From positions 8,127 to 72,126 of the forward strand of contig JAEKLF010000037.1 of NCBI GenBank assembly GCA_019509985.1: a stretch of 64,000 nt of DNA, in the 5' to 3' direction. Position 1 is the first letter of the stretch, and the number at the start of each line of letters is the position of its first letter. The notes under the pieces are model-generated. The model was not told the origin of the DNA. It saw only the letters and a program-made list of their open reading frames with translations, and searched no databases. Positions 1-64,000 of the stretch are shown here, in pieces. The DNA is from Burkholderiales bacterium. GTDB lineage: Bacteria > Pseudomonadota > Gammaproteobacteria > Burkholderiales > Burkholderiaceae_C. The translations under genes and the position numbers were made by a program.

Positions 1-1104
1 CTGTTCGACTTCGTCGACTACGTGACGCTGGACGCTGGCGAGCGGCCTTTACTGGCCCTGCTGGAGCACATCGCCGGAAAGCGCTCCAAGACCCGCCTCG
101 TGCGCACCTTCTGGCGCGATGCCGCGCAGGTCAGGTACACCAACTTCGTCGAGCCCGACATTCCCTTCGACGACGTCGGCACGCCGACCTGGGACGGCCT
201 GCCGCTGGACCGCTACCTGTCGCTGCTGGACATGCTCAACCCGATGAACCGGCTGTGGAGCGACGGCCGCTGGAACAAGCTGACCGTGGCGCATGGCTGC
301 TACTGGAAGAAGTGCAGTTTCTGCGACGTGAGCCTGGACTACATCTCGCGCTACGAGGCCGCCAGCGCCGAGGTGCTGGTGGACCGCATCGAGGCCATCG
401 TCAAGGAGACGGGCCAGACGGGTTTTCATTTCGTCGACGAGGCCGCACCGCCCAAGGCGCTGAAGGCGCTGGCCGAAGAGCTGCTCAAGCGCGGCGTGGC
501 CATCTCGTGGTGGGGCAATATCCGCTTCGAAAAAACCTTCACGCCCGAGCTGTGCCAGTTGCTGGCCGACAGCGGCTGCATCGCCATCTCGGGCGGGCTG
601 GAGGTAGCGTCGGACCGCCTGCTGCAGCTGATGAAGAAGGGCGTCTCCATCGAGCAGGTGGCGCGCGTGACCAAGGCCTTTGCCGACGCCGGCGTGCTGG
701 TGCATGCCTACCTGATGTACGGCTTCCCGACGCAGACAACGCAGGACACCGTGGACGCGCTGGAGTACGTGCGCCAGCTGTTCGAACACGGCTGCATCCA
801 CAGCGGCTTCTTCCACCGCTTCGCCTGCACGGTGCATTCACCGGTGGGGTTGAACCCGGCGGAGTACGGCGTCACGCTGCAGCCCTTGCCCGCGGACGGC
901 CGCTTCGCGAAGAACGACATCGCCTTCATCGACCCCACGCCGACCGACCACGACGGCCTCGGCCAAGGGCTGAAGAAGGGCCTCTACAACTTCATGCACG
1001 GCATCGGTGTGGAGCAAGACATCCGCAGCTGGTTCCCGGTGCGCGTGCCCAAGACGACAGTGCCCAAGCGCTTCGTCGAACGCGCCCTGACAATGGCGCG
1101 CTGA
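1..1104 (+). CDS. Radical SAM protein (probably with an upstream B12-binding domain), 5'-truncated by window edge
   Basis: CxxxCxxC motif HGCYWKKCSFCD; FHFVDE, GNIRFE and SGGLE segments typical of the radical SAM barrel; frame is open from base 1. Confidence 0.85.
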   Translation: MFDFVDYVTLDAGERPLLALLEHIAGKRSKTRLVRTFWRDAAQVRYTNFVEPDIPFDDVGTPTWDGLPLDRYLSLLDMLNPMNRLWSDGRWNKLTVAHGCYWKKCSFCDVSLDYISRYEAASAEVLVDRIEAIVKETGQTGFHFVDEAAPPKALKALAEELLKRGVAISWWGNIRFEKTFTPELCQLLADSGCIAISGGLEVASDRLLQLMKKGVSIEQVARVTKAFADAGVLVHAYLMYGFPTQTTQDTVDALEYVRQLFEHGCIHSGFFHRFACTVHSPVGLNPAEYGVTLQPLPADGRFAKNDIAFIDPTPTDHDGLGQGLKKGLYNFMHGIGVEQDIRSWFPVRVPKTTVPKRFVERALTMAR

Positions 1105-1436
1105 TGTACACCTCCACCTTCACCTTCGCCAAGGGCGACTACGACGACGAGTTCTTTGCGCTCGACGACAGCATCGCCCAGATCGCCCGCGCCATCCCCG
1201 GCTACCGCGGCGAGGAGACCTGGGAGAACAGCGCCACAGGGCTGATCTCCAACGTCTATTACTGGGACTCCATGGACGCGCTGCAGCAGCTGATGAGCCA
1301 TCCCTCGCATCGCGAGGCCAAGCAGGCCCAGGCCAGGTGGCTGCGGGGCTACCAGGTGGTCATCGCCGAGGTGGTGCGCACCTATGGCGACGGCGGCATC
1401 GCCCACCCGCTCGCCGAAAGCACGCCGGCGCATTGA
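1104..1436 (+). CDS. Antibiotic-biosynthesis-monooxygenase (ABM/dimeric alpha-beta barrel) family protein
   Basis: ATG overlaps the upstream TGA (TGATG); PGYRGEETW...NVYYWDSMDAL...HREAK pattern; 110 aa. Confidence 0.7.
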   Translation: MYTSTFTFAKGDYDDEFFALDDSIAQIARAIPGYRGEETWENSATGLISNVYYWDSMDALQQLMSHPSHREAKQAQARWLRGYQVVIAEVVRTYGDGGIAHPLAESTPAH

Positions 1437-1481
1437 CTTTTGTGCAGTGCACAATCGCCGCATCCAGCAACGGAGGCGGCG

Positions 1482-2249
1482 ATGCGGCGTGTGGTGTTCA
1501 ACCAGAAGGGTGGCGTGGGCAAGTCCACGATCACGAGCAATCTCGCGGCGATTGCCGCGGCCAGCGGCCAGCGCGTGCTGGTCATCGACCTGGACTGCCA
1601 GGGCAACACGACGCGCTACCTGCTGGGCGACGCGGCCGACGAAGAGCACGCCGGCTCGGCCGCCTTCTTCGCCGAGACGCTGAAGTTCAGCGTGCGCGAG
1701 GTGGACACCTCGGCCTTCATCGTCGAGAGCCCGTGGGAGAACCTGCATGTGATGCCGGCCTCGCCCGAGCTGGACGAGCTGCACGGCAAGCTGGAGAGCC
1801 GCTACAAGATCTACAAGCTGCGCAATGCCCTGCAGCTGCTCGACGACACCTACGACGAGATCTGGATCGACACGCCGCCGGCGTTGAACTTCTACACGCG
1901 CTCGGCGCTGATCGCGGCTCAGGGCTGCCTGATCCCGTTCGACTGCGACGACTTCTCGCGGCGCGCGCTGTACGGGCTGCTGGAGGCGGTGGACGAAATC
2001 CGCGCCGACCACGCGCCCGAGCTGAGCGTGGAGGGCATCGTCGTCAACCAGTTCCAGGCCCGCGCCTCACTGCCACAGCGCGCGGTGCAGGAGCTGGTCG
2101 ACGAGGGGCTGCCGGTGCTGGAGCCCTATCTGTCCAGCAGCGTGAAGATCAAGGAATCGCACGAGCTGTCGCGGCCCATGATCCATCTCGACGCGCGCCA
2201 CAAGCTCACGCAGGAGTTCACGGCGCTGTACGAGTCGCTGGGCCGCTGA
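1482..2249 (+). CDS. ParA/Soj-family ATPase
   Basis: Deviant Walker A NQKGGVGKST, VIDLDCQGN, IDTPP; GGAGG RBS at 1472-1476. Confidence 0.9.
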   Translation: MRRVVFNQKGGVGKSTITSNLAAIAAASGQRVLVIDLDCQGNTTRYLLGDAADEEHAGSAAFFAETLKFSVREVDTSAFIVESPWENLHVMPASPELDELHGKLESRYKIYKLRNALQLLDDTYDEIWIDTPPALNFYTRSALIAAQGCLIPFDCDDFSRRALYGLLEAVDEIRADHAPELSVEGIVVNQFQARASLPQRAVQELVDEGLPVLEPYLSSSVKIKESHELSRPMIHLDARHKLTQEFTALYESLGR

Positions 2250-5075
2250 TCAGGGCTTGGGCTGGCCGTCGGGGTCGCGCACCTCCACCTTGCGGCCAAT
2301 GGCTTCCAGCTGCGGCTGCACCTTGGCCTTGTCGCCCACAGCCACGACGATCAACTGCGCCGGGTCCAGGTGCTGCTGCGCCGCCTTCAGCGCGGTGGCC
2401 GACGTGACGGCGCCGTACTTCTTCGGCAGGTCGGTGATGGCCGACAGCGGCTGGCCCGAGGCCCAGTTGCCCGCGTAGCCGGCGACGACCGCGAGGTTGG
2501 TGTCGAACAGGCCCGGCAGTGACAGCAGCTGCGCATTGCGCACGCGGCCGAGTTCCGCAGCGCCCATGGGCTTGGCGCGCATGCCTTCGATCTCCTTCCA
2601 CATGTCGACGAGGGCTGCGCCGGTCACGTCCGTGCGCACGCTGCCGCGGATGCCGAACTGGCCGCGCTCGCGGCCCATCGTGTAGCCGGAGTAGATGCCG
2701 TAGGTGTAGCCCTTGACCTCGCGCAGCTGGGTGTTGATGCGCGACGTGAACAGGCCGCCCAGGGCCGCGTTCATGACCTTGATCGAGGCTGCATCCGGCG
2801 TGGACGCGAACGGGCCGGGCGCGACGACCGCCAGGGCCGTCTGCGGCGCGCCGGGCTTGTCGACCAGCACGGTGCGCGCGGCAATCGGCTTGGCCGCCGA
2901 CAGCGGCGCGGCGGGCGCGGCATCGCCGGCGGGCTTCCAGCTGCCGAACAGCGGTTCGACCAATGCCCGCAGCTCGGCTTCGCTGAGGTCACCCGCCACG
3001 ACCAGAGCCGCGCGCTCGGGGCGGTAGTGGCCCTGCCAGAAGGCACGCAGCGCGCTCGCGTCGACGGCCTTGATGCTGGCCTCGGTGCCTAGCGCGTTCT
3101 CGGCCAGCGGATGGCCCTCGCCGTAGGTCACGCGGTTGCCGACGGCATTGGCCAGCAGCGGCGCCTGCTCGCGCGCCTGCGCCAGGGCCGCGAGGCGCTG
3201 GGACTTCTGGCGCTCGATCTCGGGCGTGGCGAAGGCGGGGTTCAGCACCAGGTCGGCCAGCAGCGCGAAGCCGTCCTTGGCGCTGCGCTTGAGGCCGGAG
3301 AAATCGATGCGTGCTTCTTCGCTGCCGGCCTGAGCCGTCAGCGTCGCGCCCAGGGCCGACGTGGCCTCGGCGATCTGCTGCGCGCTGCGCGTCGTCGTGC
3401 CCTCGGGCAGCATGGCGGCAGTGAAGCCGGCGAGGCCCGGCTTGTCCGCCGGGTTGGCGCCCTGGCCGGCGCGCAGCACGAGGCTGGCGCTGACCAGCGG
3501 CAGGCCGGGCTTGGGCGAGTGGATGACGGTCAGCCCGTTGGCCAGCGTGAAGCTCTGCGCGGCCGGCAGCACCAGCGGCTTGGCCTTGGCAGCACCCGGC
3601 GCCTTGTTGCGCCAGGCTTCGGTCGCGTTCAGCGATTCACGCTCACCCTTGGCCGCCTTGGTGGGCGCCGGTGGCGTGGCCACCTCGGGCGCCAGCACCT
3701 GCTCGCCGGGCTTGGCCTGCACGACGACGCGACTGTCCTTCTTCAGCCATTGCGCCACGGTGGCGCTGACGGCGGCCGGCGTCGTTTGCCGATAGCGCGC
3801 CAGGTCCTTGCCGACGAAGCCCGGGTCGCCCGCCATCTGGTTGTAGTGGTTGATGAGGTCGGCCAGCGACGTGACCTTCTCCATGCGCTGCAGCACCTGG
3901 GTCTCGATGGTGGCGCGCGCCTGGGCCAGCTCGGCCTCAGTTGGCGGCTCGGCGGCGAGCCGGGCGACCTCGGCGTCGACCAGCTTCTCGATCTCGTCCA
4001 GCGAGGCGCCCGGGCGGGCGACGACCTCGATGTCGAACACCGAGCTCAGCGACTGCGAGTCCTGCCCCACCTGCACGCTCTGCGCGAGCTGCTTGTCGCG
4101 CACCAGCAGGCCGTAAAGCCGGCTGGCCTTGCCGCCGCCCAGCACGTGGGCAGCCACGTCCAGCTCGGCGTCGCCGGCCGCGAACATCGGCGGCGTGTGC
4201 CAGGCGATGTTGAGGCGGCTCAGCTCGATGCGGTCGGTCACGACGAGGCGGCGCTCCTTCGTGATCTCGGGCATGGCCACCTTCACCTCCGGCACCTTGG
4301 GGCCGGCCTTCAGCGAGCCGAAGTACTTCTGCACCAGCGCCTTGGCCTGCTTGGGATCGAAGTCGCCGGCCAGCACCAGCGTCGCGTTGTTGGGCCGGTA
4401 GTAGGTGCGGGCGAAGTCCTTCACGTCCGCGAGCTTGATGCTCTGGATGTCGGCATGCGAGCCGATGACCGCCGCGCGATAGGGGTGGCCTTCGGGGTAG
4501 AGGGCCTGGTACATCGCTTCCTCGACGATGCCGTAGGGTCGGTTCTCGAAGCTCTGGCGGCGCTCGTTGCGCACGACGTCCTGCTGGTTGGCCAGCGACA
4601 CCGAATCGACCTCGTCGATCATGTAGCCCAGCATGTCGGACTTCAGCCACAGGCCGAGTTCGAGCTGGTTGGACGGCAGCGTGAAGAAGTAGTTGGTGCG
4701 GTCGAAGTTGGTCGAGCCGTTGCTGTCGGTGCCGCCCGCGGCGTCGACGTACTGGTCGAACTTGCCACGCGGCACATGGCGGCTGCCGGCGAACATCAGG
4801 TGCTCGAACAAGTGAGCGAAACCCGTCTGGCCCTTGGCCTCGTTGCGCGGGCCGGCATGCACCCACAGGTTGAAGGCGACGAGCGGCAGGCGGTGATCCT
4901 CGACGAGGATGACCTCGAAGCCATTGGCCAGCGTGACCTTCTCCTGGCGGATGGCGATCTGGCCGGCCTCGGTGCTGACGGCGCCTTGCGGTGCCGCGGC
5001 GACGGGGAAGGTGGCCGAGAGCGCGCCGGCCAGGGCCAGCAGCGCGACGAGACGGCGGGGGGCGGGAGCTTTCAT
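2250..5075 (-). CDS. M16 family zinc peptidase (two fused halves), exported
   Basis: Inverted zinc motif HLFEH, NGSTNFDRTNYF, VVRNERR; second half with LREVKGYTY; N-terminal signal peptide. Confidence 0.9.
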   Translation of the reverse strand: MKAPAPRRLVALLALAGALSATFPVAAAPQGAVSTEAGQIAIRQEKVTLANGFEVILVEDHRLPLVAFNLWVHAGPRNEAKGQTGFAHLFEHLMFAGSRHVPRGKFDQYVDAAGGTDSNGSTNFDRTNYFFTLPSNQLELGLWLKSDMLGYMIDEVDSVSLANQQDVVRNERRQSFENRPYGIVEEAMYQALYPEGHPYRAAVIGSHADIQSIKLADVKDFARTYYRPNNATLVLAGDFDPKQAKALVQKYFGSLKAGPKVPEVKVAMPEITKERRLVVTDRIELSRLNIAWHTPPMFAAGDAELDVAAHVLGGGKASRLYGLLVRDKQLAQSVQVGQDSQSLSSVFDIEVVARPGASLDEIEKLVDAEVARLAAEPPTEAELAQARATIETQVLQRMEKVTSLADLINHYNQMAGDPGFVGKDLARYRQTTPAAVSATVAQWLKKDSRVVVQAKPGEQVLAPEVATPPAPTKAAKGERESLNATEAWRNKAPGAAKAKPLVLPAAQSFTLANGLTVIHSPKPGLPLVSASLVLRAGQGANPADKPGLAGFTAAMLPEGTTTRSAQQIAEATSALGATLTAQAGSEEARIDFSGLKRSAKDGFALLADLVLNPAFATPEIERQKSQRLAALAQAREQAPLLANAVGNRVTYGEGHPLAENALGTEASIKAVDASALRAFWQGHYRPERAALVVAGDLSEAELRALVEPLFGSWKPAGDAAPAAPLSAAKPIAARTVLVDKPGAPQTALAVVAPGPFASTPDAASIKVMNAALGGLFTSRINTQLREVKGYTYGIYSGYTMGRERGQFGIRGSVRTDVTGAALVDMWKEIEGMRAKPMGAAELGRVRNAQLLSLPGLFDTNLAVVAGYAGNWASGQPLSAITDLPKKYGAVTSATALKAAQQHLDPAQLIVVAVGDKAKVQPQLEAIGRKVEVRDPDGQPKP

Positions 5076-5145
5076 TCGGATTGGTCCTTCAAGGGCAATG
5101 CAGGGATTGGGCGACGCCGGCAGCGTCGCATAGAAGTGCCGGGAG

Positions 5146-6138
5146 TCAGGGCGCTGACCACGGAGAAACCCAGGCCAGCAGTGCCAGCCACAGTGGCGCG
5201 GTGGCGACGTAGAGCACCGTGGACAGCACGGTGGCGGCCGTGACCTCCGGTTCCATGGTGCGGTAGCGCTGCGCGAAGATCAGCGCATTGGAGCCGGTGG
5301 GCAGCGCGGCCAGCATGACGATGACGGCCAGCGGCAGGCCCTTGAGGCCCAGGCCCCAGTGCGCGATGCCGAAGACGACGGCCGGGATCAGCACCAGCTT
5401 GGCCGACACCAGCCCGGACAGGCCGCGCCAGGACTTGGGCCAGCCGTAATAGGCCAGCGACATGCCGATCAACGTCAAGCACAGCGGCACGACGGCCGTG
5501 CCGAGGTTCTGCAGCACCTCGTCGAACACGGCCGGCAGGACCCAGCCGGTGGCGTTCCAGCCCAGGCCGGCCAGCACCGGCAGCACGACCGGGTGGATGA
5601 CCGTGTTGCGCACCGTCTGCGCCAGCGTCGCGGCCAGGCTGGTGCCGGGGCGCTCGCGGGCGACGTCCAGCTCCACGAGGCTGGTCAGCAGGGTCAGGAT
5701 GGTCAGCGAATGCAGGCTGACGACGGCGATGTGGATGGCCAGGCCCTGCTCGCCGAACACGCCCGCCGCCACCGGCACGCCCACCTGCAGCGTGTTGCCG
5801 AAGCCGGCGGTGATGGCTTTGACGCTGGGCGCCGTCACCGGCTCGTCCGGCTTGCGCCGCCAGCGCTCGAACCCGTAGATCAGCGTGACGACGGCCAGCA
5901 CCGGCACGAAGAAGGCGCCGAGGAAGGCCCAGGGCAGCGTCGCCGTATCCAGCCGCGCCGTGGTGCGGAACAGCAGGGCCGGCACGAAGATGTAGAAGGC
6001 CGCATTGGCCAGCACGCGGGCGGGGTCACTGTCGCTGCCGGCCTCGCCGCCGCCCAGCCAGCGCATGCGGCCGACGGCCCAGCCGATCGCGACGGCCACC
6101 AGGATCGCCAGCAGCTTGGCGGCAATGCCCCAGGTCAT
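5146..6138 (-). CDS. AEC (auxin efflux carrier)-family transporter
   Basis: About 10 hydrophobic segments; FGNTLQVGVP, HPVVLP and AALPTGSNALIFA motifs. Confidence 0.85.
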   Translation of the reverse strand: MTWGIAAKLLAILVAVAIGWAVGRMRWLGGGEAGSDSDPARVLANAAFYIFVPALLFRTTARLDTATLPWAFLGAFFVPVLAVVTLIYGFERWRRKPDEPVTAPSVKAITAGFGNTLQVGVPVAAGVFGEQGLAIHIAVVSLHSLTILTLLTSLVELDVARERPGTSLAATLAQTVRNTVIHPVVLPVLAGLGWNATGWVLPAVFDEVLQNLGTAVVPLCLTLIGMSLAYYGWPKSWRGLSGLVSAKLVLIPAVVFGIAHWGLGLKGLPLAVIVMLAALPTGSNALIFAQRYRTMEPEVTAATVLSTVLYVATAPLWLALLAWVSPWSAP

Positions 6139-6144
6139 GCTTCG

Positions 6145-8010
<1,866 letters not shown>

Positions 8011-8114
8011 CAACCGCCCTCCCGCTTTGGCTTCACTGCCGCGTCTTGCACCGAGCATAAGTCCAGTCCAACACGCCACCGCGGTGTACGACGAGGCCCG
8101 AACCGGCCTCGTCC

Positions 8115-10712
8115 TCAACTCTTGGCCGTCGCCTTCTTGGCGGCGGTCTTGCCCGCTGCCTTCGCCGGCACCTTGGCGGCGCGCGGCTCGAACTCGAAGA
8201 TGACCTTGCCTTCCTTCTTGTCGTAGGCCAGGAAGGCCTTGAACTTGCGCCGCGTCTTGTTGGAGACGAAGTTCTCCAGCAGGTCGGTCTTGCCGTTGGC
8301 CAGCAGCTTGTGCACCTGGGCCGGCTCGATGGGCTGGGTCAGGATGACCTTGCCGGTCTTGAAGTCGCAGGTCACGTTGGCGCCCACCGAATGCTCGCAG
8401 ACGTAGTTGGCGCCGTGCTCGTAGACATGGCCCGCGCACTTGGGGCAGGGGCCGAGCGAGTTCTGGCCGGAGAAGTCCACCGGCTCGCCGTCGCCCTCGG
8501 CCTTCTTGGCGTCCTCGCCGAAGTCGAACTCCAGCTTCCAGTTCTGGATCTCCTCGTCGTAGACCAGCGCCAGCTCGGCCGTGAACGGCCAGCCCGCCTT
8601 GGAGCGGAAGCCTTCCAATGGGCCGATCTTCTTGTCGCGCAGGAAGGTCTCGACTTCGTTCAGCTCGAAGCTGCGGCCGCCCGGAATCTTGCCGATGGAG
8701 AAGCCGCAGGCATCGCTGCCGTCGCCGTGCTTGCCGGTGCAGGTGAAGCGGCGGTAGTTCTCCTTGACGATGCCGCCGCACTTGGGGCACGGCGTCTTCA
8801 GCGTCGCGTAGTCGCCGGGAATGGTGTCGCGGTCGTAGCCCTTGGCCTTGGCGACCATCTTCTCGGTCATGGCCGCGATCTCGGCCATGAAGACCTCGCG
8901 CTTGAGCTTGCCTTTTTCCATCTGGGCCAGCTTGCTTTCCCAGTCGCCCGTCAGCTCGGGCTTGGTCAGGTCTTCCACCTCCAGGCCGCGCAGCAGCGTC
9001 ATCAGCTGGAAGGCCTTGGCCGTGGGAATCAGCTCGCGGCCTTCGCGCAGCATGTACTTCTCGCTGATCAGGCCTTCGATGGTGGCCGCGCGCGTGGCTG
9101 GCGTGCCCAGGCCCTTCTCGGCCATGGCCTCGCGCAACTCGTCGTCGTCGATCAGCTTGCCGGCGCCTTCCATCGCGCTCAGCAGCGTCGCTTCGGTGTA
9201 GCGCGCCGGCGGCTTGGTCTGCAGGGCCTTCACGTCAACGCTCTCAGTGCGCACGACCTCGTTCGGCTGCACCGGCACGAGATTGGCATCCTCGTCGTCC
9301 ACATCCTTGCCGTAGACGGCCAGCCAGCCCGGCTTGACGAGCACCTTGCCGTTGGTCTGGAAGTGATGCTTGTCCAGCACCTTGGAGATGCGCGTCGTGA
9401 CCAGGAACTCGGCCGGCGGGAAGAACACGGCCAGGAAGCGCTTGACGACCATGTCGTAAAGCTTGGCCTCGATCTCGGTCAGGCTCTTGGGCGCCTGCAA
9501 CGTCGGGATGATGGCGAAGTGATCCGACACCTTGGCGTTGTCGAAGACCTTCTTCGTCGGCTTGATGTAGCCCTCCTTCAGCGCCGTCGCGGCATGCTGG
9601 GACAGCGCGCCCAGCGGGCCGGGCAGGTCCTCGGTGGCCAGCATCTTGGCCGTGTCCTTGGCCACCGCGAGGTAGTCCTCCGGCAGGAAGCGCGAGTCCG
9701 TCCGCGGGTAGGTCAGCACCTTGTGCTTCTCGTACAGCGCCTGGGCAATGGACAGCGTCGTCTTGGCCGAGAAGCCGAAGCGCGAGTTGGCCTCGCGCTG
9801 CAGCGTCGTCAGGTCGTAGAGGCCGCCGCAGCTCGTCGTGCTGGGCTTGCTTTCCTCGGTGACGGTGGCGGGCTGGCCCAGCACCGCCTTGGCGATGGCC
9901 TCGGCGTCGGCCGCGTTCCACATCCGGTCGGCACGGCGCTCCAGGTCGTCGTTCTTCTTCCACGCCGGGTCGAACCACTTGCCTTCGTACTGGCCGGCCT
10001 GGGCGTCGAAGTTGGCGCGCAGCTCCCAATAGTCGCGGGCGACGTGCTTGCGGATCTTCTCCTCGCGCTCGACGACGACCGACAGCGTCGGCGTCTGCAC
10101 GCGGCCCACGGTGGTGAGGAAGAAACCCCCGTCGCGCGAGTTGAAGGCCGTCATCGCCCGCGTGCCGTTGATGCCCACCAGCCAGTCGGCCTCGGAGCGG
10201 CAGCGTGCGGCATCGGCCAGCGGCAGCATCTGCGCGTCGCTGCGCAGTTTCTCGAAGCCGTCGCGGATGGCGGCCGGCGTCATGGACTGCAGCCATAGCC
10301 GCTTGATGGGCTTGTTCAGCGGGCCCTTGGCCGGCGTGGCGTACTGCTCGATGAGCCGGAAGATCAGCTCACCCTCGCGGCCCGCGTCGCAGGCGTTGAT
10401 CAGCGCGGTCACGTCCTTGCGGCGGATCAGCTTGGTCAGCGCGTTCAGCCGGCCCTTGTTCTTGTCGATGGGGTTCAGGTCGAAGTGCGGCGGGATGACG
10501 GGCAAGTTGTTGAAGCTCCACTTGCCGCGCTTGACGTCGAACTCCTCGGGCGCCGCGATCTCCACCAGGTGGCCCACCGCCGAGCTGACGACGTACTGCT
10601 CGTTCTCGAAGTGGTCGTCGTGCTTGTCGAACTTGCCAGCCACCGGCGTCAGCGCGCGGACGATGTCCTGCGCGACGGAGGGCTTCTCGGCAATGATCAG
10701 AGTCTTGCTCAT
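8115..10712 (-). CDS. topB: DNA topoisomerase III
   Basis: IIAEKPSVA TOPRIM start, ACDAGREGELIF, VGRVQTPTL, LTYPRTDS (catalytic Tyr), GLGTPATRA. Confidence 0.95.
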   Translation of the reverse strand: MSKTLIIAEKPSVAQDIVRALTPVAGKFDKHDDHFENEQYVVSSAVGHLVEIAAPEEFDVKRGKWSFNNLPVIPPHFDLNPIDKNKGRLNALTKLIRRKDVTALINACDAGREGELIFRLIEQYATPAKGPLNKPIKRLWLQSMTPAAIRDGFEKLRSDAQMLPLADAARCRSEADWLVGINGTRAMTAFNSRDGGFFLTTVGRVQTPTLSVVVEREEKIRKHVARDYWELRANFDAQAGQYEGKWFDPAWKKNDDLERRADRMWNAADAEAIAKAVLGQPATVTEESKPSTTSCGGLYDLTTLQREANSRFGFSAKTTLSIAQALYEKHKVLTYPRTDSRFLPEDYLAVAKDTAKMLATEDLPGPLGALSQHAATALKEGYIKPTKKVFDNAKVSDHFAIIPTLQAPKSLTEIEAKLYDMVVKRFLAVFFPPAEFLVTTRISKVLDKHHFQTNGKVLVKPGWLAVYGKDVDDEDANLVPVQPNEVVRTESVDVKALQTKPPARYTEATLLSAMEGAGKLIDDDELREAMAEKGLGTPATRAATIEGLISEKYMLREGRELIPTAKAFQLMTLLRGLEVEDLTKPELTGDWESKLAQMEKGKLKREVFMAEIAAMTEKMVAKAKGYDRDTIPGDYATLKTPCPKCGGIVKENYRRFTCTGKHGDGSDACGFSIGKIPGGRSFELNEVETFLRDKKIGPLEGFRSKAGWPFTAELALVYDEEIQNWKLEFDFGEDAKKAEGDGEPVDFSGQNSLGPCPKCAGHVYEHGANYVCEHSVGANVTCDFKTGKVILTQPIEPAQVHKLLANGKTDLLENFVSNKTRRKFKAFLAYDKKEGKVIFEFEPRAAKVPAKAAGKTAAKKATAKS

Positions 10713-10831
10713 CGGTCTTTCTCAAGGTCTTGCGTCGGGGCGGGGGACTCAAAATCCCCTGCCTACAATCCGGGCCTCGCGCGCACGCCTACGCACACGC
10801 GCACCCATGAAATCACCGTACCACAGCGCCG

Positions 10832-11308
10832 ATGACGCCAAAAACCCCACGTCTCGCCCCACGCCGCAAGATCGAAGTCCGTGAGTCCGGCGTGCATGGC
10901 CGGGGCGTCTACGCCGCAGCACCCATCAAGGCCGGCGCGCGCATCATCGAGTACACCGGCGAGCGCATCACCTGGGACGTGGCCTTGGACCGCCACCCGC
11001 ACGACCCGGCCCAGCCCAACCACACCTTCTACTTCCACCTGGACGGCGGCCTGGTCATCGACGCGCTGTACGGTGGCAACGACGCACGCTGGATCAACCA
11101 CGCCTGCGAACCCAACTGCGAGGCCGACGAGGTCGACGGCCGCGTCTTCATCCAGGCGCTGCGCGACCTGGCGCCTGGCGAGGAACTGTTCTACGACTAC
11201 GGCCTGGTGCTGGACGAGCGCCACACGGCCAAGGTCAAGAAGCAGTTCGCCTGCTGGTGCGGCGCCGCCACCTGCCGCGGCACCATGCTCGCGCCGAAGA
11301 AGCGTTGA
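10832..11308 (+). CDS. SET-domain protein-lysine N-methyltransferase
   Basis: SGVHGRGVYA, ARWINHACEPN, GEELFYDY, post-SET CWCGAATCRG. Confidence 0.92.
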   Translation: MTPKTPRLAPRRKIEVRESGVHGRGVYAAAPIKAGARIIEYTGERITWDVALDRHPHDPAQPNHTFYFHLDGGLVIDALYGGNDARWINHACEPNCEADEVDGRVFIQALRDLAPGEELFYDYGLVLDERHTAKVKKQFACWCGAATCRGTMLAPKKR

Positions 11309-11312
11309 CACG

Positions 11313-12044
11313 ATGGAGCGGCGCCATCTCGCCGAATGCGGCTCGACCAACACCGAGGCGCTCCAGCACCTGCGTGATGGCGGCGGGCCGCTGCTGGTCT
11401 CGGCCAGCCGCCAGACCGCCGGCCGTGGCCGACTCGGGCGCGCCTGGCTGACCGATCAGGCCGGGAACGACGCAGCGCTGACCTTCTCCGTCGCCGTGAC
11501 GCTGCCGGCCGAGCTGGACCTGTCCGGCCTGTCGCTGGCCGTCGGCTGCACGGTGGCCGACGCGCTGGACCCCGATGGCGAGCGCATCCGGCTGAAATGG
11601 CCGAATGACCTTTTCCTGGACGGCGCCAAGCTCGGCGGCATCCTCATCGAGACCGTGCCGCTGCCCGATCAGCGCCGCGGCGTCGTCATCGGCATCGGCC
11701 TGAACCTGCAGCCGCTGCCACCCGAAGCCGACCGCGGCGCCTTCGCCAGCGGCCACGCGGCACTGCAGAGCCTGGACCCGTCCGCCACGGCGGGCGCCAC
11801 GCTGGACCGCCTCGCCCCCGCGCTGCGGGCGATGCTGGCCGACTTCGAGACACTGGGCTTCGCGCCCTGGCAGGCCGCGTTCGGGCGCCGCGACCTGGCC
11901 GCCGGCCGGCGCGTGCGCGTGGGCGACCAACCCGGCGTCGCGCGCGGCGTCAGCCCGCGCGGCGAACTGCTGCTGGAAACCGCCGCGGGTGTACTGCCCA
12001 TGAGCGGCGGTGAACTGAGCCTCAGATTGGAGACTTCCCCGTGA
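11313..12044 (+). CDS. birA: Biotin--[acetyl-CoA carboxylase] ligase (no HTH domain)
   Basis: STN, RQTAGRGRLGRAW, LKWPND, KLGGIL, IGIGLNL. Confidence 0.92.
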   Translation: MERRHLAECGSTNTEALQHLRDGGGPLLVSASRQTAGRGRLGRAWLTDQAGNDAALTFSVAVTLPAELDLSGLSLAVGCTVADALDPDGERIRLKWPNDLFLDGAKLGGILIETVPLPDQRRGVVIGIGLNLQPLPPEADRGAFASGHAALQSLDPSATAGATLDRLAPALRAMLADFETLGFAPWQAAFGRRDLAAGRRVRVGDQPGVARGVSPRGELLLETAAGVLPMSGGELSLRLETSP

Positions 12045-12715
12045 TGCGCGTGCTCGTGCTGGTGCTGCTGGTGGTGAACGTCCTCTTCTTCACCTGGTCG
12101 CGCGGCTGGCTGGATTTCGTCACCGGCGTGCCCGCCGAGGGTGGCCGCGAGCCGCAACGCGTCGGGGCCCAGCAGCGCCCGGAGCGCATCCAGCCGCTGG
12201 CCGCCAGCGCCGTCGCGGCCCTGGCCCAGCACAGCTGCCTGGAGCTGGGCCCGCTGGAGGGCGACGCGGCGCTGGCCGCCGCGCAGGCCGCGCTGAAGTC
12301 CGCGGGCGCCGAGGCGCAAGTGCGCAGCAGCGAGCAGCCGGGTCTGTGGGTCATCGCGACCATCAAGCTCGCCGACCCGGAGTTCCGCGCCCGCAAGGAA
12401 GAAACCTATCGCAGGATGCGCCTGAACTTCGAGCCGCTGGAAGGCCTGCCCGCCGAGCAGCCCGCCTTCGTGCTGGGCAAGTACCCGACGCAAGCCGAGG
12501 CGACGGCCGAAGCCGCGTCGCTGGACAGGCGCGGCCTCAAGGGCCTGCGCGTGCTGACGCTGAAGGCGCCGCAAAGCCGTCACAGCCTGGTCATCCCCCA
12601 GGCCGACGGCCTGCTCGCCGCCAGGCTCAAGGCCGCCAAAGATCCGGCACTGGCCGCCGGCTTCAAGGCCTGCAGCGCGGCGCCGGCCGCCTCGGCCGCT
12701 TCAGCCGCGGGCTGA
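12041..12715 (+). CDS. SPOR-domain membrane protein
   Basis: N-terminal TM (LLVVNVLFF), CLELGP segment; follows birA as in other Burkholderiales. Confidence 0.7.
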   Translation: MMRVLVLVLLVVNVLFFTWSRGWLDFVTGVPAEGGREPQRVGAQQRPERIQPLAASAVAALAQHSCLELGPLEGDAALAAAQAALKSAGAEAQVRSSEQPGLWVIATIKLADPEFRARKEETYRRMRLNFEPLEGLPAEQPAFVLGKYPTQAEATAEAASLDRRGLKGLRVLTLKAPQSRHSLVIPQADGLLAARLKAAKDPALAAGFKACSAAPAASAASAAG

Positions 12716-14746
12716 CCGCCGCAGCGCCAGCGCCGCCACCAGCAGCGCCGCCAGCCAGGCCGCGCTGGCCGCACCACCGCCACCGCCTCCGCCACCACCG
12801 CCCGGGGGCGGCGTGACGACCGCGGCCGTCACGGTGACCGTGGCCGGCTGGCTGTAGACCAGGCCGAGGTTGTCGGTGACGTCGGCGCGCACCGTGAAGC
12901 TGCCGGCGGCCGTCGGCGTGATGGTGGCCGTGGCCGTGTTCGCGCCGGATGCGAAGGCCGTGGCAATGCCGCCGCCGTCGACCAGCACCCAGGCCGTCGA
13001 AGCAACCGTGCGCCCACTGGCCAGGCCGGTGGCGGCTGCGGTCAGCGTCAGCGTCTGGCCGGCGATGAGGCCGCTGGCGGGAGACTGCGTGATGGCAACC
13101 GTCGCGGCATTCAGCGCCTGCGCCGCCTTCACCGCCGCGAACGCGTCCACCATGCCGGCACCGCAGGTGCTGGTCGTGCAATAGCACTCGTCCTGCGTGG
13201 CGGTGCTGGGCGCCGCGCAGATCGGCGGGTTGCCGTCGGCCGCGCTGCCGCCGCCGGTGGTGGGGAAGGGTCGCGCCGTCAGCTTGAGGATCTGCGTCGC
13301 CTCGACCGAGGTCAGCGTCGGCCGCACCGAGGCCATCAGGCCGACGATGCCGCTGACGATGGGCGCCGAGAAGCTGGTGCCCACCGAGGCCGCGCTGCCC
13401 GTGGTGGCCGCGTCGTTGGCGACCGGCGACGTGGTGCCGCTGTTGGTCGTGCTGACCATGGGATAGAGGCAGGGCTGCGAGCTCAGCGTGTTGATGCAGT
13501 TGCCGCCCGGCGCAGCGATGGTCACCTCGGTGCCGATGCTGGAGAAGCCGACCTTGGTGCCGACATGGCGCAGCGCCGCCACCGTGACGACGCCGGGACA
13601 GTTGCCCGGCAGGCCGACGGCCTGGCCTTCGGAGTTGCCGGCCGCAACGACGACGGTGGCGCCTGCCGCGTTGATTTGCGTGATGGTGTCGCGGTACAGG
13701 CCGCCGGTTCCCGTCGTGCCGCAGCTGCCGCTGCCGCCGAGGCTCAGGTTGAGCACCTTGGCCTTGTTGAGATTGGTCGGCAGGCCGGGCACGGCGATGC
13801 CGGCGGCCCACTTCATGCCGGCCATGATGTCGCTGTCATAGCCGCCGCATTTGCCGAGCACGCGCACCGGCAGGATCTTCAGTCCCCAGCCGACGCCGGC
13901 CATGCCCTGGCTGTTGTCGGTGTTGGCGGCGATCAGGCCGGACACGCGCGTGCCGTGCCAGGAGCTGTTGCCGATGTCGCCGGCGTCGCAGCCACTGCCC
14001 AGCGTGCCGCCGTTGATGTCGCTCTGGCTGACCCAGTCGCCAGGGTCGGAGGGGTCGGCATCGGCGCCGTTGCCATCGTTGGCGATGGCCGTGGACTGGT
14101 TGCCCGGGCTGCCGAAGCCGATCATGTCGTAGCCGGTGACGAACTTGCCGGCCAGGTCGGGGTGGTCCATGCGCACGCCGGTGTCGATGACGGCGACGAC
14201 GACGCTGGCTGAGCCGGTCGTCAGGTCCCACGCAGCCGGCGCGTTGATGCTGGAGACGACCTGGCCCGGTGTGCTGCTCGGGGCTTTCAGATACCACTGA
14301 TCGATGACGCGGGCGGGGATGCCGCCGGAGGTGGTCTCCGGGTTCACGGCCGCGCCGCCGAACAGCGGGTCATTGGGTAGAGCCAAGCGCTTGCGGCGCT
14401 GGTCCACGGCGACGAATTCGACCTCCGGGTCCGCCGCCAGCCGCTGCGCCAGCTGGGCGCCCGTCAGGCCGCGTGCCGTCACGACGTGGGTGCGCTCGTC
14501 CAGGCTGAGGCCGGCCGACAGCGGCTGGCCGGTGCGCAGGCCCAGGGCGGTGGCGCGCGTCTGCCCGATCAGCCGCGCCTCGGAACGCGTCGAGCGCAGT
14601 GCCAGGGCCTTGGCGCGCACGCTGTCGGCCTGCGGTTTGAAGCGCACGATGACCCGGCCTTCGGGTTCCGCCTGGGCCTGAGCCAGCGCGGGCGCTGCCA
14701 GCACGGTGGCGACGAGGGCAATCAGCAGCGGGCGCAGAGGCTTCAT
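12701..14746 (-). CDS. S8 subtilisin-like serine peptidase with C-terminal GlyGly-CTERM sorting signal
   Basis: Triad motifs VAVIDTG, HGTRVSG, GTSFSAP; signal peptide and prodomain; ends PPPGGGGGGGGGGAASAAWLAALLVAALALRRSARG. Confidence 0.92.
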   Translation of the reverse strand: MKPLRPLLIALVATVLAAPALAQAQAEPEGRVIVRFKPQADSVRAKALALRSTRSEARLIGQTRATALGLRTGQPLSAGLSLDERTHVVTARGLTGAQLAQRLAADPEVEFVAVDQRRKRLALPNDPLFGGAAVNPETTSGGIPARVIDQWYLKAPSSTPGQVVSSINAPAAWDLTTGSASVVVAVIDTGVRMDHPDLAGKFVTGYDMIGFGSPGNQSTAIANDGNGADADPSDPGDWVSQSDINGGTLGSGCDAGDIGNSSWHGTRVSGLIAANTDNSQGMAGVGWGLKILPVRVLGKCGGYDSDIMAGMKWAAGIAVPGLPTNLNKAKVLNLSLGGSGSCGTTGTGGLYRDTITQINAAGATVVVAAGNSEGQAVGLPGNCPGVVTVAALRHVGTKVGFSSIGTEVTIAAPGGNCINTLSSQPCLYPMVSTTNSGTTSPVANDAATTGSAASVGTSFSAPIVSGIVGLMASVRPTLTSVEATQILKLTARPFPTTGGGSAADGNPPICAAPSTATQDECYCTTSTCGAGMVDAFAAVKAAQALNAATVAITQSPASGLIAGQTLTLTAAATGLASGRTVASTAWVLVDGGGIATAFASGANTATATITPTAAGSFTVRADVTDNLGLVYSQPATVTVTAAVVTPPPGGGGGGGGGGAASAAWLAALLVAALALRRSARG

Positions 14747-14843
14747 GGCGGGGATTCGTGCGGTGCAGGGCTGGCCAGTTTAGGCGTCAGGCCGGCACAA
14801 ATTCGCTGCCAGATGTGAGTCGCAAGTGCCGCGCAAGCCTGGC

Positions 14844-16340
14844 TCAGCGGCCCAGCGGAGCCAGGGCCGCCAGCCGGCCGAGTTCGGCGCTCACCTGGTT
14901 GCGGGCCTCGGCCAGCCGGGCCGTCAGCCAGCCGACGGCGAACCAGGCGGCCGGGTCGCTGGCCACGAGCTGCTGATAGCGCTGGCGGGCGACGACCAGG
15001 TCGTTGATTTCGCCCAGGCCCTGCTGGGCCGCGGCCAGCGCCTGCAGGTGGCGGGCGGCGCGTTTGCGCGGCAGCAGCGGCGCGAAGAATTCGAGGGCGT
15101 AGCGCTGGCGCTTCACGTGCTTGCGCAGCGCGTGCACGGCGGCCTCATCGAGCTCGTCGAAACGCCGGCAGCTCTGCGCGATGTCGCGCTGCCAGCGGCG
15201 CAGGCGGCGGCGGGCCAGCCGCTTCAGGTCGTCCTGCGCCCCGGGCCGGGCCTGGAGGCCGGCACGCCAGGTGATCCAGGCCAGCAGCAGGCGCTGCGTC
15301 TCGGGGGCCCGGATCAGCACGCCGGGATCTGGCGCTTCGGCGGCGGGCGGCAGGGACAGTGGTGGCGCTCCGGCGCGCGCAAGTTCGGTGGCGACACCGC
15401 CGCCCAGCACATCGCGGTCGCGCACTTGGCCAAGGGCGGCGAACAGGCTGCGCAGCCCGTCGACCAGCTCGGCGGGCGGCTCGGCCACCCAGTCGCGAAA
15501 GGCGCGCAGCGCGCTGCGCAGCCGCCGGATGCCGACGCGCAGCTGGTGCACATGCTCGGACTGCCGCGCCGGGGCAGCTTGCGCCGATTCAGCCAGGCCG
15601 ATGGCGTTGCGGCTGATGTGGGCCAGGCACTCGTCGACGACGGCACCCAAGGCCTGCAGCGCGCTCGCGTCGGCCTCGTAGCGGGGCTGGGCCGCCTTGC
15701 GCAGCGGCGGATCGGGCTCGCCGGATGCCAGCCGGTGGCCGCGCTCAGCCTTGTTGCGCGGGTCGTAGACGAGGCCGAAGCGCTGGCGCCAGCGCTCGAC
15801 CAGGGCCAGCATGGCCACCGGCGAGCCGGACACCAGCTCGAACTCGACCTCGCGCAGGCGCAGCACGGTCGGGCCCGCCTGCAGCCGGCCTTCGTCGAGC
15901 GCAATCTCGACGACGGCGCCGCGCGTGCGCACGCGGCGCACCAGCCGGCGCACCTGCGTCTGGAAGCGCACGCCGGCCTCCTGGCCGTCCTCGCGCGCCG
16001 CGTGCAGCAAGGCCTGCAGCTCGCGGCCGGGTGCCGTGTCGGCATGGGCGCTCGGGTCGGGGCTGGCGTCGGGCCGCACGACCTCGTGCTCGAAGCGCTC
16101 CAGCGCGCCGGCGCGCGCGGCCTTCAGCGCCTGCACCCAGCGCCCGCCTTCGCGACGCATGCGCCAGGCGAGGCCGGCGCGGGCGAGGCGCAGGTCCGGC
16201 GTATCGAGGTAGGCGGCGGTCAGCCAGACGCGCCGCGGGCTGCCACGCCCCGCCAGCTCGGCCGCCAGCGCGGCACGGCTGGCCGCCGGCACGAGGAACT
16301 TCACCTCGATCTCGGCGTGGGCGGCGGTCAAGGGATTCAA
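14844..16340 (-). CDS. CYTH and CHAD domain protein
   Basis: EIEVKF CYTH motif, EVEFEL; HQLRVGIRRLRS and RKHVKRQRYALEFF CHAD motifs; TTG start uncertain (16340 or 16331). Confidence 0.85.
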   Translation of the reverse strand: MNPLTAAHAEIEVKFLVPAASRAALAAELAGRGSPRRVWLTAAYLDTPDLRLARAGLAWRMRREGGRWVQALKAARAGALERFEHEVVRPDASPDPSAHADTAPGRELQALLHAAREDGQEAGVRFQTQVRRLVRRVRTRGAVVEIALDEGRLQAGPTVLRLREVEFELVSGSPVAMLALVERWRQRFGLVYDPRNKAERGHRLASGEPDPPLRKAAQPRYEADASALQALGAVVDECLAHISRNAIGLAESAQAAPARQSEHVHQLRVGIRRLRSALRAFRDWVAEPPAELVDGLRSLFAALGQVRDRDVLGGGVATELARAGAPPLSLPPAAEAPDPGVLIRAPETQRLLLAWITWRAGLQARPGAQDDLKRLARRRLRRWQRDIAQSCRRFDELDEAAVHALRKHVKRQRYALEFFAPLLPRKRAARHLQALAAAQQGLGEINDLVVARQRYQQLVASDPAAWFAVGWLTARLAEARNQVSAELGRLAALAPLGR

Positions 16341-17005
16341 TTCTCGGCGCGGTTGGCTGCCAGCGACCGTTCCTGGTCGGCCTTGCGGTCGGCCACCACG
16401 CGGGCGGCGGTCGGGCGCTCGCCGACCAGCTTGGCATAGGGCTTCCAATCCACGCCGGCGGCCACGAGGAAGTCCTCGCCGTAGATGGCCTTGGTGGCCA
16501 TCGCGACCAGCGGCAGGCTGACCCAGCCGGCGCAGTCGGCCATCGTGAACGTATCGCCCGCCAGGTAGGGACTGAACTTGGCCAGGCGCTTGAAGGCCTG
16601 GATGTTCTCGGGCAGCACGCGGGCGACGCGCTTCTTCGTGCCGTCGCTGACCTGGCCGCCGAAGAAAGCCTCGGCATACAGCTCGCGCGCGACCAGCTCC
16701 AGGTGCAGATCCACGTAGGTGATCAGTTCGCGCACCTTGGCGGCCTGGTAGGGATCGGCGGGGATGAGCCGCGGCGTGTCGGGATAGGCGGCCTCGAGGT
16801 AGTCGACGATGACCTGGCTCTCGCACAGCGCGCCGTGCGGCGTCTTGATGAAGGGCACCTTGCCCAGCGGCGAGCAGCTCAGCACGGCCTCATCGTGGCA
16901 ATGCGTCTCGACGCGTTCCTCGGTGAAGGGGATGCCTTTTTCCAGCAGGGCCAGCTTGGCCTTGTTGTAGTAGTTCGAGAGCGGGATGCCGCAGAGGGTG
17001 ATCAT
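16337..17005 (-). CDS. Glutathione S-transferase
   Basis: MITLCGIPLSNYYNK, SPLGKVPFI, LCESQVIVDYL, FTMADC. Confidence 0.9.
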   Translation of the reverse strand: MITLCGIPLSNYYNKAKLALLEKGIPFTEERVETHCHDEAVLSCSPLGKVPFIKTPHGALCESQVIVDYLEAAYPDTPRLIPADPYQAAKVRELITYVDLHLELVARELYAEAFFGGQVSDGTKKRVARVLPENIQAFKRLAKFSPYLAGDTFTMADCAGWVSLPLVAMATKAIYGEDFLVAAGVDWKPYAKLVGERPTAARVVADRKADQERSLAANRAEN

Positions 17006-17216
17006 GGATGTCTCCTGGGTGAAGGCCGCCAGTCTATGTAGGGTCACCTGCCCCGGCCTAGCGCAACCGCGACATCGCGGCCTCATCACATGACCACAAA
17101 GCTGTGGATGCCACCGCGCCTGGCTGCCGCTAAGGTGTATCGCAAGACAAGCGCGAAGCCTCGGAAGACGGTTCAACCCGCAGCCGGACGCATTGGGAGC
17201 CTAAGGAGGAGGAGCC

Positions 17217-19265
17217 ATGAACAGGCGGAATCGTTGGACCCAGGGTGGGCGCTGGCCGCGCCGGCTGGCGATAGCGGCGGCAGCCGGCATCGTCGCCGGT
17301 TGTGCTTTCTTCGACCCCTATGTCGGCATGCCGGCGGCACCGCCCGAGGGCTGGGACAAGGTGGGGGTGCGCTTCGCCGGCGATGCGGACCGGGAGATTG
17401 CACGCGTCGAAGCCGTGCGGCAGGACTACCTGTCGCGCATGCAGCAGATGGGCCGCACCAAGGCGACCATCGCGACCGGCGCGACGCTGCTGTCGGGCTG
17501 GGCGCTATACAACGCACTCAAACCCAATGAGCCTGCCGTCACCGAGACACCCATCGGCGACAAGCGCCGCACCGTGCGCCTGGGCGCGACGATCGCCACG
17601 GCCTACGGCCTGAGCGAGTACGCGCTCAACAAGGAGCAGGAGTCAGCCTACAACGTCGGCTACCAGTACCTGACCTGCCTGCTGCGGCAGTCGGCACCGC
17701 TGCTGATGCCGGCCGATCCCATCAGGGGCTCGAACGAGACCCGGCCCGACAGCGTCGTGGACCTGAGAAAGGCCCTCGACACACTGTCGCTGGGCATCCT
17801 CGATCTGAACCAGTTCGTCGCGTCCGCCAAGATCGGCCAGGCCGAAGGCAGCGCGGCGATGGTGCAGAGCGTTGCCGAAGAGGCGTCGACCCTGATCGCG
17901 GCCAACTCGGCCTTGCCCGACAAGGCCGCCAAGGGCCAAGTGGTCAAGAAGCTCAGCCCCGAGGAGCTGTCGGCCGCCATCGGCAAGCTCAAGGTCAAGC
18001 CGCCGCCGGGCGTCGTGAACCGCGCCGGCCTGGACCAGACCCTCAAGGACGCCGAGAAGGCGCTGGCCTATGCACGCAACGCACTGGCCGACGGCGAGGC
18101 CCTGCTGAAGGCAGTCGGAGGGTCGGGCCGCGAGATCGGCGAGCGCGCCCACGCCATCGTCGCCACCGTCAACGACCTCGTCCGCAAGGCCCAGCCCGAC
18201 CTGAAGGCCGCCGACGCGTCCCTGAGCAAGGCCCAGGACATCGCGTCGGGCTTCCTGAAGATCGGCGTCGAGACCGCGAAGGATCAGGCCGAGTCGAACG
18301 GCGGCGCCAGCACGAATACCAGTGCGCTGCCGCCGGATCTGCGCGGCACGACGGTCGCCGCAGCTCCGCCGATGCTGCGCTTCCCGGCGCTGGGCGGGGC
18401 GGGTGTGTCCCTCTTCGGCGGGTCGCTGGCGGCGGTCATGCTGGCCGAAGCCGCGGCCGGCGCAGCCGTCAAATCCCCCGAGCCCGCCGTATCCGGCGTG
18501 CAGAAACCCGCCGACGACCTGAAGAAGAAGGAAGCCCCCCAGCCGGTCAGGCCGGCCAAGCCCAAGGCCGCGCCGGCCACGTTGACCGTCGACGAACTAC
18601 AAAAACTCAGCGACGCAATGGAGGCGACGCTGAAACAAGCCAGGCAGCGACAGGCCGATGAGGCACAGGCCAAGCTCGTCGGCGGCTATGTCAGCAAGCT
18701 CGACGAGCTGACCAAGCTCAAGGACGCCTGTGTCGGCCGCCAGCATGCACTGCGCGACCGCCGGATGACGATGGTGGACCGCTGTGATGCCGATGAACTC
18801 GCGCGGATGGTCGAGGACGTCTACGCGGCACGCCGGCCGGTGGTCGCGACGGTGCTGCATTTCCGCAGCCAGGCCAAGGCCGTGCGCCGCGTCACGGGCT
18901 GCCCGTCCGAGCAAGGCGTGCAGGTCACGCCCAACGAGACCGTCATCGCTCACGCGGGCGACAGTGTGAGCTTTGTCGTGACCCAGCCCGGCGCCGGTGT
19001 GCCGGTGGCGATGCTGCAAGGCGCGCAGAGCGACGACCTGGCGACGCTGAAGACCGATTCCCTCGGCACCGCGGGCCTGAAGGCCGGCATCAAGTTCGGC
19101 GACAAGGCCAAGGGGCGCTACACGCTGCTGGCCACGAACTCGACCGGCGAGTTCAGCGAAAGCGTGCTCATCGTCGTCAAGGCCGCGCCGGCTGACGATA
19201 AGAAGAAGAATGACGACACGGCCGACAAGCCCAAGCCGGCTGCATCGGCCGCGGGGAATCCGTGA
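17217..19265 (+). CDS. Hypothetical 682-aa lipoprotein
   Basis: Strong RBS (AAGGAGGAGG); lipobox IVAGC; in-frame codon usage resembles real genes; no recognisable family motif. Confidence 0.7.
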   Translation: MNRRNRWTQGGRWPRRLAIAAAAGIVAGCAFFDPYVGMPAAPPEGWDKVGVRFAGDADREIARVEAVRQDYLSRMQQMGRTKATIATGATLLSGWALYNALKPNEPAVTETPIGDKRRTVRLGATIATAYGLSEYALNKEQESAYNVGYQYLTCLLRQSAPLLMPADPIRGSNETRPDSVVDLRKALDTLSLGILDLNQFVASAKIGQAEGSAAMVQSVAEEASTLIAANSALPDKAAKGQVVKKLSPEELSAAIGKLKVKPPPGVVNRAGLDQTLKDAEKALAYARNALADGEALLKAVGGSGREIGERAHAIVATVNDLVRKAQPDLKAADASLSKAQDIASGFLKIGVETAKDQAESNGGASTNTSALPPDLRGTTVAAAPPMLRFPALGGAGVSLFGGSLAAVMLAEAAAGAAVKSPEPAVSGVQKPADDLKKKEAPQPVRPAKPKAAPATLTVDELQKLSDAMEATLKQARQRQADEAQAKLVGGYVSKLDELTKLKDACVGRQHALRDRRMTMVDRCDADELARMVEDVYAARRPVVATVLHFRSQAKAVRRVTGCPSEQGVQVTPNETVIAHAGDSVSFVVTQPGAGVPVAMLQGAQSDDLATLKTDSLGTAGLKAGIKFGDKAKGRYTLLATNSTGEFSESVLIVVKAAPADDKKKNDDTADKPKPAASAAGNP

Positions 19266-19280
19266 GGGAGGCTGGCGGCG

Positions 19281-20171
19281 TCAACGGTTCACGAGCACGA
19301 TGCCGGCCGCCAGCGCCGCCAGTGCCGCGACCAGCCGCGGGCTGATGCCCTCGCCGAGCAGCAGCGCGCCAGCCAGCAGGCCGAACAGCGGCGTGCTCAG
19401 CGTGAAGACGGCGAGCTTGGTGGCCGCGTAGTGGCGGATCAGCCAGAACCAGGCCAGGTAGCTGGCGAAGGACACGATGACGGCCTGGAAGCCGAACAGC
19501 CCCAGGAGCCGCGGCGACCAGTGCAGCGGCAGCGGCTCGCCTGCGAACATGGCCGCGGCGCACAGCGCGATGGCCGACACACCGAGCTGGTAAAGCAGCG
19601 TCTTCTCGGCCGGCGCCGAGCTGAGCTTGGTGCCGCGGATGGCCAGCGTCGTGCCGCCCCACAGCATGGCCGCGGCCACACCGAGCGCGTCGCCCCACCA
19701 CTGCGTCGGACTGCTGGCGGAGAAGCCCTCGGCGAATGCGAAGGCCACGGCGCCGAAGGCCAGCACGAGGCCGGCCCATTGCCCGGCCGACAGCTTCTCG
19801 CCGTGCGCGATCCACGGCATGCCCAGGGCGACGACGAAGGGCGACAGGTAGATGAACACCACCATGCGTGAGGCGCTGGTGTACTGCAGGCCGACGAAGA
19901 TGCAGGCGAACTCGGCCGCGAACAGCGCGCCGGCCAGCAGGCCGCCCCACAGGCTGGCGTCGCGCTCAAACAGCCGCACGCCGCGCGACACCGACCACAG
20001 CCACACCAGCACACCGGCCACCGCCGAGCGCAGCCCCGCCTGCCACAGCGGCGAGATCTCCGTCAGCGCGGCCTTGGCGGCCACCTGGTTGATGCCCCAC
20101 AGGAAGCAGCAGAGCAGCAGCAGCGTGATAGCGAGAGGGTCGAGATGGGTCTGTCGAGTCTGGGCGTTCAT
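19281..20171 (-). CDS. DMT/EamA family transporter
   Basis: LWGINQVAAK, GLQYTSASR, YLSPFVVAL, LLLGEGI; two EamA repeats. Confidence 0.88.
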   Translation of the reverse strand: MNAQTRQTHLDPLAITLLLLCCFLWGINQVAAKAALTEISPLWQAGLRSAVAGVLVWLWSVSRGVRLFERDASLWGGLLAGALFAAEFACIFVGLQYTSASRMVVFIYLSPFVVALGMPWIAHGEKLSAGQWAGLVLAFGAVAFAFAEGFSASSPTQWWGDALGVAAAMLWGGTTLAIRGTKLSSAPAEKTLLYQLGVSAIALCAAAMFAGEPLPLHWSPRLLGLFGFQAVIVSFASYLAWFWLIRHYAATKLAVFTLSTPLFGLLAGALLLGEGISPRLVAALAALAAGIVLVNR

Positions 20172-20189
20172 GGCCTCTATGCTGCCAGC

Positions 20190-21347
20190 ATGTTTCAAGT
20201 GACCATGATCGGCGGCGGCGTGATGGGCGCCGCGACGGCCTGCTTCCTGGCCCGGGACCATGGCGCCGCGGTGACCATCATCGAGCGCGATCCGTCGTAT
20301 GCGCGAGCGTCGAGCTCGCTGTCGCTGAGTTCCATCCGCCAGCAGTTTTCGCAGCCGGTCAACATGGCCTTGTCGAGATGGAGCATCGACTTCCTGCGCC
20401 GCGCCGCGGACGAGCTGGCCGTGCCCGACGATCGGCCCGCCATCGGCCTGGTCGAGCCGGGCTATCTCTATCTCGCCACCGAGGCCGGCGCGGCGACGCT
20501 GCGTGAAGTGCATGCGCTGCAGCGAGCCGAGGGCGTGGACGTCGCGCTGCTGAGCCCGGCCGAACTGGCCGCGCGCTTCCCCTGGCTGGCCGTGGACGAC
20601 CTGGCGCTGGGTTCGCTGGGCCTGAGCGGCGAGGGCTGGTTCGACGGCCCGGCGCTGCATCGCGCCTTCCGGCGCAAGGCCATGGCCTGCGGCGCGCGCT
20701 TCGTCACGGCGGATGCGCTGGGCTTCGAAACCTCCGGCGACCGCGTGACCGGCGTGCGCTGCGCGGACGGCACGCGCGTGGCCGGCGACGCCTTCGTCAT
20801 CGCCGCCGGCGCCTGGAGCGCGCCGCTCGGCGCGGCCCTCGGCTTCACGCTGCCCGTCAGCGCCAAGAAGCGCGATGTCTTCGTGCTGGAGACGCCGGCC
20901 GCTCTGCCCGGCTGCCCGCTGGTCATCGACCCGAGCGGCTTCTGGTTTCGCACCGAGGGCTCATTGATCCTGGCCGGCGGACCGCCGCGTGGCGACGACG
21001 TCGACGACGCACCGCTGGACCGGATCGATCACGGCCTCTTCGACGACCAGCTCTGGCCGACGCTGGCCGCGCGCGTGCCGGCACTGGAGGCGCTGCGCCT
21101 GCGCTCGGCCTGGGCCGGCTATTACGAGATGAACGCCTTCGACCACAACGGTCTGGCCGGCCGCCTGCCGGGCTGGGCCAACGCCTTCACGGCCTGCGGC
21201 TTCTCGGGCCATGGCATGCAGCAGGCGCCGGCGGTGGGCCATTCGATGGCGCGGCTGATCGCGGGTCTGGACGCGCCGCTGATCGACGCGCTGACACCGC
21301 AGCGGCTGCTGCACGGCCGGCCCCTCATCGAGGCCAACGTCATCTAG
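20190..21347 (+). CDS. FAD-dependent oxidoreductase (DAO/sarcosine oxidase-like)
   Basis: IGGGVMG Rossmann motif, IAAGAWS, WAGYYEMN...DHNG, GFSGHGMQQAPAVG. Confidence 0.88.
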   Translation: MFQVTMIGGGVMGAATACFLARDHGAAVTIIERDPSYARASSSLSLSSIRQQFSQPVNMALSRWSIDFLRRAADELAVPDDRPAIGLVEPGYLYLATEAGAATLREVHALQRAEGVDVALLSPAELAARFPWLAVDDLALGSLGLSGEGWFDGPALHRAFRRKAMACGARFVTADALGFETSGDRVTGVRCADGTRVAGDAFVIAAGAWSAPLGAALGFTLPVSAKKRDVFVLETPAALPGCPLVIDPSGFWFRTEGSLILAGGPPRGDDVDDAPLDRIDHGLFDDQLWPTLAARVPALEALRLRSAWAGYYEMNAFDHNGLAGRLPGWANAFTACGFSGHGMQQAPAVGHSMARLIAGLDAPLIDALTPQRLLHGRPLIEANVI

Positions 21348-21979
21348 CGATTGCGCACGCGCTTCTTGGCCGGCGGCTGGGTCAGCACATAGCGCGTCGC
21401 CGTCAACCGGTCCGACACCGCGCTGCTCTTGTTGTCCACATAGCCCCAGCCGCGCATCGCCGTGCGCACTTCGGCGTCCGACGGGCTGGCGTCGGGACCC
21501 TTGGGATGCACGACCCAGACGGTCTTGCAGATCATGTCCGCATGGAACTCGGCCATGCGAGGCAGCTCGGACGCCTTGCTCAACACGGCCACCAGCATGC
21601 GCGCCTCGCGCACATTGGTTGTGATGCCGCCGGCCAGCGCCTCGGCCAGCGCCGGGTCCAGCGGGCCGACGGTGGGACCGATCAGCAGCGCCGGGTTCTC
21701 CGCGCTGACGCCCAGCTTGGCGGCCAGCGTGGGCGGCGGTGTCTGCAGCTTCTTCAACCACTTCGGAGCTTCCTTCTCGCCCAGCACCAGCGCAACGGCC
21801 TCGTCGGCCACGTCGAACTTCAGCGCCTCGCCATCGACGCGCAGGTTCTGCAGCGCGGCGATGTCCCACTTGCGCTTGATCTCGCCGCGCAACACGACGG
21901 TGGTCGACTCGAGCAGGGCCGTCGCGTCCTCGGCGGTCTCGGTGCCCACGCGGGCGGTGCAACTGGCTTCACGTCCCAT
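21344..21979 (-). CDS. Hypothetical protein
   Basis: Fills the gap between convergent genes; start overlaps the rhombosortase stop; WVVHPKG...GYVDNKSSAVS segment. Confidence 0.65.
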   Translation of the reverse strand: MGREASCTARVGTETAEDATALLESTTVVLRGEIKRKWDIAALQNLRVDGEALKFDVADEAVALVLGEKEAPKWLKKLQTPPPTLAAKLGVSAENPALLIGPTVGPLDPALAEALAGGITTNVREARMLVAVLSKASELPRMAEFHADMICKTVWVVHPKGPDASPSDAEVRTAMRGWGYVDNKSSAVSDRLTATRYVLTQPPAKKRVRNR

Positions 21980-22553
21980 GAGGGCTCCTCGATTTCTGCG
22001 TTGGGCGCATTGTCAGCCGCCAGGCGACGACGCCCGCAAGCGCGCCGCACAGGTGAGCGAACGGCGCGACGGGGAAGTCGAAGCCGGGGGTGGGGCGCAG
22101 CGCGGGGCCGAGCGGCGCCTCCAGCGCAAGCTTGATGGCAAGGCCTGCAAGGATGCCGGCGCCGACCAGCCGCTCACGGCCGCCACGCATCAGCAGCGTC
22201 AGTGCGGCGATGGCGACCAGCGCATTCAGCACGCCGGACAGGCCGGCATAGCGCAGCAGGTCGGGGCGCAGCAGCAGGCCGAGCTGGGTGAGCGGCAGTG
22301 CGATCAGGCCGGCGAGGGCTTCACGCGGCCCCAGACCGGCGCGCCAGCCCAACAGGGCGAGCACGATGCTGCCGGCGAGGTTGGCGGCGAGGTGGATGGG
22401 CGTCCAGTGCACGAAGGCAGACGTGACCGCGCGCCAGGGTTGGGCCGCGATCAACGCCGGCTGCCAGTCCAGTGCCTCACGCGGCAGCGGCCAGGCCAGC
22501 AGGGACAGCACCGCGAACGCGGCGCACAGCGTCAGCCAAACACGGCTTGCCAT
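21969..22553 (-). CDS. rrtA: Rhombosortase (rhomboid-family intramembrane protease)
   Basis: QPWRAVTSAFVH...HLAANL, YAGLSGVL (catalytic Ser), AHLCGALAG (catalytic His); about 195 aa. Confidence 0.82.
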   Translation of the reverse strand: MASRVWLTLCAAFAVLSLLAWPLPREALDWQPALIAAQPWRAVTSAFVHWTPIHLAANLAGSIVLALLGWRAGLGPREALAGLIALPLTQLGLLLRPDLLRYAGLSGVLNALVAIAALTLLMRGGRERLVGAGILAGLAIKLALEAPLGPALRPTPGFDFPVAPFAHLCGALAGVVAWRLTMRPTQKSRSPHGT

Positions 22554-25264
22554 AGCGCGCGCACGGCGTCTCGGTGCGCGGCCAGCGGCGCGGCGGCCTC
22601 GGCGGGCAGTGCGGTCGACTGCTCATCCAACCTCGCCTTGTGCTGCACGCGGCGCAGCTCGCGATACGCGTTGGCCGCACCCACGCCAACGCCCGCGGGC
22701 AGCAGCCCAGCCACCTCGGCCCGCTGCAGCAGCGCGATGTTGCCGGCGTTGTCCAGCAGCTCCGGATGCGCGGCGCCATGTGCCAGCACCAGCGTCTGCA
22801 ACGCGAACTCGGCGTCCATCATGCCGCCCTCGCTGTGCTTCACGTCGAAGAGCCCATCACGCACCGGCCTTGCCGAACGCACCTTCTCGCGCATGGCCTT
22901 CACTTCGGTCTTCAACGCGCTGGCATCGCGCGGCGCCGTCAGCACCTGGCGGCGCACGGCCTCGCAGTGTTCGGCCAGGTCGGTGTCACCGGCGCAGAAG
23001 CGCGCCCGCGTGATGGCCTGGTGTTCCCAGGTCCAGGCCGTGTTGCTGCCGCGGCCGGTCTGGTAGGCCTCGAAGTGGGCCAGCGACGTGACCAGCAGCC
23101 CCGAGTTGCCGTTGGGCCGCAGCGCCGTGTCGATGTCGAACAGCTCGCCGGCCGCGGTGCGCAAGGTCAGCCAGGTGATGAGGCGGCGCACGAAGGCGCC
23201 GTAGATCTCGCTGGCGCTGGTGTTCTCGTCCGGGTCCTCGTCGTCGAAGACGAACACCACGTCCAGGTCGCCGCCGTAGCCCAGCTCCTTGCCGCCGAGC
23301 TTGCCGTAGGCGATGACGGCCAGGCGCGGCTGCTCGCGGTGGCGCGGCTTGAAGCGGGCCCAGGCCCATTGGATGGCGATCTGCAGCACGGCGTCGGCCA
23401 GCAGCGACAAGTCGTCGGCCACCTGCTCGACCGTGATGCGGCCCTCGACGTCGCGCACCAGCGTGCGGAAGACCTCGGCGTGGTGGGCGCGGCGCAGCGT
23501 GTCCAGCAGCGCCTCCTCGTCGGCCTCGCCGCTGCGATGCCAGCCCTGCTCGCGGTCCATCAGGTCGGCGATGAAGGCCTCGCGCTCGAAGCGGGCGGTC
23601 AGCAGCAGCGGGTCGGCCAGTTCGTCGATGACGCCCGGGTGCTGCATCAGGTAGCGCATCGGCCAACGCGCCAGGCCCAGCAGGCGCAGCAGGCGCTGCT
23701 GCACGGCCGGGCGCTCGACGAGCAGGGCCAGATAACTCTCGCGGCGCAGCAGCGGGCCGACCCAGTCGACGAAGCGCAGCGCCGCGTCCAGCGAGCATTC
23801 ATCCGCCGCGACGGCCTGGGCCGCGCGCTGGAAGAGCTTGGCCAGGCGCTGGCGCGACTCCTCGCGCAGGCCTTGCACGCGCGGGTTGTCGGCCAGCGCG
23901 CGCACGGCCGCGGCCAGCGGCGCGGGCAGGCCGGCCAGGAATTCCTCGCCATCGACGGCCGGCTTGGGGCCGCCGCATTGGCCACCACGGCAGGTGCCGG
24001 GTGGCTTGCCGCCTTCGTGCAGCAGCGCGTCGAACTCGGTGGCGACCAGCTCGCGCACCTCGCCGAGCTGCTCGAACAGCTCGCAGGCCTCGCGCGAGCA
24101 TTTCAGGCCCAGCGATGCGGCGATCCAGGCCAGGTCGGCATCGGCCTGCGGCAGGCAGTGCGTCTGCTGGTCGTCCAGGAACTGGATGCGGTGCTCGACG
24201 CGGCGCAGGAAGACATAGGCGTCGCTGAGCTTGCGTGCCGTCTCGGCCTTCATCAGCCCGCCGGCGGCCAGCTGCGCCAGCGCCTTGACGGTGGAGCGCG
24301 TGCGGATCTCGGGGAACTGGCCGCCGCGCACCACCTGCAGCAGCTGCACGATGAACTCGATCTCACGGATGCCGCCGCGCGACAGCTTGACGTCGTTGGC
24401 GCGTTCGGGCCGGCCGGCGGCGCGGGCCTTGGCCTCGCTGCGGATCTTGCCGTGCAGCTGCCGCAGGCCCTCGAAGACGCCGTAGTCCAGGTAGCGGCGG
24501 TAGACGAAGGGCGTGACGAGCTGGCGCAGCGCCTGCGTGCGCGGGTCGCCCGGCGCACCCATGCCGGACAGCGGCGCGACGACGCGGCTCTTCAGCCAGG
24601 CAAAGCGCTCCCACTCGCGGCCCTGCACGAGGAAGTACTCCTCCAGCATGGCCAGGCTGACGACCGGCGGGCCGCTCTTGCCGTTGGGGCGCAGCGCCAG
24701 GTCGACGCGGAAGACCTGGCCGTCGTCGGTCACATCACCGATCAACGCGTAGAGCCGCCGTGCCACCGAAGAGAAATATTCGTGAGCGGTCACGGGCTTG
24801 GGCCCGTGCGTGGCGCCGTCGTCCTCGTAGACGTAGATCAGGTCGATGTCCGACGACACGTTCAGCTCGCGCGCGCCCAGCTTGCCCATGCCCAGCACCC
24901 AGAAGGCGATGTCGGCGCCATCGGCGGTGCGCGGCTCGCCGTGTATGGCGTCCAGTTCGGTTCTGGCGGCGGCCAGGGCCAGGTCCAGCGTGACCTCGGC
25001 GAGGTGCGTCATCGCCAGCGTGACATCTGCCACGCTCGCGCCCTGTTCGATGTCCAGCACCGCCAGGCGCTCCAGCACCAGGTGACGGGCCACGCGCAGC
25101 GCGCTGGCCAGCGGCCTGTCCGTGGACAAAGTCGCGATCAGCGCCGCAATGACGCCCCGGTCGGGCAGGCCCGGTTGAAGCAGCGCCAGCTCGGCCGCAT
25201 AACGGCGGCGCACGCGCTGCACATAGCGGCTGTGTTCAGCAACGACGGGAAACGTTTGGCTCAT
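22532..25264 (-). CDS. glnE: Bifunctional glutamine synthetase adenylyltransferase/adenylyl-removing enzyme
   Basis: Two NTase domains: GMGKLGARELNVSSDIDL and AYGKLGGKELGYGGDLD; VKLSRGGIREIEF. Confidence 0.95.
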   Translation of the reverse strand: MSQTFPVVAEHSRYVQRVRRRYAAELALLQPGLPDRGVIAALIATLSTDRPLASALRVARHLVLERLAVLDIEQGASVADVTLAMTHLAEVTLDLALAAARTELDAIHGEPRTADGADIAFWVLGMGKLGARELNVSSDIDLIYVYEDDGATHGPKPVTAHEYFSSVARRLYALIGDVTDDGQVFRVDLALRPNGKSGPPVVSLAMLEEYFLVQGREWERFAWLKSRVVAPLSGMGAPGDPRTQALRQLVTPFVYRRYLDYGVFEGLRQLHGKIRSEAKARAAGRPERANDVKLSRGGIREIEFIVQLLQVVRGGQFPEIRTRSTVKALAQLAAGGLMKAETARKLSDAYVFLRRVEHRIQFLDDQQTHCLPQADADLAWIAASLGLKCSREACELFEQLGEVRELVATEFDALLHEGGKPPGTCRGGQCGGPKPAVDGEEFLAGLPAPLAAAVRALADNPRVQGLREESRQRLAKLFQRAAQAVAADECSLDAALRFVDWVGPLLRRESYLALLVERPAVQQRLLRLLGLARWPMRYLMQHPGVIDELADPLLLTARFEREAFIADLMDREQGWHRSGEADEEALLDTLRRAHHAEVFRTLVRDVEGRITVEQVADDLSLLADAVLQIAIQWAWARFKPRHREQPRLAVIAYGKLGGKELGYGGDLDVVFVFDDEDPDENTSASEIYGAFVRRLITWLTLRTAAGELFDIDTALRPNGNSGLLVTSLAHFEAYQTGRGSNTAWTWEHQAITRARFCAGDTDLAEHCEAVRRQVLTAPRDASALKTEVKAMREKVRSARPVRDGLFDVKHSEGGMMDAEFALQTLVLAHGAAHPELLDNAGNIALLQRAEVAGLLPAGVGVGAANAYRELRRVQHKARLDEQSTALPAEAAAPLAAHRDAVRALWQAVFG

Positions 25265-25301
25265 GACCCTGTGCTAGATTGCCCGCTGGCCGGTTATCCA
25301 C

Positions 25302-28300
25302 GTGCCCCACGACAACGTGTCTGACTTCTTCTCGGCCGCCCTCCACCACTGCACCCGCGCCTCGCGCTGGCCGTTGCGCCTGTGCTGGCACAGCCTGCGT
25401 TGGCTGGTTCTGATCCTGGCCTTGCTGTGGGGCCTGGCCGTGGTGGCTTGGTCGGTTTTGCACTGGGCCATTCTCCCGCACGCCAATGACTGGCGCCCCT
25501 GGCTGGAAAAGGAAGCCTCAAAGGCTTTGGGGGTAGAACTGCGCATTGGTGCACTGAATGTCGAATCCGCGGGCTGGATGCCGCGCCTGGAGCTGACCGA
25601 CGTGCGCGTGCTCGATGGCACCGGCCGCCAGGCCCTTCGCCTGCCGCGCGTGGCCGCCGTGCTGTCGGCCCAGTCCCTGCTGACGCTGGAGCCGCGCTTC
25701 GCCCAGCTGCTGGTGGACACCCCCGAGCTGGAGATCCGCCGCGACGCCCAGGGCCGCATCTTCATCGCCGGCCTGGACGTGGACGCGGCGGACCGCGCCG
25801 AGGCAGGCGGCGCCGCGGACGCCTGGCTGGACTGGGTGTTCAGCCAGTCGGAGCTGGCCGTCGTGCGCGGCCGCATCCGCTGGCTGGACGAGAAGCGCGC
25901 CGACGCCAAGGCGCTTGAGCTGTCCGATGTCAACCTCGTCATCCGCAACGGCCTGCGCGGCCATGCGCTGCGCCTGGACGCGACGCCGCCCGCCGACTGG
26001 GGCCGGCGCTTCACGCTGCGCGGCCGCTTCACGCAGTCGCTGCTGAAGAAGCCCGGCGAGTACCAGCATTGGAGTGGCCAGGCCTATGCCGAGCTGCCGC
26101 TAGCCGACCTCAGCCAGCTGCGCCGTCACGTCGATCTGCCCTTCCAGCTCAGCGAGGGCGATGGTGCCGTGCGCGCCTGGGGCCAGATCAAGGACGGCCA
26201 GCCGGAGTCGGCGACGCTGGACCTGGCGCTGCGCTCCGTGCGCCTGAGGCTGCTGGACAGCGCCCCCGAGCTGGACCTGGACCACATCGAAGGCCGGCTG
26301 GACCTGGCTCGCGCCAAGGACAGGCTCAGCGTGCAGGCCCACCAGCTCGGCTTCGTCAGCGGCGACGGCGTCACCTGGCCACGCTCGGACTGGGGCGTGA
26401 GCCTGCAGCTCGGCAAGGGTGCCAACGGTGCGGAAACGGTGCTCGGCGGCGAGGTCAATGCCCAGCGCCTGGATTTCGCGCTGATGGCCCAGATCGCGCA
26501 GCGCCTGCCGCTGGGCGAGCGTGCCCACGAGCTGCTGGCCGAGCTGGAGCCGCGCGGCGTGCTGACGGCGCTGAGCGGCCAATGGCAGGGCGCGCTGGAC
26601 GCGCCGCGCAGCTACCGCGTCAAGGCCCAGATCGACGGCCTGGCGTTGGCCTCCAAGCCGGCCGAGCAGGAAGGCCACATCGGCCGCCCGGGCCTGCGCG
26701 GCGCCAGCCTGGAGCTGGACGCGAGCGAGCGCGGCGGCGAGGCGCGGCTGGCCGTGCACGAGGGCGAGGTCGAGCTGCCGGGCCTCTTCGACGACCCGGT
26801 CGTGCCCATCACCAAGCTGGGCACGCTGGTCAGCTGGCGCCTGCCCCAGCCTGGCAGCAAGACGCCCGGCGACGTCGAGCTCAAGCTGCGCGACCTGCAG
26901 CTGCAGACGCCCGACCTGACGGGCGACTTCGAGGTCATGTGGAAGCGCCCGGCGGGCGCCACGACGGCGGGCTTCCTGGACCTCAGCGGCCGCGCCCAGC
27001 GCGCCGACGCGACCCGCGTGGCGCGCTACATCCCGTTGAACCTGCCGGCCACGCGCAGCTACCTGCAACGCGCGCTGCTCGGCGGCGAGGCGCGCAACAT
27101 CAGCCTGCGCCTCAAGGGCGAGCTGCATGACTTTCCCTTCGACGCGCCGCGCTCGCCCGGCATCTTCCGCGTCGCGATGCAGGCCCAGGACGTCACGCTG
27201 GCCTATGTACCGCCGAGCGACGTCGGCACCAATTGGCCGGCTTTCGAGGGCGTGGCCGCCGAAGTCATCTTCGAGCGCGGCGGCATGCAGATCAAGGATG
27301 GCCACGCCCAGGTGCTGGGCTACGAGCTCAGCGGCGTCAACGGCGGCATCAAGGACCTGCACCACGGCCGCGTGCTGACGCTGGACGGCGCGGGCCGCGG
27401 CGCCGGCACCGACCTGCTGCGCTTCGTGCGCGCCTCGCCGCTGGACGAATGGCTGGGCCATTCCCTCAGCGCGACGACGGCCCAGGGCCCGGTCGCGCTG
27501 AAGCTGGGCATCGCCATCCCGCTGGACGACACCAACCAGACGACGCTCAAGGGCCAGCTCCAGCTCGGCGGCGTGGACCTGAAGCTGCGCCCCGAGCTGC
27601 CCGCGCTGGCCGGCGTGCGCGGCCGCGTCGACTTCGACCGCAAGGGCCTGCAGCTTGCCGGCATGACGGCGCGCCTGCTCGGTGGCGACGCCGGCATCGA
27701 AGGCGGCAGCCAGCCGGGCGGCGGCCTGCGCTTCGCCGTGCAGGGCCAAGCCACGGCCGACGGCCTGCGCCGGGCCACCGAGCTGGGCGCCGTCACCCGC
27801 CTGGCCCAGGCCGCCAGCGGCCAGGCGGCCTACCGTTTCCAGCTCGCCGTCAGCAGGGATGGCCAGAGCGAGCTCAGCGTGTCCAGCTCTTTGCAGGGCC
27901 TGGCGCTGGACCTGCCGGCGCCGGCCCACAAGGACGCCGAGGCCACCCTGCCGCTACGCCTCTTGATGACGCCGACGGGCACCAGCCGCGACGAGATCCG
28001 CCTCGAGGTCGGCGCGGCCGCATCGCCGCTGCTGCAGGCCCAGCTGCAGCGCGACATCGCCGGCAATGCCTCGCATGTGCTGCGTGGCGCGCTGGCCGTG
28101 CAGGACAAGCTGCCCGCGCTGCCGGCCAGCGGCGTGCTGCTGCAGGTCAATGTCGCCGCGCTGGACCTGGACGCCTGGCAGCAGCGCCTGGGCGCGCTGG
28201 CAGGCGGCGGCGGGGGCGACGAGGCGGGTGATGCCGGCCTGCTGCCCAGCCAGATCGCGCTGCGCAGCCAGGCCCTCAAGGTCGGAGGCCGCCAGCTCGG

Positions 28301-29372
28301 CCGCGTCGCCGCCCAGGTCTCGCGCGAGGGCACGACCTGGCACCTCAATGTCGACGCCGAGCAGCTGGCGGGCCGCATCGAGCTGCGCGGCATCCACGGC
28401 AGCACGGTGGACGCCGTGCAGGCGCGGCTCACGCGGCTGTCGCTGCCACGCTCCGAGGCCGAGTCGGTCAGCGAACTCATCGACCCGGGCAAGGCCGCGG
28501 CCAGCAGCAGCCCGCTGCCGTCGCTGGACATCGAGGTCGACGACTTCGAGCTGCGCGGCAAGCACCTGGGCCGGCTCGAAGTGCAGGCCCAGGCACCGGC
28601 CGCCGCGCGCGACTGGAAGCTGGACAAGCTGATGCTGAAATCGCCCGACGCGACACTGAGCGCGACCGGCCGCTGGGGCGGCGATCCGGCCGGCAGGCGC
28701 CGCACGCAGCTGGACTGGAAGCTCGATATCAGCGATGCGGGCAAGCTGCTGGAGCACCTCGGCCAGGGCCAGGTGCTGCGCGGCGGCAAGGGCGTGCTGG
28801 CCGGCCAGGTCGGCTGGGACGGCTCGCCGCTGGCGCCCCACTACCCCAGCATGGCCGGCGCGCTGAACGTGCAGCTGGACACCGGCACCTTCCTGAAGGC
28901 CGAGCCCGGCGTCGGCCGGTTGCTGGGCGTGCTCAGCCTGCAGTCGCTGCCGCGCCGGCTGCTGCTGGACTTCCGCGACGTCTTCGCCGAGGGCTTCACC
29001 TTCGACGGCGTGACCGGCGACGTCAAGATCGCCGCCGGCGTCGCGCGCAGCGACAACATCCGCATTCGCGGCCTGCAGGCGGCCGTGCTGGTGGACGGTA
29101 GCACCGACCTGGCCGCCGAGACGCAGAACCTGCGCGTCGTCGTCGTGCCCGAGGTCTCGGCCGGCGGCGCGTCGCTGGCCTACGCGGCCATCAACCCGGC
29201 CATCGCGCTGGGTGCCTTCCTGGCGCAGATGATCCTGAGCCGGCCGGTGGCCGCGGCCAATACGCGCGAGTTCCACATCACCGGGACCTGGAACGATCCC
29301 AAGGTCGAGAAGATCGAAGGGCCGGCCGCCAAGGCCGCCGCCGCGGCGAGCGCGGCCAGCGCTGCTCAGTAA
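25302..29372 (+). CDS. yhdP: YhdP-family (AsmA2) envelope protein
   Basis: 1356 aa, N-terminal TM, C-terminal LPRRLLLDFRDVFAEGFTFD and YHITG-like FHITGTWNDP; divergent from glnE; exact start uncertain. Confidence 0.88.
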   Translation: MPHDNVSDFFSAALHHCTRASRWPLRLCWHSLRWLVLILALLWGLAVVAWSVLHWAILPHANDWRPWLEKEASKALGVELRIGALNVESAGWMPRLELTDVRVLDGTGRQALRLPRVAAVLSAQSLLTLEPRFAQLLVDTPELEIRRDAQGRIFIAGLDVDAADRAEAGGAADAWLDWVFSQSELAVVRGRIRWLDEKRADAKALELSDVNLVIRNGLRGHALRLDATPPADWGRRFTLRGRFTQSLLKKPGEYQHWSGQAYAELPLADLSQLRRHVDLPFQLSEGDGAVRAWGQIKDGQPESATLDLALRSVRLRLLDSAPELDLDHIEGRLDLARAKDRLSVQAHQLGFVSGDGVTWPRSDWGVSLQLGKGANGAETVLGGEVNAQRLDFALMAQIAQRLPLGERAHELLAELEPRGVLTALSGQWQGALDAPRSYRVKAQIDGLALASKPAEQEGHIGRPGLRGASLELDASERGGEARLAVHEGEVELPGLFDDPVVPITKLGTLVSWRLPQPGSKTPGDVELKLRDLQLQTPDLTGDFEVMWKRPAGATTAGFLDLSGRAQRADATRVARYIPLNLPATRSYLQRALLGGEARNISLRLKGELHDFPFDAPRSPGIFRVAMQAQDVTLAYVPPSDVGTNWPAFEGVAAEVIFERGGMQIKDGHAQVLGYELSGVNGGIKDLHHGRVLTLDGAGRGAGTDLLRFVRASPLDEWLGHSLSATTAQGPVALKLGIAIPLDDTNQTTLKGQLQLGGVDLKLRPELPALAGVRGRVDFDRKGLQLAGMTARLLGGDAGIEGGSQPGGGLRFAVQGQATADGLRRATELGAVTRLAQAASGQAAYRFQLAVSRDGQSELSVSSSLQGLALDLPAPAHKDAEATLPLRLLMTPTGTSRDEIRLEVGAAASPLLQAQLQRDIAGNASHVLRGALAVQDKLPALPASGVLLQVNVAALDLDAWQQRLGALAGGGGGDEAGDAGLLPSQIALRSQALKVGGRQLGRVAAQVSREGTTWHLNVDAEQLAGRIELRGIHGSTVDAVQARLTRLSLPRSEAESVSELIDPGKAAASSSPLPSLDIEVDDFELRGKHLGRLEVQAQAPAAARDWKLDKLMLKSPDATLSATGRWGGDPAGRRRTQLDWKLDISDAGKLLEHLGQGQVLRGGKGVLAGQVGWDGSPLAPHYPSMAGALNVQLDTGTFLKAEPGVGRLLGVLSLQSLPRRLLLDFRDVFAEGFTFDGVTGDVKIAAGVARSDNIRIRGLQAAVLVDGSTDLAAETQNLRVVVVPEVSAGGASLAYAAINPAIALGAFLAQMILSRPVAAANTREFHITGTWNDPKVEKIEGPAAKAAAAASAASAAQ

Positions 29373-29540
29373 GCGTCAATCTCGACCCGGATCGGCGCGG
29401 TCTCGCGCAGCCAGGCAAGGGCCGCACACCGGCCGACGTGCGGCGCTTCGAGACCGCGGCGTTCGCGCGTCGGTGTCATGGTTGAACGACGCGGCGGACA
29501 TCGAGGGTCGCGTTGCAGCGCTAGCATGAGGACATGAATA

Positions 29541-29609
29541 CCCCCACGCTCACTTCGTTCACTGCCCCCCGAGAGGGCGCTCAGCGCTTTCGGGCGGCCG
29601 GGCGGCGCT
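29541..29609 (-). repeat. Shorter copy of a GC-rich intergenic palindromic repeat
   Basis: Reverse complement reads CGCCGCCCGGCCGCCCGAAAG...CCCTCTCGGGGGGC, similar to the arms of the copies at 35189 and 38091. Confidence 0.5.
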
Positions 29610-29612
29610 GAC

Positions 29613-30413
29613 ATGATGAAGATCGCCGCCGTCCAGATGGTTTCCGGCCCCGACGTGGCCGCCAACCTCGCCACCGCCCGCCGCCTGCTCGAAGACGCCG
29701 CCCGCCAGGGCGCCCGGCTCGCCGCCCTGCCCGAGTACTTCTGCCTGATGGGCATGCAGGACAGCGACAAGCTGGCCCTGGCCGAGGACGACGGCACCGG
29801 CCCCATCCAGGCCATGCTGGCCGCGGCAGCGCGCGAGCTGGGGCTGTGGCTGATCGGCGGCACGCTGCCGGTCAAGTCCACCACCAGCGAGCGCGTGCGC
29901 AACTCGACGCTGGTGTTCTCGCCCGCCGGCGAGCGCGTCGCACGCTACGACAAGATCCACCTGTTCGCCTTCGACAACGGCCGCGAAAGCTACGACGAGG
30001 GCCGCGTGCTGGAGGCCGGCAGCGAGCCGACCCGCTTCGACGCCGACGGCCTCAGCGTCGGCCTGTCGGTCTGCTACGACCTGCGCTTCCCCGAGCTCTA
30101 CCGCGGTTACGCCGGCAGCGACCTGCTGGCCGTGCCGGCCGCCTTCACCTACACGACCGGCCAGGCCCACTGGGAGCTGCTGCTGCGCGCCCGCGCGGTC
30201 GAGAACCAGTGCTACGTCATCGCGCCGGCCCAGGGCGGCAAGCACGAGAACGGCCGGCGCACCTGGGGTCACAGCATGGTCGTCGACCCCTGGGGCCAGG
30301 TGCTGGCCGTGCTGCCCGAGGGCGAGGGCGTCGTGGTAGCCGATGTGGACCCGGCGCGGCTCGCGCAGGTGCGCCAGCAGCTGCCGGCGCTGGGACACAG
30401 ACGCCTGGGTTGA
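29613..30413 (+). CDS. Carbon-nitrogen hydrolase (Nit1/YbeM-like)
   Basis: Catalytic E-K-C: LPEYF, YDKIHLF, VCYDLRFPE; TWGHSMVVDPWG. Confidence 0.92.
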   Translation: MMKIAAVQMVSGPDVAANLATARRLLEDAARQGARLAALPEYFCLMGMQDSDKLALAEDDGTGPIQAMLAAAARELGLWLIGGTLPVKSTTSERVRNSTLVFSPAGERVARYDKIHLFAFDNGRESYDEGRVLEAGSEPTRFDADGLSVGLSVCYDLRFPELYRGYAGSDLLAVPAAFTYTTGQAHWELLLRARAVENQCYVIAPAQGGKHENGRRTWGHSMVVDPWGQVLAVLPEGEGVVVADVDPARLAQVRQQLPALGHRRLG

Positions 30414-30489
30414 CCCTAGGTCGATGACTTCCAGCGCCGCGGGGGGCTGGCTTCTAGACTCGCCCGCTTCAGTCATTCCCAGCACTGCC

Positions 30490-33400
30490 ATGAGATTCAA
30501 ACTCGCAGGCGCCGCATTGGCGCTGGCCCTGGCCTTCCCCGCGTTCCAGGCCCAGGCCGCCACGGCGCCGCTCGGCCCAGTGACCCAGCCGCTGTGGCTG
30601 CGCCAGTCCAGCATCTCCCCCGACGGCCGGCAGGTCGCCTTCACCTTCCAGGGCAATCTTTATCTGGTGCCCACCACTGGCGGCACGGCGCGGCTACTGG
30701 TCGCCAGCGGCCATCACAACTCGGCACCCGTCTGGTCGCCCGACGGCAAGCTGCTGGCCTATGCGGCCAATGTCTACGGCAATGACGATGTCTTCGTGGT
30801 CTCGGCCGACGGCGGCCCGTCGCGGCGGCTGACGGCCCACTCGGCCGGCGAGACGCCCATCGCGTTCACGCCGGACGGCAAGTCGGTGCTGTTCTACGCG
30901 CAGCGGCAGGACACGCGCACCAGCATGGCCTTCCCTTCGCCGGCGCTGGGCGAGCTCTACAAGGTCGGCATCGATGGCGGCCAACGGCCCGAGCAGGTCT
31001 TCAGCGAGCCGGCTCTGGCCGGCCGCTACAACAAGGCTGGCACTCAGCTCGTCTACGAGGACTGGAAGGGCTACGAGAACGCCTCGCGCAAGCATCACAT
31101 TTCGCCGGTGGCGCGCGACATCTGGCTGTGGGACGCCAAGACCGGCCAGCACCGCAAGCTGACGAGCAGCGGCGGCGAGAACCGCAACCCGGTCTGGTCG
31201 GCCGACGAAAAGTCCATCTACTTCCTCAGCGAGAAGAGCGGCTCCTTCAACGTCTGGAAGATGCCGGTGGCCCAGCCCGAGGCGGCACGGCAGATCACGC
31301 AGTTCACGAAGAACCCGGTGCGTTTCCTGTCCACGGCGGCCGACGGCACGCTGTCCTTCGGCTACGAGGGCGAGATCTACACGCTGGCCGGCGACGGCGC
31401 GCAGCCGCGCAAGCTCGCCGTCAGCATCGCGGCCGATGCCCTCGTGCCGGCAGTCGAGAACCTGAAGCTGTCCGAAGGCGCGACCGACATGGCGGTCAGC
31501 CCCGACGGCAGCGAGGTGGCCGTGGTCGTGCGCGGCCAGGTCTTCGTCGCGTCGGCCGAATTCGGCAACACGCGCCGCATCACCGAAGGCCCGGGCCAGA
31601 AGCGCTCGGTCAGCTTCAGCTCCGACGGCCGCAAGCTGCTCTACAGCTGCGAGCAGGACGGCCAGTGGAGCCTGTGCGAGGCCGCCATCCAGGGCGACAA
31701 GAAGGCCGTGCCCAGCTTCTTCAACGCGCCACGCGTGACGACCAGGCTGCTGCTGAAGAACCAGCACCAGAACTCGCAGCCGCGCTACTCGCCGGATGGC
31801 AAGCAGGTCGCCTACCTGAGCGACCGCGCGGCGCTCCATGTGCTGGACATTGCCTCGGGCAAGACCCGCGAGGTGCTGTCGGCCGACTTCAACTACTCCT
31901 ACGAGGACGGCGACCAGTGGTTCGACTGGGCACCCGACGGCAAGAGCCTGATGGTGCAGTTTCTCGACGGCAACCGCTGGGGCCAGGAAGTCGGCGTGGT
32001 ACCGGCCGACGGCAGCGGCAAGCTCGTCAACCTGACCCAGAGCGGCTACGACGACGTCCATCCGCTGTTCGCGCGCCAAGGCCAGATGATGCTCTGGCTC
32101 AGCGACCGCCATGGCCTGCACGGCAACGGCGGCGGCGCACGCAACGATGCGGACGTCTACGGCATGTTCCTGACCCGCGCCGCCTTCGACCGCTTCCACC
32201 TCGACAAGGCCGAGTACGCGCAGCTGAAGCAGCGCGAGGACGACGAGAAGAAGGACCAGGACAAGAAGGACGGGAAAAAAGACGGCGACAAGAAGGACGC
32301 CGACAAGAAGGAGGACAAGAAAGACGACAAGAAGGAAGACGCCAAGAAGGTCGAGGAGCCGGCCAAGCCCGTCGTCATCGAGATGCCCGGCATCGAGAAC
32401 CGCGTCGCGCGCCTGACGCAGGCCTCGGGCGACATCCGCGACTTCGTGCTGACGCCCGATGGCGAGCAGCTCTTCTACGTCGTCAAGGCCGGCGAGGGCT
32501 ACGAGCTCTGGCAGGCGCGCCCGCGCGACAAGGAAGGTCGCCGCGTGGCCGCGCTGCCCGGTGGCCGCGGCGAAGACGTCAGCCTGGTGCTGGACGCCAA
32601 GGGCGCCAATGGCTTCGTCATGGCCGCGGGCCGCGTGCACAAGTTCAAGGTGCCCGGCGACGACGGCAAGGGCGACGTGAAGACGGAGGGCCTGAAGTTC
32701 AGCGCCGAGCTGCGCATCGACCACGCGGCCGAGCGCGCACAGATGTTCGACCACGCCTGGCGCCAGACGCAGGAGAAGCTCTACGTGGCCGACATGGGCG
32801 GCGTGGACTGGGCCTACTACCGCAAGGTCTACGAGCGCCAGCTGCCCTTCGTGGCCGATGGCGTGGACTTCGCCGAGCTGCTCAGCGAGATGCTGGGCGA
32901 GTTGAACGTGTCGCACACCGGCAGCGGCTATCGCCCGGGTCCGCGCGGCGACGCGACGGCCGCGCTCGGCGCCTTCTACGACCCGGCCCACTCGGGCGCC
33001 GGCGTCAAGGTCGGCGAGGTCATCGAGGGCGGCCCGCTGGACACTGCACTCAGCAAACTGAAGGCCGGCATGGTCATCGAGTCCATCGACGGCGAGGCCA
33101 TCGCGGCCGGCGCCGAGTTCGACTCCCTGCTCAACCTCAAGGCCGGCAAGCAGGTCGTGCTGGAGGTGCTGGACCCGGCCACGGGCAAGCGCTTCGAGCA
33201 GACGGCGAAGGCCATCAGCCTCGGCGCCGAGCGCGAGCTGCTCTACAAGCGCTGGGTGCGGCAGGAGCGCGCGCTGGTGGAGAAGCTCTCCGGCGGGCGC
33301 CTGGGCTATGTGCATGTTCGGGGCATGGACGACGCGAGCTTCCGCCAGATCTATGCCGACGCGCTCGGCAGTGCCAGCGGCAAGGAGGCCCTCATCGTCG

Positions 33401-33843
33401 ACACCCGCTTCAACGGCGGCGGCAACCTGCACGACGAACTGGCCACCTTCCTGTCCGGCAAGCCCTACCTGGAGTTCCTGCCGCGCGGCCAGGGCCTGGG
33501 CTGGGAGCCGCGTGGCAAATGGGTCAAGCCCTCGGCCGTGCTGATCAGCGAGAGCAACTACTCCGACGCCCACCTGTTCCCGTGGACCTACAAGCACCTC
33601 GGCATCGGCAAGCTCATCGGCATGCCCGTGGCCGGCACCGGCACCGCCGTCTGGTGGGAGACCATGCAGGATGGCGCCACCGTATTCGGCATCCCGCAGG
33701 TGGGCTTCCGCGCCAAGAACGGCGAGTTCATGGAGCGCACGCTGATCACGCCGGACATCGTCGTGCCCAACGACAAGGCCAGGCTCGATGCGGGTGACGA
33801 CCAGCAGCTCGAGGCAGCAGTGAAGTCCCTGCTGTCGAAGTGA
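30490..33843 (+). CDS. S41 family tricorn-like protease
   Basis: Signal peptide, SPDG beta-propeller repeats, GELNVSHTG, PDZ segment, DTRFNGGG, SNYSDAH catalytic Ser. Confidence 0.92.
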   Translation: MRFKLAGAALALALAFPAFQAQAATAPLGPVTQPLWLRQSSISPDGRQVAFTFQGNLYLVPTTGGTARLLVASGHHNSAPVWSPDGKLLAYAANVYGNDDVFVVSADGGPSRRLTAHSAGETPIAFTPDGKSVLFYAQRQDTRTSMAFPSPALGELYKVGIDGGQRPEQVFSEPALAGRYNKAGTQLVYEDWKGYENASRKHHISPVARDIWLWDAKTGQHRKLTSSGGENRNPVWSADEKSIYFLSEKSGSFNVWKMPVAQPEAARQITQFTKNPVRFLSTAADGTLSFGYEGEIYTLAGDGAQPRKLAVSIAADALVPAVENLKLSEGATDMAVSPDGSEVAVVVRGQVFVASAEFGNTRRITEGPGQKRSVSFSSDGRKLLYSCEQDGQWSLCEAAIQGDKKAVPSFFNAPRVTTRLLLKNQHQNSQPRYSPDGKQVAYLSDRAALHVLDIASGKTREVLSADFNYSYEDGDQWFDWAPDGKSLMVQFLDGNRWGQEVGVVPADGSGKLVNLTQSGYDDVHPLFARQGQMMLWLSDRHGLHGNGGGARNDADVYGMFLTRAAFDRFHLDKAEYAQLKQREDDEKKDQDKKDGKKDGDKKDADKKEDKKDDKKEDAKKVEEPAKPVVIEMPGIENRVARLTQASGDIRDFVLTPDGEQLFYVVKAGEGYELWQARPRDKEGRRVAALPGGRGEDVSLVLDAKGANGFVMAAGRVHKFKVPGDDGKGDVKTEGLKFSAELRIDHAAERAQMFDHAWRQTQEKLYVADMGGVDWAYYRKVYERQLPFVADGVDFAELLSEMLGELNVSHTGSGYRPGPRGDATAALGAFYDPAHSGAGVKVGEVIEGGPLDTALSKLKAGMVIESIDGEAIAAGAEFDSLLNLKAGKQVVLEVLDPATGKRFEQTAKAISLGAERELLYKRWVRQERALVEKLSGGRLGYVHVRGMDDASFRQIYADALGSASGKEALIVDTRFNGGGNLHDELATFLSGKPYLEFLPRGQGLGWEPRGKWVKPSAVLISESNYSDAHLFPWTYKHLGIGKLIGMPVAGTGTAVWWETMQDGATVFGIPQVGFRAKNGEFMERTLITPDIVVPNDKARLDAGDDQQLEAAVKSLLSK

Positions 33844-33905
33844 GGCACCCAGCCCGATGATGCGCGGGGCCGGCCGCAGCGGTCGGCCCCTGCAAAGGAC
33901 CTCGA

Positions 33906-35171
33906 ATGAATGACCAGGCACCCAGCCGCTCGACGGCCTGGGTTGTGGGCGTGCTGGTGGCCATCGCGCTGTTCGGCAACTTCTACGTCTACGACTCCAT
34001 CGGCCCGGTGGCCGACCTGCTGCAGCAGCAGCGCGGCTTCAGCGACACGCAGATCGGCGCGCTGAACGCCATCTACAACCTGCCCAACGTCGTGCTCATC
34101 CTCGTCGGCGGCGTGCTGGTGGACCGCTTCGGCGCGGCGCGCATGACGCTGGTCACCGCCGGCCTGTGTGCGCTCGGCGCGGCGCTGACGGCCTTCAGCC
34201 CCAACTTCGCCGGCATGGCCGCGGGCCGGCTGCTGTTCGGCATCGGCGCCGAGACCTTCAACATCGCGACGCTGGCCGCCGTGGCCGACTACTTCGGCGG
34301 CCGCGGCCTGGCGCTGGCGATGGGCCTGGAGCTGGCCATCGGGCGCCTGGGCTCCTACGGCGCGGACATGTCGCCCAGCTGGTTTGCCGGCGCCTACGCG
34401 CAGGGCTGGCAGCCGCCGCTGCTGATCGCGGCCGCCACGGCCGGCGTCGCCTTCCTCGCGTCGCTGGCCTACTGGTGGGTGGACCGCGGCCCGCGCCTGG
34501 CCGGCCTGCTGCCCACGGGCCATGCGACCGCCGAGAAGTTCGCCTGGCGCGACCTGCTGCACTTCGGCAAGGCCTACTGGTATCTGCTGACCCTGTGCGT
34601 GCTCTGGTACTCGGTCATCCTGGCATTTCGCAGCACCTTCTCGATCAAGTACTTCCAGCACACGCACGGCCTGGACCTGGCCACGGCCGGCGAGATGAAC
34701 AGCTACGTCTTCCTGGCCGCCGTGTTCGCCACGCCGGCCTTCGGCTGGATGTGCGACCGCATCGGCCGCTACGCGCCCTTCCTGGCCTTCGGCGCCTTCC
34801 TGCTGCCGGTGGCGCTGGCCGTCATGGCGCTGACGCCCTGGAGCCTGTGGGTGCCGACAGCGCTGATCGGCGTCAGCTTCTCGCTGGTGCCGGCCGTCAT
34901 GTGGCCGCTGACCAGCCGCCTCGTCGCCCCCAACCGCTTCGGCACGGCCATCGGCCTGATGTGGGTGGTTCAGAACGCCGGCATCGGCGGCGCCAACATG
35001 GTGGCCGGCTGGCTGAACGACCAGGCCGGCGCCAGCGCGGCCAACCCGGGCGGCTACGCACCGATGATGTGGTTCTTCGGCCTGACCAGCGTGGCCGGCT
35101 GCGTCTTCGCGCTGCTGCTGTGGCTGACCGCCGGCCGGCGTGACCAGGAAGCGATCACGCACGCAGCCTGA
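33906..35171 (+). CDS. MFS transporter
   Basis: GVLVDRFGAAR motif A, GRLLFGIGAE, 12-TM pattern. Confidence 0.88.
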   Translation: MNDQAPSRSTAWVVGVLVAIALFGNFYVYDSIGPVADLLQQQRGFSDTQIGALNAIYNLPNVVLILVGGVLVDRFGAARMTLVTAGLCALGAALTAFSPNFAGMAAGRLLFGIGAETFNIATLAAVADYFGGRGLALAMGLELAIGRLGSYGADMSPSWFAGAYAQGWQPPLLIAAATAGVAFLASLAYWWVDRGPRLAGLLPTGHATAEKFAWRDLLHFGKAYWYLLTLCVLWYSVILAFRSTFSIKYFQHTHGLDLATAGEMNSYVFLAAVFATPAFGWMCDRIGRYAPFLAFGAFLLPVALAVMALTPWSLWVPTALIGVSFSLVPAVMWPLTSRLVAPNRFGTAIGLMWVVQNAGIGGANMVAGWLNDQAGASAANPGGYAPMMWFFGLTSVAGCVFALLLWLTAGRRDQEAITHAA

Positions 35172-35188
35172 AGGGGTGGTGCATTTGC

Positions 35189-35307
35189 GGGCCGAGCGCC
35201 GGGCCGCTCCCAAGCCGGCCCGCACTGGCGATGCTTGCCGGTCGCTCCGGCAAGCATCGCCGTCCCCTCGGGGGACCGGCCAAGGTACGCCTTGGCCGAG
35301 GGGTTCC
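35189..35307 (+). repeat. Intergenic palindromic repeat (REP/MITE-like) between convergent genes
   Basis: GGGCCGAGCGCCGGGCCGCTCCCAAGCCGGCCCGC, then a perfect 15-bp hairpin (35227-35261), GTCCCCTCGGGGGACCG and a second 9-bp hairpin; arms shared with 38091-38178. Confidence 0.75.
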
Positions 35308-35310
35308 CTC

Positions 35311-35865
35311 TCACGGCCGCAGCGTCACCAGGTCGCGCAGCAGCAGGTTGATGTTGGCGCGCAGCGCACGCTCGTTGGCGATGCGCAGCCGCTCGTTGGG
35401 CGACACGATGGCCTCGCTGAAGCGGGCCTCGTTGTTGTTGGCGATGAGGCGCTGGTAGACGACGCGGCCGTCCGCCTTCTCGAGCAGCGTGTAGCGCACG
35501 GCCACGCCCACCGTCACGCCGACGGCCGGCACCAGCGGCTGTTCCAGCTGCACGAGCTCGGCCGTGAGCTCGAAGCGCGGCACCGGCAGCGGCGCGGCCG
35601 GCTTCATGCCGACGGCGTAGAGCGACTCGTCCAGCGCCTGCTGCAGGGCCGCGGCGCTGACCTTGGAGCCCCACCAGCGGCCCGTCTCCTCGCCACCCTG
35701 CACCTCGGCAAGGGCGATCTGGCGCTGCAGCGCGTCGGGCACCCAACCGCGGATCTGCAGCGCGTCGGCCGTCGTGATGGCCATCGGCAGCGGCTGGCTG
35801 GGCGTGCCGCAGCCGGCCAGCGTGAGCGTCAGCAAGGCGGCGGGAATCAGGGCGAGGCGCGACAT
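35311..35865 (-). CDS. Hypothetical lipoprotein
   Basis: Lipobox LAGC after a hydrophobic signal; 184 aa. Confidence 0.7.
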   Translation of the reverse strand: MSRLALIPAALLTLTLAGCGTPSQPLPMAITTADALQIRGWVPDALQRQIALAEVQGGEETGRWWGSKVSAAALQQALDESLYAVGMKPAAPLPVPRFELTAELVQLEQPLVPAVGVTVGVAVRYTLLEKADGRVVYQRLIANNNEARFSEAIVSPNERLRIANERALRANINLLLRDLVTLRP

Positions 35866-36082
35866 GGGTGGCCCATGCTAGGCCGAAGCGAGCGCGGCGG
35901 ACGCCATAAAAGCGGCGCCGGGACGGGGCTTTTCGGCCCACAGGCACAGGCTCCGGCGCCCCATGTCGTCGGACCGGCCAGCGCGAGGCCGCATCCCCGT
36001 GACGCCACAGCCCGGGAAACAGGGGCGGCTTCGCCGCTGACATCGGCACGAGGCAGGCGGCGTCGGGCGCCAAAATGGCCGC

Positions 36083-36679
36083 ATGAGCGATTCCAGTTCC
36101 GTGCGCATCGTCGGCGCCAGCGTCCAGACCGAGCTGCCGGTCATCATTGCCGAGCTCGGGCCCATCGCCGACCGGCTGCAGCTCGCCCGCGAGGCCATCG
36201 AGGAACTGCGCGTCAGCCACCCGCAGTCGCCCGAGTCCAACGTGAAGGCGGCGTACATGAGCCCGTGGAAGAGCCACATGCTCAATGCCAAGCTGATGCC
36301 GCTGTGCGCCAGCGTCGTCGAGATCGCCAAGGCCGCGGCGCCCAAGGCCTGGTCGGGCGACCTCGACAAGCTCGGCCTGGACCTGTTGGTCACGCACTGT
36401 TGGGGCGCGGTCTACGAACAGGCCGACTACACGGCGCCGCACAACCACTTCCCGGCCGACCTGAGCTGCGTCGTCTACCTGGAGGCCGAGCCGGGCTGCG
36501 CGCCGCTGGTGTTCTCCAGGACCAGCGCCTACCACCCGCGGCCGGCGACGCTGGTCATGTTCCCCGGCATCACGATGCACGAGGTGCCGGCAACGCCGGG
36601 GCGGCGCGTCGTCGTGGCGATGAACCTGTTCAAGCAGCTGGGGGGCTGGCCAACACAGGATCCGGCGGCGGCAGGCTGA
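36083..36679 (+). CDS. Putative 2OG-Fe(II) oxygenase
   Basis: PHNH..ADLSCVVYL, VMFPG...HEVP, RVVVAMN; resembles the double-stranded beta-helix oxygenase pattern. Confidence 0.65.
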   Translation: MSDSSSVRIVGASVQTELPVIIAELGPIADRLQLAREAIEELRVSHPQSPESNVKAAYMSPWKSHMLNAKLMPLCASVVEIAKAAAPKAWSGDLDKLGLDLLVTHCWGAVYEQADYTAPHNHFPADLSCVVYLEAEPGCAPLVFSRTSAYHPRPATLVMFPGITMHEVPATPGRRVVVAMNLFKQLGGWPTQDPAAAG

Positions 36680-38030
36680 GCCGCGCGCGCAGGCCCGGGC
36701 CGGCGTGGGCGTCCAGCAGCGCCAGCCGGCCGCCGTGGCGGGCGGCGATGTCGGCCGCGATGGCCAGGCCCAGGCCGCTGCCCGTGCCGGTGGCGCTGCC
36801 ACCGCGCCGGAAGCGCTGCAGCGCCGCCGCGCGCTCGGCCGGCGGGATGCCGGGGCCGTTGTCCTCGACCTCCAGCCACGGCCCTTCGGCGCCGCTGCCG
36901 CATCGCACTGTGATGCGCGCGCCGGCGCCGGCGTAGCTGACGGCGTTGTGGATCAGGTTCTCCAGCAGCTCGCGCAGCAGGAAGGCGTGGCCCAGGGCCG
37001 GTGCGTCCTCCAGCTCGAAACCCAGGTCCACGCCGCTGGGCAGGTCGCGGTGGGCCCAGTCCTGGCCGCTTTCGGTGGCGATGTCGCGCAGGTCGATGCG
37101 CTGGCCGACGTCGACGCTGCGGTCCTCCGCGCGCGCCAGGGACAGCAGCTGCTGGGCCAGCCGTGCGCTGCGCACGACGCGCTGGCGCAGCCGCTCCAGC
37201 AGCGGGTCCACGCGCTGGTCGTGCGGCTCCAGCATGGCCAGCTCGATCTCGGTCTGCAGCGACGTGAGCGGCGTGCGCAGCTGGTGGGCGGCATCGGCGA
37301 GGAATTCCCGCTGCGCCTCGGCCGCGCGCCCCAGGCGCTCGAACAGGCGGTTGAAGGCCGCCTGCAGCGGCACCAGCTCGCGCGGCAGGCTGGCGGTGAG
37401 CGGCGTCAGGCGGTGCAGGTCGCGGCGCTCCAGCTCGGCGCTCAGGCCGGTCAGCGGCGTCAACCCCTGGCGGATGGCCCACCAGCCGGCCAGGGCCAGC
37501 AGCAGGGCCAGGCCGGCGCCGTTCAGCGCGACCAGGCCGCCGATCTCGCGCTGCAGCGCGTCGCGCTTGTGCAGGGTCTCGGCGACGAGGACCTGGCAGG
37601 TGCCGGCGCCGCAGTCATGCCCCAGCTGCACGAGGCGCAGCTCGCGGCCGCGCAGCCTGACGTCGCCGTAGTGCGAGTCGCCCGCCGGCTGGGGGGACGG
37701 GCGGGGCTGCAGCTCGGCCAGGCCGGCGTCGCCCTGCAGCACCTCGCCGCGCGGCGCGAGCACGAGATAGAAGACGTCGTCCTGGCGGTCGAAGCGCAGC
37801 GCCCGGTCCATGGTCGCGCTGATGTCGATGCGCGGCTCGCCGCTGCGCAGGTCGATCTGGCCGGCCAGCGTCAGCGCGGTGTCTTCCAGGCCTTCATCGA
37901 GCCAGCTCTGCGCGCTGTGCTGGACCTGCTTGTAAAGCGCCGTGCCCAGCAGCGGCAGCGCCACGACCAGCGGCAGCATCAGCCAGCCGAAAAGCCGGCG
38001 CTGCAGGCTGGAGCGCGGGCGCTCGGCCAA
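36630..38030 (-). CDS. Sensor histidine kinase (QseC/TctE-like)
   Basis: SLQRRLFGWL N-terminus, ADAAHQLRTPL, ENLIHNAVSY, GSGLGLAI; start uncertain (TTG 38030). Confidence 0.85.
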   Translation of the reverse strand: MAERPRSSLQRRLFGWLMLPLVVALPLLGTALYKQVQHSAQSWLDEGLEDTALTLAGQIDLRSGEPRIDISATMDRALRFDRQDDVFYLVLAPRGEVLQGDAGLAELQPRPSPQPAGDSHYGDVRLRGRELRLVQLGHDCGAGTCQVLVAETLHKRDALQREIGGLVALNGAGLALLLALAGWWAIRQGLTPLTGLSAELERRDLHRLTPLTASLPRELVPLQAAFNRLFERLGRAAEAQREFLADAAHQLRTPLTSLQTEIELAMLEPHDQRVDPLLERLRQRVVRSARLAQQLLSLARAEDRSVDVGQRIDLRDIATESGQDWAHRDLPSGVDLGFELEDAPALGHAFLLRELLENLIHNAVSYAGAGARITVRCGSGAEGPWLEVEDNGPGIPPAERAAALQRFRRGGSATGTGSGLGLAIAADIAARHGGRLALLDAHAGPGLRARLSLPPPDPVLASPPAA

Positions 38031-38069
38031 AGTCAGTTGCCCTGCCAGCGGTCGCAGCACCCGCAACGT

Positions 38070-38227
38070 ATGGAGCCCGTGGCGTATTCCGGGCCGCGCG
38101 CCGGGCCGCCCCAAGCCGGCCCGCCTGGGGCTGTTGGCGGCTCGATGCCGCAAACAGCCTCGTCCCCCCGGGGGACCGACTGGGCTTGCCCGCGTTCAGC
38201 GGCGCGAGACCAGGCGAGGGGCTCCAT
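38070..38227 (+). repeat. Second copy of the intergenic palindromic repeat, with 9-bp terminal inverted repeats
   Basis: ATGGAGCCC (38070-38078) and GGGCTCCAT (38219-38227); core GGGCCGCGCGCCGGGCCGCCCCAAGCCGGCCCGC-hairpin-GTCCCCCCGGGGGACCG. Confidence 0.72.
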
Positions 38228-38896
38228 TCAGCCAATCTCTTCCAGAAGATAGCCCAGGCCGCGCACGGTGCGCAGCTGCACGCCGCCCGGCTCGATCTTG
38301 GCGCGCAGCCGCGACAGGCAGACCTCGATGGCGTTGTCGCTGACGCCCTGGTCCCAGGCGTTGCTGGCCAGCGCGATGTGTTCCTTGGGCACGACCTTGC
38401 CGGCACGCGCCATCAGGAAACCGAGCACGTCCCATTCGCGGGCCGACAGCGCCAGCGGCTCCTCGTCGATGTAGGCGCGGCGCGCCTCCTGGTCGATGCG
38501 CAGGCGCGCCAGCTGCAGCTGGTTGCTGGTGCGCGCCTGGCTGCGCCGCACCAGCGCACGGGCGCGGGCGACGAGCTCGGTCAGCGCGAAGGGCTTGACG
38601 AGATAGTCGTCGGCGCCGCCCTCCAGGCCGCGCACGCGGTCCTCGACGGCATCGCGCGCGGTCAGGATCAGCACCGGCACGGCCAGGCCGTCGCCGCGCA
38701 CGCGGCGCAGCGTCTCGAAGCCGTCGATGCCGGCCAGGCCGATGTCCAGGATGAGCAGGTCGTAGGCGTCTTCGCGCAGCGAACGCGGTACCGGCTCGCC
38801 GCGGGCCGTGCAGTCGACGACCCAACCCTGGGAACGCAGGGCGCGAGCGGTGGTTTCGACGAGTTGTTCGTCGTCTTCGACGAGCAGGATGCGCAT
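38228..38896 (-). CDS. OmpR-family response regulator
   Basis: MRILLVEDD, LILDIGL, LILTARD, DYLVKPF, LRTVRGLGY. Confidence 0.93.
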   Translation of the reverse strand: MRILLVEDDEQLVETTARALRSQGWVVDCTARGEPVPRSLREDAYDLLILDIGLAGIDGFETLRRVRGDGLAVPVLILTARDAVEDRVRGLEGGADDYLVKPFALTELVARARALVRRSQARTSNQLQLARLRIDQEARRAYIDEEPLALSAREWDVLGFLMARAGKVVPKEHIALASNAWDQGVSDNAIEVCLSRLRAKIEPGGVQLRTVRGLGYLLEEIG

Positions 38897-38977
38897 GCTC
38901 GTCAGTATGGCGCGACAGCGCCCGATGCGCTGACGTTTGCCTGTCACAGAGCGTCAGCTCGCGGCAAGGCTTGAGTC

Positions 38978-39853
38978 ATGCGCATGACGGCGCCGGATTG
39001 GACACTGCCGGCCATGGACGCGTTAGATGAACGCCGCCCCGCGGTGTTGCTGTTTCATGGCCTGTGCGCCAACCCCCTCGAGCTCGCACCGGTCGCCAAG
39101 TCGCTGCGTGAAGTCGGCTACGTCGTCGAGACTCCGGCCATGGCCGGCTATGGCGTCAGCAGCACCACCGGCGAGCAACTGCCCGTGCCGCCCTTCGAGC
39201 ATTGGCTGGCCGAGGCCGAGGCGGCTTTCGACCGCCTCGCCGCGGAGCACGGCCGCGTCGCCGTCGGCGGCCTGTGCATGGGCGCCGTGCTGGCCCTCGC
39301 CCTGGCCGCGCGCCGGCCGGCCGCCGCCCTGGTGCTGATCTCCACCACTCTGCATTTCGACGGCTGGAACGTGTCGCCCTGGCGCCGCCTGCTGCCGCTG
39401 GCCTACCTGCCGTGGCTGCGCCGGCGCATGAGCTTCAAGGAGACGGCGCCCTTCGGCCTGAAGAACGAGCGCCTGCGCGCCTGGGTCGAGCAGGCCATGG
39501 CGTCGGACAAGGTTTCGGCCGTCGGCGCCGCGCGGCTGTCGGCCGCCTCGCTCTACCAGGCGACCCGACTGATCCGCCACGTGCGCGGCCGACTGGCCGC
39601 CCTGAACGCACCGTCGGTCGTTCTGCACGCGACCGAAGACGACGTCTCCGGCCCGCGCAGCGTGCGCGAGCTGCAATGCCGCCTCGGCCACGAGCCCGAG
39701 GTGCACTGGTTCCACGACAGCTACCACATGCTGACGCTGGACAACGAGCGCATCGCCGTCGCCCGCACGGTGCGCGACTTCCTGCTGCGCCGGCACCCGC
39801 TGGCCCGCCTTTCCCCCGCGACTCCCGGAGCCCTTCATGAGCAACACGCTTGA
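38978..39853 (+). CDS. Alpha/beta-hydrolase (esterase-like) with Cys nucleophile elbow
   Basis: LFHG oxyanion segment, G-L-C-M-G elbow (TGC at 39275-39277), HATEDD, DSYHMLT; start could be 38984 or 39014. Confidence 0.8.
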   Translation: MRMTAPDWTLPAMDALDERRPAVLLFHGLCANPLELAPVAKSLREVGYVVETPAMAGYGVSSTTGEQLPVPPFEHWLAEAEAAFDRLAAEHGRVAVGGLCMGAVLALALAARRPAAALVLISTTLHFDGWNVSPWRRLLPLAYLPWLRRRMSFKETAPFGLKNERLRAWVEQAMASDKVSAVGAARLSAASLYQATRLIRHVRGRLAALNAPSVVLHATEDDVSGPRSVRELQCRLGHEPEVHWFHDSYHMLTLDNERIAVARTVRDFLLRRHPLARLSPATPGALHEQHA

Positions 39854-40100
39854 ACAACTCTGCAGCATCGCCCAGCGCGAGCTCGGCGCCGAAGCGCTGA
39901 GCGACAAGGTCGACACGCCGTTCGCCGAACTCGGCCTCGACTCCCTCGGCCTCGTGGATTTCATGTTCACCGTCGAAGACCACTTCCACGTCAACATCGA
40001 GCACGACCGCGCGCTGCAGACGCCGACGCTGGCCGGCCTGGCCAGACTGGTGGATGAACTGCTGACCGCCAAGGCCGAACCCGTCGCCGCCGCGGCCTGA
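39837..40100 (+). CDS. Acyl carrier protein
   Basis: LGLDSLG phosphopantetheine motif; 87 aa, acidic. Confidence 0.88.
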   Translation: MSNTLEQLCSIAQRELGAEALSDKVDTPFAELGLDSLGLVDFMFTVEDHFHVNIEHDRALQTPTLAGLARLVDELLTAKAEPVAAAA

Positions 40101-41320
40101 TGAGCCGGGTCTGGATCACCGGCCTGGGCGCCATCAGCGCGCTGGGCGCCGGTGCCGACACGCTCGCCGACGGCTGCCAAGCCGGCCGTTCCGGCGTCAC
40201 GGCACAGCCGGGCAGCGACGAGCATGGGCTCAAGCCCTTCGCCGCGGCCGCGGTGCCCGTGCCGCTCGCCACCGGCATGCCGCCGGCCCAGCGCAACCTC
40301 TATGACCGCCACAGCCTGATGGCGCTGGAAGCCGCCGCCGAGGCCTGGGCGCAGGCCGGCCTGCCGGCCACCGCGGCGGACCCCGACCGCGCGGCCGTCG
40401 CCTGGGGCACGGGCCTGGGCGGCTCGGCGTCCATGGAGGCGTCCTACGCGCAGATGTTCACGGCCCGCCCGCCGCGGGTCCACCCCTACACGGTCGTGCG
40501 AGTGATGGCCAACTCGGCGGCCTCCCACCTGGCGATGCGCCACCAGTTGCGCGCGGCCCAGCTCGCCGTGTCCAACGCCTGCGCCTCCTCGGCGCAGGCC
40601 ATCGGCGAGGCGCTGTGGCTGCTGCGCAATGGCCGCGCCGACCTCGCGCTGGTGGGCGGCTCCGAAGCCATGCTGCATGTCGGCAGCGCTTTGGGCTGGC
40701 AGGCCATGGGCGTCATGGCGCCGCTGGACGCTGAAGCTCCCGAGCAGGGCTGCCGCCCCTTCGACGATGCCCGCAAGGGCCTGGTGCTGGGCGAAGGCGC
40801 CGCGGCCCTGGTCATCGAGACCGAGGCCCATGCCCGCGCCCGCGGCGCGACGCCGCTGGCCGTGCTGGCCGGCTACGGCCACAGTGTCGACGCCGTGCAC
40901 CTGTCCCGCCCCGACGCCGCCGGCCAGGCGCGTGCGATGAGCGCCGCGCTGCGCGACGCCGGCCTGTCGCCGGCCGACATCGGCTACGTCAACGCCCACG
41001 GCACGGCCACCGAGGTCGGCGACGCGGTCGAGGCCGAGTCCATCACGACCGTCTTCGGCCGCCGCGCCGTGCCGGTGTCCGCGACCAAGGCCGTGCACGG
41101 CCACCTGATCGGCGCCGGCGGCGCGCTCGAGTTGGTCTCCACCGTGCAGGCCCTGCGCCGGCAACTGCTGCCGCCCAGCGCCCATCTGCGCAGCAGCGCA
41201 TTGAGCGAGCGCTTGGACCTGATCACCGGCGAGGCGCGTGCGGCCAGGCTTCGCGCCGCGATGTCCAACTCGTTTGCCTTCGGCGGCAGCAACGTCGCGC
41301 TGGTGGTAACACAGGCCTGA
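40100..41320 (+). CDS. Beta-ketoacyl-ACP synthase (FabF/NodE-like)
   Basis: NACASS catalytic Cys, YVNAHGTAT, ATKAVHGHLIGA, SNSFAFGGSN. Confidence 0.92.
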   Translation: MSRVWITGLGAISALGAGADTLADGCQAGRSGVTAQPGSDEHGLKPFAAAAVPVPLATGMPPAQRNLYDRHSLMALEAAAEAWAQAGLPATAADPDRAAVAWGTGLGGSASMEASYAQMFTARPPRVHPYTVVRVMANSAASHLAMRHQLRAAQLAVSNACASSAQAIGEALWLLRNGRADLALVGGSEAMLHVGSALGWQAMGVMAPLDAEAPEQGCRPFDDARKGLVLGEGAAALVIETEAHARARGATPLAVLAGYGHSVDAVHLSRPDAAGQARAMSAALRDAGLSPADIGYVNAHGTATEVGDAVEAESITTVFGRRAVPVSATKAVHGHLIGAGGALELVSTVQALRRQLLPPSAHLRSSALSERLDLITGEARAARLRAAMSNSFAFGGSNVALVVTQA

Positions 41321-41357
41321 TTTACGATGCCCTGAACTTCAGCAGAGCAGGTAACGC

Positions 41358-42041
41358 ATGAGCCAGATCCACTTCATCGGCGGCGAAAAGGGCGGCGTCG
41401 GCAAGTCGCTAGTGGCCCGCGTGCTGGCCCAGCATTTCATCGATCGCGGCCTACCCTTCATCGGCTTCGACACCGACCGCTCGCACGGTGCGCTGACGCG
41501 CTACTACGCCGCCTTCGCCGCGCCGATGCTGCTCGACGCCCACGACAGCCTGGACCCCGTCATCGAGGCCGTCGCCGAGCGGCCCGAACGCCGCGTGCTG
41601 GTGGACCTGGCCGCGCAGACGCAAGCCGCACTGACCCGCTGGCTGGACGAAGCCGGCGCCGCCGACGTGGCCGCCGAACTGGGCGTGCAGCTCAACTACT
41701 GGCACGTGATGGACGCCGGCCGCGACTCGGTGGACCTGCTGCGCGCCTGGCTGGACGGCCCGGCCGCGGCGCTACCGCTGGTCATCGTGCTCAATGAGGT
41801 GCGCGGCGAGCGCTTCGAGCTGCTGGCCGCCAGCGGCCTGCTGGAGCGAGCCCAGGCCCAGGGTGCACGCGTGCTGCATCTGCGCAAGCTACCCGACACG
41901 CTGCTGCAGAAGGTAGACGGCGCCGGCGCAAGCTTCTGGGCCGCATCCCAGGGCCCCGGCGGCCTGGGGCTGCTGGACCGACAGCGGGTGCGGGTCTGGC
42001 TGCAACGCATCGGCGCCGAACTGGACGCCGCGGGCGTCTGA
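41358..42041 (+). CDS. P-loop NTPase-like protein (ParA/TraL-like deviant Walker A)
   Basis: IGGEKGGVGKS, FDTDRSH, VLVDLAAQ. Confidence 0.7.
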   Translation: MSQIHFIGGEKGGVGKSLVARVLAQHFIDRGLPFIGFDTDRSHGALTRYYAAFAAPMLLDAHDSLDPVIEAVAERPERRVLVDLAAQTQAALTRWLDEAGAADVAAELGVQLNYWHVMDAGRDSVDLLRAWLDGPAAALPLVIVLNEVRGERFELLAASGLLERAQAQGARVLHLRKLPDTLLQKVDGAGASFWAASQGPGGLGLLDRQRVRVWLQRIGAELDAAGV

Positions 42042-42151
42042 ACGCGACGATCGGGGCGGCCGCTGCGACTGGGCAATAGTCACCCTGCCAGCTCGGGGCG
42101 GGCTCGGGAACGCGTGGCTATGCTGGCCCTCCCTCGACTCCTGCCTGCGCC

Positions 42152-44887
42152 ATGCGATTGCCGTCCCGCTCCGTCGCCCTCTTCCTCGCCCTGCCGCTGA
42201 TCGCCGCAGCCGCGCCGACGGCGCCCCTCGCGCCGGTGCGCGAGGCCGAAGGTGTCAGCGAGTACCGCCTGGCCAACGGCCTACAGGTGCTGCTGATCCC
42301 GGACGCGACCAAGCCCACGGTCACCGTCAACGTGACCTACCGCGTCGGCAGCCGCCACGAGGGCAATGGCGAGACCGGCATGGCCCATTTGCTGGAGCAC
42401 CTGGTCTTCAAGACGACGAGCAAGTACGCCAACGTCGGCGCCGAGCTGTCCAAGCGCGGCATGCAGTTCAACGGCTCGACGACGCCGGACCGCACCAACT
42501 ACTTCGAGACCTTCCCCGCCGACCCCGCGCAGCTCTCCTGGGCGCTGGCGATGGAGGCCGACCGCATGACCGGCGCCAAGGTGCTGAGGAGCGACCTCGA
42601 CACCGAGATGAGCGTCGTGCGCAACGAGATGGAGGCCGGCGAGAACAACGCGCTGGGCATCCTCGTGCAGCGCACACAGGCGGCCGCCTACCAGTGGCAT
42701 GCCTACGGCCGCAGCACGATCGGCGCGCGCTCCGACGTCGAGCATGTCGACATCCCGCGCCTGCAGGCCTTCTACAGGCAGCACTACCAGCCCGACAACG
42801 CGACGCTGATCGTCGCCGGCGCCTTCGACGCGAAGCGCACGCTGGCCGAGATCGCGCGCGTGTTCGGCGCGCTGCCCAAGCCCACACGCCTGCTGCCGCC
42901 GACCTACACCGTCGAGCCCGTGCAGGAGGGCGAGCGCCTCGTCACGGTGCGCCGCGTCAGCGCCATGCAGGGCGTGTTCGCGAGCTATCACATTCCGGCC
43001 ATGGCCAGCCCCGACTTCGCCGCCTTCGAGGTTGCCGTCACCGCGTTGGCCGACACGCCCAGCGGCCGCCTGCACAAGCGCGCCGTCGAGCCCGGCCTCG
43101 CCGCCCAGACCTTTGGCTGGTCCGGCCGCAACGCCGAACCCGGCCTGCTCAACCTCGGCCTGGTGCTGAAGTCCGACAACGACGTGGACCGCGCCCAGCA
43201 GCTGCTCATCGACAGCGTCGAGAGCCTCGCCAAGGAACCCATCACCGCCGAGGAGCTGCAGCGCGCGCAGGCCCAGTGGGCGAAGAACTTCGACGAGCTG
43301 CTGTCCAACCCGCAGCAGCTGTGCGTGATGCTGTCCGAGACCATCGCGGCAGGCGACTGGCGGCTGCTGTTCCAGCTGCGCAACCGCATCGAGGCCGCCA
43401 CGGTGGACGGCGTCAACGCGACGCTGCGCCAATGGCTGCTGCCCAGCAACCGCACGCTGGGCCGGCTGTACGCGACGGCCGCGCCTGAGCGCACGCCGCT
43501 GGCCCTGCCGATCGCCGCGGCCGACGCGCTGAAGGACTACCTGCCCAAGGCGGCCGTCGCGGCCGGCGAGGCCTTCGACACCAGCCCCGCCAACATCGAC
43601 CGCCGCACCGAGCGCTTTCAGCTGGCCAACGGCCTGCGCGTGGCCTTGCTGCCCAAGCGCTCGCGCGGCGCGACCGTGGAGCTGGCGCTGAACCTGCACT
43701 ACGGCAGTGTCGACAGCCTGCGCGGCCGGCGCGCGGAGGCCAATCTCGTTGGCGACGCGCTGATGCTGGGCACCCGGCAGCGCACGCGGGCACAGATCAA
43801 CGACAGCCTGGACCGCCTCAAGACCCGGCTGTCCACCAACAGCGGCCCCGTGGATGGAACCCGGGTGACGATGAGCAGCCACCGTCCGCAACTCGGCGAA
43901 GCGCTGACGCTGCTGGCCGAGGTGCTGCGCGAGCCGAGCTTCCCCGCCACGGAGGTGGAACAGCTCGTGCGCCAGCAGCTCGCCGGGCTGGAGGAGGCCG
44001 CGCAGCAGCCGCAAGGCGTCGCCTCACAGGCCATGCAGGAGGCACTGACCGCGGCCTATCCAGCCGACGACCCGCGGCACTGGCTCAGCTTCCAGGACTA
44101 CATGGCCCTGATCAAGACAGTCTCGCCCGAGAAGCTGCAGGCCTTTCACCAGCAGTTCCTGGGCGCCGCCCACGGCGAGCTGGTGCTGGTGGGCGACTTC
44201 GACCCTGCCGAGGTCAAGCCGCTGCTGGAGCGCCTGTTCGGCGGCTGGACCGCGCCCCAGGCCTATGCCCGCCTGCCGCAGCCGATGCCGGCCGCGCAGG
44301 GGCTCAAGCTCACCCAGACGCTGAAGGACAAGGCCAACGCCATGGTCTTCGGCAACCTGCTGCTGCCCGTCAACGACGACCACCCCGACCACGCCGCGCT
44401 GCGCATCGCCGCCCATGTGCTGGGCGCCAGCGGCTTCGACTCGCGGCTGCTGACGCGGTTGCGCCAGAAAGAAGGCGCGTCCTACGGCGCCGGTGCCTGG
44501 CTGAGCGTGTCCAGCTTCGAGCCCAACGCCACGCTCGGCACCTACGCCATCTTCGCGCCCGAGAACCGCGCCCGCGTCGAGGCGGCGCTGAACGACGAGC
44601 TGGCCCGCTTCGTGCGCGACGGCATCACGCAGGCCGAGCTGGACACCGCCAAGCGCGCGATGAAGGCGCAGAGCGACACCTGGCGCAGCGAGGACGGCGC
44701 CGTGGCCGGTGCCATTGCCGGCCACCTGGAACGCGGCCGCCAGTTCAAGTGGAATGCCGAGCTGGACGCCCGCGGCGAGGCACTGACGCTGGCTGAGGTG
44801 AATGCGGCCATCAAGCGGTGGATCAACCCGGCCAGGGCGAACTGGTCGTGGGCAGGGGATCTTGACAAGAAACCCGCGGGCAAATGA
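42152..44887 (+). CDS. M16 family zinc peptidase (PqqL-like), exported
   Basis: GETGMAHLLEH, NGSTTPDRTNYF, VVRNEME, LRQKEGASYG; signal peptide. Confidence 0.9.
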   Translation: MRLPSRSVALFLALPLIAAAAPTAPLAPVREAEGVSEYRLANGLQVLLIPDATKPTVTVNVTYRVGSRHEGNGETGMAHLLEHLVFKTTSKYANVGAELSKRGMQFNGSTTPDRTNYFETFPADPAQLSWALAMEADRMTGAKVLRSDLDTEMSVVRNEMEAGENNALGILVQRTQAAAYQWHAYGRSTIGARSDVEHVDIPRLQAFYRQHYQPDNATLIVAGAFDAKRTLAEIARVFGALPKPTRLLPPTYTVEPVQEGERLVTVRRVSAMQGVFASYHIPAMASPDFAAFEVAVTALADTPSGRLHKRAVEPGLAAQTFGWSGRNAEPGLLNLGLVLKSDNDVDRAQQLLIDSVESLAKEPITAEELQRAQAQWAKNFDELLSNPQQLCVMLSETIAAGDWRLLFQLRNRIEAATVDGVNATLRQWLLPSNRTLGRLYATAAPERTPLALPIAAADALKDYLPKAAVAAGEAFDTSPANIDRRTERFQLANGLRVALLPKRSRGATVELALNLHYGSVDSLRGRRAEANLVGDALMLGTRQRTRAQINDSLDRLKTRLSTNSGPVDGTRVTMSSHRPQLGEALTLLAEVLREPSFPATEVEQLVRQQLAGLEEAAQQPQGVASQAMQEALTAAYPADDPRHWLSFQDYMALIKTVSPEKLQAFHQQFLGAAHGELVLVGDFDPAEVKPLLERLFGGWTAPQAYARLPQPMPAAQGLKLTQTLKDKANAMVFGNLLLPVNDDHPDHAALRIAAHVLGASGFDSRLLTRLRQKEGASYGAGAWLSVSSFEPNATLGTYAIFAPENRARVEAALNDELARFVRDGITQAELDTAKRAMKAQSDTWRSEDGAVAGAIAGHLERGRQFKWNAELDARGEALTLAEVNAAIKRWINPARANWSWAGDLDKKPAGK

Positions 44888-44891
44888 GGAG

Positions 44892-46328
44892 TCACCCGGC
44901 CAGCTCGGCTAGCGCAGCCGGCAACTCGGCGAAGCGGAACCGGTAGCCGGCCGTCAGCGCTGCGGCCGGCACAACGTGCTGGCCATCCAGCAGCAGCGTG
45001 CTCATCTCGCCGGCCAGCCGGCGCAGCGGCCAGGCCGGCGCGCGCAGCCAGGCGCGGCGGCCGAATGACGCCGCCAGGGCCTGCGCGAACCCGGCCTGGC
45101 GCACGGCATCCGGCGCCACGGCGTTGACGGCGCCGGCCAGGTGGTCGTTGTCCAGCGCGAAGCGGATCAGGCCCACCGCGTCGTCGCGGTGCAGCCACGG
45201 CATCGGTTGCTGGCCGCTGCCCAGGATCGCGCCCAGGCCGAAGCGGCTGGCAAGCGCCTGCATCGGATACGCGCCGTCCTCGCGCCCCAGCACCACGCCA
45301 AAGCGCAGCCGCACGACGCGCACGCCCAGCGCCTCGGCGCGGCGGGCCTCGTGCTCGATGGCGGCACACAGGTCCGACTGGAACTCGCCGGGCTTCGACG
45401 CCGTGTCTTCCGTGCAGGGCTCGCCGCCGTTGACCGCGCCGTAGAAACCGACGGCCGACGCGCTGACCAGCACGCGCGGGCGCTGCTCCAACCGGCGCAT
45501 CAGCGCCACCACCTGCTGCGTGACGCCTGCACGGCTGCCCAACAGCACCCTGCGGCGCGCGGCCGTCCACGGCCGGCCCAGCACCCGGGCACCGGCCAGA
45601 TTGACGACGGCGTCGATACATGTCTCCGACGGGATCGCGTCCAGCGTGTCCACCACCCACACGCCGGAACCGAACTGCGCGCGGGCTTGGCGCAGGTCAC
45701 GCGACAACGCGATGACGCGCTTGCCGTCGCGGCACAGGTCCGCCACCACCGCCTGGCCCACGAAGCCGGTGGCGCCGATGACCAGCACGGCCTGCCGGCG
45801 GCGCTGCGATGCGGGCTGCACGGGCGTCTCGCTCAGGGCGTACAGCTTACGCACCGCGATCACGTTGCGCACGCTCCACGCCGCCACGCCCACGCCGTAG
45901 GCCGTCAGCGCCCACGACTGCCAGCCATGGCTCACCGGCTGCATGGCCGTCGGCAGGTGCACCCATGCCCACAGCGTGGGGCCGAACACGCCCAGGAATA
46001 GGCCGTAGCTGATAGTCAGCAGCGTGTGCAGCAGGCGCTCGAACGGCGGCAGCTGCCGGCTACGGTCTTCTTCCAGGAAGTCGGTCAGCGTGATGAGCAC
46101 CTCAACACCCAGCAGCGTGGCCAGCAGCACGGCGAACGCGCCCTGCCACTGCCACCACGCCAGGCCGATGAAGACCACGCCGTAGATGGCCTCGCGGGCG
46201 GCGTGCAGCGCCAGCTCGAAGCGGCCCGACGGTCGCTGCGGCAGCTTGGCCTGGAGCTCGTGGTGCCAGAGGTTGTCGAAGGCGCCCATCAGCGCCTGTA
46301 CGGTCAGCAGTGTGAAAACGGTGTTCAT
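44892..46328 (-). CDS. TIGR01777-like NAD-dependent epimerase fused to an N-terminal membrane domain
   Basis: About 140-aa hydrophobic N-terminus, then IGATGFVG, VVNLAGA, SASAVGFYG, GSGQQPMPWLHRDD, GAVNAVAP. Confidence 0.85.
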   Translation of the reverse strand: MNTVFTLLTVQALMGAFDNLWHHELQAKLPQRPSGRFELALHAAREAIYGVVFIGLAWWQWQGAFAVLLATLLGVEVLITLTDFLEEDRSRQLPPFERLLHTLLTISYGLFLGVFGPTLWAWVHLPTAMQPVSHGWQSWALTAYGVGVAAWSVRNVIAVRKLYALSETPVQPASQRRRQAVLVIGATGFVGQAVVADLCRDGKRVIALSRDLRQARAQFGSGVWVVDTLDAIPSETCIDAVVNLAGARVLGRPWTAARRRVLLGSRAGVTQQVVALMRRLEQRPRVLVSASAVGFYGAVNGGEPCTEDTASKPGEFQSDLCAAIEHEARRAEALGVRVVRLRFGVVLGREDGAYPMQALASRFGLGAILGSGQQPMPWLHRDDAVGLIRFALDNDHLAGAVNAVAPDAVRQAGFAQALAASFGRRAWLRAPAWPLRRLAGEMSTLLLDGQHVVPAAALTAGYRFRFAELPAALAELAG

Positions 46329-46915
46329 ACGGGGTCGGCAAACACGCCGGTTTGGTGGAAGGTCTCACCAAGGACGGGATGCGTCATGGAGAGGGTGAAA
46401 CGGAACCGGCCGTGGCCCAGGTCGCGGTGCTCGACGCGGCATGTGCCGGGGCTGAGCAGGCGCGGCATTGCGATGCGCAGGCGGCCGACGTCGAGGAAGT
46501 AACGCTGGCTCTGGAACACCAGCGCGCCGTCCTGTTCGAACACGTGCAACGCCATGCCCAGGCCGCCACGAGTGCGCTCCTGCAGGCCGCCGTCGGAGGC
46601 CAGTTCCTTGGTGGAGCACACGTAGCCCACGCCGTCGTCGAAGTGGCGCTCCCACACGACGCCGGTGCCCACGGCGCTGACGCGCACCGTGGTCGGGATG
46701 TCTTGCGCATTGGCCGCGGCCAGCGGGCTCTTCAGCGGCTTCACCAGCCAGGCCAGCATGCGGCCCAGGCGGGAGCAGCGCATGTCCATCAGGCCGCGGT
46801 AGGTGGCTGGGGCGTGGCCGGCGGCAAAGCGGCGCTGCACGGCGGCCGGCAGGCGGGCCCAGGCTTGGTGGCCGATGAGGGCGGACAGATCGAGGGGAGC
46901 GGCGGCGGGGTTCAT
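46325..46915 (-). CDS. DUF4166-like protein
   Basis: WARLPAAVQRRF, VVWERHF, FRFTLSMTHPVLGETFHQTGVF; stop overlaps the next start (ATGA-type). Confidence 0.72.
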   Translation of the reverse strand: MNPAAAPLDLSALIGHQAWARLPAAVQRRFAAGHAPATYRGLMDMRCSRLGRMLAWLVKPLKSPLAAANAQDIPTTVRVSAVGTGVVWERHFDDGVGYVCSTKELASDGGLQERTRGGLGMALHVFEQDGALVFQSQRYFLDVGRLRIAMPRLLSPGTCRVEHRDLGHGRFRFTLSMTHPVLGETFHQTGVFADPV

Positions 46916-46927
46916 GACCCGGTATTC

Positions 46928-46942
46928 GCGAGAACCGGGCCA
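46928..46942 (-). promoter_or_regulatory. Candidate sigma54 (-24/-12) promoter
   Basis: Minus strand TGGCCCGGTTCTCGC fits TGGCAC-N5-TTGC with exact GG/GC spacing. Confidence 0.55.
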
Positions 46943-46958
46943 GGTCTGGAAATAAGCC

Positions 46959-46971
46959 TAAGTGATTGATT
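46959..46971 (-). promoter_or_regulatory. IHF binding site
   Basis: Minus strand AATCAATCACTTA matches WATCAANNNNTTR exactly. Confidence 0.6.
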
Positions 46972-47028
46972 TCATTGAAACCAACGCCGCCAATCGCATA
47001 CCTCGGATACAGTGCCGCCACACTCACC

Positions 47029-47045
47029 TGTCAACGTCGTTGACA
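47029..47045. promoter_or_regulatory. Perfect 8-bp inverted repeat, candidate upstream activator site
   Basis: TGTCAACG-T-CGTTGACA. Confidence 0.5.
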
Positions 47046-47055
47046 CCCTGCCGCC

Positions 47056-48840
47056 ATGCTGCTGATCCGTTTCGCCCTGGGCTTCTCGCTGTTCGAGACC
47101 CTGGTGCTGGCCGGCGTGCTGCTGGCCTGGGCCGACCGTGTGGCGGGCGGCCGGCTGCTGGCCGCGTTCCTGATCGGCATCGCGGTGTGGATCACCGGCA
47201 ACGAGCTGCCCAACTGGTTCGGCCTGGGCGCTGCACCCGTGGCGCTGCGGCTGATGGCCATGGCGCCGTTCGTGTCGGCGTTCTTCTTCCACTTCTGCGT
47301 GGTGTTCTGCCGCGTGCCGTTGGGCCGCGGCTGGGTGGTGGCGGGATACGCGCTGGGCGGCACGGCGTCGCTGTTGGCGCAGGTGTGGCGCGCCGCCGAG
47401 ATCGTCTGGTTCGAACCCATCGGCTGGATCGCCATCGCCGACCCGGTGGGGTGGGCCGCCAGCGTCGCCTGGATCGTGCTGGGCGTTGCCGGCGTGGCCG
47501 TGCTGCTGCGTGGCTTTGCGCAGGCGCAGCCGCCCGTACGGCAGCAGATCGCCGCGGTCACCGCGTCTTGCCTGTGGGGCCTGGTGTGCCTGAGCGGCTA
47601 CGGCCTGGTGCTGCTGCACCTGCCGGTCTACCCGGCGCCGCTGCTGCTGCTGCCGCTGTACCCGGTGATCCTGGTCTACGGCATCCTGCGCTGGGGCGTG
47701 TTCGTGGCCAACGCATGGGCCGGCCGCGCGCTGGTTTGGGCGCTGCTGCTGGCGGTGGGCGTGGCCATCGTGGCGCTGATGCCGCTGCTGCTGCCGTTCG
47801 AATCGCGCTGGCTCAACGGCCTGGCCGTGGCCGTCGGCTGCCTGGCGTTGAGCGGGCCGGTGCGGCGCTTCGTGCAGCGGCTGGTGTACCCCGGCGGCGA
47901 GGCCTCGGCCGCCGACCTGCAGGCCTGGCGCGAGGCGCTGCTGCCGGCTGAGACGCTGGATGAACTCGGCACGCGAGCCAACCAGCTGCTGAGCGCGCGT
48001 CTCGGCACGGCGGTCGAAGTCGTGTTCGATGCCGAAACGGCTCCCATACTGCCGCGCCTGAACTGCCACCGCGCGCCGTGGCGGCTGTCGTTGGAAGGCT
48101 GGTCCGCCGCGCCGCCGGGCCAGCGCCACCTGGCCGAGCTGTTCGGCAGCCTGGTGCTGGAGGCAGCCGTACGCGTGGAGCAAGCCCAGCAGCTGGCCGC
48201 CCGCGAGCGCGAGCGCCAGCTACAGGCGCGCTTGGCCGAACTGGGCGCGCTGGCCGCCACGGTGGCGCATGACATCCGCAACCCGCTGAACATCATCTCG
48301 ATGGCCGTGGCCACCGCCGATACCGACACCCGCCGCGAAGTGGCCGATCAGGTCGACCGCATCGCCCACCTGACGCGCGACCTGCTGGACTACGCCAAGC
48401 CGTGGAAGCTCAGCACCGCCGAGGTGGACGTGGCAGAGCTGGTGCGCCGTGTGGCGCGCCGCGCACCGGAGGTCGAGCTGGGCGCCGGCCTGCAGCAGCC
48501 GCTGCCGGCCACGCAGGACGCGCGCCGCGTGGAGCAGGCGCTGACCAACCTCGTCGAGAACGCGCGCACCGCCAGCTCCGGCGCCATCCACATCGACGCC
48601 GAGCGCGATGGCAGTCAGTTGAAACTGCACGTCTGCGACAACGGCCCCGGCGTGCCCGACGCCATCCGCGAGCGGCTGTTCGAACCCTTCGCGTCACGCA
48701 GCCCCGGCGGCACCGGGCTGGGCCTGGCCATCGTCGCGCGCGTGATGGCCGCGCACGGCGGCACGGCAGCCCTCACCGAGCGCCCGGGCTGGCGCACCTG
48801 CTTCACGCTGAGCTTCCCCGATGACACCCAACATCCCTGA
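47056..48840 (+). CDS. Membrane sensor histidine kinase (multi-TM N-terminus)
   Basis: About 8 TM segments, [28 protein letters not shown]. Confidence 0.88.
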
Positions 48841-50188
48841 AACCGGCCGCGTGATGCTGGTCGACGACGAGCCGGCGTTCCAGCGCCTGGGCGGCAACTT
48901 CCTTCGCAGCCTGGGCCACGAGGTGGACATCGCCGGCGACGGCGACGCGGCGCTGGCCCGCTTCGCCGAGCAGCGGCCCGAGCTGGTGCTGCTGGACCTG
49001 GCCATGCCGCCGCACATGGACCCCGAGCGCGGGCTGGAGCTGATCCCGCGGTTGGCCGGCGTGCCGGTCGTCGTGCTGACCGGGCACGGCGAGCACGAGC
49101 TGGCACTGCGCGCGGCGGAGCTGGGCGCGTGGGACTTCATCACAAAGCCCGTCGACCCCGACCTGTTGCGCTTCGTCGTCGCCCGCGCGCTGCGCAAGTC
49201 ACGGCTGGACGGCGAGCTGGTGCGCCTGCGCGCCGAACAAAGCACCGACGACCTGGGCCTGGTGGGGCAGACGCCGCCCATGCAGCAACTGCGCGCGATG
49301 GTGCGCCGCGTGGCGCCCACGCGCGTCAGCGTGCTGGTGCTGGGGCCTACGGGCACCGGCAAGGAGCTGGTGGCCCGCGCGCTGCACGACGGCAGCCCGC
49401 GCCGCGACGGGCCGTTCGTGGCCGTGCACTGCGGCGCGCTGTCGGCCGAGCTGCTGGAGAGCGAACTCTTCGGCCACCTGAAGGGCAGCTTCACCGGCGC
49501 CTACCGCGACCAGCCGGGTCTGGTGGAGGCCGCACACGGCGGCACGTTGTTCCTGGACGAGGTGGGCGAGATGCCCGCGGCCATGCAGGTCAAGCTGCTG
49601 CGCTTCTTGCAGGAGGGCAGCTTCGTGCCGGTGGGCGGTCGGGTGCAGAAGACCGCCGAAACGCGCGTGGTGGCCGCCACGCACCGCGACCTGGAGGCGA
49701 TGGTGCGCGACGGGGCATTCCGCGAGGACCTGTACTACCGCTTGAAGGGCGTGGTGCTACGCACGCCGCCGCTGGCCGAGCGCATGGCCGACGTGCCGGT
49801 GCTGGCCGCGCGCTTCCTGCAGCGCGTGGCGCCGCAGGCGCGCTTCTCGGCCGGGGCGCTGGCCTGGGTCACCGCGCGCGACTGGCCCGGCAATGTGCGC
49901 GAGCTGAAGGCCATCGTCGAGTCGGCCGGCGCGCTGCTACTGCCCGAGCAGAACGAGGTCGACACCGAACTGCTGCGCCTGGCCGCCGGCGACCACAGCG
50001 AGCCAACGCGCGCCGTCGAGCCGACCGCCAGCACCGGCGTGCTGGACGCGGCGCTGAACGAACTGGAGCGGCGGTTGATCCAGGACGCGATGAGCGCGGC
50101 CGGCGGCAACCAGTCCGAGGCCGCGCGGCAGCTTGGCGTGTCGCGCGTGGGGCTCATCAAGAAGCTCACGCGGCTGGGGCTACGCTGA
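48821..50188 (+). CDS. Sigma54-dependent NtrC-family response regulator
   Basis: REC domain (LVDDE, LLDLAMP), [23 protein letters not shown] (GAFTGA-like loop), [16 protein letters not shown], Fis-type HTH. Confidence 0.93.
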
Positions 50189-50548
50189 GCCGAACTCCTT
50201 CAACCACTGCCTGAGCTTTTTGCGCCCGTCGCTGTTGGTGCCGCGAAAGGCCTTGAGCGCCTGAGCGAGGAACTGCTGCTCGGCGGGCGTGAGGCCCGTC
50301 GGCTCGCGCTCCTCGTCGATCCAGCCGGCGGGCTTGGCGCAGTGGTGCTCGATCTGGCGCGCCAGCTTATCGCCGATGGGCCGGGCACCGCTCTTGGCCA
50401 TGGACCAGGTCGCGCCGCTGACGCCGATGCGCGCAGCCCAGGTGGCCTCCAGACCCTTGGGCGGGTCGCCCGCGGTGATGCGCTCCTCGGCGAAGCTCTG
50501 GAAGAGCGCGAGGGCGTTGAGCCGGCGGATGGCGGTGGGGCTGGACAC
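50180..50548 (-). CDS. Small HTH (XRE-like) protein, divergent from the tRNA/rtcB operon
   Basis: WAARIGVSGATWSMAKSGARPIGDKLARQIE...GWID resembles phage-repressor-type HTH domains; GTG start. Confidence 0.6.
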   Translation of the reverse strand: MSSPTAIRRLNALALFQSFAEERITAGDPPKGLEATWAARIGVSGATWSMAKSGARPIGDKLARQIEHHCAKPAGWIDEEREPTGLTPAEQQFLAQALKAFRGTNSDGRKKLRQWLKEFGSA

Positions 50549-50569
50549 GTGATGAGAGCGATCGACCGA

Positions 50570-50584
50570 GTGTTGTTAAAACAC
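50570..50584. promoter_or_regulatory. Palindromic operator candidate 1
   Basis: GTGTT-N5-AACAC. Confidence 0.45.
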
Positions 50585-50614
50585 TTCACAAGCATTCTAG
50601 GTGGTGCGCCGCGC

Positions 50615-50643
50615 TTGACCGCGACGTGAACAGTTTTCACAAT
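50615..50643 (+). promoter_or_regulatory. Sigma70-type promoter with overlapping palindromic operator
   Basis: TTGACC-N17-CACAAT; GTGAA-N5-TTCAC (50626-50640) overlaps the -10 box. Confidence 0.62.
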
Positions 50644-50714
50644 GCATGGATTCGCTCAACGCCGTTTGGCACTCGAACAACCCCCACCCGACCGAACCAC
50701 TTCCGCCCCCCGCC

Positions 50715-50894
50715 ATGAACCGCCACCTCTTCAACGTCATCGCACACCTCGGCTCTTCGAGCCGGCGCGATGGCGCCTGGATGGCGCCGGTCGAGGGACC
50801 GAAAGCGGAGGGCATGCAGCCCCAGGTCGCCTATGCCCACGACTGCGGTCGTGATCGTCATGACACCCACACATCGGGAGAAGGTCCCGGCTGA
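50715..50894 (+). CDS. Candidate leader peptide (59 aa; in-frame ATG also at 50646)
   Basis: Short ORF between the promoter and a terminator; stop is 23 nt before the terminator stem. Confidence 0.4.
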   Translation: MNRHLFNVIAHLGSSSRRDGAWMAPVEGPKAEGMQPQVAYAHDCGRDRHDTHTSGEGPG

Positions 50895-50917
50895 CGCCGC
50901 CCTTCCACGCTCTTCTG

Positions 50918-50958
50918 AGGCCCGGTATCCGCAAGGAACCGGGCCTTTTGTTTTGTTT
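50918..50958 (+). terminator. Intrinsic terminator / attenuator
   Basis: AGGCCCGGT-a-TCC-GCAA-GGA-ACCGGGCCT followed by TTTGTTTTGTTT. Confidence 0.85.
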
Positions 50959-51085
50959 CCGCCGCCGGGGCTGCCTCGGTGCCGCTGCGCAAGCGCAGCG
51001 CCTGCTCTTTCACAACTTGCATCGAGTGCCCGCCGACCACATCGGCGCGGCGCTCAAACTGGCAGGCGCCGAGGTTCGTCCTCGG

Positions 51086-51232
51086 CGGCCCTGCCCCATC
51101 TCGGGTGTGCCCACGCACAAGCATCGGCCGGCCCGGTGTGCATGTGCGCTCGGGCGGCCGCCTGTCGCGTGCAGCGACGCATCACTGGCTCGCGCAGGCC
51201 GGTCGCGTCGCGTGTGGACACAGCCGAGATGG
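51086..51232 (+). ncRNA. Candidate structured ncRNA with paired ends
   Basis: CCATCTCGG(g)TGTG pairs with CACA(g)CCGAGATGG; several internal hairpins; no convincing ORF. Confidence 0.4.
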
Positions 51233-51243
51233 ATTTGCCTTTT

Positions 51244-51318
51244 GCCCCGTTGGACTTCCGGTGAGGTCCTCGGCCCTTCAAGCCGAAGAGGCGGGTTCAA
51301 CTCCCGCACGGGGCACCA
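51244..51318 (+). tRNA. tRNA-Glu(TTC)-like, atypical C33
   Basis: GCCCCGT/ACGGGGC acceptor, GAC/GTC D stem, TCGGC-CCTTCAA-GCCGA anticodon arm, 4-nt variable loop, GCGGG-TTCAACT-CCCGC, encoded CCA. Confidence 0.8.
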
Positions 51319-51422
51319 GACCCTTCAACCCGAAGTCCCTCGTTGAGCTCACGCCCCGAGGGACGCAAACCGGCCGCAACGATTGGGCGGCGTCGGAACC
51401 CGTCACCGACAACCTTTCCCGT

Positions 51423-51499
51423 CCGGGCGTAGCTCAGCCAGGTAGAGCATCTGCTTTGGGAGCAGAGGGTCGCACGTTCAACTCGTGTCACCCGGACCA
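51423..51499 (+). tRNA. tRNA-Pro(TGG)
   Basis: TAGCTCAGCCAGGTAGAGC D arm, TCTGC-TTTGGGA-GCAGA, GCACG-TTCAACT-CGTGT, ACCA end; one C:A mismatch in the acceptor stem. Confidence 0.88.
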
Positions 51500-51509
51500 A
51501 CCATTTCAT

Positions 51510-51585
51510 GTCGCCATAGCTCAGCTGGGAGAGCGCCGGTCTGTCGAACCGGAGGTCGCGGGATCGAGGCCCGCTGGCGGCGCCA
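51510..51585 (+). tRNA. tRNA-Asp(GTC), atypical T loop
   Basis: GTCGCCA/TGGCGGC acceptor, CCGGT-CTGTCGA-ACCGG, T loop ATCGAGG instead of TTCRANY, GCCA end. Confidence 0.82.
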
Positions 51586-51692
51586 CATTTTTCTCCTGCG
51601 TGTTGTGCCACGTAGCCGTCCGGCTGCGCACCCGCATGCAACAGTCGGAGCACCGCTCCATCCACCGTGCCAGCCCAGGAAAGGAGGTCACC

Positions 51693-52253
51693 ATGCACGA
51701 CGTTTTGCAGTTGGACATCACCGGCCTTCCGCAGGCCTGGATCTCGGTGGAGGACGCCGCCGGCCTCGTGGCCACCGACTCGGTGGTCTGGTCAGCCGGC
51801 GAGCGGCCACTGGCCGTGCTGCGGGGCGGCTTCAACACCGTTACCGGCCGCCAGTCGATGCTGGAGGTGCCGCCCATCGTGGCCCTGCGCGGCGTGTCGA
51901 GGATAAACCTCTTCGACCTGACGCCGACCTTCAGCAAGCTCAAGGTCATCAAGCGTGACCGTTGCACCTGCGCCTATTGCGGCGACGTGTTCGACCTGCG
52001 TTCACTGACCGTGGACCACATCCAGCCCGACAGCCGCGGTGGGTCCTTAAGCTGGATGAACACGGTCGCGGCCTGCCGCAGCTGCAACATGCTGAAGGCC
52101 GACCGCACGCCGGACGAGGCCCGCATGCCGCTGCTGTTCGCGCCGTTCGTGCCCAGCCGCTTCGAGGACTTCATCCTCAAGGGCCGGCACATCCGCGCGG
52201 ACGTGCACGACTGGCTGGCTGCGCGCCTGCCGAAAGGATCTCGCCTCAGCTGA
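51693..52253 (+). CDS. HNH endonuclease
   Basis: AGGAGG RBS; RDRCTCAYCG...TVDHIQPDSRGG...WMNTVAACRSCNMLKADR. Confidence 0.92.
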   Translation: MHDVLQLDITGLPQAWISVEDAAGLVATDSVVWSAGERPLAVLRGGFNTVTGRQSMLEVPPIVALRGVSRINLFDLTPTFSKLKVIKRDRCTCAYCGDVFDLRSLTVDHIQPDSRGGSLSWMNTVAACRSCNMLKADRTPDEARMPLLFAPFVPSRFEDFILKGRHIRADVHDWLAARLPKGSRLS

Positions 52254-52383
52254 GGCGACAACGAATCTGCCGAGGAAAGCAGAGCGCTCACAGGTCGGGG
52301 TTTCGAAGCCCCACCGGTGCGCCAGGACCGGGTCCGCCCGTCGTCTCGGCGTATGCCGCCCCTGCCGGAATCGACGGATAGCC

Positions 52384-52438
52384 CGTGAGGCAAGGTTGAG
52401 CCGCAAGGCATTGGGTTCGATTCCCAACTTCACGACCA
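52384..52438 (+). ncRNA. tRNA-like mini-RNA (acceptor stem + T arm + CCA, no anticodon arm)
   Basis: CGTGAGG/CTTCACG 7-bp stem, A-CCA, TTGGG-TTCGATT-CCCAA, GCC-GCAA-GGC hairpin in place of the D and anticodon arms. Confidence 0.6.
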
Positions 52439-52439
52439 C

Positions 52440-52506
52440 TGGATAGCTCAGTCGGGTAGAGCAACGAACTAGTAGTTCGTCTGTCGCGGGTTCGACTCCC
52501 GCTCCA
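52440..52506 (+). pseudogene. Pseudo-tRNA (anticodon AGT) with broken acceptor stem and no CCA
   Basis: GCTC-AGTCGGGTA-GAGC, ACGAA-CTAGTAG-TTCGT, GCGGG-TTCGACT-CCCGC; only 4 acceptor pairs (TGGA/TCCA). Confidence 0.65.
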
Positions 52507-52772
52507 AAGCTTGGCCTTGAACGCCAATCCAAAACCGGTCGCAAGACCACCCGCCGAACGTGCGCCCCGGCCTTGGCCGGACCCGCGCATCAGCGGCCCG
52601 CGCTCGCGCGCCGGGCAAGCGGGGCTCTGCAACCACGGCCAGCCGAGAGCGTCTTCAGGGAGGAGGCGCTCGACGCGCACCGTGGCGCCAGGCCCTGGCA
52701 TCCGACGTCCGCACGGGTTGCTGTAACGGCACCCTCATCCCCATCACCACGCGTCACCACAAGGAGAACACC

Positions 52773-53909
52773 ATGACGATCAAGCGTGTGGCTGTGAAGA
52801 AGAACGAGCGCGGCATCCTGCTGCGCAATGGCGATTTCGAGCGCGTGCTGCAACCCGGCACGCACTGGCTGTTCGCCGGGCTGGACGAGCTGAAGGTGGA
52901 GCTGTTTGCCATCAGCCAGCCGGCCTTCGTGCACCTGCTGACCGACTACCTGCTGGCCAAGGAGCCCGCAGTCGTCGAGGCGGAGTTCCTGCGCGTCGAG
53001 CTGAACGAACACCAGGCGGGCCTGCGCACCGAGAACGGCGTGCTGGTCGAAGTGCTGCCGCCCGCCACGCGGCGCCTGTACTGGCGCGGCCTGGTGGACG
53101 TGCAGGTCGAGGTGATCGACCTGCGTGCGTCCGTCGAACTGCCCGCGGCCGTGGCCGCACGTCTGGCCCAGCCGCAACTGCGCCCGCGCGCGGTGACCGG
53201 CCTGGCCGGCGTGCTGCAGGTCGAGGTGCCGGAAACCGGCGCCGGCCTTCTGCGCGTGGACGGCAAGGTGGAGCGACTGCTGACCGCGGGTGCTTACGCC
53301 TTCTGGCGGTTCAACCGCAACGTGACGGTGGAGCTGGTGGACCTGCGGCTGCAGGCGCTGGAAGTGACGGGCCAGGAAATCCTGACCCGTGACAAGGTGG
53401 CGCTGCGGCTCAACCTGTCGGCCAACTGGCGCTACACGGACGTGCTGCGCGCGTTCGAGCAGTTGGCCAAGCCGGCCGACCACCTCTACCGCGAGCTGCA
53501 GTTCGGCCTGCGCGCAGCGGTGGGCACGCGCACGCTGGACGAGCTGCTGGAGAACAAGTCGGTCATCGACGAGGTCGTGACCGCCCAAGTGACGTCCAAG
53601 CTGGCCGGCTACGGCCTGCAGTTGGACGGCGTGGGCGTGAAGGACATCGTGCTGCCAGGCGAGATGAAGACCATCCTCGCCCAGGTGGTGGAGGCCGGCA
53701 AGGCTGCCGAAGCCAACGTGATCCGCCGCCGCGAGGAAACCGCGGCGACGCGTTCCCTGCTCAACACGGCCAAGGTGATGGAGGACAACCCCGTCGCCCT
53801 GCGCCTGAAGGAGCTGGAAACGCTGGAACGCGTGGCCGAGCGCATCGACAAGATCTCCGTGTTCGGAGGTCTGGACCAGGTGCTCAACGGGCTGGTGAAG
53901 CTCCGTTGA
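52773..53909 (+). CDS. Slipin (SPFH/band-7) family protein
   Basis: AAGGAG RBS; GQEILTRDKVALRLN, RAAVGTRTLDELL, RRREETAATRSLLNTAKVMEDNP..LRLKELE. Confidence 0.9.
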   Translation: MTIKRVAVKKNERGILLRNGDFERVLQPGTHWLFAGLDELKVELFAISQPAFVHLLTDYLLAKEPAVVEAEFLRVELNEHQAGLRTENGVLVEVLPPATRRLYWRGLVDVQVEVIDLRASVELPAAVAARLAQPQLRPRAVTGLAGVLQVEVPETGAGLLRVDGKVERLLTAGAYAFWRFNRNVTVELVDLRLQALEVTGQEILTRDKVALRLNLSANWRYTDVLRAFEQLAKPADHLYRELQFGLRAAVGTRTLDELLENKSVIDEVVTAQVTSKLAGYGLQLDGVGVKDIVLPGEMKTILAQVVEAGKAAEANVIRRREETAATRSLLNTAKVMEDNPVALRLKELETLERVAERIDKISVFGGLDQVLNGLVKLR

Positions 53910-53959
53910 GTGCCGCCCTGCCGGCTCGGCCGGCAGGGCTCCAACTCAAAGGAGAACCC

Positions 53960-54736
53960 ATGACTACGCCGTCATTGCAATCGGCCGTGCGGCGCGCCTA
54001 CGAAGTGTTCGGCGCCTACGCGGCACCCACCCAGCCGCTGGACGTCTGCACGTTCTGCTGCATGGACGAAGAACTGGAGCGCGAGATGCGCGCCGTGCCG
54101 TTGCGCAAGCTGAAGCGCCTGCACTTCTACGAGTACAGCACCGGCGCCAAGTCCGTCGATGGCCAGCCGGCCGACGAGGTGAAGTACCTGCTGCCACGCC
54201 TGCTCGAACTGCTGGCGGCCGGCGAGGAAACCCACCACTCGATCGAGCTGGCGCTGGATCGCGTGGGGCGCTGCCACGCCGGTGCCTTCAGCAACGAAGA
54301 GCGGGCCGTGCTCGACGCCTTCATGCTGGCCTGCTTTGACGCCTGCCTGCGCGGCGAGTGGGTGGCCGAGGACTTCTGGTACGACCTCGAAGACCCGCTC
54401 GCGCTGCTGGTGATGGCCGACTACGCCGGCCTCTCGCTGGCACCGTTGCTGCAGCACTGGACTGAACACCCGAGCCCGCAATCCACGATCCGCTTCGTCG
54501 AAAGCACCTACTGGGGTTTCTGGTCCAAGCACAAGATCACCAACGCCTTCGCGACCAACCGGCCGCGGCTGCAGGCAGTCTTCAAGGACTGGACGCTGTC
54601 GCTCGACACCAAGGCGGCCTTCACCATGAAGCTGCTGCTCCCTCATTTCCTGGATCAGGTCGAACAGACACCGTCCAACACCTGCGCGCCCTTCCCCGTG
54701 ATGGTGGACGCTGTGTTCGACCACCTGACCTACTGA
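53960..54736 (+). CDS. Hypothetical protein
   Basis: AAAGGAG RBS; CTFCC cluster, KYLLPRLLEL; co-oriented between slipin and rtcB. Confidence 0.7.
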   Translation: MTTPSLQSAVRRAYEVFGAYAAPTQPLDVCTFCCMDEELEREMRAVPLRKLKRLHFYEYSTGAKSVDGQPADEVKYLLPRLLELLAAGEETHHSIELALDRVGRCHAGAFSNEERAVLDAFMLACFDACLRGEWVAEDFWYDLEDPLALLVMADYAGLSLAPLLQHWTEHPSPQSTIRFVESTYWGFWSKHKITNAFATNRPRLQAVFKDWTLSLDTKAAFTMKLLLPHFLDQVEQTPSNTCAPFPVMVDAVFDHLTY

Positions 54737-54750
54737 TAGAAAGAACAATC

Positions 54751-55014
54751 ATGGAACCCCAACACATCCACGAAGACGTCCCCGGCGGCGTGCCACTGAA
54801 GATGTGGACGCAAGGCGTGCCAGTCGAAGACTCGGCCAAGCGCCAGCTGCAGAACGCGGCCCGCCTGCCCATCGTCTTCAAGCACATCGCCGCGATGCCC
54901 GACGTGCACTTCGGCATCGGCGCCACCGTCGGCTCGGTCATCCCCACCGTCAAGGCCATCATCCCGGCTGCGGTCGGTGTGGACATCGGCTGTTCTTCCG
55001 ACATCCACTTGTAA
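54751..55014 (+). pseudogene. rtcB: RtcB RNA ligase, 5' fragment interrupted at the DIGC motif
   Basis: LPIVFKHIAAMPDVHFGIGATVGSVIP...IIPAAVGVDIGC, then unrelated SSDIHL*; no rtcB remainder found in the window. Confidence 0.9.
54979..55008. other. Candidate recombinase core/attachment site (left junction)
   Basis: GTGGACATCGG-CTGTTCTT-CCGACATCCAC: 11-bp imperfect inverted arms (9/11) around an 8-bp spacer, exactly at the rtcB breakpoint. Confidence 0.6.
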
Positions 55015-55118
55015 CCCCATCCCGAAGCATGTAGGCTCCGCCCCCGAACAACGGGAACGAGTAGCCCCAGCCTCTTTTAGAGGCGAGTAGCCCTCCGCCC
55101 CACCGAGCAGGAGGAAGG

Positions 55119-55430
55119 GTGGCCATTCAGCGCAGATCGTTCGGAGTTGCCGTATTGGAGCGGCTGCGGGCCACCGCATGCACCACGGCCTTCGGGCGGT
55201 TGGATGGCCACTTCAAGCGCGATTCAACGTTCATCCCAACAAAGGACCCCAACACTGAGCGGTGGCACTGTTCCACCTCAAAGGGTGAGTGCGAGCTGCT
55301 GGTCAATGGCCCAAAGTGGTACGACACCAGAACCCGGGAGGGTGGAGGTGGCTCGATTGATCTAGCGATGCAGTTGTACCGACTCGACTTCGTCGATGCG
55401 GTGAACCTCTTGGTGGGCAGGGGCCTATGA
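55119..55430 (+). CDS. Small conserved-looking protein, first gene of the recombinase module
   Basis: AGGAGG RBS before GTG; KWYDTR..GGGGSIDLAMQL...DFVDAVNLL recalls the primase zinc-binding-domain tail; ATGA overlap with the next gene. Confidence 0.6.
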   Translation: MAIQRRSFGVAVLERLRATACTTAFGRLDGHFKRDSTFIPTKDPNTERWHCSTSKGECELLVNGPKWYDTRTREGGGGSIDLAMQLYRLDFVDAVNLLVGRGL

Positions 55431-56611
55431 ACCTCTACTTCAGCACCAAGGACTTTGCAGTCGACGGTCAGCACTACGAAGGCTTCCCGATTCTCGTGGA
55501 CGCCTCGGGTGCAGTTGTTGAGGTCGCCCTGCTCTTCTTCGTGGACGACCTCCTCAACCGCGGTGGCGCGCGAGACCTGAAAACGTGGGCTGCCTATGGC
55601 CGGCACATGTACGACTACTTCGGCTACCTGGAGCAGCGTCTGGCCTGGGATCACATCCCAGCTGAGGGTAGTGGACAGCTCTCACCACTAGCTGCCTACG
55701 TGCGATGGTGCGACACCGACGTCCGCAATGCTCCTGGCTACGTCAACGACAAGCGCGCGACCATCGAGCGCTTCTACGAATGGGCAAAGCGGGTCGGGCG
55801 CATTGATGAGCTGCCCTTCACCCGAAGTGAAGTCATTTCATCTAGCGCTGATGGGGTGCTTGCGCACGCCTCGGCAACTCGAGGCCGACGGTCGGCGTCC
55901 AACCTGCATCTGCCTGAGAACGACGACGACGTGCCAGACATGGTGCTGTCGCGTGGCCAGATCGACGCAGCGTTTGAACACGCGACGAATCCAACGCACC
56001 GTGCCGTCCTGCACCTGAGCCTGAATGCCGGGCTGAGAGCGGAGGAGCTCGCGACGTTCCCGATGAAGTACGTCGTCGACACCAGCAGGCTATCGCCCAA
56101 GGTGAAGACGGTGCCCGTGACCCTTGATCCGAAGGACATGCACACCAAGAACGACAAGAAGCGAACAGTGCGACTGTCGGTGCGGTGCATGAACCTGCTC
56201 TGGCAGTATCGAGAGGCCGTTAGGCCACGACTGAGGGCTCGGGCGAAGGGAGGCCCCGCCGACAGCGGAGTGCTGCTCCTGACCCGGTTTGGCGTGCCAT
56301 TCGTCGCCGACGGCTTCGTGTCACCCATGGCGCGCCTAGGGAAGCGTGCTGGATTCCACATCCACCCGCACATGCTCAGGCATACGTTTGCCACCCATAC
56401 GCTAGCCTCCCTCGAGGACTTGAAGCGTGCCGGCAGGCTCAGGAGCTCGCCGCTCGTGGTTCTCAAGCGTCTTCTGGGCCATTCGAAGACAACCAACACA
56501 GAACGCTACCTGCATCTGCTGGATTCAATCGAGGACGTCTACGGCACCCGCTACCAAGCGGAGATTGACGAGTTGGCGCTGGGGTATCTGAACGAGGCAG
56601 AGAAGAAGTAG
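55427..56611 (+). CDS. Tyrosine recombinase 1
   Basis: NAGLRAEEL (R), HPHMLRHTFA (HxxR), LLGHSK (H), TERYLH (Y). Confidence 0.92.
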   Translation: MNLYFSTKDFAVDGQHYEGFPILVDASGAVVEVALLFFVDDLLNRGGARDLKTWAAYGRHMYDYFGYLEQRLAWDHIPAEGSGQLSPLAAYVRWCDTDVRNAPGYVNDKRATIERFYEWAKRVGRIDELPFTRSEVISSSADGVLAHASATRGRRSASNLHLPENDDDVPDMVLSRGQIDAAFEHATNPTHRAVLHLSLNAGLRAEELATFPMKYVVDTSRLSPKVKTVPVTLDPKDMHTKNDKKRTVRLSVRCMNLLWQYREAVRPRLRARAKGGPADSGVLLLTRFGVPFVADGFVSPMARLGKRAGFHIHPHMLRHTFATHTLASLEDLKRAGRLRSSPLVVLKRLLGHSKTTNTERYLHLLDSIEDVYGTRYQAEIDELALGYLNEAEKK

Positions 56612-58219
56612 ATGGCGAAGAAGAAGGACTTCGGGGTCGGAGGGCCGCCACCGAAGCCGGTGATCCCCATTTTCCCGACGAGTAGGACGCTCGAACGTGC
56701 GGCCGTGAGCGCTCTCGTGATCCCGCTACCTCATGGCGTCGACGCGGAGTTCGATTGGTGGGAGTACCTCGGGCATGGGTTCGATGACACGGTGTCGGCT
56801 ATCACGTTGGAGATGCGCGCCATGGTTGCGCGCGGCAGACCGAAGCCCTTGGCCTTGAAAACCATCGCCAACGGCGGCGTGATTCACTGGTTCAGGTTCT
56901 GCGTTGAGCGCGCCTCTGCGGGCACACCACCGACGTTGGACAGCATCAACGCCGAGACGATTGAGGTCTTTGCCGGTTGGCTCGCGACCCGTTTGAAGCC
57001 CGACGGCGAGCTGTGGTCGTTGAACACTGCGCGGACGGTCTACCAGAAGGTCAAGACCGTGCTGGAGGCACTTGCAGATCGCAAACTGCTGCCAAGGGAT
57101 GGGCTGTTTCCTAAGAACCCTTTCCCGGGGGCCACTGACATCAACCGGCGCCGCAACCACATACTGCCTCTGTCTGATGGCGAACGAGAGCGCATCCTCC
57201 GCCCGCTGGCGATGCAGGTTGCCCAGGTGTACGACGGCACCCACCCCGGCACACCGTCGACGCAATTGGGGCTGTGCGTCTTTGCCATCTTCTTGAAGAC
57301 CGGCGTCAACCCCACCCCGTTCCTCGAAATCCCTCGGGACCTGCAGAAGTGCTTCATGAGTCATCCGCGCGTGAACACGAGGATTCTGGTGACCTTCAAG
57401 CGCCGGGCGAACAAGCGCACCAAGACGCCGCTGGAGCCTGAGTCTCGGGTGGTGTCGCTGGACGTCTATAAGCTCTGTGAGCGCGTTCTGGGCCTCACCG
57501 AGGGTGCGGCCAAGCTGGCGGTTGGCACGAAGCTGGAGGGCTTGCTGTGGGTCTACGAGCTCGATGGTGCACCCCGTGGCATGACGACCGAGACGCTGAG
57601 CGCCGTCGCCAACGCATTCACGTCGCGTCACGCCCTTGTGCGCGACGACGGCACCCGCCTGAAGATGAGCAGCCAGCTCTTCCGCAACACCAAGCTCAAT
57701 CGCGTCTGGCGAGCGTCCAAGGGCGACCTGCTCGCAACGGCGCGAAGCGGATCGAACACGCCGACTGCCGCTCAGCGATACCTCGCAGTCACTCCCGACA
57801 TGCTCGACGAACATCGCATGGCAGGCGAGGTGCTGGTGGACACCCTGTCGGCTGCCGGCCCGAGGGACAACACGCCGCACAGCGGCTGCAAGGATGCCTT
57901 CAACGGCGAGTTCGCGCCGAAGGACGGCTCGCCTTGTGTCGACTTCCTCTCGTGCTTCCGATGCAAGTCTCAGGTCATCATCCAGGACGACCTCTACAAG
58001 CTGTTCTCGTTCTATTGGGCGCTGTTTTCGCAGCGGAGCCACATTGGCCAAGACAACTGGCGCAAGCTCTTCGGCTGGGTCACGAGGGTGATTGACCGCG
58101 ACATCGCGCCGAAGTTCGATGCGACGGTCGTGGAACGAGAGAGGGCTCGCGCCCGCTCCGAACCACACCCGATGTGGCGGTCTCCGTCGGTCTTAGCTGC
58201 ACTGAGGTCCATCCAATGA
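56612..58219 (+). CDS. Tyrosine-recombinase-fold protein 2 with degenerate catalytic residues
   Basis: KTGVNPT (N at the usual R), QLFRNT, GSNTPTAAQRYL; C-terminal Cys cluster CKD..C..FLSCFRC; starts directly after the upstream stop. Confidence 0.7.
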   Translation: MAKKKDFGVGGPPPKPVIPIFPTSRTLERAAVSALVIPLPHGVDAEFDWWEYLGHGFDDTVSAITLEMRAMVARGRPKPLALKTIANGGVIHWFRFCVERASAGTPPTLDSINAETIEVFAGWLATRLKPDGELWSLNTARTVYQKVKTVLEALADRKLLPRDGLFPKNPFPGATDINRRRNHILPLSDGERERILRPLAMQVAQVYDGTHPGTPSTQLGLCVFAIFLKTGVNPTPFLEIPRDLQKCFMSHPRVNTRILVTFKRRANKRTKTPLEPESRVVSLDVYKLCERVLGLTEGAAKLAVGTKLEGLLWVYELDGAPRGMTTETLSAVANAFTSRHALVRDDGTRLKMSSQLFRNTKLNRVWRASKGDLLATARSGSNTPTAAQRYLAVTPDMLDEHRMAGEVLVDTLSAAGPRDNTPHSGCKDAFNGEFAPKDGSPCVDFLSCFRCKSQVIIQDDLYKLFSFYWALFSQRSHIGQDNWRKLFGWVTRVIDRDIAPKFDATVVERERARARSEPHPMWRSPSVLAALRSIQ

Positions 58220-60099
58220 GCGCTGCCCTGGCCTATGAGCTACATGCGGCTGCGTTGGAGCTGTCGCCGGCGGAGCGAGACGACCTCGTCATCTCGTACG
58301 TTCAGCTGGCGGGCGGCGAGCGCATTCCGCTCTCTCGCTACGGTGACCCCGTCTGGAACTACACGCCATTCTTCCCCGGCGCAGCCCGCGGCAAGCAGGA
58401 CAAGGAGATTGTCTGGGCCAAGACTCCTGACGAGTGGGTTCCGTCGATGCGAAGCGCAGCCGCTGCGCTCACATACCGCAAAGCTCCTGGCGGTGTCCGA
58501 CTGGACCCGTCGACGATCCCCAAACGGCACGTCATCCTGAATGCCTTCGCGAAGTGGGCCAGCTCAGAAGGCATCAGGCGCTTCGGCGACGTCCGCGCTG
58601 CCGACTTGACCAGGTACATCCAGAAGCTTCGCGACGACGGTCTCTACGACCGTAGCCTGGCCAGCCACATTGCCATCCTGCGCAAGGTACACGAGCTTCG
58701 GGGAGCAATGCTCGACAGCTTGACCGACGAAGCTGCGACCGCGCTGCGGTTTGACCAGCTCGGCGCGCTCTGGGAGCCTGACGCGGTCAACGACCGCCGT
58801 ACTGAGCTCATCCCGCTCGCTGAGGCGTCAGCATTGTTCGTGGCCGCCAGAGAGCACCTGACCAGGGCACCAACCCTACTGCGTCTGCGTGACGACCTGG
58901 CTGAACAGTGGGAGGCCGCAAAGGTCACCTGGGACCGGAGGGTATGGGGTGACGACGTCAAGAAGCCGGCGGTGCGAGCTGCTGGCTTCCGAGACGCCCT
59001 TGAGTTCGAGTCCGCCGTCAGTGACATCCGGACTGCGGCCTACATCGTCCTCGGCATCACCACGGGTTGCCGCGTCCATGAGCTTGGCGAGGCGGAGGTG
59101 GGCTGCGTCTATCCGGACACGGTCGACGGTGAGACGTATTGGTGGCTGAAGGCCGCGACGCGCAAGATCGGCGACGGACCGATGCGTTGGCTGGCACCTG
59201 AAGTGGCCAAAGAGGCCTCCGACGCCCTCGAATGGCACTCTGCCCCCTTGCGAGCCCGCATCGCCGCTGAGCTGCCTGTCATGCGAGAGCAGTTCACAAC
59301 CGCAACCACAGAAGCGGAAAGAGCCAGGCTGGCGGCGCATATTCTTGAGCTTGAGCGCAATGCCGACCGCTTGTTCCTGAGCGAGTCGACGCGGGGCGTT
59401 GTCTCAACCGACACCAAGTCGCACAACAAGCAACTAAAGGCCTTCGCTGCACGCAAGGGCATCAAGCTCGGCGTGCCGCTTGCCACCCACCGGTTCCGCC
59501 GCACCTACGCCGTTATCGTCGTGCATCTGAACAAGGGGCCGCGCATCGACATGGTGACGCTGCAGCGCCACTTCAAGCACGCGAGCGTGCTCATGACGGA
59601 GTGGTACGCCGAGCTGTCCGAGACCGACAGGGAGCTCTACGAGCTCATCGAGACGGAGACAGGCTTCTTCGACATGGCGCTGGTCGACCACTGGCTGGAT
59701 GGATCGACGCCGCTGGCCGGCGGCCTGGGTGCCCGAATCAAGGCGTACGCAGGCAAGCATCACCAGCCCATCTTCTTCAAGACCCGGCGCGAGTTCGTTG
59801 ACAGCATCCGGGAGGGCATCAACATCCGGAGCACAGGGCACAGCTGGTGCCTGGCAGAGGCGAAGGACTGTGGCGGGCAAGGGCTTTTCGATGCTCCCCA
59901 GTGCGGCAGTTGCGGCAACGGCGTCATCGACGACAACTTCCGAGAGGTGTGGCAGAACCTTCGTCAGGACCACGAGGACTTGTCCAAGCTCGACGACATT
60001 GGGCCTGGCGGCAGGGCAAAGGCGGCGAAGGGCCTCGCAGCGGCCGAAGCCGTCCTCGCACAGCTTGAACAACCTGACGACGAGACCGCCGATGTCTGA
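58216..60099 (+). CDS. Tyrosine recombinase 3
   Basis: TTGCRVHEL, THRFRRTYA, HFKHASVLMTEWYA; C-terminal Cys cluster; ATGA overlap with the previous gene. Confidence 0.88.
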   Translation: MSAALAYELHAAALELSPAERDDLVISYVQLAGGERIPLSRYGDPVWNYTPFFPGAARGKQDKEIVWAKTPDEWVPSMRSAAAALTYRKAPGGVRLDPSTIPKRHVILNAFAKWASSEGIRRFGDVRAADLTRYIQKLRDDGLYDRSLASHIAILRKVHELRGAMLDSLTDEAATALRFDQLGALWEPDAVNDRRTELIPLAEASALFVAAREHLTRAPTLLRLRDDLAEQWEAAKVTWDRRVWGDDVKKPAVRAAGFRDALEFESAVSDIRTAAYIVLGITTGCRVHELGEAEVGCVYPDTVDGETYWWLKAATRKIGDGPMRWLAPEVAKEASDALEWHSAPLRARIAAELPVMREQFTTATTEAERARLAAHILELERNADRLFLSESTRGVVSTDTKSHNKQLKAFAARKGIKLGVPLATHRFRRTYAVIVVHLNKGPRIDMVTLQRHFKHASVLMTEWYAELSETDRELYELIETETGFFDMALVDHWLDGSTPLAGGLGARIKAYAGKHHQPIFFKTRREFVDSIREGINIRSTGHSWCLAEAKDCGGQGLFDAPQCGSCGNGVIDDNFREVWQNLRQDHEDLSKLDDIGPGGRAKAAKGLAAAEAVLAQLEQPDDETADV

Positions 60100-60505
60100 A
60101 GAGCTCACCACCCGGAAGAAGCTGACCCTGGCGTTCGCCAGGCTAAAGCGAGATGCCGCCAAGGCCGGGAAGCCTGGCCCGTCTATCAGCGCCGTTGCTC
60201 GCGAAGCCGGCGTCAGTCACACCCTCGTTCACACCAAGTACCCGGACATCGCTGACCAAATTCGCGAGGTGAGCGGCCGTGGGCCCAAACAACAGCTAGA
60301 AAAGCAGCGCACCGCGGCGAAGCGGTCCGAGGACCGAGCTGCGGAACTGCGCGCGGAGCTTGCGGACCTGAAGGTCCAAAACCGAGGACTCGCAAGTGAG
60401 AACGCGCGCCTCCTTCTGCTCGTACAAAGCCTAGAACAAAAAGTCACTGCCCTTCAGTCTGGCTCCAAGGTTGTGCAGTTGAAGCCGATGCGCCGTCCAA
60501 ATTAG
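60092..60505 (+). CDS. HTH + coiled-coil accessory protein (TnpC/DUF6262-like)
   Basis: SISAVAREAGVSHTLVHTKYP HTH followed by a heptad coiled coil; 8-nt overlap with recombinase 3. Confidence 0.7.
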   Translation: MSEELTTRKKLTLAFARLKRDAAKAGKPGPSISAVAREAGVSHTLVHTKYPDIADQIREVSGRGPKQQLEKQRTAAKRSEDRAAELRAELADLKVQNRGLASENARLLLLVQSLEQKVTALQSGSKVVQLKPMRRPN

Positions 60506-60553
60506 GTGCAGATGTCGCGCCAATGACCAAGCCGTTCCAAGCAATGATCGACC

Positions 60554-62313
60554 GTGGTTTTGAGGTCCTATGCGTATCCCATGCCGCGCCCGACTAGCTC
60601 GCTCGGCTCAAGGCGAGCCGATTACCGGCTCAGCGCCTGCGACGGTGCTGGTCCTGCGATGGAAACCGGAGTGGGTGGCGCCGCAATCGCGATGTGGCTG
60701 GTGCTCGGCAACTTGACAGCAGTCTCCGGCTCAACTTCTTCGAAGCCGAACAGGCCCTGCGGGATGCTGCGTTTGCTGAGTGGGTTGATAACCGCATCGG
60801 GGAACGCCATCGGCGCCTGCAGGAAGTGCTGATCGACCACCTTCCGCAATGAAGGGTCCTTGACCAAGCCGACCAGGTGGTCGATGTCAGCGGCGTAAAG
60901 CACCTCGATGAAGTAGCCCTTCCCAGCCGCCCGCTCCTGGGCCACTGCAACCATGGCCCTGGCTTCCGTGCTCAACTCGCCGGTCACCCAGAGTTCGAAT
61001 CGAAGGTCGAGCTTGGACAGCTCGTTGTTCTTGCGTGTCTGTGAGAGGACGACCGGCAGGCGCTTGTTCAGCCATTTGTCGACCTCGTCGTCGCTGAGCA
61101 GGTTGCCAGGCACTAGGCCCTTGCACTCGATGAACCGGATGTAGCGGTTCTTGACGATGACCCGTACATCGACCTCCGCCACGTCCTTGCCGCCCTCACG
61201 ATAAATCTTATTGAGGGTGATGTCCGCCGGCGGCTCAAGTACGCGAACGACTTCCGCCACGACGAACTCGAAGAGGGCCCCTCGCAGGGTGCCCGCCGCA
61301 CCTTCCGCCTTGCCCAAGCGCTCGAACAGCTGGCTGAACAGGACCGGGTCGACAGCCTTTTCCGCCGCCTGACTCAGGGTCCTGAGCAACTCCAGCAGAG
61401 CCTTGGCCACGTCGGTCCCAAACAGAGATTCGGGCGTCGCTGGAACGATGCCCGCCCTACGGATGAGGTCCAGCGCACCTGGCGAATAGCGGTTGGCGAC
61501 GAAGAACTGCAAGCAACGGCCCATCCCACGGAACTGCCGCAGCGTGGCGCACTTGTAGAGAAACGGGCTGACGTCGTCGACACCCACCACCTCGGTCATG
61601 AGCACGTCGATGACAAGGAAGCCGGGCTTAGGCTTCGCCGAGCTTGACCAGTCAGCCAGCGGGCCGAGGAAGGATGGCGCGGACAAGTCCCAGCTGAACG
61701 CGCCGACCAACGGGGCCGTCCCCGTCCTGTCAGCCCTCAGCTTGAACGAGTTGAAGCTGCCGAGTCCGAGCTTGGCTGCCCACTCCTGGATCGACTGCAA
61801 GAGCACCCTCTCGGCGATGAGCCGAGCACGAACTGCGGGATAGCGGTCGTCAAGGTATGAATCGCCACGGGCGAATGCCACGCAGGGCCCGACGCCGGGC
61901 ATCTCAACCATTTGCAGCAACTCCGCATCCACGAGCCGCTTGACGACTTCATCGCTGGAAATCTGCCGCTGCCCATCTGATGTGCCTGCAGCCGCCGAGA
62001 AGTGCATGGCCGGAACGATCCCGCCCCGGGCAGTGAGCGCCTTGATGGCACGGGCATACGCACCGTTTCCATCCATCAGGGCCGCGGCCAGGCGATCCCA
62101 GAACTTCGGGCTGCCGTACTGGCTTTCGAGGTACAGGAACTGGGCGCCACGCGGAAGCACCAGATTCACTGCACGGACCGACAACGTGCGTCGCTCGATG
62201 CGCTTGCGAGCAGCCGCGGGCGTGATGTTCAGCTTGGCTGCCAACGCTGCGGCCAGAGAACCACTGGTCATCGGACCATTGGCGGCTAAGAGGGCTGCTA
62301 TCTCGACGCTCAC
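60554..62313 (-). CDS. Cargo protein: N-terminal HTH-like region plus PD-(D/E)xK nuclease-like domain
   Basis: NITPAAARKRIER; AEVDVRV...FIECKG near the C-terminus; GTG start. Confidence 0.6.
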
Positions 62314-62325
62314 ATGTCCACCTTG

Positions 62326-62519
62326 CCGGATGTCACACAGCGCTATTTATAACCGGTACTGATATATGCCTCGGCACGTTTTTTTCGCCAAGGCAGAGAA
62401 GCGCCTTAACAAAATCAACAACTTAGCAGATGGCAACGGACCTCGGATGACATGCCCGATGTCACACTCGTCGTCGGGAGACGTTCCGTATCGTACTGAT
62501 CTGTACTGAGCACGATACG
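62326..62519. promoter_or_regulatory. AT-richer control/recombination region with IHF site and repeats
   Basis: AATCAACAACTTA (62413-62425) matches the IHF consensus; CC(G/C)GATGTCACAC at 62326 and 62455; CGTATCGT-N17-ACGATACG at 62487-62519. Confidence 0.5.
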
Positions 62520-62799
62520 AATACAGTATCAAACGGGCTTGCTTGCGATGCCGGCCGGCCAGTCTGGACCGGCACCCTGTCGACGCTTTAGTTCAGGTTG
62601 AAAGCCGCATCATCAGTTGGCCCAGTCGGACCGCCGCCCTCAGGCTCACGGTCGATGCCGCACAGGAGAGCCGGACAAGCGTGTCGTCTCCGCACCGACC
62701 GAAGTCCTTCCCGGGCGTCAGCGCGACCCTGGCAGGGGCAGGCCGATGCGCTCAAGACCAGCGAGCACCAGCTCCCGGCGGGCCGCGAACTCCTCTCGT

Positions 62800-63531
62800 C
62801 TAACTGCCATTGCCCAATCGCAGCGGATGGTCGGCGGGTAGCGCTGCAACACACGTTGCGAGCTTGCCCTCTAGCTCGGCGACCAGCGGCTCCAGGTGCG
62901 CTACGACCAGTTGGGGAGAGTTCAGCACTTCTGGGAAGACCCACGATGACGCCGCCCGGGACATGTAGTCGGCTTCGAACGGGTAGACGCCCCTGAAAGC
63001 CTTCAGGATGGTGTTTTCCGCGAGCTTGATGACGGCATCGCCCGAGTATCCAAATTCCCCGACATCAGGCCGTAAGCCGTGCTCGATGCGGAGGGACTTC
63101 GGAAGCTCCCAGTAGGTGGCTCTGCATTTCTGCGCCCGGTCATTGAGCTCGGCGAGCCGCATGGCGATGACCTCGGCGCTCGCCGCGGCTTCAGACTCGG
63201 CCAGGGACTGCAGATGGACGTTGGTGAGCGCTGCGGCCTCCTTCGCACCGATCTGGAAGCCACTCTCGGACAGCAGCATGCCCCGGTCAGCGCCGGTGTC
63301 GGCGACTATCTCGCGCAGGGCGAGTACGTGTAGCTTGTTCACCGGGCTCTGCCAGCACTTGCACTCGACGATCCAGGTCACCTCGAAGCCCACATGGTGC
63401 GACTTCACGAGCACGTCGACGTCGTGCTTCGTTCTGGCGCCCTGCACCGTAACGTCAGTTTGTGCATCCATCCCCAGCGACCGAAAGAAGGCCGCAGCTT
63501 CCTCTTGATAGTCCTGCCACGCAGCAGCCAT
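62800..63531 (-). CDS. Mrr-like restriction endonuclease
   Basis: WQDYQEEAAAFFRSLG, HDVDVLV, WIVECKCW, GADRGMLLSESGFQIGA. Confidence 0.82.
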   Translation of the reverse strand: MAAAWQDYQEEAAAFFRSLGMDAQTDVTVQGARTKHDVDVLVKSHHVGFEVTWIVECKCWQSPVNKLHVLALREIVADTGADRGMLLSESGFQIGAKEAAALTNVHLQSLAESEAAASAEVIAMRLAELNDRAQKCRATYWELPKSLRIEHGLRPDVGEFGYSGDAVIKLAENTILKAFRGVYPFEADYMSRAASSWVFPEVLNSPQLVVAHLEPLVAELEGKLATCVAALPADHPLRLGNGS

Positions 63532-63775
63532 GTGTCGCCCTCAAGCTGTATAGAACCGGATGCTACGAGACCGCCTGCTAGAGTCAGCCTTGAAGCCGGC
63601 GTTGCCGGCTTTCCTGCTTTTCCTCCCTGAGCAGGAGCTTCGGCTCGATGACAGCGACGAGGCTTTGCCGCCCCGGCATGTCCGGGGCGTTCTTTTTGGC
63701 CGACGCGCGGCCCGAGAAGCTGGCCTCCGCATGCCGCTTAACAGCCGTGTTACATTTTTCCTAGGGGGGAGAAAA

Positions 63776-64000
63776 TTGGTATACGTCGACGATGCCGATG
63801 TGCCTAAATACGGTCGTGGCTGGTGCCATTTGACGGCGGACAGCCTTGGTGAGCTTCATGCCTTCGCAGCTCGCATTGGCCTACCTGCCCGCGCCTTCCA
63901 TCGCGGCGCGCGCCACCCCCACTACGACATCACAGCCGACCAGCGGCTGAACGCCCTGCGCAGCGGAGCGCATCCCGTCAGCCCTCGAGAGGTCGTGCGC
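63776..64000 (+). CDS. DUF4031-like protein, 3'-truncated by window edge (absent from ORF track)
   Basis: GGGGGAGA RBS then TTG; VYVDD...WCHLTADSLGELHAFAARIGL...HPHYDIT. Confidence 0.75.
   Translation, partial: MVYVDDADVPKYGRGWCHLTADSLGELHAFAARIGLPARAFHRGARHPHYDITADQRLNALRSGAHPVSPREVVR

Follow-up and report, generated by a model that had tools for sequence, protein, structure and literature searches.

Among the described tRNA-like RNAs, those closest to the element studied here accompany RtcB. [quoted passage not shown] A second described context is that of the long tRNA arrays, beside which an HNH gene is conserved (PMC8421152), and in Anabaena translational stress induces the tRNA array together with HNH, slipin and rtcB (PMC8421152, PMC10272220). 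Here we present a 55-nt element, hereafter the mini-tRNA, from the 64,000-nt stretch of DNA that was analysed (the window). It is a new miniaturised, CCA-bearing variant among the tRNA-like RNAs of RtcB repair operons, and the RNA to which it contributes is encoded immediately ahead of the Band-7/slipin gene in a locus of RtcB RNA repair and translational stress. The genes of this locus are as follows.

47056-50188, forward strand: histidine kinase and sigma54-type response regulator genes
51244-51318, forward strand: tRNA-Glu UUC of the remnant array (ARAGORN, Rfam)
51423-51499, forward strand: tRNA-Pro UGG of the remnant array (ARAGORN, Rfam)
51510-51585, forward strand: tRNA-Asp GUC of the remnant array (ARAGORN, Rfam)
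51693-52253, forward strand: HNH endonuclease gene, 186 aa (Pfam HNH, HNH_5)
52773-53909, forward strand: Band-7/SPFH (slipin) gene, 378 aa (Pfam Band_7; PDB stomatin matches, residues 188-375)
53906-54736, forward strand: gene of a 276-aa protein, between Band-7 and rtcB
54751-55014, forward strand: 5' fragment of rtcB, first 81 codons or so (tblastn against RtcB of relative L009, residues 1-81 only; Pfam RtcB, positions 1-51)
55427-56611, forward strand: ORF 1 of the rtcB insertion (Phage_integrase)
56612-58219, forward strand: ORF 2 of the rtcB insertion (without Pfam match)
58174-60099, forward strand: ORF 3 of the rtcB insertion (weak integrase and SAM-like matches)

The tRNA array upstream of HNH comprises 3 to 27 genes among relatives (seven in L003 and three in L009), and HNH homologues close arrays of 27 tRNAs in Methylibium and 23 tRNAs in Variovorax, both on megaplasmids. 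Besides these megaplasmids (H1, H3), searches of phage and plasmid DNA with the locus returned mostly generic tRNA-Pro matches. In the window, the T loop of tRNA-Asp (AUCGAGG) is unusual, as is the D arm of tRNA-Glu. The histidine kinase and sigma54-dependent response regulator genes were found upstream here and in one JGI contig, and were absent from L003 and L009. When the HNH protein was compared with Cas9/IscB models, the match was confined to the HNH domain. Its homologues suggest Roseateles/Pelomonas (Burkholderiales) as the source. The non-coding stretch that separates HNH from Band-7 measures 519 nt and holds the mini-tRNA. Band-7 itself has more than 7,500 homologues, and the AlphaFold model of its N-terminal 191 residues reached a mean pLDDT of 55.7, too low for a fold search. 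The 276-aa protein, encoded in a subset of loci (L009, L013, L022, L165 and L173), had no match in Pfam, NCBIfam, PADLOC or PDB. The gene that follows slipin in the E. coli STEC639 and Citrobacter loci is annotated as a nucleotidyltransferase; the 276-aa protein showed no similarity to the one of E. coli, and this identification was rejected.

In most relatives a full-length rtcB follows Band-7. In the window, rtcB is interrupted at about position 54994, within GVDIGC, by three tandem recombinase-like ORFs, and its remainder is absent from the window. This three-ORF insertion looks like the 'recombinase in trio' type. As rtcB is disrupted in this genome, the system may have been inactivated, with the RNA left behind. 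The presence together of a remnant array, an array-type HNH and Band-7/RtcB indicates that the window locus joins a shrunken tRNA array/HNH unit to a Band-7 RNA/slipin/RtcB unit. A sigma54 promoter search in the window returned nothing above chance, and the promoter of the RNA was not found in HNH-type loci by the sigma54 search or by a sigma70/terminator scan, which was uninformative. Elsewhere in the window, positions 63611-63697 matched the Rfam family anti-hemB (Burkholderia RNA 7) with 56.1 bits, above threshold.

The mini-tRNA and its parts were assigned as follows.

52384-52438, forward strand: mini-tRNA, or module 1 (sequence, covariation, column conservation)
52384-52390 with 52428-52434, forward strand: acceptor stem, 7 bp
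52400-52409, forward strand: GCC-GCAA-GGC hairpin, GNRA-capped, 3 bp, inside a GG-containing linker
52411-52427, forward strand: T arm, with a 5-bp T stem and the T loop TTCGATT
52435 and 52436-52438, forward strand: discriminator A and encoded CCA (3' end)

Read from its 5' end, the element consists of CGTGAGG, CAAGGTTGA, GCC-GCAA-GGC, A, TTGGG-TTCGATT-CCCAA, CTTCACG, A and CCA. Thus, every part that the earlier note had described was present, namely the 7-bp stem with a single G-U pair (G6-U67), the A discriminator, the CCA, the TTCGATT loop and the GCC-GCAA-GGC hairpin. The mini-tRNA shares with canonical tRNAs the 7-bp acceptor, the 5-bp T stem, a T loop of the form TTCRANN and the discriminator with CCA, and it lacks the cloverleaf with a D arm and an anticodon arm carrying a 7-nt loop; just 20 nt of linker lead from the acceptor stem to the T arm. 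Neither ARAGORN nor the Rfam tRNA model (RF00005) called a tRNA at 52384-52438. For the window copy, minimum free energy (MFE) folding gave a structure of -20.5 kcal/mol (z -2.7) that retains the acceptor stem and loses the T arm. In single-sequence folding, the acceptor stem and the T arm appeared together in only 11 of 42 copies, and the inner part often took a non-tRNA fold. As the tRNA-like fold was not reliably recovered in this way, MFE folding was weighed as weak evidence beside covariation.

The comparative evidence came from the HNH homologues, which were present in at least 571 GTDB species genomes, 80 of these loci being examined. A covariance model of the mini-tRNA (R1), built on 31 copies, matched 42 loci at the same position in relatives (36-75 bits, E <= 4e-6), including 11 outside the seed, and the distance from the HNH stop to the mini-tRNA in relatives was 116-162 nt. 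The same model matched only once in the 64-kb window, and no real tRNA of the same megabase exceeded 31 bits. In the model-based alignment (A5), 93% of the cells concerned were paired versus 70% in shuffles, 14 out of 15 base pairs showed changes on both sides, and compensatory changes were found in all three helices. None of 500 shuffles reached any of the observed pairing measures, and the covariation score was 0.577 versus 0.136 or less when the partners were slid by 1-3 columns. Acceptor stems such as CGTGAGG/CTTCACG, AGGAATG/CATTCCT, GGTGAGG/CCTCACC and GAAGCAT/ATGCTTC exemplify the range of sequences.

These data bear directly on whether the element is a decaying pseudo-tRNA, that is, an array tRNA that lost its middle by deletion and has been drifting since. 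Such an origin would fit a locus with a shrinking, variable tRNA array, and distant homologues do carry a full-size tRNA-like module at the position of the mini-tRNA. However, the same truncated architecture was found in more than 40 species, in which the adjacent HNH protein is 64-94% identical to that of the window, with compensatory changes in three helices and an invariant CCA. Real decay of the locus also looks different, as L010 (6696-6742) shows: in this relative, the nearest in GTDB when ranked by HNH identity (94%), the mini-tRNA is truncated within the T loop and no Band-7 gene is left. Because the mini-tRNA is conserved and covaries across relatives, a one-off deletion or a drifting pseudogene is excluded; the decay scenario is contradicted by the covariation data and we give it almost no credence.

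Among the 42 copies, CCA was present in all and a purine discriminator in 39, the T loop TTCGANT was nearly invariant and the hairpin loop was mostly GCAA. The linker GG was nearly invariant as well (38 of 42). It is likely the analogue of D-loop G18/G19, docking on the T loop; rather than a simple deletion of the D arm, this points to a tRNA elbow that is probably still in place. The earlier description of the D and anticodon arms as replaced by a short segment held for the 20-nt linker with its hairpin, with the nuance of the GG that was kept. Four loci (L047, L049, L072 and L078) carried a D-arm-like GAGG-TYGGYT-CCTC hairpin in place of the linker and hairpin, and these alternative linkers indicate that lineages trimmed the middle of the tRNA differently and kept the same outer shell. 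What selection has kept is the 12-bp acceptor/T-arm helix, the T loop with its GG partner (the elbow), the purine discriminator and the CCA, the decoding part having been discarded. The proposal that the element is a selected tRNA mimic with acceptor, T arm and CCA and no anticodon was therefore borne out by its conservation and covariation in more than 40 species, as was the argument that a clean GNRA cap points to selection over random decay, since this cap recurs among relatives. Altogether, the mini-tRNA is very probably a selected module of a Band-7-associated RNA.

An invariant CCA, an intact acceptor stem and a purine discriminator are also what an aminoacylated mini-carrier would show, its CCA end being charged by a synthetase and used off the ribosome or in a tmRNA-like reaction, and some synthetases can charge minihelices. 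Against this, no conserved aminoacylation identity pair was found at 1:72, 2:71 or 3:70 in the 42 copies: position 1:72 was GC, AU or CG, 3:70 was UA, GC, AU or others, 2:71 varied too, and G3:U70 occurred in only three copies. Moreover, neither an aminoacyl-transferase nor an SmpB-like gene nor a tag reading frame was linked to it, and ARAGORN called no tmRNA. A charged carrier is, on these grounds, very improbable. That the acceptor sequence is free and its pairing is kept suggests instead that the mini-tRNA is recognised by shape rather than by sequence.

A tblastn census showed that Band-7 was the next gene in every mini-tRNA locus except L024, which carries a deletion, and L043, where the contig ends, and that RtcB usually accompanied Band-7. 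The order mini-tRNA, module 2 (described below), Band-7 was found in about 45 of the 80 HNH loci, and the mini-tRNA was absent from HNH loci that had Rsr/RtcB instead or that were without Band-7. Band-7 loci with the mini-tRNA and without HNH were found as well, in B. cenocepacia (L090) and in four metagenomic loci (L135, L139, L126 and L160). The HNH gene was consequently rejected as the partner of the RNA: the mini-tRNA tracks Band-7, its constant genomic partner, and HNH is a neighbour rather than an obligatory partner. Conserved copies beside HNH/rtcB genes, which the earlier note had suggested looking for, do exist; beyond what it had proposed, the 55-nt element is part of a larger RNA, and its true genomic partner is the Band-7/slipin gene of the RtcB locus.

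This larger RNA is a bipartite tRNA-like non-coding RNA of about 300 nt, consisting of a 5' domain, the mini-tRNA as module 1, a full tRNA-like module and 3' hairpins. Around the mini-tRNA, its parts in the window are the following.

52267-52377, forward strand: 5' domain, about 110 nt (alignment A6, RNAalifold)
52437-52510, forward strand: module 2, full-size tRNA-like (ARAGORN Thr(AGT), Rfam tRNA)
52511-52590, forward strand: 3' part of the RNA (alignment A6 and alifold, metatranscriptome contig ends)

In the 5' domain, a covarying closing stem (52267-52273 with 52371-52377) surrounds two covarying hairpins, and the compensatory pairs of alignment A6 include columns 39-174, 48-165, 51-163, 107-153 and 110-150, among many. 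Its invariant motifs are GCTCACAGG, CCGGTG and ATGCCG, and the core motifs recur in the loci of B. cenocepacia, Photobacterium and Subdoligranulum, a Firmicute. The closing stem ends 6 nt before the mini-tRNA. In the 3' part, an optional hairpin (TTGGCC..GCCAA) was found together with an invariant one at 52537-52548 (GGTC-GCAA-GACC, which is GGTC-GNAA-GACC across relatives) and the invariant motif GCCGAACG at 52553-52560; the transcript ends approximately at 52564-52589. Conserved sequence runs on from GCCGAACG to the Band-7 start codon and is possibly a leader or regulatory element. Rfam contained no family that matched the 5' domain, even at E <= 10, or the 3' part. The RNA family that carries the mini-tRNA has no Rfam entry, and soil and plant metatranscriptomes contain it in abundance.

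Specifically, the stretch was present in more than 20 soil and plant metatranscriptome runs. In four metatranscriptomes it was assembled as single contigs, which started at 52265, 52292, 52300 and 52325 and ended at 52564, 52572, 52588 and 52589, and in these four the HNH and Band-7 coding regions were without coverage. Similarly, a fifth run showed a depth of 24-160 over the RNA versus 0 over HNH. The RNA-only contigs and the read depth indicate that the RNA is made, that it measures about 300 nt and that it is more abundant than the flanking genes. Assembled RNA-seq contigs crossed both borders of the mini-tRNA, in libraries of a kind that under-samples 55-nt RNAs, and the mini-tRNA is co-transcribed with module 2.

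The full-size module 2 always follows the mini-tRNA after 1-10 nt, and in the window its call begins inside the CCA of the mini-tRNA (52437/52440). It scored 47.5 bits against Rfam tRNA, over model positions 4-67 only. Its D, anticodon and T arms are normal, its acceptor has 4 bp (TGGA/TCCA) and it lacks CCA. Across relatives, the D arm and T arm are invariant and the anticodon stem covaries, and the 7-nt 'anticodon' loop differs in almost every relative (44 relatives compared). In L058, L088 and B. cenocepacia (L090) this loop is replaced by a stem capped with a GNRA tetraloop, which means that module 2 cannot be a decoder. The hypervariable loop looks like diversification or lack of constraint, and the tRNA-like modules could be decoys or sentinels that bait tRNA-targeting toxins, the mini-tRNA offering the acceptor end, CCA and T loop. 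Cleavage would then soak up the toxin, or yield 2',3'-cyclic-phosphate fragments, which would either act as a damage signal or be rejoined by RtcB. The location in an RtcB repair locus would suit such a role, array tRNAs have been suggested to act as a 'sponge' (PMC8421152), and RtcR of Salmonella is reported to be activated by tRNA fragments (PMC7790460, PMC10159003). However, the mini-tRNA has no anticodon loop, the usual toxin target, no toxin gene is linked and no RtcR is present in the window locus, and the variability of the module 2 loop is equally explained by lack of function. We consider a decoy doubtful.

Module 1 takes other forms in other lineages. A tandem pair of T arms 62-82 nt apart was found in 46 out of 63 metagenomic Band-7 loci with enough upstream sequence. 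By a heuristic parse, in which a linker of 30 nt or less was classed as mini and one of 33-41 nt as full-size, module 1 was mini in about 32 of these 46 loci and full-size in about 11, mostly without CCA, which shows that the anticodon arm of module 1 is dispensable. By the same heuristic parse, about 20 of the 32 mini forms carried CCA, which is thus not universal beyond the HNH-locus clade. Photobacterium has a 72-nt tRNA-like module 1 (54 bits in Rfam), followed by a module 2 with a 4-bp acceptor, and in Subdoligranulum a GNRA hairpin and T arm are followed by a second T arm. The idea that homologues might be full tRNAs and the window copy a one-off deletion is therefore correct for Photobacterium and about 11 metagenomic loci, as far as a full-size tRNA-like module is concerned, and incorrect in that the mini form is widespread and maintained. 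In non-HNH loci, a sigma54-type -24/-12 motif lies ahead of the RNA, with rtcR adjoining in Citrobacter. In the slipin loci of E. coli and Citrobacter, a YrlA-like form whose acceptor is loop-closed comes after rtcR and a TGGCAC-N5-TCGC motif.

L091, 3689-3860 (E. coli STEC639): YrlA-like element, a sigma54 -24/-12 motif and then a T arm and loop-closed acceptor-like hairpin
L092, 3680-3850 (Citrobacter): YrlA-like element of the same build

Rfam reported no YrlA-like element in these two loci at E <= 0.1.

The minimal good bacterial RNase P substrate comprises an acceptor, a T arm and a purine-CCA. The mini-tRNA could thus be pure punctuation, an RNase P signal that separates the 5' domain from module 2 or the operon mRNA, the excised piece having no role of its own. 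The sufficiency of these parts for RNase P speaks for it, as do the freedom of the acceptor sequence under maintained pairing and the position of the mini-tRNA, which lies 6 nt beyond the stem that closes the 5' domain and 1-10 nt ahead of module 2. In contrast, the conserved GG linker and the recurrent GNRA-capped hairpin exceed the needs of a minihelix signal, RNA-seq contigs span the mini-tRNA junctions, and in some lineages the place is taken by a full-size tRNA-like module that often lacks CCA. A role restricted to punctuation therefore appears unlikely, if somewhat less so than a decoy.

We lean towards a reading in which the mini-tRNA serves the slipin/RtcB operon RNA as a tRNA-shaped handle or as a processing site. 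The acceptor, T arm and RCCA together form the classic bacterial RNase P substrate and are also a substrate of CCA-end enzymes. RNase P cleavage, release as a free 55-mer, the protein partners and the physiological role are points that we infer. By its tRNA mimicry, the mini-tRNA would be recognised by tRNA-handling enzymes, RNase P foremost, and would provide the operon RNA with a tRNA-like handle or a defined end. The RNA might use this handle to cooperate with RtcB and the slipin assembly, along the lines proposed for the pairs YrlA/Rsr and b7a-tRNA/Band-7. A bolder version, which we hold only tentatively and think improbable, is that the mini-tRNA is set free as a stable, separate RNA of 55 nt with a CCA end and serves the slipin-RtcB machine as its working small-RNA cofactor; it could be a tRNA-end surrogate to sense or buffer acceptor/CCA damage, or a ligation partner of RtcB. 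If true, anticodon-less bacterial mini-tRNAs with a role outside translation would form a widespread class.

In this locus, the Band-7 RNA combines two tRNA mimics with a structured 5' domain. Evolution has repeatedly reduced the first mimic to its acceptor/T-arm/CCA core, which pinpoints the tRNA surface that the system needs. Being a compact 55-nt object with clear mutational predictions and many natural variants, the mini-tRNA offers a route to how slipin cages and RtcB use RNA.

As in the b7a-tRNA system, a tRNA-like non-coding RNA lies beside a Band-7 gene and RtcB. It is module 2 (52437-52510), not the 55-nt element, that fits the words 'strongly resembles an authentic tRNA' with which b7a-tRNA is quoted; directly upstream of it, the 55-nt element adds a truncated second module whose acceptor is complete and which carries CCA. 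Compared by the description quoted in the preprint (10.1101/312249), b7a-tRNA is one tRNA-like RNA, and that quotation mentions no mini form. YrlA (RF02553, rsr-yrlBA-rtcBA operons) is alike in being a tRNA mimic in an RtcB repair operon with a T-arm/D-loop elbow and no decoding. However, YrlA is circularly permuted, with a loop-closed acceptor stem between the T and D arms, a Ro/Rsr-binding stem and no CCA, whereas the acceptor of the mini-tRNA is open, has 7 bp and ends in CCA, and no Rsr gene is present in the locus. A YrlA-like closed-acceptor form does occupy the position of the mini-tRNA in the E. coli and Citrobacter slipin loci. Membership of the window RNA in YrlA was rejected: a permissive Rfam search of 50800-53000 gave 21.7 bits versus a threshold of 69, in a match that reaches from the mini-tRNA's T arm to the D arm of module 2.

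With the long tRNA arrays (L-arrays), the locus shares a 3-tRNA remnant array, an array-type HNH and rtcB; L-array members are decoding tRNAs, whereas the mini-tRNA and module 2 are not, and these follow Band-7 rather than the array. The tRNA-like domain of tmRNA likewise combines an acceptor stem, a T arm, a reduced D loop and CCA with no anticodon arm, but the mini-tRNA has no mRNA-like part, no pseudoknots and no consistent G3:U70 alanine identity. Finally, in mascRNA (MALAT1), viral 3' tRNA-like structures and acceptor-T minihelices, the tRNA shape recruits RNase P or the CCA-adding enzyme without decoding; these examples are eukaryotic or viral, whereas the mini-tRNA is encoded on a bacterial chromosome, as one module of a larger operon RNA.

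Follow-up and report, generated by a model that had tools for sequence, protein, structure and literature searches.

SE transposons are the closest characterised relatives of the element analysed here. They have been reported only in Gammaproteobacteria, and Idola et al. (2023) found no homologs of the SE proteins Tfp and Srap in Betaproteobacteria. The terminal inverted repeats of SEs (motifs C and C′) are imperfect and 13-19 bp in length; the 6-bp unit beside C comes from attB, and that beside C′ is the footprint of the donor site. SEs circularise from one strand via recombination of attL and attR, leaving no empty site (PMC10214605). Tn554, whose traits are summarised in the same article (PMC10214605), combines extreme site and orientation specificity with a carried 6-bp junction unit and imperfect terminal inverted repeats. 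RIT elements are defined by three tyrosine recombinases of about 315-410 amino acids, all with the catalytic Tyr, lying between 34-bp inverted repeats. In the case of the dusA-specific integrases (Farrugia et al. 2015, PMC4482086), a conserved protein-coding stretch serves as the attachment site, and this is also true of the locus described below.

I analysed a 64,000-nucleotide stretch of DNA (the window) from a Roseateles-like betaproteobacterium, in which the rtcB gene is interrupted. The homology to rtcB extends to base 54992 (GGC TG), and a foreign element begins at 54993. Thus, the initial annotation was right in placing a mobile element at the D-I-G-C codons of rtcB. The rtcB 5′ fragment (54751..54992, + strand), delimited by Pfam RtcB, tblastn, and intact relatives, consists of codons 1-80 and the TG of the Cys81 codon. 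It is read as part of a chimeric 87-aa ORF (54751..55014, + strand), in which RtcB residues 1-81, ending with V-D-I-G-C, are followed by SSDIHL and a stop codon translated from the element end. This ORF matches the Pfam RtcB profile at positions 1-51 (E 1.6e-17), and in tblastn the fragment is 97.5% identical to residues 1-81 of a Roseateles RtcB, with the alignment stopping at 54993. Since the uninterrupted rtcB genes of two relatives (L003 and L016) read on GGC TGC GGC ATG, T54993 is the first non-rtcB base, occupying the third position of the Cys81 codon. A tail of a like kind, DIGC-SSD[IV][HYLF]L followed by a stop, was found on RtcB N-terminal fragments of other hosts. The G+C content is 62.6% in the element versus 70.5% in the flank. 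No sigma-70 promoter or intrinsic terminator pattern was found at the junction. The junction is crossed by a 30,392-nt JGI contig and by a Logan contig (L002), and the start of a 19,432-nt Logan contig, present in three runs, lies to its left at a distance of exactly 30 nt (k-1).

It had also been proposed that the insertion inactivates rtcB. As judged from the sequence, this is the case, because the gene is cut off after residue 81 and no further RtcB-coding DNA exists elsewhere in the 64-kb window. An intein in RtcB was considered and rejected. The best NCBIfam match of the rtcB fragment is an "intein-containing RtcB" model, and the archaeal RtcB intein sits immediately before the cysteine equivalent to Cys81. 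The inserted DNA of the window encodes separate genes, and a stop codon lies six codons after Cys81; thus, the interruption is not an intein.

At the left end of the element lie four translationally coupled core genes (55427-60505, + strand; 394, 535, 627, and 137 aa) which abut or overlap each other. The first (55427..56611) encodes an IntA-like tyrosine recombinase of 394 aa with an R..HxxR..Y signature (Pfam Phage_integrase, E 2.6e-15), XerC/XerD-like by NCBIfam, whose motifs GLR, HMLRHT (HxLRHT), and GH..T..Y are conserved across an alignment of six homologs. The second (56612..58219) encodes a Tfp-like, degenerate recombinase-like protein of 535 aa with a C-terminal Cys-rich motif. By BLASTP, it is 28% identical over its full length (E 2e-53) to WP_010794484, which is listed as a Tfp ortholog in Additional file 3 of Idola et al. 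(2023), as WP_008567186 is for Srap. In a six-sequence alignment, G.N.TP replaces Arg-I and Q/S replaces the box-II His; the protein has no Pfam match and only a weak profile similarity to IntB and IntA. The third gene (58216..60099) encodes a large IntB-like tyrosine recombinase of 627 aa (Pfam Phage_integrase, E 2.9e-5), which has a Cys-rich motif at its C-terminus besides R..HxxR..Y and in which Pfam also finds a SAM-like N-terminal domain. It is 28.5% identical over 93% (E 3e-53) to the product of the integrase gene of SE-bearing Pseudomonas plasmids, and hhalign relates it to IntA with a probability of 87%; the motifs G.R..E, H..RR.YA, and FKH.S....Y are conserved in the six-sequence alignment. 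The fourth gene (60092..60505), overlapping intB by 8 nt, encodes a Srap/TnpC-like protein of 137 aa with an HTH-like N-terminus and a coiled coil, which matches WP_008567186 with 38% identity over 79 aa (BLASTP, E 1e-12) and HTH_Tnp_1 weakly. In summary, RHRY is found in the first and third proteins only, and Phage_integrase matches in Pfam are likewise restricted to these two; the catalytic motifs were assigned by eye from the six-sequence alignments rather than from structure. For the second and third proteins, a phmmer search of PDB sequences gave nothing informative. Upstream of intA, a 103-aa ORF (55119..55430, + strand) is called on the JGI and Logan contigs; a 65% identical ORF exists at the same position in a related element (L054) but is absent from three others (L037-L039), and no Pfam or NCBIfam match was found for it.

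This module agrees with that of SEs in many respects. The order and the similar sizes of intA, tfp, intB, and srap at the left end are the same as in published SEs (the SE-bearing plasmid L041, and NZ_CP013125, flagged as SE-positive by Idola et al.). In SEs, RHRY is found in IntA and IntB and not in Tfp, the reading frames are overlapping and coupled, imperfect terminal inverted repeats adjoin a 6-bp unit, the target-site preference is strict, and conjugation genes are lacking. Likewise, none of the latter were seen in the window element. The median size of SEs is 15.7 kb, compared with about 19 kb for the window element and about 12.7 kb for that of a relative, L039. On the other hand, the published hosts of SEs are Gammaproteobacteria, while the rtcB-inserted clade is found in Burkholderiales (Roseateles-like bacteria, Delftia, Massilia, Ralstonia, and Burkholderiaceae MAGs). 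The protein identities are only 28-38%, the Tfp-like protein (535 aa) falls below the 550-aa cut-off used for Tfp in the SE survey, the SE termini read ...GTA rather than the TTCTT/AAGAA of the rtcB clade, and the published SE sites (bcp, insJ, yjjNt, and others) do not include rtcB. Tn554, by description, resembles the element in having one ordinary and one ~630-aa tyrosine recombinase together with a small TnpC-like protein, but TnpA, TnpB, and TnpC are not accompanied by a Tfp-like protein and the hosts are Firmicutes (Staphylococcus and Enterococcus). A RIT element was rejected on the basis of the sizes (394/535/627 aa), the second protein lacking the motif, and the presence of the fourth small gene. 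It is thus likely that the window holds the attL of a site-specific integrative element of the SE/Tn554 type, about 19.4 kb in length, which would work by the mechanism proposed below.

Is this insertion common? Seven lineages, the window included, share the junction inside rtcB codons 79-81. The same insertion point was found in a Burkholderiaceae MAG (L037; IntB 70% identical), in Massilia sp. 9I (L038; 62%), in L050/51 (61%), in L054/55 (64%), and in Delftia acidovorans (L004-L013), each with the conserved left end. Ralstonia solanacearum YC45 (L036) has a remnant of the element at this position, with a part of rtcB deleted. Delftia CCUG 274B and Massilia sp. 9I are isolates with the identical junction. 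The initial annotation had suggested that the element targets a conserved coding motif and that related elements should be sought at the same codon elsewhere; several other Burkholderiales genomes indeed have them, with the identical junction in at least six other host lineages and recombinases (IntB) only 54-70% identical. Plasmid relatives also exist in Burkholderia, Paraburkholderia, and Cupriavidus. In the plasmid collection, the Ralstonia YC45 remnant aside, the rtcB matches listed are full-length, and of the 245 matching records, 234 contain 80% or more of the gene. E. coli shows no trace of this insertion, since 80% or more of the gene lies in one place in 4851 of its 4858 rtcB-bearing genomes. 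When viral contigs were scanned for attL and attR patterns, only chance matches of 17-19 nucleotides appeared, none of them close to RtcB or a recombinase. The literature search yielded no description of rtcB as an attachment site; the single paper on "rtcB plus element" concerned an unrelated IS26 insertion.

The element ends were compared among these relatives. The left terminal inverted repeat, TTCTTCCGACATCCACTTGTAACC (54993..55016, + strand), resembles motif C of SEs, and this 24-nt end is kept in L037, L038, L004 (Delftia), L036 (Ralstonia), L050, and L054. It adjoins the 6-bp core CGGCTG (54987..54992, + strand), which consists of the third base of the Ile79 codon, the Gly80 codon, and the first two bases of the Cys81 codon and is probably the crossover region. 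The first base of this core is C, A, or T, tracking the Ile codon of the host in the seven attL junctions. An attR was seen in one relative only, L039, where it reads ...GTATGTAGTAAGAA, CGGCTG, and CGGCATG..., followed by an intact rtcB 3′ ORF covering residues 80-405. The right end of L039 is an imperfect inverted repeat of the left ends; its reverse complement, TTCTTACTACATAC..GTTACC, matches the L050 left end at 14 of the first 15 nucleotides. CGGCTG is common to the window attL and the L039 attR, while the next base outward is T in the former and A in the latter, which are two different elements. The intA gene of L039 is preceded by a Hen1/Pnkp gene and an RHH gene; its left side is not in rtcB, the rtcB 5′ part being lost, and therefore the two junctions described here come from different genomes. 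With regard to the 6-bp model of SEs, NGGCTG is found beside the left ends and CGGCTG beside the L039 right end, and an ordinary shared overlap fits equally well. No clear similarity was found between the attB arms and the element ends. Farther inside, two direct repeats CGAGTAGCCC flank a hairpin, GCCTC-TTTTA-GAGGC (55058..55093, + strand; repeat search). This region is conserved in L054 and partly in L037, and it is possibly an accessory binding site.

The initial annotation had read a lox/dif-like palindrome at attL, with one arm from the gene and the other from the element. The two strings are present, GTGGACATCGG at 54979-54989 in the gene and CCGACATCCAC at 54998-55008 in the element, separated by an 8-nt spacer, but the palindrome does not hold. 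Reverse-complemented, the left arm reads CCGATGTCCAC, which agrees with the right arm at only 9 of 11 positions. The window contains 41 such 11-8-11 pairs with at least 9/11 complementarity, compared with a mean of 25.6 (range 14-36) in mononucleotide shuffles; thus, the pair is no more than what chance provides. It was not among the repeats reported by the repeat search of the window, and the feature that the two strings have in common is the direct repeat GACATC. A true lox-like geometry would arise in the circular form, with two imperfect inverted element ends around the 6-bp CGGCTG.

The right end of the window element probably lies about 10.4 kb past the window, at the window-equivalent position of about 74364, as estimated from the end of the Logan contig and the start of the next ORF on other assemblies. 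It would fall about 19,372 nt after 54993 and would read like GTATGTAGTAAGAA, followed by CGGCTG, CGGCATGATGGCC..., and the rest of rtcB. A Logan contig (L001) is identical to the window from 54963 to 64000 and runs further, stopping at 11.6 kb, which is 7.8 kb before the predicted right end. On the JGI contig, an ORF on the + strand starts exactly at the predicted ATG of Met83 and is at least 328 codons long. Counted from Met83, the Roseateles RtcB would stop after 323 codons, whereas this ORF runs on to at least 328; a 328-aa rtcB 3′ fragment was absent among the protein clusters listed. Proteins of 323 aa annotated as RtcB and starting at Met83 were considered as attR products and rejected, since they are cut at contig ends. 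As for the rtcB remainder expected downstream by the initial annotation, a G-C-G-M start does abut the right end of the L039 element, while the remainder belonging to the window element is predicted from gene calls and contig ends on other assemblies.

Based on these ends, the following mechanism is proposed. The recombinases would bind the two imperfect terminal inverted repeats, TTCTTCCGACATCC... on the left and ...GTATGTAGTAAGAA on the right (the latter taken from L039), and would join them around the 6-bp spacer to give a circular copy. This circle may then recombine with one chromosomal site, the CGGCTG in rtcB codons Ile79-Gly80-Cys81. Integration would divide rtcB, leaving a stub of 81 residues and a 3′ part without a promoter, and would thereby abolish RtcB. 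The DNA of the V-D-I-G-C-G site is nearly invariant across hosts because the motif holds metal ligands of the ligase. Since rtcB is also a dispensable gene, the site is probably a portable "safe harbour". The rtcB insertion is real but represents a fairly ordinary site-specific element on a conserved, dispensable landing-pad gene.

The cargo follows the recombinase module. A 563-aa protein (60622..62313, - strand; ORF called on all assemblies) has no Pfam, NCBIfam, or PADLOC match. It is followed by a 243-aa protein resembling Mrr_cat restriction endonucleases (62800..63531, - strand; Pfam Mrr_cat, E 8e-14), with a weak match to PADLOC PDC-S02. The cargo leaving the window (63560..64000, + strand; L001 and JGI gene lists) starts with a DUF4031 gene, past which the L001 and JGI contigs encode ThyA-like, aGPT-Pplase3/ADDT, Peptidase_M78, DUF5677, HTH_31, and other proteins. 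The cargo is composed of defence or DNA-modification genes: an Mrr-like nuclease, thymidine hypermodification by ThyA-like and aGPT-pyrophosphorylase proteins, DUF5677, and M78/HTH regulators. When metagenomes were scanned with the cargo aGPT-pyrophosphorylase, this cargo module also turned up elsewhere, accompanied by neither the recombinases nor rtcB. Every element of the clade has a different cargo, and that of the relatives includes HEPN AbiV and a PDC-S06 AAA_13 ATPase.

It was speculated in the initial annotation that the element could restore rtcB on excision and so make RNA repair switchable. It would then be a regulated reversible switch, excising precisely under stress to rebuild rtcB, much like skin in sigK or "active lysogeny". 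The same CGGCTG is present at the window attL and the L039 attR, so that a conventional double-strand excision would restore GAC ATC GGC TGC GGC ATG exactly, and both of the rtcB fragments seen remain open reading frames. The element-to-flank depth ratio across metagenomes of one study was about 0.43, 0.45, 0.9, and at least 1.2; in two of them, coverage of the flank is about double that of the element, which means that chromosomes with and without the element coexist. However, this difference is equally explained by co-occurring strains that never carried the element. SEs form no empty site upon attL and attR recombination (PMC10214605). The Ralstonia copy has decayed and L039 has no rtcB 5′ part, neither of which is expected of a maintained switch, and neither a recombination directionality factor nor a stress-linked regulator was identified. 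In comparison with gene-targeting integrases of the dusA type, the window element does not restore its target gene. Thus, a switch seems unlikely, and the SE precedent argues against reversible switching of rtcB, which appears unsupported and doubtful. A broader idea is that the targeting of rtcB serves the element or its cargo, either because the loss of RtcB, the 3′-phosphate/5′-OH RNA ligase of the host, would keep RNAs cleaved by abortive-infection or toxin cargo that targets RNA from being joined again, or as a reversible RNA-repair switch; this is decidedly unlikely.

The SE-type assignment also has to be weighed against GInts (ginABCD genomic islands; Bardaji et al. 2017, PMC5385486), in which three recombinase-like genes and a small TnpC-like one mark the 5′ end and the cargo of the island varies. 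GInts were reported in Betaproteobacteria, where they insert in or beside conserved genes (ssb and an ABC transporter gene). In GInts, however, RHRY is found in the first two proteins and the third, GinC, is degenerate, while in the window element the degenerate protein comes second and R..HxxR..Y is found in the third. Proteins 2 and 4 of the window match listed Tfp and Srap orthologs and not GinC and GinD, the Gin proteins being judged by description. The flanking repeats of GInts are imperfect direct repeats of 10-11 nt, compared with 6 bp here (window attL versus L039 attR). GInt was the identity considered initially, and it was dropped in view of the gene order, the motifs, and the match to Tfp/Srap; I regard it as very unlikely.

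If there were no site-specific targeting, the island might have spread by homologous recombination of the rtcB flanks or descended from one ancient insertion. Every host found belongs to Burkholderiales, and over residues 1-81 the rtcB flanks share 68-82% amino-acid identity, which would allow some exchange. Yet the closest relatives of the window host, with N-termini 97-98% identical, hold an intact rtcB. The flanks and neighbourhoods of the carriers are wholly different (an rtc operon, a Zorya island, and a GGDEF/BLUF region), the first base of the core follows each host's own Ile codon, the cargo is never the same, and the junction coincides exactly with conserved terminal repeats and a dedicated recombinase module. 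Such a spread is highly improbable. Finally, the probability that the truncation stems from chimeric assembly or from simple loss of the rtcB 3′ part is practically negligible: the assembly behind the window is metagenome-derived and the window has no rtcB 3′ part, but the independent JGI and Logan assemblies span or abut the junction, the isolates Delftia CCUG 274B and Massilia sp. 9I share it, the L039 attR adjoins an rtcB 3′ part, and the JGI ORF opens at the predicted Met83.

The window element is related to the SE transposons, which were described recently, and no new kind of mobile element emerges from these results. The results extend the four-protein recombination system of the SE/Tn554 type to Burkholderiales, where a dedicated survey found none. 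The target of this clade is single and precise, 6 bp inside the metal-ligand motif of RtcB, and the clade has cultured carriers, Delftia acidovorans CCUG 274B and Massilia sp. 9I. Therefore, target recognition, the roles of Tfp and Srap, and the formation of an empty site are directly testable. In these lineages, a gene annotated as "partial RtcB" or as an rtcB pseudogene is a marker of an integrated island of defence genes.

It was found that an 87-aa ORF (54751-55014) matches positions 1-51 of the Pfam RtcB profile (E 1.6e-17) and shares 97.5% identity with Roseateles RtcB over residues 1-81. Window 54960-55014 reads GCG GTC GGT GTG GAC ATC, then GGC TGT TCT TCC, then GAC ATC CAC TTG TAA. 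Intact rtcB relatives (L003 and L016, loci in other assemblies) continue with GGC TGC GGC ATG past the same bases. Thus, the first non-rtcB base is T54993, within the Cys81 codon, which bears out the insertion at the Cys codon proposed in the initial annotation. The stub motif lines up with VGFDINCG in the structurally solved RtcB of Thermus; Cys81 and the Asp three residues earlier are known metal ligands. Hosts closely related to that of the window encode an intact 405-aa RtcB. The lox/dif-like palindrome seen at this junction did not hold up. Its two 11-mers (54979-54989 and 54998-55008) have the claimed positions and come from the gene and the element, but they are complementary at 9 of 11 positions only, and the two have GACATC in common in direct orientation. 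Since the window has 41 such 11-8-11 pairs against a mean of 25.6 in shuffled sequences, the pairing is no evidence of anything.

Several other features lie in or near rtcB. L003 has a frameshifting 28-nt deletion (L003 2607-2625) that begins 8 nt past the right side of the CGGCTG core, with DIGCGM intact and the RtcB N-terminus 98% identical. This variant product (P0001) has five member sequences and the intact form (P0121) has 30; the deletion may be left over from element activity, or the two may be unrelated. In three Roseateles-type RtcB clusters (P0362, P0378, and P0388), homology breaks around residues 290-310 and unrelated tails follow (EDVY|PLACAAFGWQ on six contigs, for example), which may mark a second position in the gene where insertion or rearrangement has occurred. 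Four tRNA genes occur in window 51244-52510: Glu-TTC, Pro-TGG, Asp-GTC, and a Thr-AGT, which is unusual. An HNH endonuclease ORF (51639-52253) is interspersed among them, and immediately downstream come a Band_7 gene, an ORF of 258 aa, and the stub of rtcB. No tRNA gene adjoins rtcB in eight related loci.

The junction is real and not an assembly artefact. A JGI contig of 30,392 nt has the same 87-aa ORF with the same neighbor genes on both sides, L002 (a Logan contig from another run) crosses the junction, and L001 and window 54963-64000 agree at every base. Three further runs contain a 19,432-nt contig that begins precisely 30 nt (k-1) left of T54993, as expected of a de Bruijn assembler at a branch point. 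The G+C content changes from 70.5% to 62.6% at the junction.

On the 3′ side of the junction, a 103-aa ORF precedes four abutting or overlapping genes encoding proteins of 394, 535, 627, and 137 aa. Proteins 1 and 3 match Pfam Phage_integrase and keep Arg-I, HxxR, and the catalytic Tyr in alignments (six homologs). Protein 2 has no Pfam match and lacks Arg-I and His, while protein 4 is a small HTH/coiled-coil protein. A GInt (ginABCD genomic island) was considered first, but the degenerate protein is the third in GInts (Bardaji et al. 2017, PMC5385486) and the second here. By tblastn against plasmids, the same four-gene layout was found in Pseudomonas megaplasmids. Genes 2 and 4 of one of these encode WP_010794484 and WP_008567186, which are among the Tfp and Srap orthologs listed for SEs (strand-biased circularizing integrative elements) by Idola et al. 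(2023, PMC10214605); window proteins 2 and 4 match them with E 2e-53 and 1e-12, respectively. The layout and these matches indicate that the element, judging from its proteins, belongs distantly to the SE group (28-38% identity), with IntA, Tfp, IntB, and Srap in this order. The SE survey had no homologs in this host class (PMC10214605). With 379 clusters (50% identity, E up to 1e-3), the Tfp-like family is of modest size. The C-terminal parts of the Tfp-like protein (window 57880-58000) and of IntB (59830-59930) have conserved Cys-rich motifs, GC.D...C.DF..C..C.S and H.WC....CGG.G.....C..C...ID, respectively. A profile comparison aligned the two motifs, which may bind zinc.

Is rtcB a target in other hosts? 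A search with the 87-aa stub found many RtcB N-terminal fragments in different backgrounds, all with SSDIHL, SSYIHL, SSDIYL, SSDVYL, SSDILL, SSDIFL, or SCDIVL after DIGC. In line with the targeting of a conserved motif proposed in the initial annotation, related elements occupy the same codon in Delftia acidovorans (L004-L013, whose contigs hold only the first part of an IntA ~61-69% identical), a Burkholderiaceae MAG (L037, IntB identity 70%), Massilia sp. 9I (L038, 62%), and metagenome contigs (L050/51, 61%; L054/55, 64%). They have the junction GACAT-NGGCTG-(T/G)TCTT(C/G)C(G/T)ACAT...TTG(T/A)AACC in common. The first base of NGGCTG follows the host's own Ile codon (ATC, ATA, or ATT), which places the host/element boundary rightward of it. 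On the left, the carriers have unrelated flanks, with an rtcR operon, a Zorya island, or a GGDEF/BLUF region, and their cargo differs. The shared junction results from site-specific insertion into a conserved coding motif, and neither from vertical inheritance nor from chance. A Ralstonia solanacearum YC45 megaplasmid has a remnant consisting of the left end and a deletion reaching RtcB residue 271. The island before the stub in L050/L051 (L050 1-9651) is a Zorya-like ZorABCD defense island.

The other junction was found in the MAG locus L039 (IntB 54% identical). About 12.7 kb downstream of its core genes, GGTAACAGTTAGTATGTAGTAAGAA CGGCTG CGGCATGATC is followed by an open rtcB frame for residues 80-405, so that the expected rtcB remainder exists in this relative. 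The reverse complement of this right end, TTCTTACTACATAC...GTTACC, matches the left ends (14/15 nt against L050). Thus, the element probably has imperfect terminal inverted repeats. The 6-bp CGGCTG adjoins both types of ends. In a circular form, the two element ends would make a lox-like site with inverted arms around a 6-bp spacer, a proposed counterpart of the discarded pair of gene arm and element arm. The left side of L039 is not in rtcB and lacks the left-end motif, with Hen1/Pnkp and an RHH gene before intA; thus, no single genome was seen with both junctions. The Pnkp/Hen1 RNA-repair operon (L039 1866-6624) lies immediately to the left of intA, where the 5′ part of rtcB was expected.

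For the window element, the JGI contig has the cargo, an HTH_31 gene, and a plus-strand ORF that starts at locus position 19270 and runs off the contig. L001 coordinates are JGI-locus coordinates plus 143, so that locus 19289 is the end of the 19,432-nt Logan contig. If the final 30 nt of this contig represent the k-1 overlap with intact rtcB alleles, beginning at CGGCTG, then CGGCTG lies at 19260-19265 and the Met83 ATG at 19270, exactly the called gene start. The element would then span window 54993 to ~74364 (19,372 bp). There is one discrepancy: the ORF at 19270 stays open for 328 codons or more, but 323 codons would complete Roseateles RtcB.

In metagenome runs, the depths of the left flank (9 kb) and the element are ~140-162 and 65.6 (X1), ~75-105 and 41.6 (X3), and ~7.9 and 7.3 (X4). 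Also present in these runs are contigs that match rtcB at its 5′ end and read on into CGGCATGATGGCCTGCAAG; the region in which they lie is conserved across species. Thus, the presence of the element is polymorphic among very close genomes; excision and strain mixture both fit. In X2 (window 46000-54942), the depth is roughly double in the 4.8 kb beside rtcB (50137-54942; 20.7) and in the element (25) compared with the chromosome further left (9.7), and these two parts together may occupy a second genomic context in that run.

The insertion inactivates rtcB, as the initial annotation held. The stub ends after residue 81, and there is no other RtcB-coding DNA across the whole 64,000-nt window. 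With the gene split into this stub and a promoterless remainder, RtcB is lost. The cargo includes a 563-aa unknown protein, an Mrr-like nuclease, DUF4031, ThyA-like, aGPT-pyrophosphorylase/ADDT (thymidine hypermodification), M78 peptidase, DUF5677, and HTH regulators. The relatives carry AbiV (L039), a PDC-S06 AAA_13 ATPase (L054), or HAD_SAK_2 and a large DEAD/MZB helicase (L050). Elsewhere, genes for thymidine hypermodification are known from phages; in this case, a chromosomal integrative element carries them. Their module (Mrr-like nuclease, DUF4031, ThyA-like, aGPT-pyrophosphorylase clade 3/ADDT, and Peptidase_M78; window 62800-64000 on to ~12137 of L001) also occurs without the recombinases, for instance in L035, a defense island with reverse transcriptase, SIR2, and AbiV, and in L023 and L024. 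An Rfam anti-hemB (Burkholderia RNA 7) match (63611-63697, plus strand; score 56.1 bits, gathering score 49.5) lies in the cargo between the Mrr-like and DUF4031 genes. It is quite improbable that the loss of RNA repair aids an RNA-cutting cargo or that excision restores repair, the switch envisaged earlier; published SEs leave no empty site behind (PMC10214605), which counts against a restored rtcB. The choice of target is most simply explained by the near invariance of the VDIGCG codons and the dispensability of the gene.

The SE and GInt papers and their supplements make no mention of rtcB, and literature searches turned up no account of the gene as an attachment site. Conserved protein-coding genes are well-known attachment sites, such as dusA (Farrugia et al. 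2015, PMC4482086) and ssb (PMC5385486). The rtcB case thus adds a new clade and a new target to a known kind of element, and its mechanism is not new.

Follow-up and report, generated by a model that had tools for sequence, protein, structure and literature searches.

The stretch of DNA analysed here (64,000 nt, hereafter the window) contains five co-oriented open reading frames between positions 55119 and 60505. The sequence-only reading had described them as a coupled module with ATGA, zero-gap, ATGA, and 8-nt junctions, and both its coordinates and its junctions proved correct. The genes, named after the counterparts to which they are assigned below, are as follows.

55119–55430, plus strand: ORF103, 103 aa; GTG start, with AGGAGG 5–11 nt upstream
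55427–56611, plus strand: intA (rec1), 394 aa
56612–58219, plus strand: tfp (rec2), 535 aa
58216–60099, plus strand: intB (rec3), 627 aa counted from ATG
60092–60505, plus strand: srap (HTH/coiled-coil), 137 aa counted from ATG

The listed ORF of intB is longer and reaches a GTG at 58174. As read from the sequence, ORF103 and intA overlap by 4 nt (CTATGA), intA and tfp adjoin with zero gap (TAGATG), tfp and intB overlap by 4 nt (CAATGA), and intB and srap overlap by 8 nt (ATGTCTGA). This arrangement is far beyond chance, because the order intA-tfp-intB-srap is kept in all 83 related loci fetched and in 39 of 84 loci a homologue of ORF103 immediately precedes intA. The 4-nt overlap of ORF103 with intA recurs in 27 of the 40 loci in which the two ORFs could be delimited.

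Conservation of catalytic residues was assessed over 73–79 homologous loci, and the residues listed here are kept in at least 90% of them. In IntA these are R204, K241, H315-x-x-R318, H352, and Y361; the protein matches PF00589 at 2.6e-15, could be aligned with XerA, and judging by its sequence is a tyrosine recombinase of ordinary size with a complete active site. In IntB, R286, K317, H425-x-x-R428, H455, and Y464 are conserved, together with the C-terminal cysteines C545, C552, and C566. Its matches to PF00589 and to SAM-like domains are both weak, and the conserved residues mark it as a large tyrosine recombinase whose active site is complete and which has an extended N-terminal region as well as a Cys cluster at the C-terminal end. 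The R-HxxR-H-Y signature previously noted in the first and third recombinases is confirmed, and in both proteins it extends to R-K-HxxR-H-Y.

Tfp gave no Pfam match and no sequence match in the PDB, but its AF2 model matches Tn1549 Int, XerH, and Cre with a probability of 1.0, and hhalign relates it to IntB at 97%. Its conserved residues in the same loci are N233, K263, Q355, R358, and Y390, with N233 aligned to R286 and Q355 to H425 of IntB, along with a cluster of four cysteines (CCCC; C426, C442, C448, and C451). The resulting pattern N-K-Q-R-N-Y is devoid of the first Arg and both His, while the Lys, the second Arg, and the Tyr are invariant. Tfp is a degenerate paralogue of IntB with a tyrosine-recombinase fold, as the earlier observation of Asn in place of Arg, no His, and a retained Tyr had indicated; the C-terminal Cys clusters reported for the second and third proteins are likewise present. 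Tfp is probably a DNA-binding or architectural subunit. It could, perhaps, be other than inert: in the manner of Flp, its Lys-Arg-Tyr might contribute to an active site that is shared and assembled in trans, and such a contribution might itself account for strand bias.

Srap has weak HTH and coiled-coil matches and a TetR-like N-terminal HTH, and RefSeq homologues at the srap position carry a TetR family annotation; no DUF6262 or TnpC-type Pfam match was obtained at E up to 0.1. By homology it would be a small auxiliary factor of the HTH/coiled-coil type, corresponding to TnpC and GinD.

Tfp and Srap are the markers that define SEs, strand-biased circularizing integrative elements (Idola et al.). 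In tblastn, the Tfp of the window matched inside tfp orthologue CDSs listed by these authors (Additional file 3; NC_022739.1, NZ_AP015030.1, NZ_CP033067.1, and NZ_CP050314.1) at E values from 3e-47 to 6e-54. Each of the four profiles matches solely its own counterpart in the experimentally validated SE-Pda04Ya311 of pAQU1 (IntA 7.8e-18, Tfp 9.3e-14, IntB 3.7e-26, and Srap 4e-8). Pairwise BLAST against the validated SE is weak for Tfp and IntB (4e-5 to 8e-5, at very low identity) and gave no match for Srap. The knock-out of intA, intB, or srap abolishes SE recombination, and tfp could not be deleted (PMC10214605).

Genes 2–5 each have a counterpart in the SE core that agrees in order, size, motifs, and sequence, and the proposal of a distinct or little-studied family does not hold: on homology, the element belongs to the SE family already described rather than to a new one. 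We regard it as likely that the module is an SE-family recombination operon at the left end of an element of about 19.4 kb. The idea of a multi-subunit tyrosine recombinase with one degenerate subunit, site-specific for a protein-coding gene, stands without the distinctness attached to it. That reading had weighed RIT, Tn554, and Gamma-Mobile-Trio and had missed the two best-fitting families, SE (intA-tfp-intB-srap) and GInt (ginABCD).

Whether the element is instead a GInt, a sister family with three integrases that is reported from Betaproteobacteria (2.5% of replicons), can be judged from the same profiles. The logic is similar: two recombinases are catalytic, one lacks the first Arg, and a small protein has a coiled coil. 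Genes are targets of GInts as well, and with some of these islands no empty site remains (PMC5385486). The IntA profile also matches GinA of E. coli Sakai at 9.8e-10. However, the Tfp, IntB, and Srap profiles found no GinB, GinC, or GinD of E. coli Sakai at E below 10 while finding their SE counterparts, and Tfp directly matches published SE tfp orthologues. The degenerate protein is the third in GInt (401, 437, 543, and 132 aa in Sakai) and the second here, and none of five betaproteobacterial plasmid accessions queried occurs in the accessible portion of the GInt list. A GInt identity is, in our estimate, quite improbable.

Together the five genes form the recombination operon at the left end of a mobile island of about 19.4 kb (element length ~19,372 bp), of which only the left 9 kb lies inside the window. 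The features to the left of the operon are as follows.

54751–54992, plus strand: 5' fragment of rtcB, residues 1–81, ending GVDIGC; Pfam RtcB 1.6e-17, NCBIfam RtcB families
54987–54992, plus strand: target hexamer CGGCTG, the crossover or "fingerprint" hexamer of the SE model, adjoining the left terminus; junctions of four lineages compared
54993–55015, plus strand: left terminus TTCTTCCGACATCCACTTGTAAC, the equivalent of motif C, starting TTCTTCCGACAT
55016–55118, plus strand: left arm, with CGAGTAGCCC twice around the palindrome AGCCTCTTTTAGAGGC, and CTCCGCCCC twice

The insertion interrupts rtcB, an RNA ligase gene, at GVDIG-C|GM, in the codon for the catalytic cysteine, and the same site is used in four lineages. 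This codon also serves as the site of an RtcB intein. The rtcB reading frame runs on into the element as SSDIHL and stops at 55014, and homology to intact rtcB alleles of the same metagenomes stops exactly at 54992, where their loose ends continue as CGGCATG. The SE and GInt papers that we examined do not list rtcB among the targets of SEs.

Four lineages whose Tfp identity ranges from 66 to 100% have the same left junction, nucleotide for nucleotide. The neighbouring rtcB codons differ among the window, the relatives L004 and L212, and Comamonas thiooxydans, but the left terminus is conserved in all of them. With the right terminus of relatives (reverse complement TTCTTACTACAT...) it forms an imperfect inverted repeat, agreeing at 10 of the first 12 bases with the reverse complement of that terminus in L005 and L006; no long inverted copy of the left end was found in the window or in L004. 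The attR of L005 and L006 reads ...ATGTAGTAAGAA|CGG(C/T)TG|CGGCATG, followed by the rest of rtcB. For the window element, the right end was located through an 87% match between the contig end and L006, which does not fix it base by base; the hexamer CGGCTG follows the right terminus, and the final 30 nt of a 19,432-bp contig begin at it. In the left arm, the ATGTAG motif also occurs at the right terminus of relatives, and a sigma-70 consensus was not found; the arm is a putative promoter or accessory-site region.

In the SE model, recombination of attL with attR gives a circle derived from a single strand and leaves no empty site; the 6 bp of attB adjoin C in attL, and the 6 bp of the donor left flank adjoin C' in attR. 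The presence of CGGCTG on both sides of our element fits an ordinary 6-bp duplication or overlap equally well, because donor and recipient are the same rtcB sequence.

The 19,432-bp unitig was assembled in three runs, starting 30 nt before attL and stopping 30 nt past the right terminus. In two of four soil metagenome runs the element has about half the depth of its flanks, and assembled contigs with intact-rtcB continuations coexist with the occupied allele. These observations bear on the possibility that the locus no longer moves and is an inactive remnant in rtcB, where a fossil recombinase cluster has become fixed. Several relatives are visibly decayed: C. thiooxydans has an IS between intA and the left end, a Paraburkholderia has one between intA and tfp, L005 and L006 have a truncated intA and have lost the left end, and ORF103 is degraded in L004. 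The window, however, has five intact ORFs with all conserved residues and both termini, the element is polymorphic in the population, and the identical unitig recurs in three samples, all of which makes a remnant extremely improbable.

The flanking gene order matches that of Comamonas thiooxydans, and G+C falls from 0.71 in the host to 0.62 in the element, up to the window end. The host is a high-G+C betaproteobacterium, and related elements occur in genera of the Burkholderiales and Rhodocyclales type, e.g., Dechloromonas. GTDB places orders of these types inside Gammaproteobacteria. The 2023 SE survey reported zero Tfp or Srap homologues in NCBI Betaproteobacteria. A G+C below that of the host is usual for SEs (PMC10214605).

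Downstream of srap lies the cargo, which reaches about position 74,364, beyond the window.

60622–64000, no strand assigned: start of the cargo
60622–62313, minus strand: uncharacterised protein, 563 aa
62800–63531, minus strand: Mrr_cat nuclease
63560 onward, plus strand: DUF4031 gene, 5' part

No replacement copy of rtcB was present among the Pfam annotations of the cargo, and no conjugation genes were found in the portions of the element examined.

Four of the five genes map onto a characterised family, whereas the fifth, ORF103, is without a counterpart in the described SE core. It is a conserved, clade-specific component translationally coupled to intA, present in 36 of 44 loci of the betaproteobacterial clades and in none of the 32 gammaproteobacterial ones, and its family comprises 434 representatives. 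The domain is also found fused to Replicase+PriCT_1 (prim-pol) and to RPA replication initiators. The AF2 model has a pLDDT of 88. Weak matches to a PADLOC RTasDnaG-like model (5e-4) and, as the top BFVD Foldseek match, to a "Zinc finger, CHC2-type" protein (E 0.03, probability 0.98), together with an hhalign score of 84% over 41 columns against the E. coli DnaG N-terminus (an approximate query), hint at a fold like that of the primase zinc-binding domain. The zinc ligands are missing throughout this Cys-less family; Foldseek against the PDB returned nothing for ORF103, and none of 16 family members had a Pfam match.

ORF103 is also one of the grounds for considering a separate third family ("beta-SE"), with five core genes and SE ancestry but a different way of moving, for example ordinary excision and integration or an element-encoded replication step. 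The window clade and a large betaproteobacterial clade cluster apart from the gammaproteobacterial SE cluster at 27–35% Tfp identity, but published SEs are equally divergent (20–27% identity between SE-6283 and SE-6945). The termini begin TTCTTCC and are without the TAC...GTA ends of published SEs, yet four core proteins that correspond one to one, termini that are inverted imperfectly, and a 6-bp hexamer at each junction fit the SE scheme. In the metagenomes an empty-site allele occurs beside the element; excision could equally have produced it, which would be unlike an SE, although a never-invaded strain is its simpler source. Overall, we consider a separate family improbable and retain the assignment to SEs.

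By analogy with SE-6283, SE-6945, and SE-Pda04Ya311, an SE of this kind would move as follows. IntA and IntB would be the two catalytic tyrosine recombinases of a complex through which attL and attR exchange one strand only. Copy-out, with the strand bias of the homologues, would follow and yield a nicked double-stranded circle that takes along 6 bp of the left flank, and the circle would re-insert site-specifically into GTGGACATCGGCTG^CGGCATG, which encodes the RtcB motif VDIGCGM. As a putative small DNA-binding domain, ORF103 may aid end recognition or a replicative step (priming or initiation). More specifically, and only tentatively, it might, as a free-standing version of the domain that is elsewhere joined to prim-pol replicases and RPA plasmid initiators, serve as an element-encoded replication adaptor that binds the single-stranded or nicked intermediate of one-strand exchange and recruits priming or initiation, a proposal that we find possible but doubtful. 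If true, it would fill the missing step of SE copy-out/copy-in, from the recombinase product to the replicated double-stranded circle.

Among known systems, Gamma-Mobile-Trio (GmtY, GmtZ, and GmtX; Mahata et al., bioRxiv 10.1101/2023.03.28.534373) resembles the element in being a tyrosine recombinase module of several genes at one end of a cargo island, in having a small third protein that binds DNA, in its intragenic or intergenic insertion via a circle, and in its defence-type cargo. By its description it is set apart by having three genes (a recombinase, a Phage_integr_2 integrase, and an StbA-like protein) and no equivalent of Tfp or ORF103. [quoted passage not shown] The Tn554 family (tnpA, tnpB, and tnpC) resembles it in target specificity with a 6-bp footprint that passes from the left flank of the donor to the new right junction (PMC10214605). 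Its hosts are Firmicutes (Staphylococcus, Enterococcus), and membership was rejected by gene architecture, as Tn554 lacks both ORF103 and a third protein of the recombinase fold comparable to Tfp.

GInts (Bardaji et al. 2017) come closer, with a 5'-terminal set of four recombination genes, a small TnpC-related protein with a coiled coil, site-specific and often intragenic insertion, and hosts that include Betaproteobacteria; the second gene product, however, has only ~437 aa, and the third gene encodes the degenerate recombinase.

With the SEs (SE-6283/Tn6283, SE-6945, SE-Pda04Ya311, and SE-PaeBT2436; Nonaka et al. 2018, 2022; Idola et al. 2023), the element shares a left-end operon intA-tfp-intB-srap with overlapping stop and start codons, an ordinary-sized IntA and a large IntB that are both RHRY, a Tfp with the recombinase fold and an incomplete motif, and a Srap combining a TetR-like domain with a coiled coil. 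Further likenesses are the imperfect inverted-repeat termini (motifs C and C') with a 6-bp hexamer at the junctions, few specific insertion sites that are often intragenic (bcp for SE-6283), a length within the SE range of 6–58 kb, and the lowered G+C. It differs in its betaproteobacterial host, Gammaproteobacteria being a reported but non-defining property of SEs; in a Tfp below the 550-aa cut-off of the 2023 survey; in termini of the form TTCTTCC.../...GGAAGAA-like rather than TAC.../...GTA; and in a target that has no replacement copy in the cargo, unlike SE-6283 with bcp. Relative to published SEs, the new features are the many betaproteobacterial hosts, the rtcB target, a conserved fifth gene with a domain linked to replication initiators, and the invariant Lys, Arg, and Tyr of Tfp.

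[quoted passage not shown] The five plus-strand ORFs of the sequence-only reading were recovered as listed here, together with the way in which it had joined them: CTATGA (4-nt overlap), TAG/ATG (zero gap), CAATGA (4-nt overlap), and ATGTCTGA (8-nt overlap), in gene order.

Genes of the operon in the window (coordinates, strand, description).
55119–55430, +, ORF103; GTG start with AGGAGG ahead
55427–56611, +, 394-aa recombinase (IntA); clear Phage_integrase member (2.6e-15)
56612–58219, +, 535-aa protein (Tfp); recombinase fold predicted by AlphaFold2 model
58216–60099, +, 627-aa recombinase (IntB); weak Phage_integrase member
60092–60505, +, 137-aa protein (Srap); weak HTH and coiled-coil noise only

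The two RHRY recombinases of characterised SEs are IntA, of ordinary size, and the large IntB; Tfp, named a "tyrosine recombinase fold protein", is described as lacking the RHRY motif, and Srap, the "recombination auxiliary protein", is small and TetR-like with a coiled coil (Idola et al. 2023, PMC10214605). Knock-out of intA, intB, or srap, each on its own, abolishes attL × attR recombination, that is, recombination between the left and right element junctions, and translational coupling among the core genes has been noted (PMC10214605).

The assignment rests on three results. A tblastn search of the window Tfp against 72,556 plasmids returned 152 records, and four of the matches fall within CDSs given as tfp orthologues in Additional file 3 of PMC10214605 (NC_022739.1 17763–19247, NZ_AP015030.1 374765–376273, NZ_CP033067.1, and NZ_CP050314.1), with E from 3e-47 to 6e-54, ~30% identity, and ~90% coverage. 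Profile HMMs built from related loci were run against the four proteins of SE-Pda04Ya311 (pAQU1), for which strand-biased recombination has been shown experimentally, and every profile matched its counterpart and no other protein (IntA 7.8e-18, Tfp 9.3e-14, IntB 3.7e-26, Srap 4e-8). The third result concerns GInt, an island with the genes ginABCD. Of the GinA–D proteins of the E. coli O157 Sakai GInt (401, 437, 543, and 132 aa), the same profiles matched GinA alone, at 9.8e-10, and gave no match to GinB, GinC, or GinD; moreover, GInt has its degenerate recombinase in third place, the window operon in second. On both grounds a GInt identity was rejected, and, by gene architecture, a RIT, Tn554, or GMT module was rejected in favour of the SE core operon. 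The sequence-only reading had proposed a "distinct or little-studied family" and HMM and structure searches as the check; a distinct family is not supported, and "little-studied" is a fair description.

The active-site states of the proteins were taken from alignments of 73–79 homologues per protein, drawn from related loci. IntA conserves R204, K241, H315-x-x-R318, H352, and Y361, and IntB conserves R286, K317, H425-x-x-R428, H455, and Y464 together with C545, C552, and C566, which bears out the R-HxxR-H-Y motif read in proteins 1 and 3. In Tfp the conserved residues are N233, K263, R358, and Y390, followed by C426, C442, C448, and C451. Profile–profile alignment makes Tfp a paralogue of IntB (97% probability, 413 columns) and pairs N233 with R286, Q355 with H425, R358 with R428, and Y390 with Y464; the Cys clusters also coincide. 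The earlier description of protein 2, with Asn for Arg, the His residues lost, and the Tyr kept, and of Cys clusters in proteins 2 and 3, therefore agrees with the alignments.

Searches of Pfam, NCBIfam, PHROGs, and PADLOC gave no match for Tfp and nothing beyond the weak noise for Srap, and PDB sequence searches gave no match for Tfp or IntB. The AlphaFold2 model of Tfp (pLDDT 76) resembles the Tn1549 integrase, XerH, XerA, Cre, and IntI (probability 1.0, ~360 columns), so that the recombinase fold claimed for protein 2 is upheld at the level of the predicted structure. Tfp is a degenerate duplicate of IntB and most likely has a role in DNA binding or architecture. It should be noted that, apart from both His residues and the first Arg, which has become Asn, the motif is retained, and that the Lys, second Arg, and Tyr are 100% conserved in 76 aligned loci of the beta and gamma clades; for this reason Tfp should not be assumed to be inert, and a residual or trans-acting catalytic role is conceivable.

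At 55 kb the G+C content drops from ~0.71 to ~0.62, and it does not recover before the window ends. Comparison of the junction across lineages (the window; L004, a Burkholderiaceae MAG with a Tfp 70% identical to that of the window; L212, a soil contig, 85%; and three Comamonas thiooxydans assemblies, 66%) places the element boundary between 54992 and 54993, because the host codons at the junction differ (GGCTG vs. AACTG) while the following bases, TTCTTCCGACAT..ACTTGTAAC, are conserved and form the left terminus. In the comparison loci L005 and L006 the right junction reads ...GTAAC.GTTA..ATGTAGTAAGAA / CGG(C/T)TG / CGGCATG..., with CGGTTG as the hexamer in the L005 type, and the two termini form an imperfect inverted repeat (TTCTTCCGACAT vs. 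the reverse complement TTCTTACTACAT).

The hexamer CGGCTG ahead of the left terminus (54987–54992) recurs after the right terminus, and we expect the right junction of the window's element to be ATGTAGTAAGAA-like, followed by CGGCTG and CGGCATGATCGC. Published SEs likewise have imperfect inverted termini and a 6-bp hexamer at each junction. Judged by sequence, identical hexamers at both junctions fit the SE footprint rule and a simple duplication equally well.

A 19,432-bp Logan contig (SRR9952756_122264), found in three runs, begins exactly 30 nt (k−1) before 54993, and its last 55 nt align to the right junction of L006, ending 30 nt past the terminus. Since the contig overshoots each terminus by 30 nt, the element is estimated at about 19,372 bp, from 54993 to ~74,364, with the right end placed by the contig-end alignment and the left 9 kb alone inside the window. 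Neither the window nor L004, both of which end short of the right end, holds the 27-nt left end in inverted form (≤7 mismatches), and when the left arm was searched blindly against the sequence downstream of srap for inverted repeats of 18 nt, in all loci, chance-like pairs were the only outcome. The pair GTGGACATC...GACATCCAC at attL was considered as a core-type inverted repeat and rejected, as it is not conserved in C. thiooxydans.

Within the left arm (55029–55101), direct repeats of CGAGTAGCCC (55058, 55084) flank the palindrome AGCCTCTTTTAGAGGC, CTCCGCCCC is present twice (55036, 55093), and the ATGTAG motif (55031) recurs at the extreme right terminus of relatives. These features are conserved in L212 and are candidate accessory binding sites; a promoter/terminator scan of the left arm found none.

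The element is directly preceded by codons 1–81 of rtcB (Pfam RtcB 1.6e-17), ending ...GVDIGC, and a full-length RtcB query located the 3' part of the gene (residues 83–408) downstream of L005 and L006. The insertion point (54987–54995) is the codon for the catalytic Cys of GVDIGCGM; alignment of an intact RtcB to the NCBIfam model NF052663 (intein-containing RtcB) places the intein of that family between G81 and C82, that is, at the same codon. The insertion truncates RtcB after residue 81, and no replacement rtcB was found among the annotated cargo genes.

Contigs from four soil metagenome runs match rtcB to 54992 and continue into CGGCATGAT..., an intact rtcB encoding GCGM. Element and flank depths are 65.6 vs. 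139.9 and 41.6 vs. 88.2 in two of these runs, about half, and roughly equal in the other two; because of the halved depth, the insertion is polymorphic in the population. A metagenome scan for empty sites (>119 intact rtcB loci) showed the 23-mer around the insertion site to be highly conserved; among the matches listed, none came from the window's species, and the top one reached 92% identity over 259 nt. A scan with the rtcB 3' flank from a loose-end consensus gave 0 matches, and alignment of contigs to a foreign rtcB (L172) was uninformative, as dozens of rtcB alleles stack up there. Different elements sit on the rtcB catalytic Cys codon, which is also the intein codon. This is a clean case in which selfish DNA has converged on a coding motif that does not vary, and the conserved site offers a portable attB (empty target) for host-range experiments.

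The components and their active-site states, both junction structures, the repeated use of the site, and its polymorphic occupancy are observed directly; the order of assembly, strand exchange, copy-out, and re-insertion we infer from homologous SEs that have been characterised. The four core proteins, IntA, IntB, Tfp, and Srap, would assemble on both element ends and exchange the top strand alone. Copy-out would then yield a nicked circle of double-stranded DNA with the left-flank hexamer, and the circle would re-insert at GTGGACATCGGCTG^CGGCATG.

ORF103 is a real gene outside the published SE core. In 39 of 84 loci a homologue with 36–56% identity immediately precedes intA, and the 4-nt overlap with intA occurs in 27 of the 40 loci where both ORFs can be delimited. 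With loci grouped by Tfp, 36/44 members of the large betaproteobacterial cluster have ORF103, against 0/32 of the gammaproteobacterial (classical SE) cluster. In the small cluster to which the window belongs, the window, L212, and 16 metagenomic homologues have an intact ORF103; in copies bearing other damage it is lost or degraded. The possibility that the domain is fused within the longer pAQU1 IntA (545 aa) was rejected, there being no HMM match.

The invariant motifs of ORF103 are K-x-D, P-x-K, R-W, E-L-L-V-x-G-x-K-W-Y-D-T, G-G-G-G-x-I-D-L-x-M, and F-V-x-A-V. An exhaustive HMMER search found 434 family members among 1.84 billion representatives, most of them 100–130 aa long. Some domains are fused C-terminally to Replicase (PF03090) + PriCT_1 prim-pol proteins, some N-terminally to RPA plasmid replication initiators (PF10134), and some C-terminally to ~750-aa HTH proteins, one with a weak RepB_primase match. 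Weak indications of the fold all lie in one direction: ORF103 matches PADLOC RTasDnaG-like (5e-4) and the DnaG zinc-binding domain with an hhalign value of 84%; the top BFVD match of its model (pLDDT 88) is a "CHC2-type zinc finger" protein (probability 0.98, E 0.03), with no match by PDB Foldseek or Pfam.

The zinc ligands are absent from ORF103, and we tentatively regard it as a Cys-less, primase-ZBD-like DNA-binding module tied to replication initiation. It may serve the replicative step of SEs, a step which the SE literature itself marks as unexplained (PMC10214605), a hypothesis to which we give a low probability. The occurrence of the domain on replication initiators gives a testable handle on how SEs replicate out of the chromosome.

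The cargo (60622–64000 and beyond) comprises a 563-aa unknown protein, an Mrr_cat nuclease (weak PADLOC PDC-S02 match), a DUF4031 protein, a thymidylate-synthase-like protein, aGPT-Pplase3/ADDT, and an M78-peptidase/HTH protein, and looks like a DNA-modification or defence cassette. In L206 (GCA_027484825.1) most of it (Mrr_cat, ThyA-like, aGPT-Pplase3/ADDT, M78) adjoins gyrB-dnaN-dnaA without SE genes, from which it follows that the cassette moves independently of the SE; a 93%-identical homologue of the M78 peptidase lies in the same cassette without any SE. An Rfam match to the Burkholderia "anti-hemB" sRNA (63611–63697, +; 56.1 bits, gathering score 49.5) sits within the 5' part of the DUF4031 ORF (63560 onward); it could reflect conserved coding sequence of a mobile gene rather than an sRNA, or the cargo may include an sRNA. 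On the host side, a tRNA cluster (51244–52510; Glu-TTC, Pro-TGG, Asp-GTC, Thr-AGT) with an HNH endonuclease gene lies ~3 kb upstream of the element. The flank may itself be a variable region, since its G+C is 0.66–0.67 already from ~50 kb.

SEs are a recently recognised class of mobile DNA. The 2023 survey reported Tfp and Srap homologues to be absent from Beta- and Alphaproteobacteria and excluded Tfp proteins of <550 aa (PMC10214605). We found Tfp homologues with the full operon to be widespread in Betaproteobacteria, including Paraburkholderia, Cupriavidus (among them pMOL28 of strain CH34), Comamonas, Rhodoferax, Polaromonas, Dechloromonas, Nitrosomonas, and others. The same set of four proteins occurs commonly among members of this class from soil and fresh water, on chromosomes as well as plasmids.

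The classic Cupriavidus metallidurans CH34 heavy-metal plasmid pMOL28 (NC_007972.2 98748–103933) carries a complete intA-tfp-intB-srap with a Tfp 29% identical to that of the window and no ORF103 homologue; its three recombinase-fold genes are all annotated merely as "tyrosine-type recombinase/integrase". The related Comamonas thiooxydans elements (L208–L210, e.g., AP026738.1 3110855–3132471) occupy the same rtcB site, carry chromate resistance (ChrB, ChrA, Fe-SOD), and have a DDE_Tnp_1-type IS between the left terminus and intA, at the expected place of ORF103. In the Vibrio alginolyticus IncC plasmid pVb1796 (NZ_MH113855.1 86814–91840), a class 1-type integron integrase and a blaVMB-1/dfrA1/blaCARB cassette array directly follow the SE core operon, which suggests an SE carrying an integron.

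Full-text literature searches returned no paper on SEs of Betaproteobacteria, on rtcB as a target, or on any gene resembling ORF103. Taken together, the four-protein core was already known, and what is new here is the betaproteobacterial SEs, the rtcB target, and the fifth gene.

Follow-up and report, generated by a model that had tools for sequence, protein, structure and literature searches.

We propose, as a reading that we hold to be evenly balanced, that the gene for a 563-aa protein (P0001) in the 64,000-nt stretch of DNA analysed here (the window) encodes a solitary, self-repressed, restriction-type nuclease cutting foreign nucleic acid, and that it moves as a one-gene cassette together with a control region of ~170 nt. 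According to its structural models, the protein is composed of two winged-helix-like domains followed by two restriction-endonuclease (PD-(D/E)xK) folds; the leader with its conserved boxes is a new observation of this analysis. We consider the gene a good candidate one-gene defence system against foreign DNA.

The gene and its carrier island

The gene and the window neighbours that bear on its interpretation are the following.

60622..62313, minus strand: coding sequence, including the stop codon, of P0001 (563 aa; GTG start; backed by full-length homologues)
55119..60505, plus strand: recombination operon of the carrier island, convergent with the 563-aa gene (Pfam, gene order)
62800..63531, minus strand: 243-aa protein with a Mrr_cat restriction-endonuclease domain (Pfam Mrr_cat, E=8e-14), 486 nt upstream of the 563-aa gene on the same strand

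The open reading frame noticed in an earlier, sequence-only reading of this DNA is real, consisting of 563 codons and a stop codon on the minus strand, with its GTG start aligned with the ATG of close homologues (MSVEI...), and the gene is present as one copy in its genome. The low coordinate given at that time, 60554, was off: it lies 68 nt past the stop codon, where a short, unrelated ORF begins on the plus strand. The motifs quoted from the protein are all in place (W208-D209-L210, F232-L-V-I-D236-V, E380-V-D382-V, and I395-E396-C-K398-G399) and are not a matter of chance, since among 199 full-length family members, to which all conservation counts given here refer, D209 is kept in 194, D236 in 197, K254 in 199, D382 in 199, E396 in 197, and K398 in 189 (with arginine in 8 more).

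Assignment of the gene as nuclease-like cargo of an integrative element is supported as well. The recombination operon comprises a 103-aa ORF, a 394-aa tyrosine recombinase, a 535-aa protein without Pfam match, a 641-aa recombinase, and a 135-aa HTH/coiled-coil protein, in an order matching intA-tfp-intB-srap of SE elements (PMC10214605), and the carrier island splits rtcB and has a GC content of 62% versus ~70%. Its last gene, the 135-aa one, occupies 60098-60505 on the plus strand, and the convergence of the recombinase module with the 563-aa gene, noted earlier, holds. Linkage to the Mrr_cat gene, to thymine-hypermodification genes, or to the recombinases was considered and rejected, none of them recurring in 77 genomic loci of the family.

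Domain architecture of the protein

The full-length AlphaFold model (pLDDT 81, pTM 0.69) and the family alignment divide the protein, encoded on the minus strand throughout, as follows.

62128..62313, minus strand: first winged-helix-like domain, residues 1-62 (model helices 2-12, 17-28, and 32-40, strands 46-48 and 59-62; sub-threshold HTH matches; conservation)
61873..62109, minus strand: second winged-helix-like domain, residues 69-147 (model helix 85-95, strand 99-101, helices 102-109 and 120-129, strands 133-138 and 142-147; pLDDT 85-95)
61438..61863, minus strand: first restriction-endonuclease-fold domain, residues 151-292, with E168, D209, D236, and K254 (separate model; Foldseek; conservation)
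61306..61437, minus strand: helical linker between both nuclease folds, residues 293-336 (models)
60820..61305, minus strand: second, canonical PD-(D/E)xK domain, residues 337-498, RGxLFE349 ... E380-V-D382 ... E396-C-K398 (profile, Foldseek, conservation)
60625..60819, minus strand: disordered, non-conserved tail, residues 499-563 (pLDDT <50; family alignment)

The HTH-like character formerly ascribed to the N-terminus stands as far as the helix-helix-helix-strand-strand topology of the model and repeated sub-threshold matches of residues 7-41 to the AsnC, MarR, HTH_20, and HTH_24 models are concerned, while the single HTH has to give way to two modelled winged-helix-like domains. None of the HTH families matched the 563-aa protein significantly, comparison of the N-terminal profile with PDB returned noise only, and the second winged-helix-like domain is without family match. 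The segment TPAAARKRIER likely represents the recognition helix of the first domain; A35 is kept in 191 of the 199 relatives, R36 in 192, and R41 in 195.

The central segment, quoted earlier as WDL...FLVIDV, is present and conserved and is now to be corrected to a second restriction-endonuclease fold with its own acidic/lysine set. Modelled separately (pLDDT 85, pTM 0.81), it conforms to the PD-(D/E)xK core fold by model and Foldseek, the latter pointing in PDB to MspJI, AspBHI, BbvCI, NucS/EndoMS, and AF1548 (probability 1.00 and E from 1.8e-4 to 8e-3 for MspJI, AspBHI, NucS, and EndoMS); a profile search of PDB with this domain gave no match. The residues E168/D209/D236/K254 are kept in 194-199 of the 199 relatives. 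The canonical (D/E)xK triplet is absent from strand 3 of this domain, which reads D236-V-L, and the invariant K254 (199/199) sits on the helix after strand 3, outside any ExK triplet, as in variant sites of some restriction enzymes. Since the triplet is missing, the middle domain may be regulatory instead of catalytic.

For the C-terminal part, the PD-(D/E)xK-type motif read from the sequence as EVDV...IECKG is confirmed by fold, Foldseek, and conservation. The model elements (helix 337-359, strands 364-373, 376-387, and 391-398, helix 408-428, strand 436-443) compose the alpha-beta-beta-beta-alpha-beta core fold, and the predicted catalytic residues occupy the expected places: E349 (kept in 190 of 199 members) on helix 1, D382 on strand 2, and E396-C-K398 on strand 3. 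Foldseek matched this domain in PDB with Cdn1, Card1, Can2, AF1548, and NucS, the probability being 1.00 for Cdn1, Card1, AF1548, and NucS, and the family profile aligned GxxFE...ExD...ECK with Card1 (E=0.011), while a single-sequence search of PDB with the 563-aa protein returned noise. A distant member (28-31% identical) from a 3.6-kb Salmonella plasmid passes Pfam NERD over residues 362-445 (25.9 bits, the cut-off being 22.1), and NERD also appears in the annotation of some relatives; for the 563-aa protein itself and five other relatives Pfam found no NERD (PF08378) match. As to the origin of the two nuclease domains, an internal duplication is weakly supported by hhalign (probability 31% over 46 columns).

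Distribution and genomic setting of the family

The earlier failure to name a family is borne out by Pfam, NCBIfam, PHROGs, and PADLOC, none of which gave anything significant for the 563-aa protein. In PADLOC-DB 2.0.0, which the sequence-only reading had recommended to consult, no system model was significant, and the best match, CARF_PDDEXK (E=0.075), covers only residues 347-400, that is the nuclease part. An E. coli plasmid homologue (33% identical), inspected by PADLOC along with its four block neighbours, likewise gave nothing significant, its best value (E=0.018) again falling on the nuclease part of the CARF model. No CARF domain was matched in the 563-aa protein, whose N-terminus models as two winged helices; DUF4263/Shedu had no match in Pfam or PADLOC, and Mrr_cat or other type IV catalytic or sensor families had none in Pfam.

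The family comprises 703 clusters at 50% identity, of ~500 aa each, scattered patchily over bacterial phyla. A conserved partner gene sought in 77 genomic loci was not found, the window neighbours do not recur, and the commonest recurring neighbour families reach only 7-8 of the 77. This stand-alone behaviour upholds the earlier idea of a single-gene unit and corresponds to a solitary nuclease gene without cognate methyltransferase. There is no Cas protein or cyclase among the top neighbour families in these loci. Among 149 immediate neighbours, Gabija was encountered at 4 loci, TIR at 3, and SIR2 at 2 (with HerA in L007), along with integrases and type IV coupling proteins, and on IncF plasmids the family gene shares a block with genes of the HEPN and DUF4238 types, close to a gene annotated as abortive infection. 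Such a neighbourhood fits a defence role by association; because defence neighbours are present in a minority of loci, this link is only suggestive. Viruses are nearly devoid of the family: 50,697 phage records yielded no match, and 2.9 million viral contigs a single one. The absence from phage records fits defence circumstantially, as does a 3.6-kb plasmid on which the family gene is the only annotated one besides replication.

The same survey provides the grounds for the alternative that survives best, although we consider it unlikely, namely that the gene is a selfish maintenance or competition module whose nuclease stabilises its plasmid or island, either killing cells that have lost it or attacking rival plasmids, instead of protecting from phages. 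The bias towards plasmids is strong, with 357 records carrying the family, mostly from Klebsiella and E. coli, of which 193 are conjugative; on Klebsiella and Salmonella plasmids the gene is located near ccdAB and partition genes, and on the 3.6-kb Rop-type plasmid it is the only annotated gene besides replication. Tight self-regulation, as proposed here, is also typical of addiction modules. Against this reading, neither a separate antitoxin or immunity gene nor a conserved small ORF adjoins the family genes in the 77 loci, many copies are chromosomal and adjoin phage-defence genes, and a single autoregulated protein offers no obvious mechanism of differential decay. The solitary restriction-type nuclease acting on foreign nucleic acid is retained as the preferred reading, for which the region ahead of the gene supplies further material.

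The proposed control region upstream of the gene

A private leader of ~170 nt, which the sequence-only reading had entered as a finding of its own, precedes the gene and contains the following elements.

62330..62352, minus strand: proximal box TTATAAATAGCGCTGTGTGACAT, consisting of the -10-like TATAAAT, then AGCGC and GTGTGACA, and ending 17 nt before the start codon (62 homologous loci, several phyla)
62459..62469, minus strand: distal box GAGTGTGACAT in the same orientation, 129 nt upstream of the proximal GTGACA (62-locus comparison)
62413..62425, plus strand: IHF-consensus-like site AATCAACAACTTA between both boxes (read from the letters, with a putative function)
62379-62385: T7/A7 run between the boxes (read from the letters)

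The box just ahead of the start codon, TATAAATAGCGC(T/A)GTGTGACA, is near-invariant and is a candidate promoter and operator. A second TGTGACA follows ~121-130 nt upstream of it; GTGAC is found 108-147 nt upstream in 59 of 62 loci, with the mode at 120-122, and the boxes altogether are conserved in 59-61 of the 62. Both are kept in relatives from other phyla with only 30-40% protein identity, these operator-like sites extending from Pseudomonadota to Verrucomicrobiota and Acidobacteriota, and homologues on E. coli and Salmonella plasmids carry the proximal box too. Many loci show the TCAA block and the A-run. Recognition helix and box are both invariant, so that covariation between them is of no use.

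The boxes are placed at the gene's own putative promoter and are specific to this gene. The box word is enriched in the 250 nt before the gene, with 104 occurrences against 0.47 expected, and nowhere else in the loci; the full proximal box has a single occurrence in the host genome; and a degenerate box pattern gave 2 matches in 401 same-order genomes, each directly before a family gene, with no match in these genomes for the reversed control pattern. A scan with the sigma-70 consensus revealed no promoter with a -35 element, and the one terminator-like match lies inside the gene and is below chance. Rfam found no family within 60400-62900 at E<=1, and the leader is for this reason not a known RNA. 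The box as a restriction target avoided by the host was not supported, GTGTGACA occurring 19 times in the genome against 23.6 expected.

In pairs of close relatives with different flanks, the DNA remains homologous from about -163 to -281 on the upstream side to +14 to +132 on the downstream side, the limits differing by pair. The gene and its 170-nt leader thus move as a unit into unrelated contexts, which could also be explained by an enzyme that processes DNA at its own boxes, that is, a site- or structure-specific nuclease nicking or cutting TGTGACA in order to mobilise or copy the cassette in a homing-type manner, or one resolving the carrier element's DNA intermediates. The arrangement of two direct sites around an IHF-like site resembles that of recombination sites, and one lineage has its 5' homology limit (-163) just outside the distal box. 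We nevertheless regard this explanation as improbable: both boxes are upstream of the gene and no copy was detected downstream or elsewhere in 1.17 Mb of flanks, so that the cassette lacks a box on its other side; the limits of homology change from pair to pair; and the proximal box overlaps the -10-like element immediately ahead of the start codon, an arrangement typical of operators. The same lack of copies downstream or elsewhere in the flanks led us to reject the idea that the boxes are a mobile element's terminal repeats.

Proposed function

Under the preferred reading of a self-repressed nuclease directed at foreign nucleic acid, TATAAAT, often with a preceding TGn, would serve as the -10 element of the gene's promoter, and transcription would be expected to start ~7 nt after it, inside GCGCTGTG. 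The first winged helix would bind both TGTGACA sites, one of them near the transcription start, as their co-conservation suggests, and this binding, possibly with a loop assisted by IHF or the A-tract, would hold a dangerous nuclease at a low level. Both strands of incoming DNA would then be cut by the pair of catalytic domains, acting alone or as a dimer. Recognition of this DNA might fall to the second winged helix or to the nuclease domains, perhaps by way of a base modification as in the case of Mrr, DpnI, and MspJI-type enzymes. Host or plasmid would in this way be protected from phages or rival mobile DNA, with no need of a methyltransferase partner.

A bolder version, advanced only tentatively, assumes that the gene with its 170-nt leader constitutes an autonomous, horizontally mobile immune cassette of an undescribed kind, in which a bifunctional repressor-nuclease would occupy two private TGTGACA operators through its first winged helix and make double-strand cuts in foreign DNA with tandem active sites as a pseudo-dimer, self-repression and activation being coupled in one polypeptide without any partner gene.

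The substrate might also be RNA. An effector of defence whose PD-(D/E)xK/NERD-type domain cleaves phage or host RNA instead of DNA would accord with the distant family member passing Pfam NERD, and the closest structural matches, Card1 and Can2, cleave ssRNA as well as DNA. Stand-alone NERD-domain defence protein ZwsA, with E...D...ExK of similar spacing, was reported to cut RNA-phage genomes (bioRxiv 10.64898/2026.04.06.716636). The architecture of ZwsA (82 kDa; VHS, DUF647, and S4 domains) is different, and duplex DNA is suggested by two winged helices together with the structural similarity to MspJI, AspBHI, BbvCI, and NucS, so an RNA-cutting role appears to us of low probability. A mere transcription factor, with the nuclease folds turned into inactive scaffolds for dimerisation or ligand binding, would agree with the conserved operator-like boxes of the gene and the non-canonical middle domain and is hardly credible, given that the C-terminal catalytic set is kept in 95-100% of the 199 members, the middle E/D/D/K set is equally conserved, and the box is unique in the host genome, which leaves no regulon beyond the gene itself.

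Implications

If the defence reading is true, a compact one-gene system is added to the bacterial immune repertoire, and since hundreds of sequenced plasmids from Klebsiella, E. coli, and Salmonella carry the family, it could then affect phage therapy and plasmid spread in these bacteria. With two unlike restriction-type active sites in tandem on a single polypeptide, the protein could be a natural single-chain double-strand cutter. The regulatory region, too, is unusual: its 22-nt promoter/operator box is preserved almost letter-for-letter over phyla while the protein drifts to 30-40% identity; the leader may serve as a clean model for a dangerous gene with portable self-control working in many hosts, and the box as a simple DNA signature to find the family.

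Comparison with known systems

Solitary, modification-dependent restriction enzymes of type IV/IIM, namely Mrr, DpnI, and MspJI/AspBHI, share with the 563-aa protein the composition of one polypeptide with winged-helix-type DNA-binding domain(s) and a PD-(D/E)xK domain, acting without methyltransferase partner, as well as location in mobile DNA and defence islands, and the catalytic domains of MspJI and AspBHI are the best structural matches of the middle domain. Unlike them, the 563-aa protein has no match to Mrr_cat, SRA, or another sensor family, carries two tandem nuclease folds instead of one, and is encoded by a gene with a private conserved promoter box.

Card1, Can2, and Cdn1 of type III CRISPR signalling (DUF1887 type) have the same GxxFE ... 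ExD ... ECK arrangement and fold as the C-terminal domain, and in both cases a sensor region is positioned ahead of the nuclease. The 563-aa protein differs in having a winged-helix-like N-terminus instead of CARF and no CRISPR or cyclase neighbourhood in the 77 loci, and its sequence similarity to Card1 is marginal.

NERD nucleases of the ZwsA type are, as the family described here would be, single-gene effectors with E...D...ExK in defence islands. ZwsA was rejected as a member of the same family, being a larger, RNA-cutting protein with other accessory domains (bioRxiv 10.64898/2026.04.06.716636), whereas the 563-aa protein itself lacks a NERD match; END nucleases were rejected as well on account of their PLD and inactive EndoIII architecture (PMC12191111). 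Shedu (SduA, DUF4263) is likewise a single-protein PD-(D/E)xK nuclease, with variable N-terminal sensor domains and a fold related to NucS, from which the 563-aa protein is distinguished by its tandem nuclease and by the absence of a DUF4263 or PADLOC Shedu match.

In restriction-modification systems, controller (C) proteins bind operator boxes at the promoter of the nuclease gene by means of HTH and hold its expression down, and the HTH-operator control suggested for the 563-aa gene is of a similar kind. In contrast to these circuits, the HTH appears here fused to the nuclease, no methyltransferase is involved, and the boxes are direct repeats ~121-130 nt apart instead of adjacent palindromes.

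Gene and protein architecture

The sequence-only reading had placed a nuclease-like cargo gene, a candidate anti-phage protein, at 60554-62313; the upper end of this interval stands, while the lower end lies 68 nt beyond the stop codon of the open frame read in the window:

60622-62313, minus strand: open frame of 563 codons (the family gene)

Its GTG start aligns with the ATG of close homologues, whose proteins begin MSVEI, it is single in the host genome (1 occurrence), and its convergence with the recombinase operon was confirmed, the operon ending at 60505. The protein indeed matches no named family of these libraries: Pfam, NCBIfam, PHROGs and PADLOC searches gave no match below E=0.03. 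The AlphaFold2 full-length model, with an input alignment of 35 relatives, is confident (pLDDT 81, pTM 0.69) and predicts the following order:

Residues 1-62: helix-helix-helix-strand-strand unit 1
Residues 69-147: helix-helix-helix-strand-strand unit 2
Residues 151-292: middle alpha-beta-beta-beta-alpha-beta domain
Between the middle and C-terminal domains: helical linker
Residues 337-498: second, C-terminal alpha-beta-beta-beta-alpha-beta domain
After residue 498: disordered tail

The proposed HTH-like N-terminus is a predicted assignment, drawn from the topology of the model and from repeated sub-threshold matches of residues 7-41 to AsnC, MarR, HTH_20 and HTH_24 models; a profile search of the PDB with the N-terminus found nothing. 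The C-terminal PD-(D/E)xK-type motif was recovered: the family profile search aligned RGxLFE...AEVD...IECKG with the nuclease motifs of Card1 (E=0.011), and Foldseek matches of this domain in the PDB (Cdn1, Card1, Can2, AF1548, NucS) agree in fold. The WDL...FLVIDV stretch, described earlier as a central segment, is present and conserved, and is to be corrected to a predicted second restriction-endonuclease fold, because the middle domain modelled on its own with 54 sequences (pLDDT 85, pTM 0.81) matches in structure comparison the catalytic domains of MspJI, AspBHI, BbvCI and NucS/EndoMS. This domain is devoid of the ExK triplet; E168, D209, D236 and K254, a lysine of the next helix, are conserved equally to the canonical C-terminal set and constitute a candidate active site of predicted geometry. 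All motifs quoted for the protein were found and, judging by the alignment, are under selection because 189-199 of the 199 full-length relatives retain each of D209, D236, K254, D382, E396 and K398.

Carrier island and distribution of the family

GC content falls from ~70% to ~62% at position 55000 of the window, and rtcB (RNA ligase) is split there, its first ~59 profile positions ending at ~55014 and the remainder lying 19.3 kb further along the contig:

54751-55014: left part of rtcB, split by the 19.3-kb island
G000:C58:82495-83382 (about 2493 of L005, carrier DNA past the window): right part of rtcB, beyond the island

The left junction reads ...GACATCGGCTG followed by TTCTTCC, the right one ...GAGCGGCTGCGGCATGATG, and from both it is seen that GGCTG occurs at either end of the island. 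Its left end carries, in order, a 103-aa ORF, a tyrosine recombinase, a 535-aa protein (no Pfam match), a large recombinase and a 135-aa HTH/coiled-coil protein; the order is that known as intA-tfp-intB-srap from SE elements (PMC10214605). Cargo begins with the 563-aa gene and further comprises an Mrr_cat protein, DUF4031, thymidylate-synthase-like, aGPT-Pplase3/ADDT, M78-peptidase and DUF5677 proteins. The gene of the 243-aa Mrr_cat protein (62800-63531, minus strand; Mrr_cat restriction-endonuclease domain, E=8e-14; weak PADLOC match to PDC-S02, E=3.5e-6) lies upstream of the family gene, the two having no linkage in other genomes. DUF4031 (E=4e-27), thymidylate-synthase-like (1e-23) and aGPT-Pplase3/ADDT (3e-93) genes occupy 63560-64000 and beyond (L004 9187-11647, corresponding to window 63560-66020). 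This combination is the usual mark of thymine hypermodification of DNA and is mostly phage-borne; here it resides in a bacterial integrative element adjoining the Mrr_cat nuclease, with which it may form a modification-plus-restriction module. The M78 peptidase (ImmA/IrrE-like) domain protein of 358 aa (L004 11650-13055, minus strand, window 66023-67428) is followed by a 110-aa ORF; a homologue of the peptidase-domain protein (25% identity) immediately precedes the family gene at a single further locus, L036. A small ORF that appears to be of the Xre-type HTH class (L005 2143-2361; MKKQKPARAVLAANLQSLRGGLGVTQEKLAEMAGFHRTYISHVE...) lies near the island's right-hand edge, ~130 nt away from the junction with rtcB.

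Clustered at 50% identity, the relatives revealed by exhaustive search amount to 703 clusters when E<=1e-3 is required and to 266 at E<=1e-30; among the matches listed, most cover almost the entire query and have a length of ~500 aa, and shorter entries resemble fragments. The family was found in 77 species-representative genomes, mainly Pseudomonadota of all classes; the labels Luteolibacter, Lentisphaerae, Thermoguttaceae, Acidobacteriota, Bryobacterales, Binatia and Thermodesulfobacteriota each stand on a single record. It has no constant partner: neither recombinases, Mrr_cat protein nor hypermodification genes of the window recur in the 77 homologous loci, and all-against-all clustering of flanking ORFs, taken from our own simple ORF calls, found no neighbour common to more than 8 of the 77. 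Those that do recur, given as raw counts, are GajA/GajB (Gabija) in 4 loci (E down to 1e-270), TIR proteins, SIR2 proteins (accompanied by HerA in L007), integrases and type IV coupling proteins, and they are telling as to the setting, namely mobile DNA and defence islands.

In the plasmid collection 357 records carry a relative (Klebsiella 187, Escherichia 85), 193 of them conjugative. On IncF-type plasmids the gene stands within a block of HEPN nuclease, hypothetical protein, family gene, DUF4238 and another hypothetical protein, with a gene annotated as abortive infection and an S-4TM effector close by; these plasmids being closely related to one another, the block is no independent evidence of linkage. 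As a fixed five-gene block (HEPN nuclease, ~255-aa protein, family gene, DUF4238, 96-aa protein) it is seen in E. coli, Salmonella and Klebsiella plasmids (L084 6515-11039, L083 1-4525, L089 5502-10041; IncFIA and IncFIB/FIC replicons in L084 and L083), none of its flanking proteins matching PADLOC, and it represents either one system or a small defence island. On the 3609-bp Rop-type Salmonella plasmid NC_021816.1 (L088), the family gene is the sole annotated gene not devoted to replication; its 505-aa product passes Pfam NERD. Carriage of this kind would also suit a plasmid-selfish nuclease of maintenance or competition, a reading which we consider unlikely. Search of the phage collection gave no family match, and 2.9 million viral contigs yielded 1 relative (L087, IMGVR_UViG_3300018719_000023, 4362-6059) with an in-frame stop codon in the matched stretch, a sign of a possible pseudogene or simply of a frame that ends sooner than that of the query.

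Conserved putative control region

The main new result of the analysis is the control region contained in the ~170-nt leader, delineated by alignment of the homologues' upstream DNA. The window and its closest relatives (75-79% identity) show DNA homology from a point 39 to 117 nt ahead of the start down to the variable tail, where it ceases short of the stop codon; conserved blocks in the multiple alignment reach out to a distal box. Pairs of closer relatives with different flanks share a stretch whose ends lie at -163 to -281 on the upstream side and at +14 to +132 on the downstream side. In 61 of 62 loci, 5-27 nt separate the end of the 22-nt proximal box, TATAAATAGCGC(T/A)GTGTGACA, from the start codon. 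In 59 of the 62 a distal copy, (A)CTGTGACA, faces the same way at a distance of 108-147 nt (mode 120-122) upstream of the first. Both are kept at only 30-40% protein identity, including loci of other phyla and plasmid copies from E. coli and Salmonella.

The box is private to the family. Its 8-mer was observed 104 times against 0.47 expected in the 250 nt before the family gene and was enriched nowhere else in 1.17 Mb of flanks; therefore boxes bracketing the gene are ruled out. The full box is unique in the host genome, where the 8-mer is not avoided (19 observed against 23.6 expected). A degenerate 21-nt pattern gave 2 matches in 401 genomes of the same order, namely the window and one second genome with a 39%-identical family gene starting 17 nt downstream, and the reversed control pattern gave 0. 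An enzyme acting on its own boxes, moving the cassette or processing element DNA, is a rival reading; with both boxes upstream of the gene, we regard it as quite improbable.

Many loci contain an IHF-consensus-like site and an A-run between the boxes, and in some subfamilies a palindrome is found right before TATAAAT. These subfamily-specific palindromes, located ~15-30 nt ahead of that TATAAAT (ACATGTAnTCATGT, CACGTAnnTACGTG, CCACGTAGTGG), vary in sequence, keep the palindromic form and may serve as a second operator or hairpin; the window's own leader has no obvious one at this place. A perfect palindrome, TTACACGTAGTGTAA, stands in front of the proximal box of L088, where the nearest distal TGTGACA-like word has the opposite orientation. 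Rfam search of the leader found no RNA family, and consensus promoter scan found no -35 element.

Proposed mechanism

TATAAAT, often preceded by TGn, would act as -10 element with transcription starting inside GCGCTGTG, which would therefore put the proximal TGTGACA at the start site. The likely recognition helix of the first winged helix, AAR(K/Q)R..R, is as invariant as the box, and this winged helix may occupy both TGTGACA sites and thereby hold its own gene down, perhaps through a loop. The nuclease part would cut foreign nucleic acid, its two different active sites taking one strand each or acting within a dimer as in structural relatives. Since there is no methyltransferase or immunity gene, self-protection would have to lie in target choice, for instance modified DNA as exemplified by Mrr, DpnI and MspJI, or in activation on infection only. 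This overall reading, a self-repressing solitary restriction-type nuclease cutting foreign nucleic acid, is held with moderate confidence; its regulatory part alone is more likely, and the nature of the nuclease target is much less certain. One distant family member passes Pfam NERD. To the reading as an effector that cuts RNA, in the manner of ZwsA with its NERD domain, we assign a slim chance beside the restriction-enzyme likeness of the middle domain. A pure regulator with dead nuclease folds would account for the operator-like boxes; with both candidate active sites conserved it is very improbable.

Comparison with known systems

Nuclease genes with a candidate role in defence are frequent; what makes this family a worthwhile and easily testable case is its occurrence on many clinical plasmids, together with a putative promoter box shared across phyla. 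Membership in Mrr_cat, Shedu (DUF4263), CARF nucleases or any PADLOC model was excluded because their defining features were tested and are absent from the family protein. For a self-repressing solitary nuclease as proposed, the closest likenesses in working are solitary type IV or IIM restriction enzymes and stand-alone PD-(D/E)xK/NERD defence nucleases; what is found here is an unnamed family of predicted tandem-nuclease, double-winged-helix architecture with a portable, deeply conserved putative self-control region.
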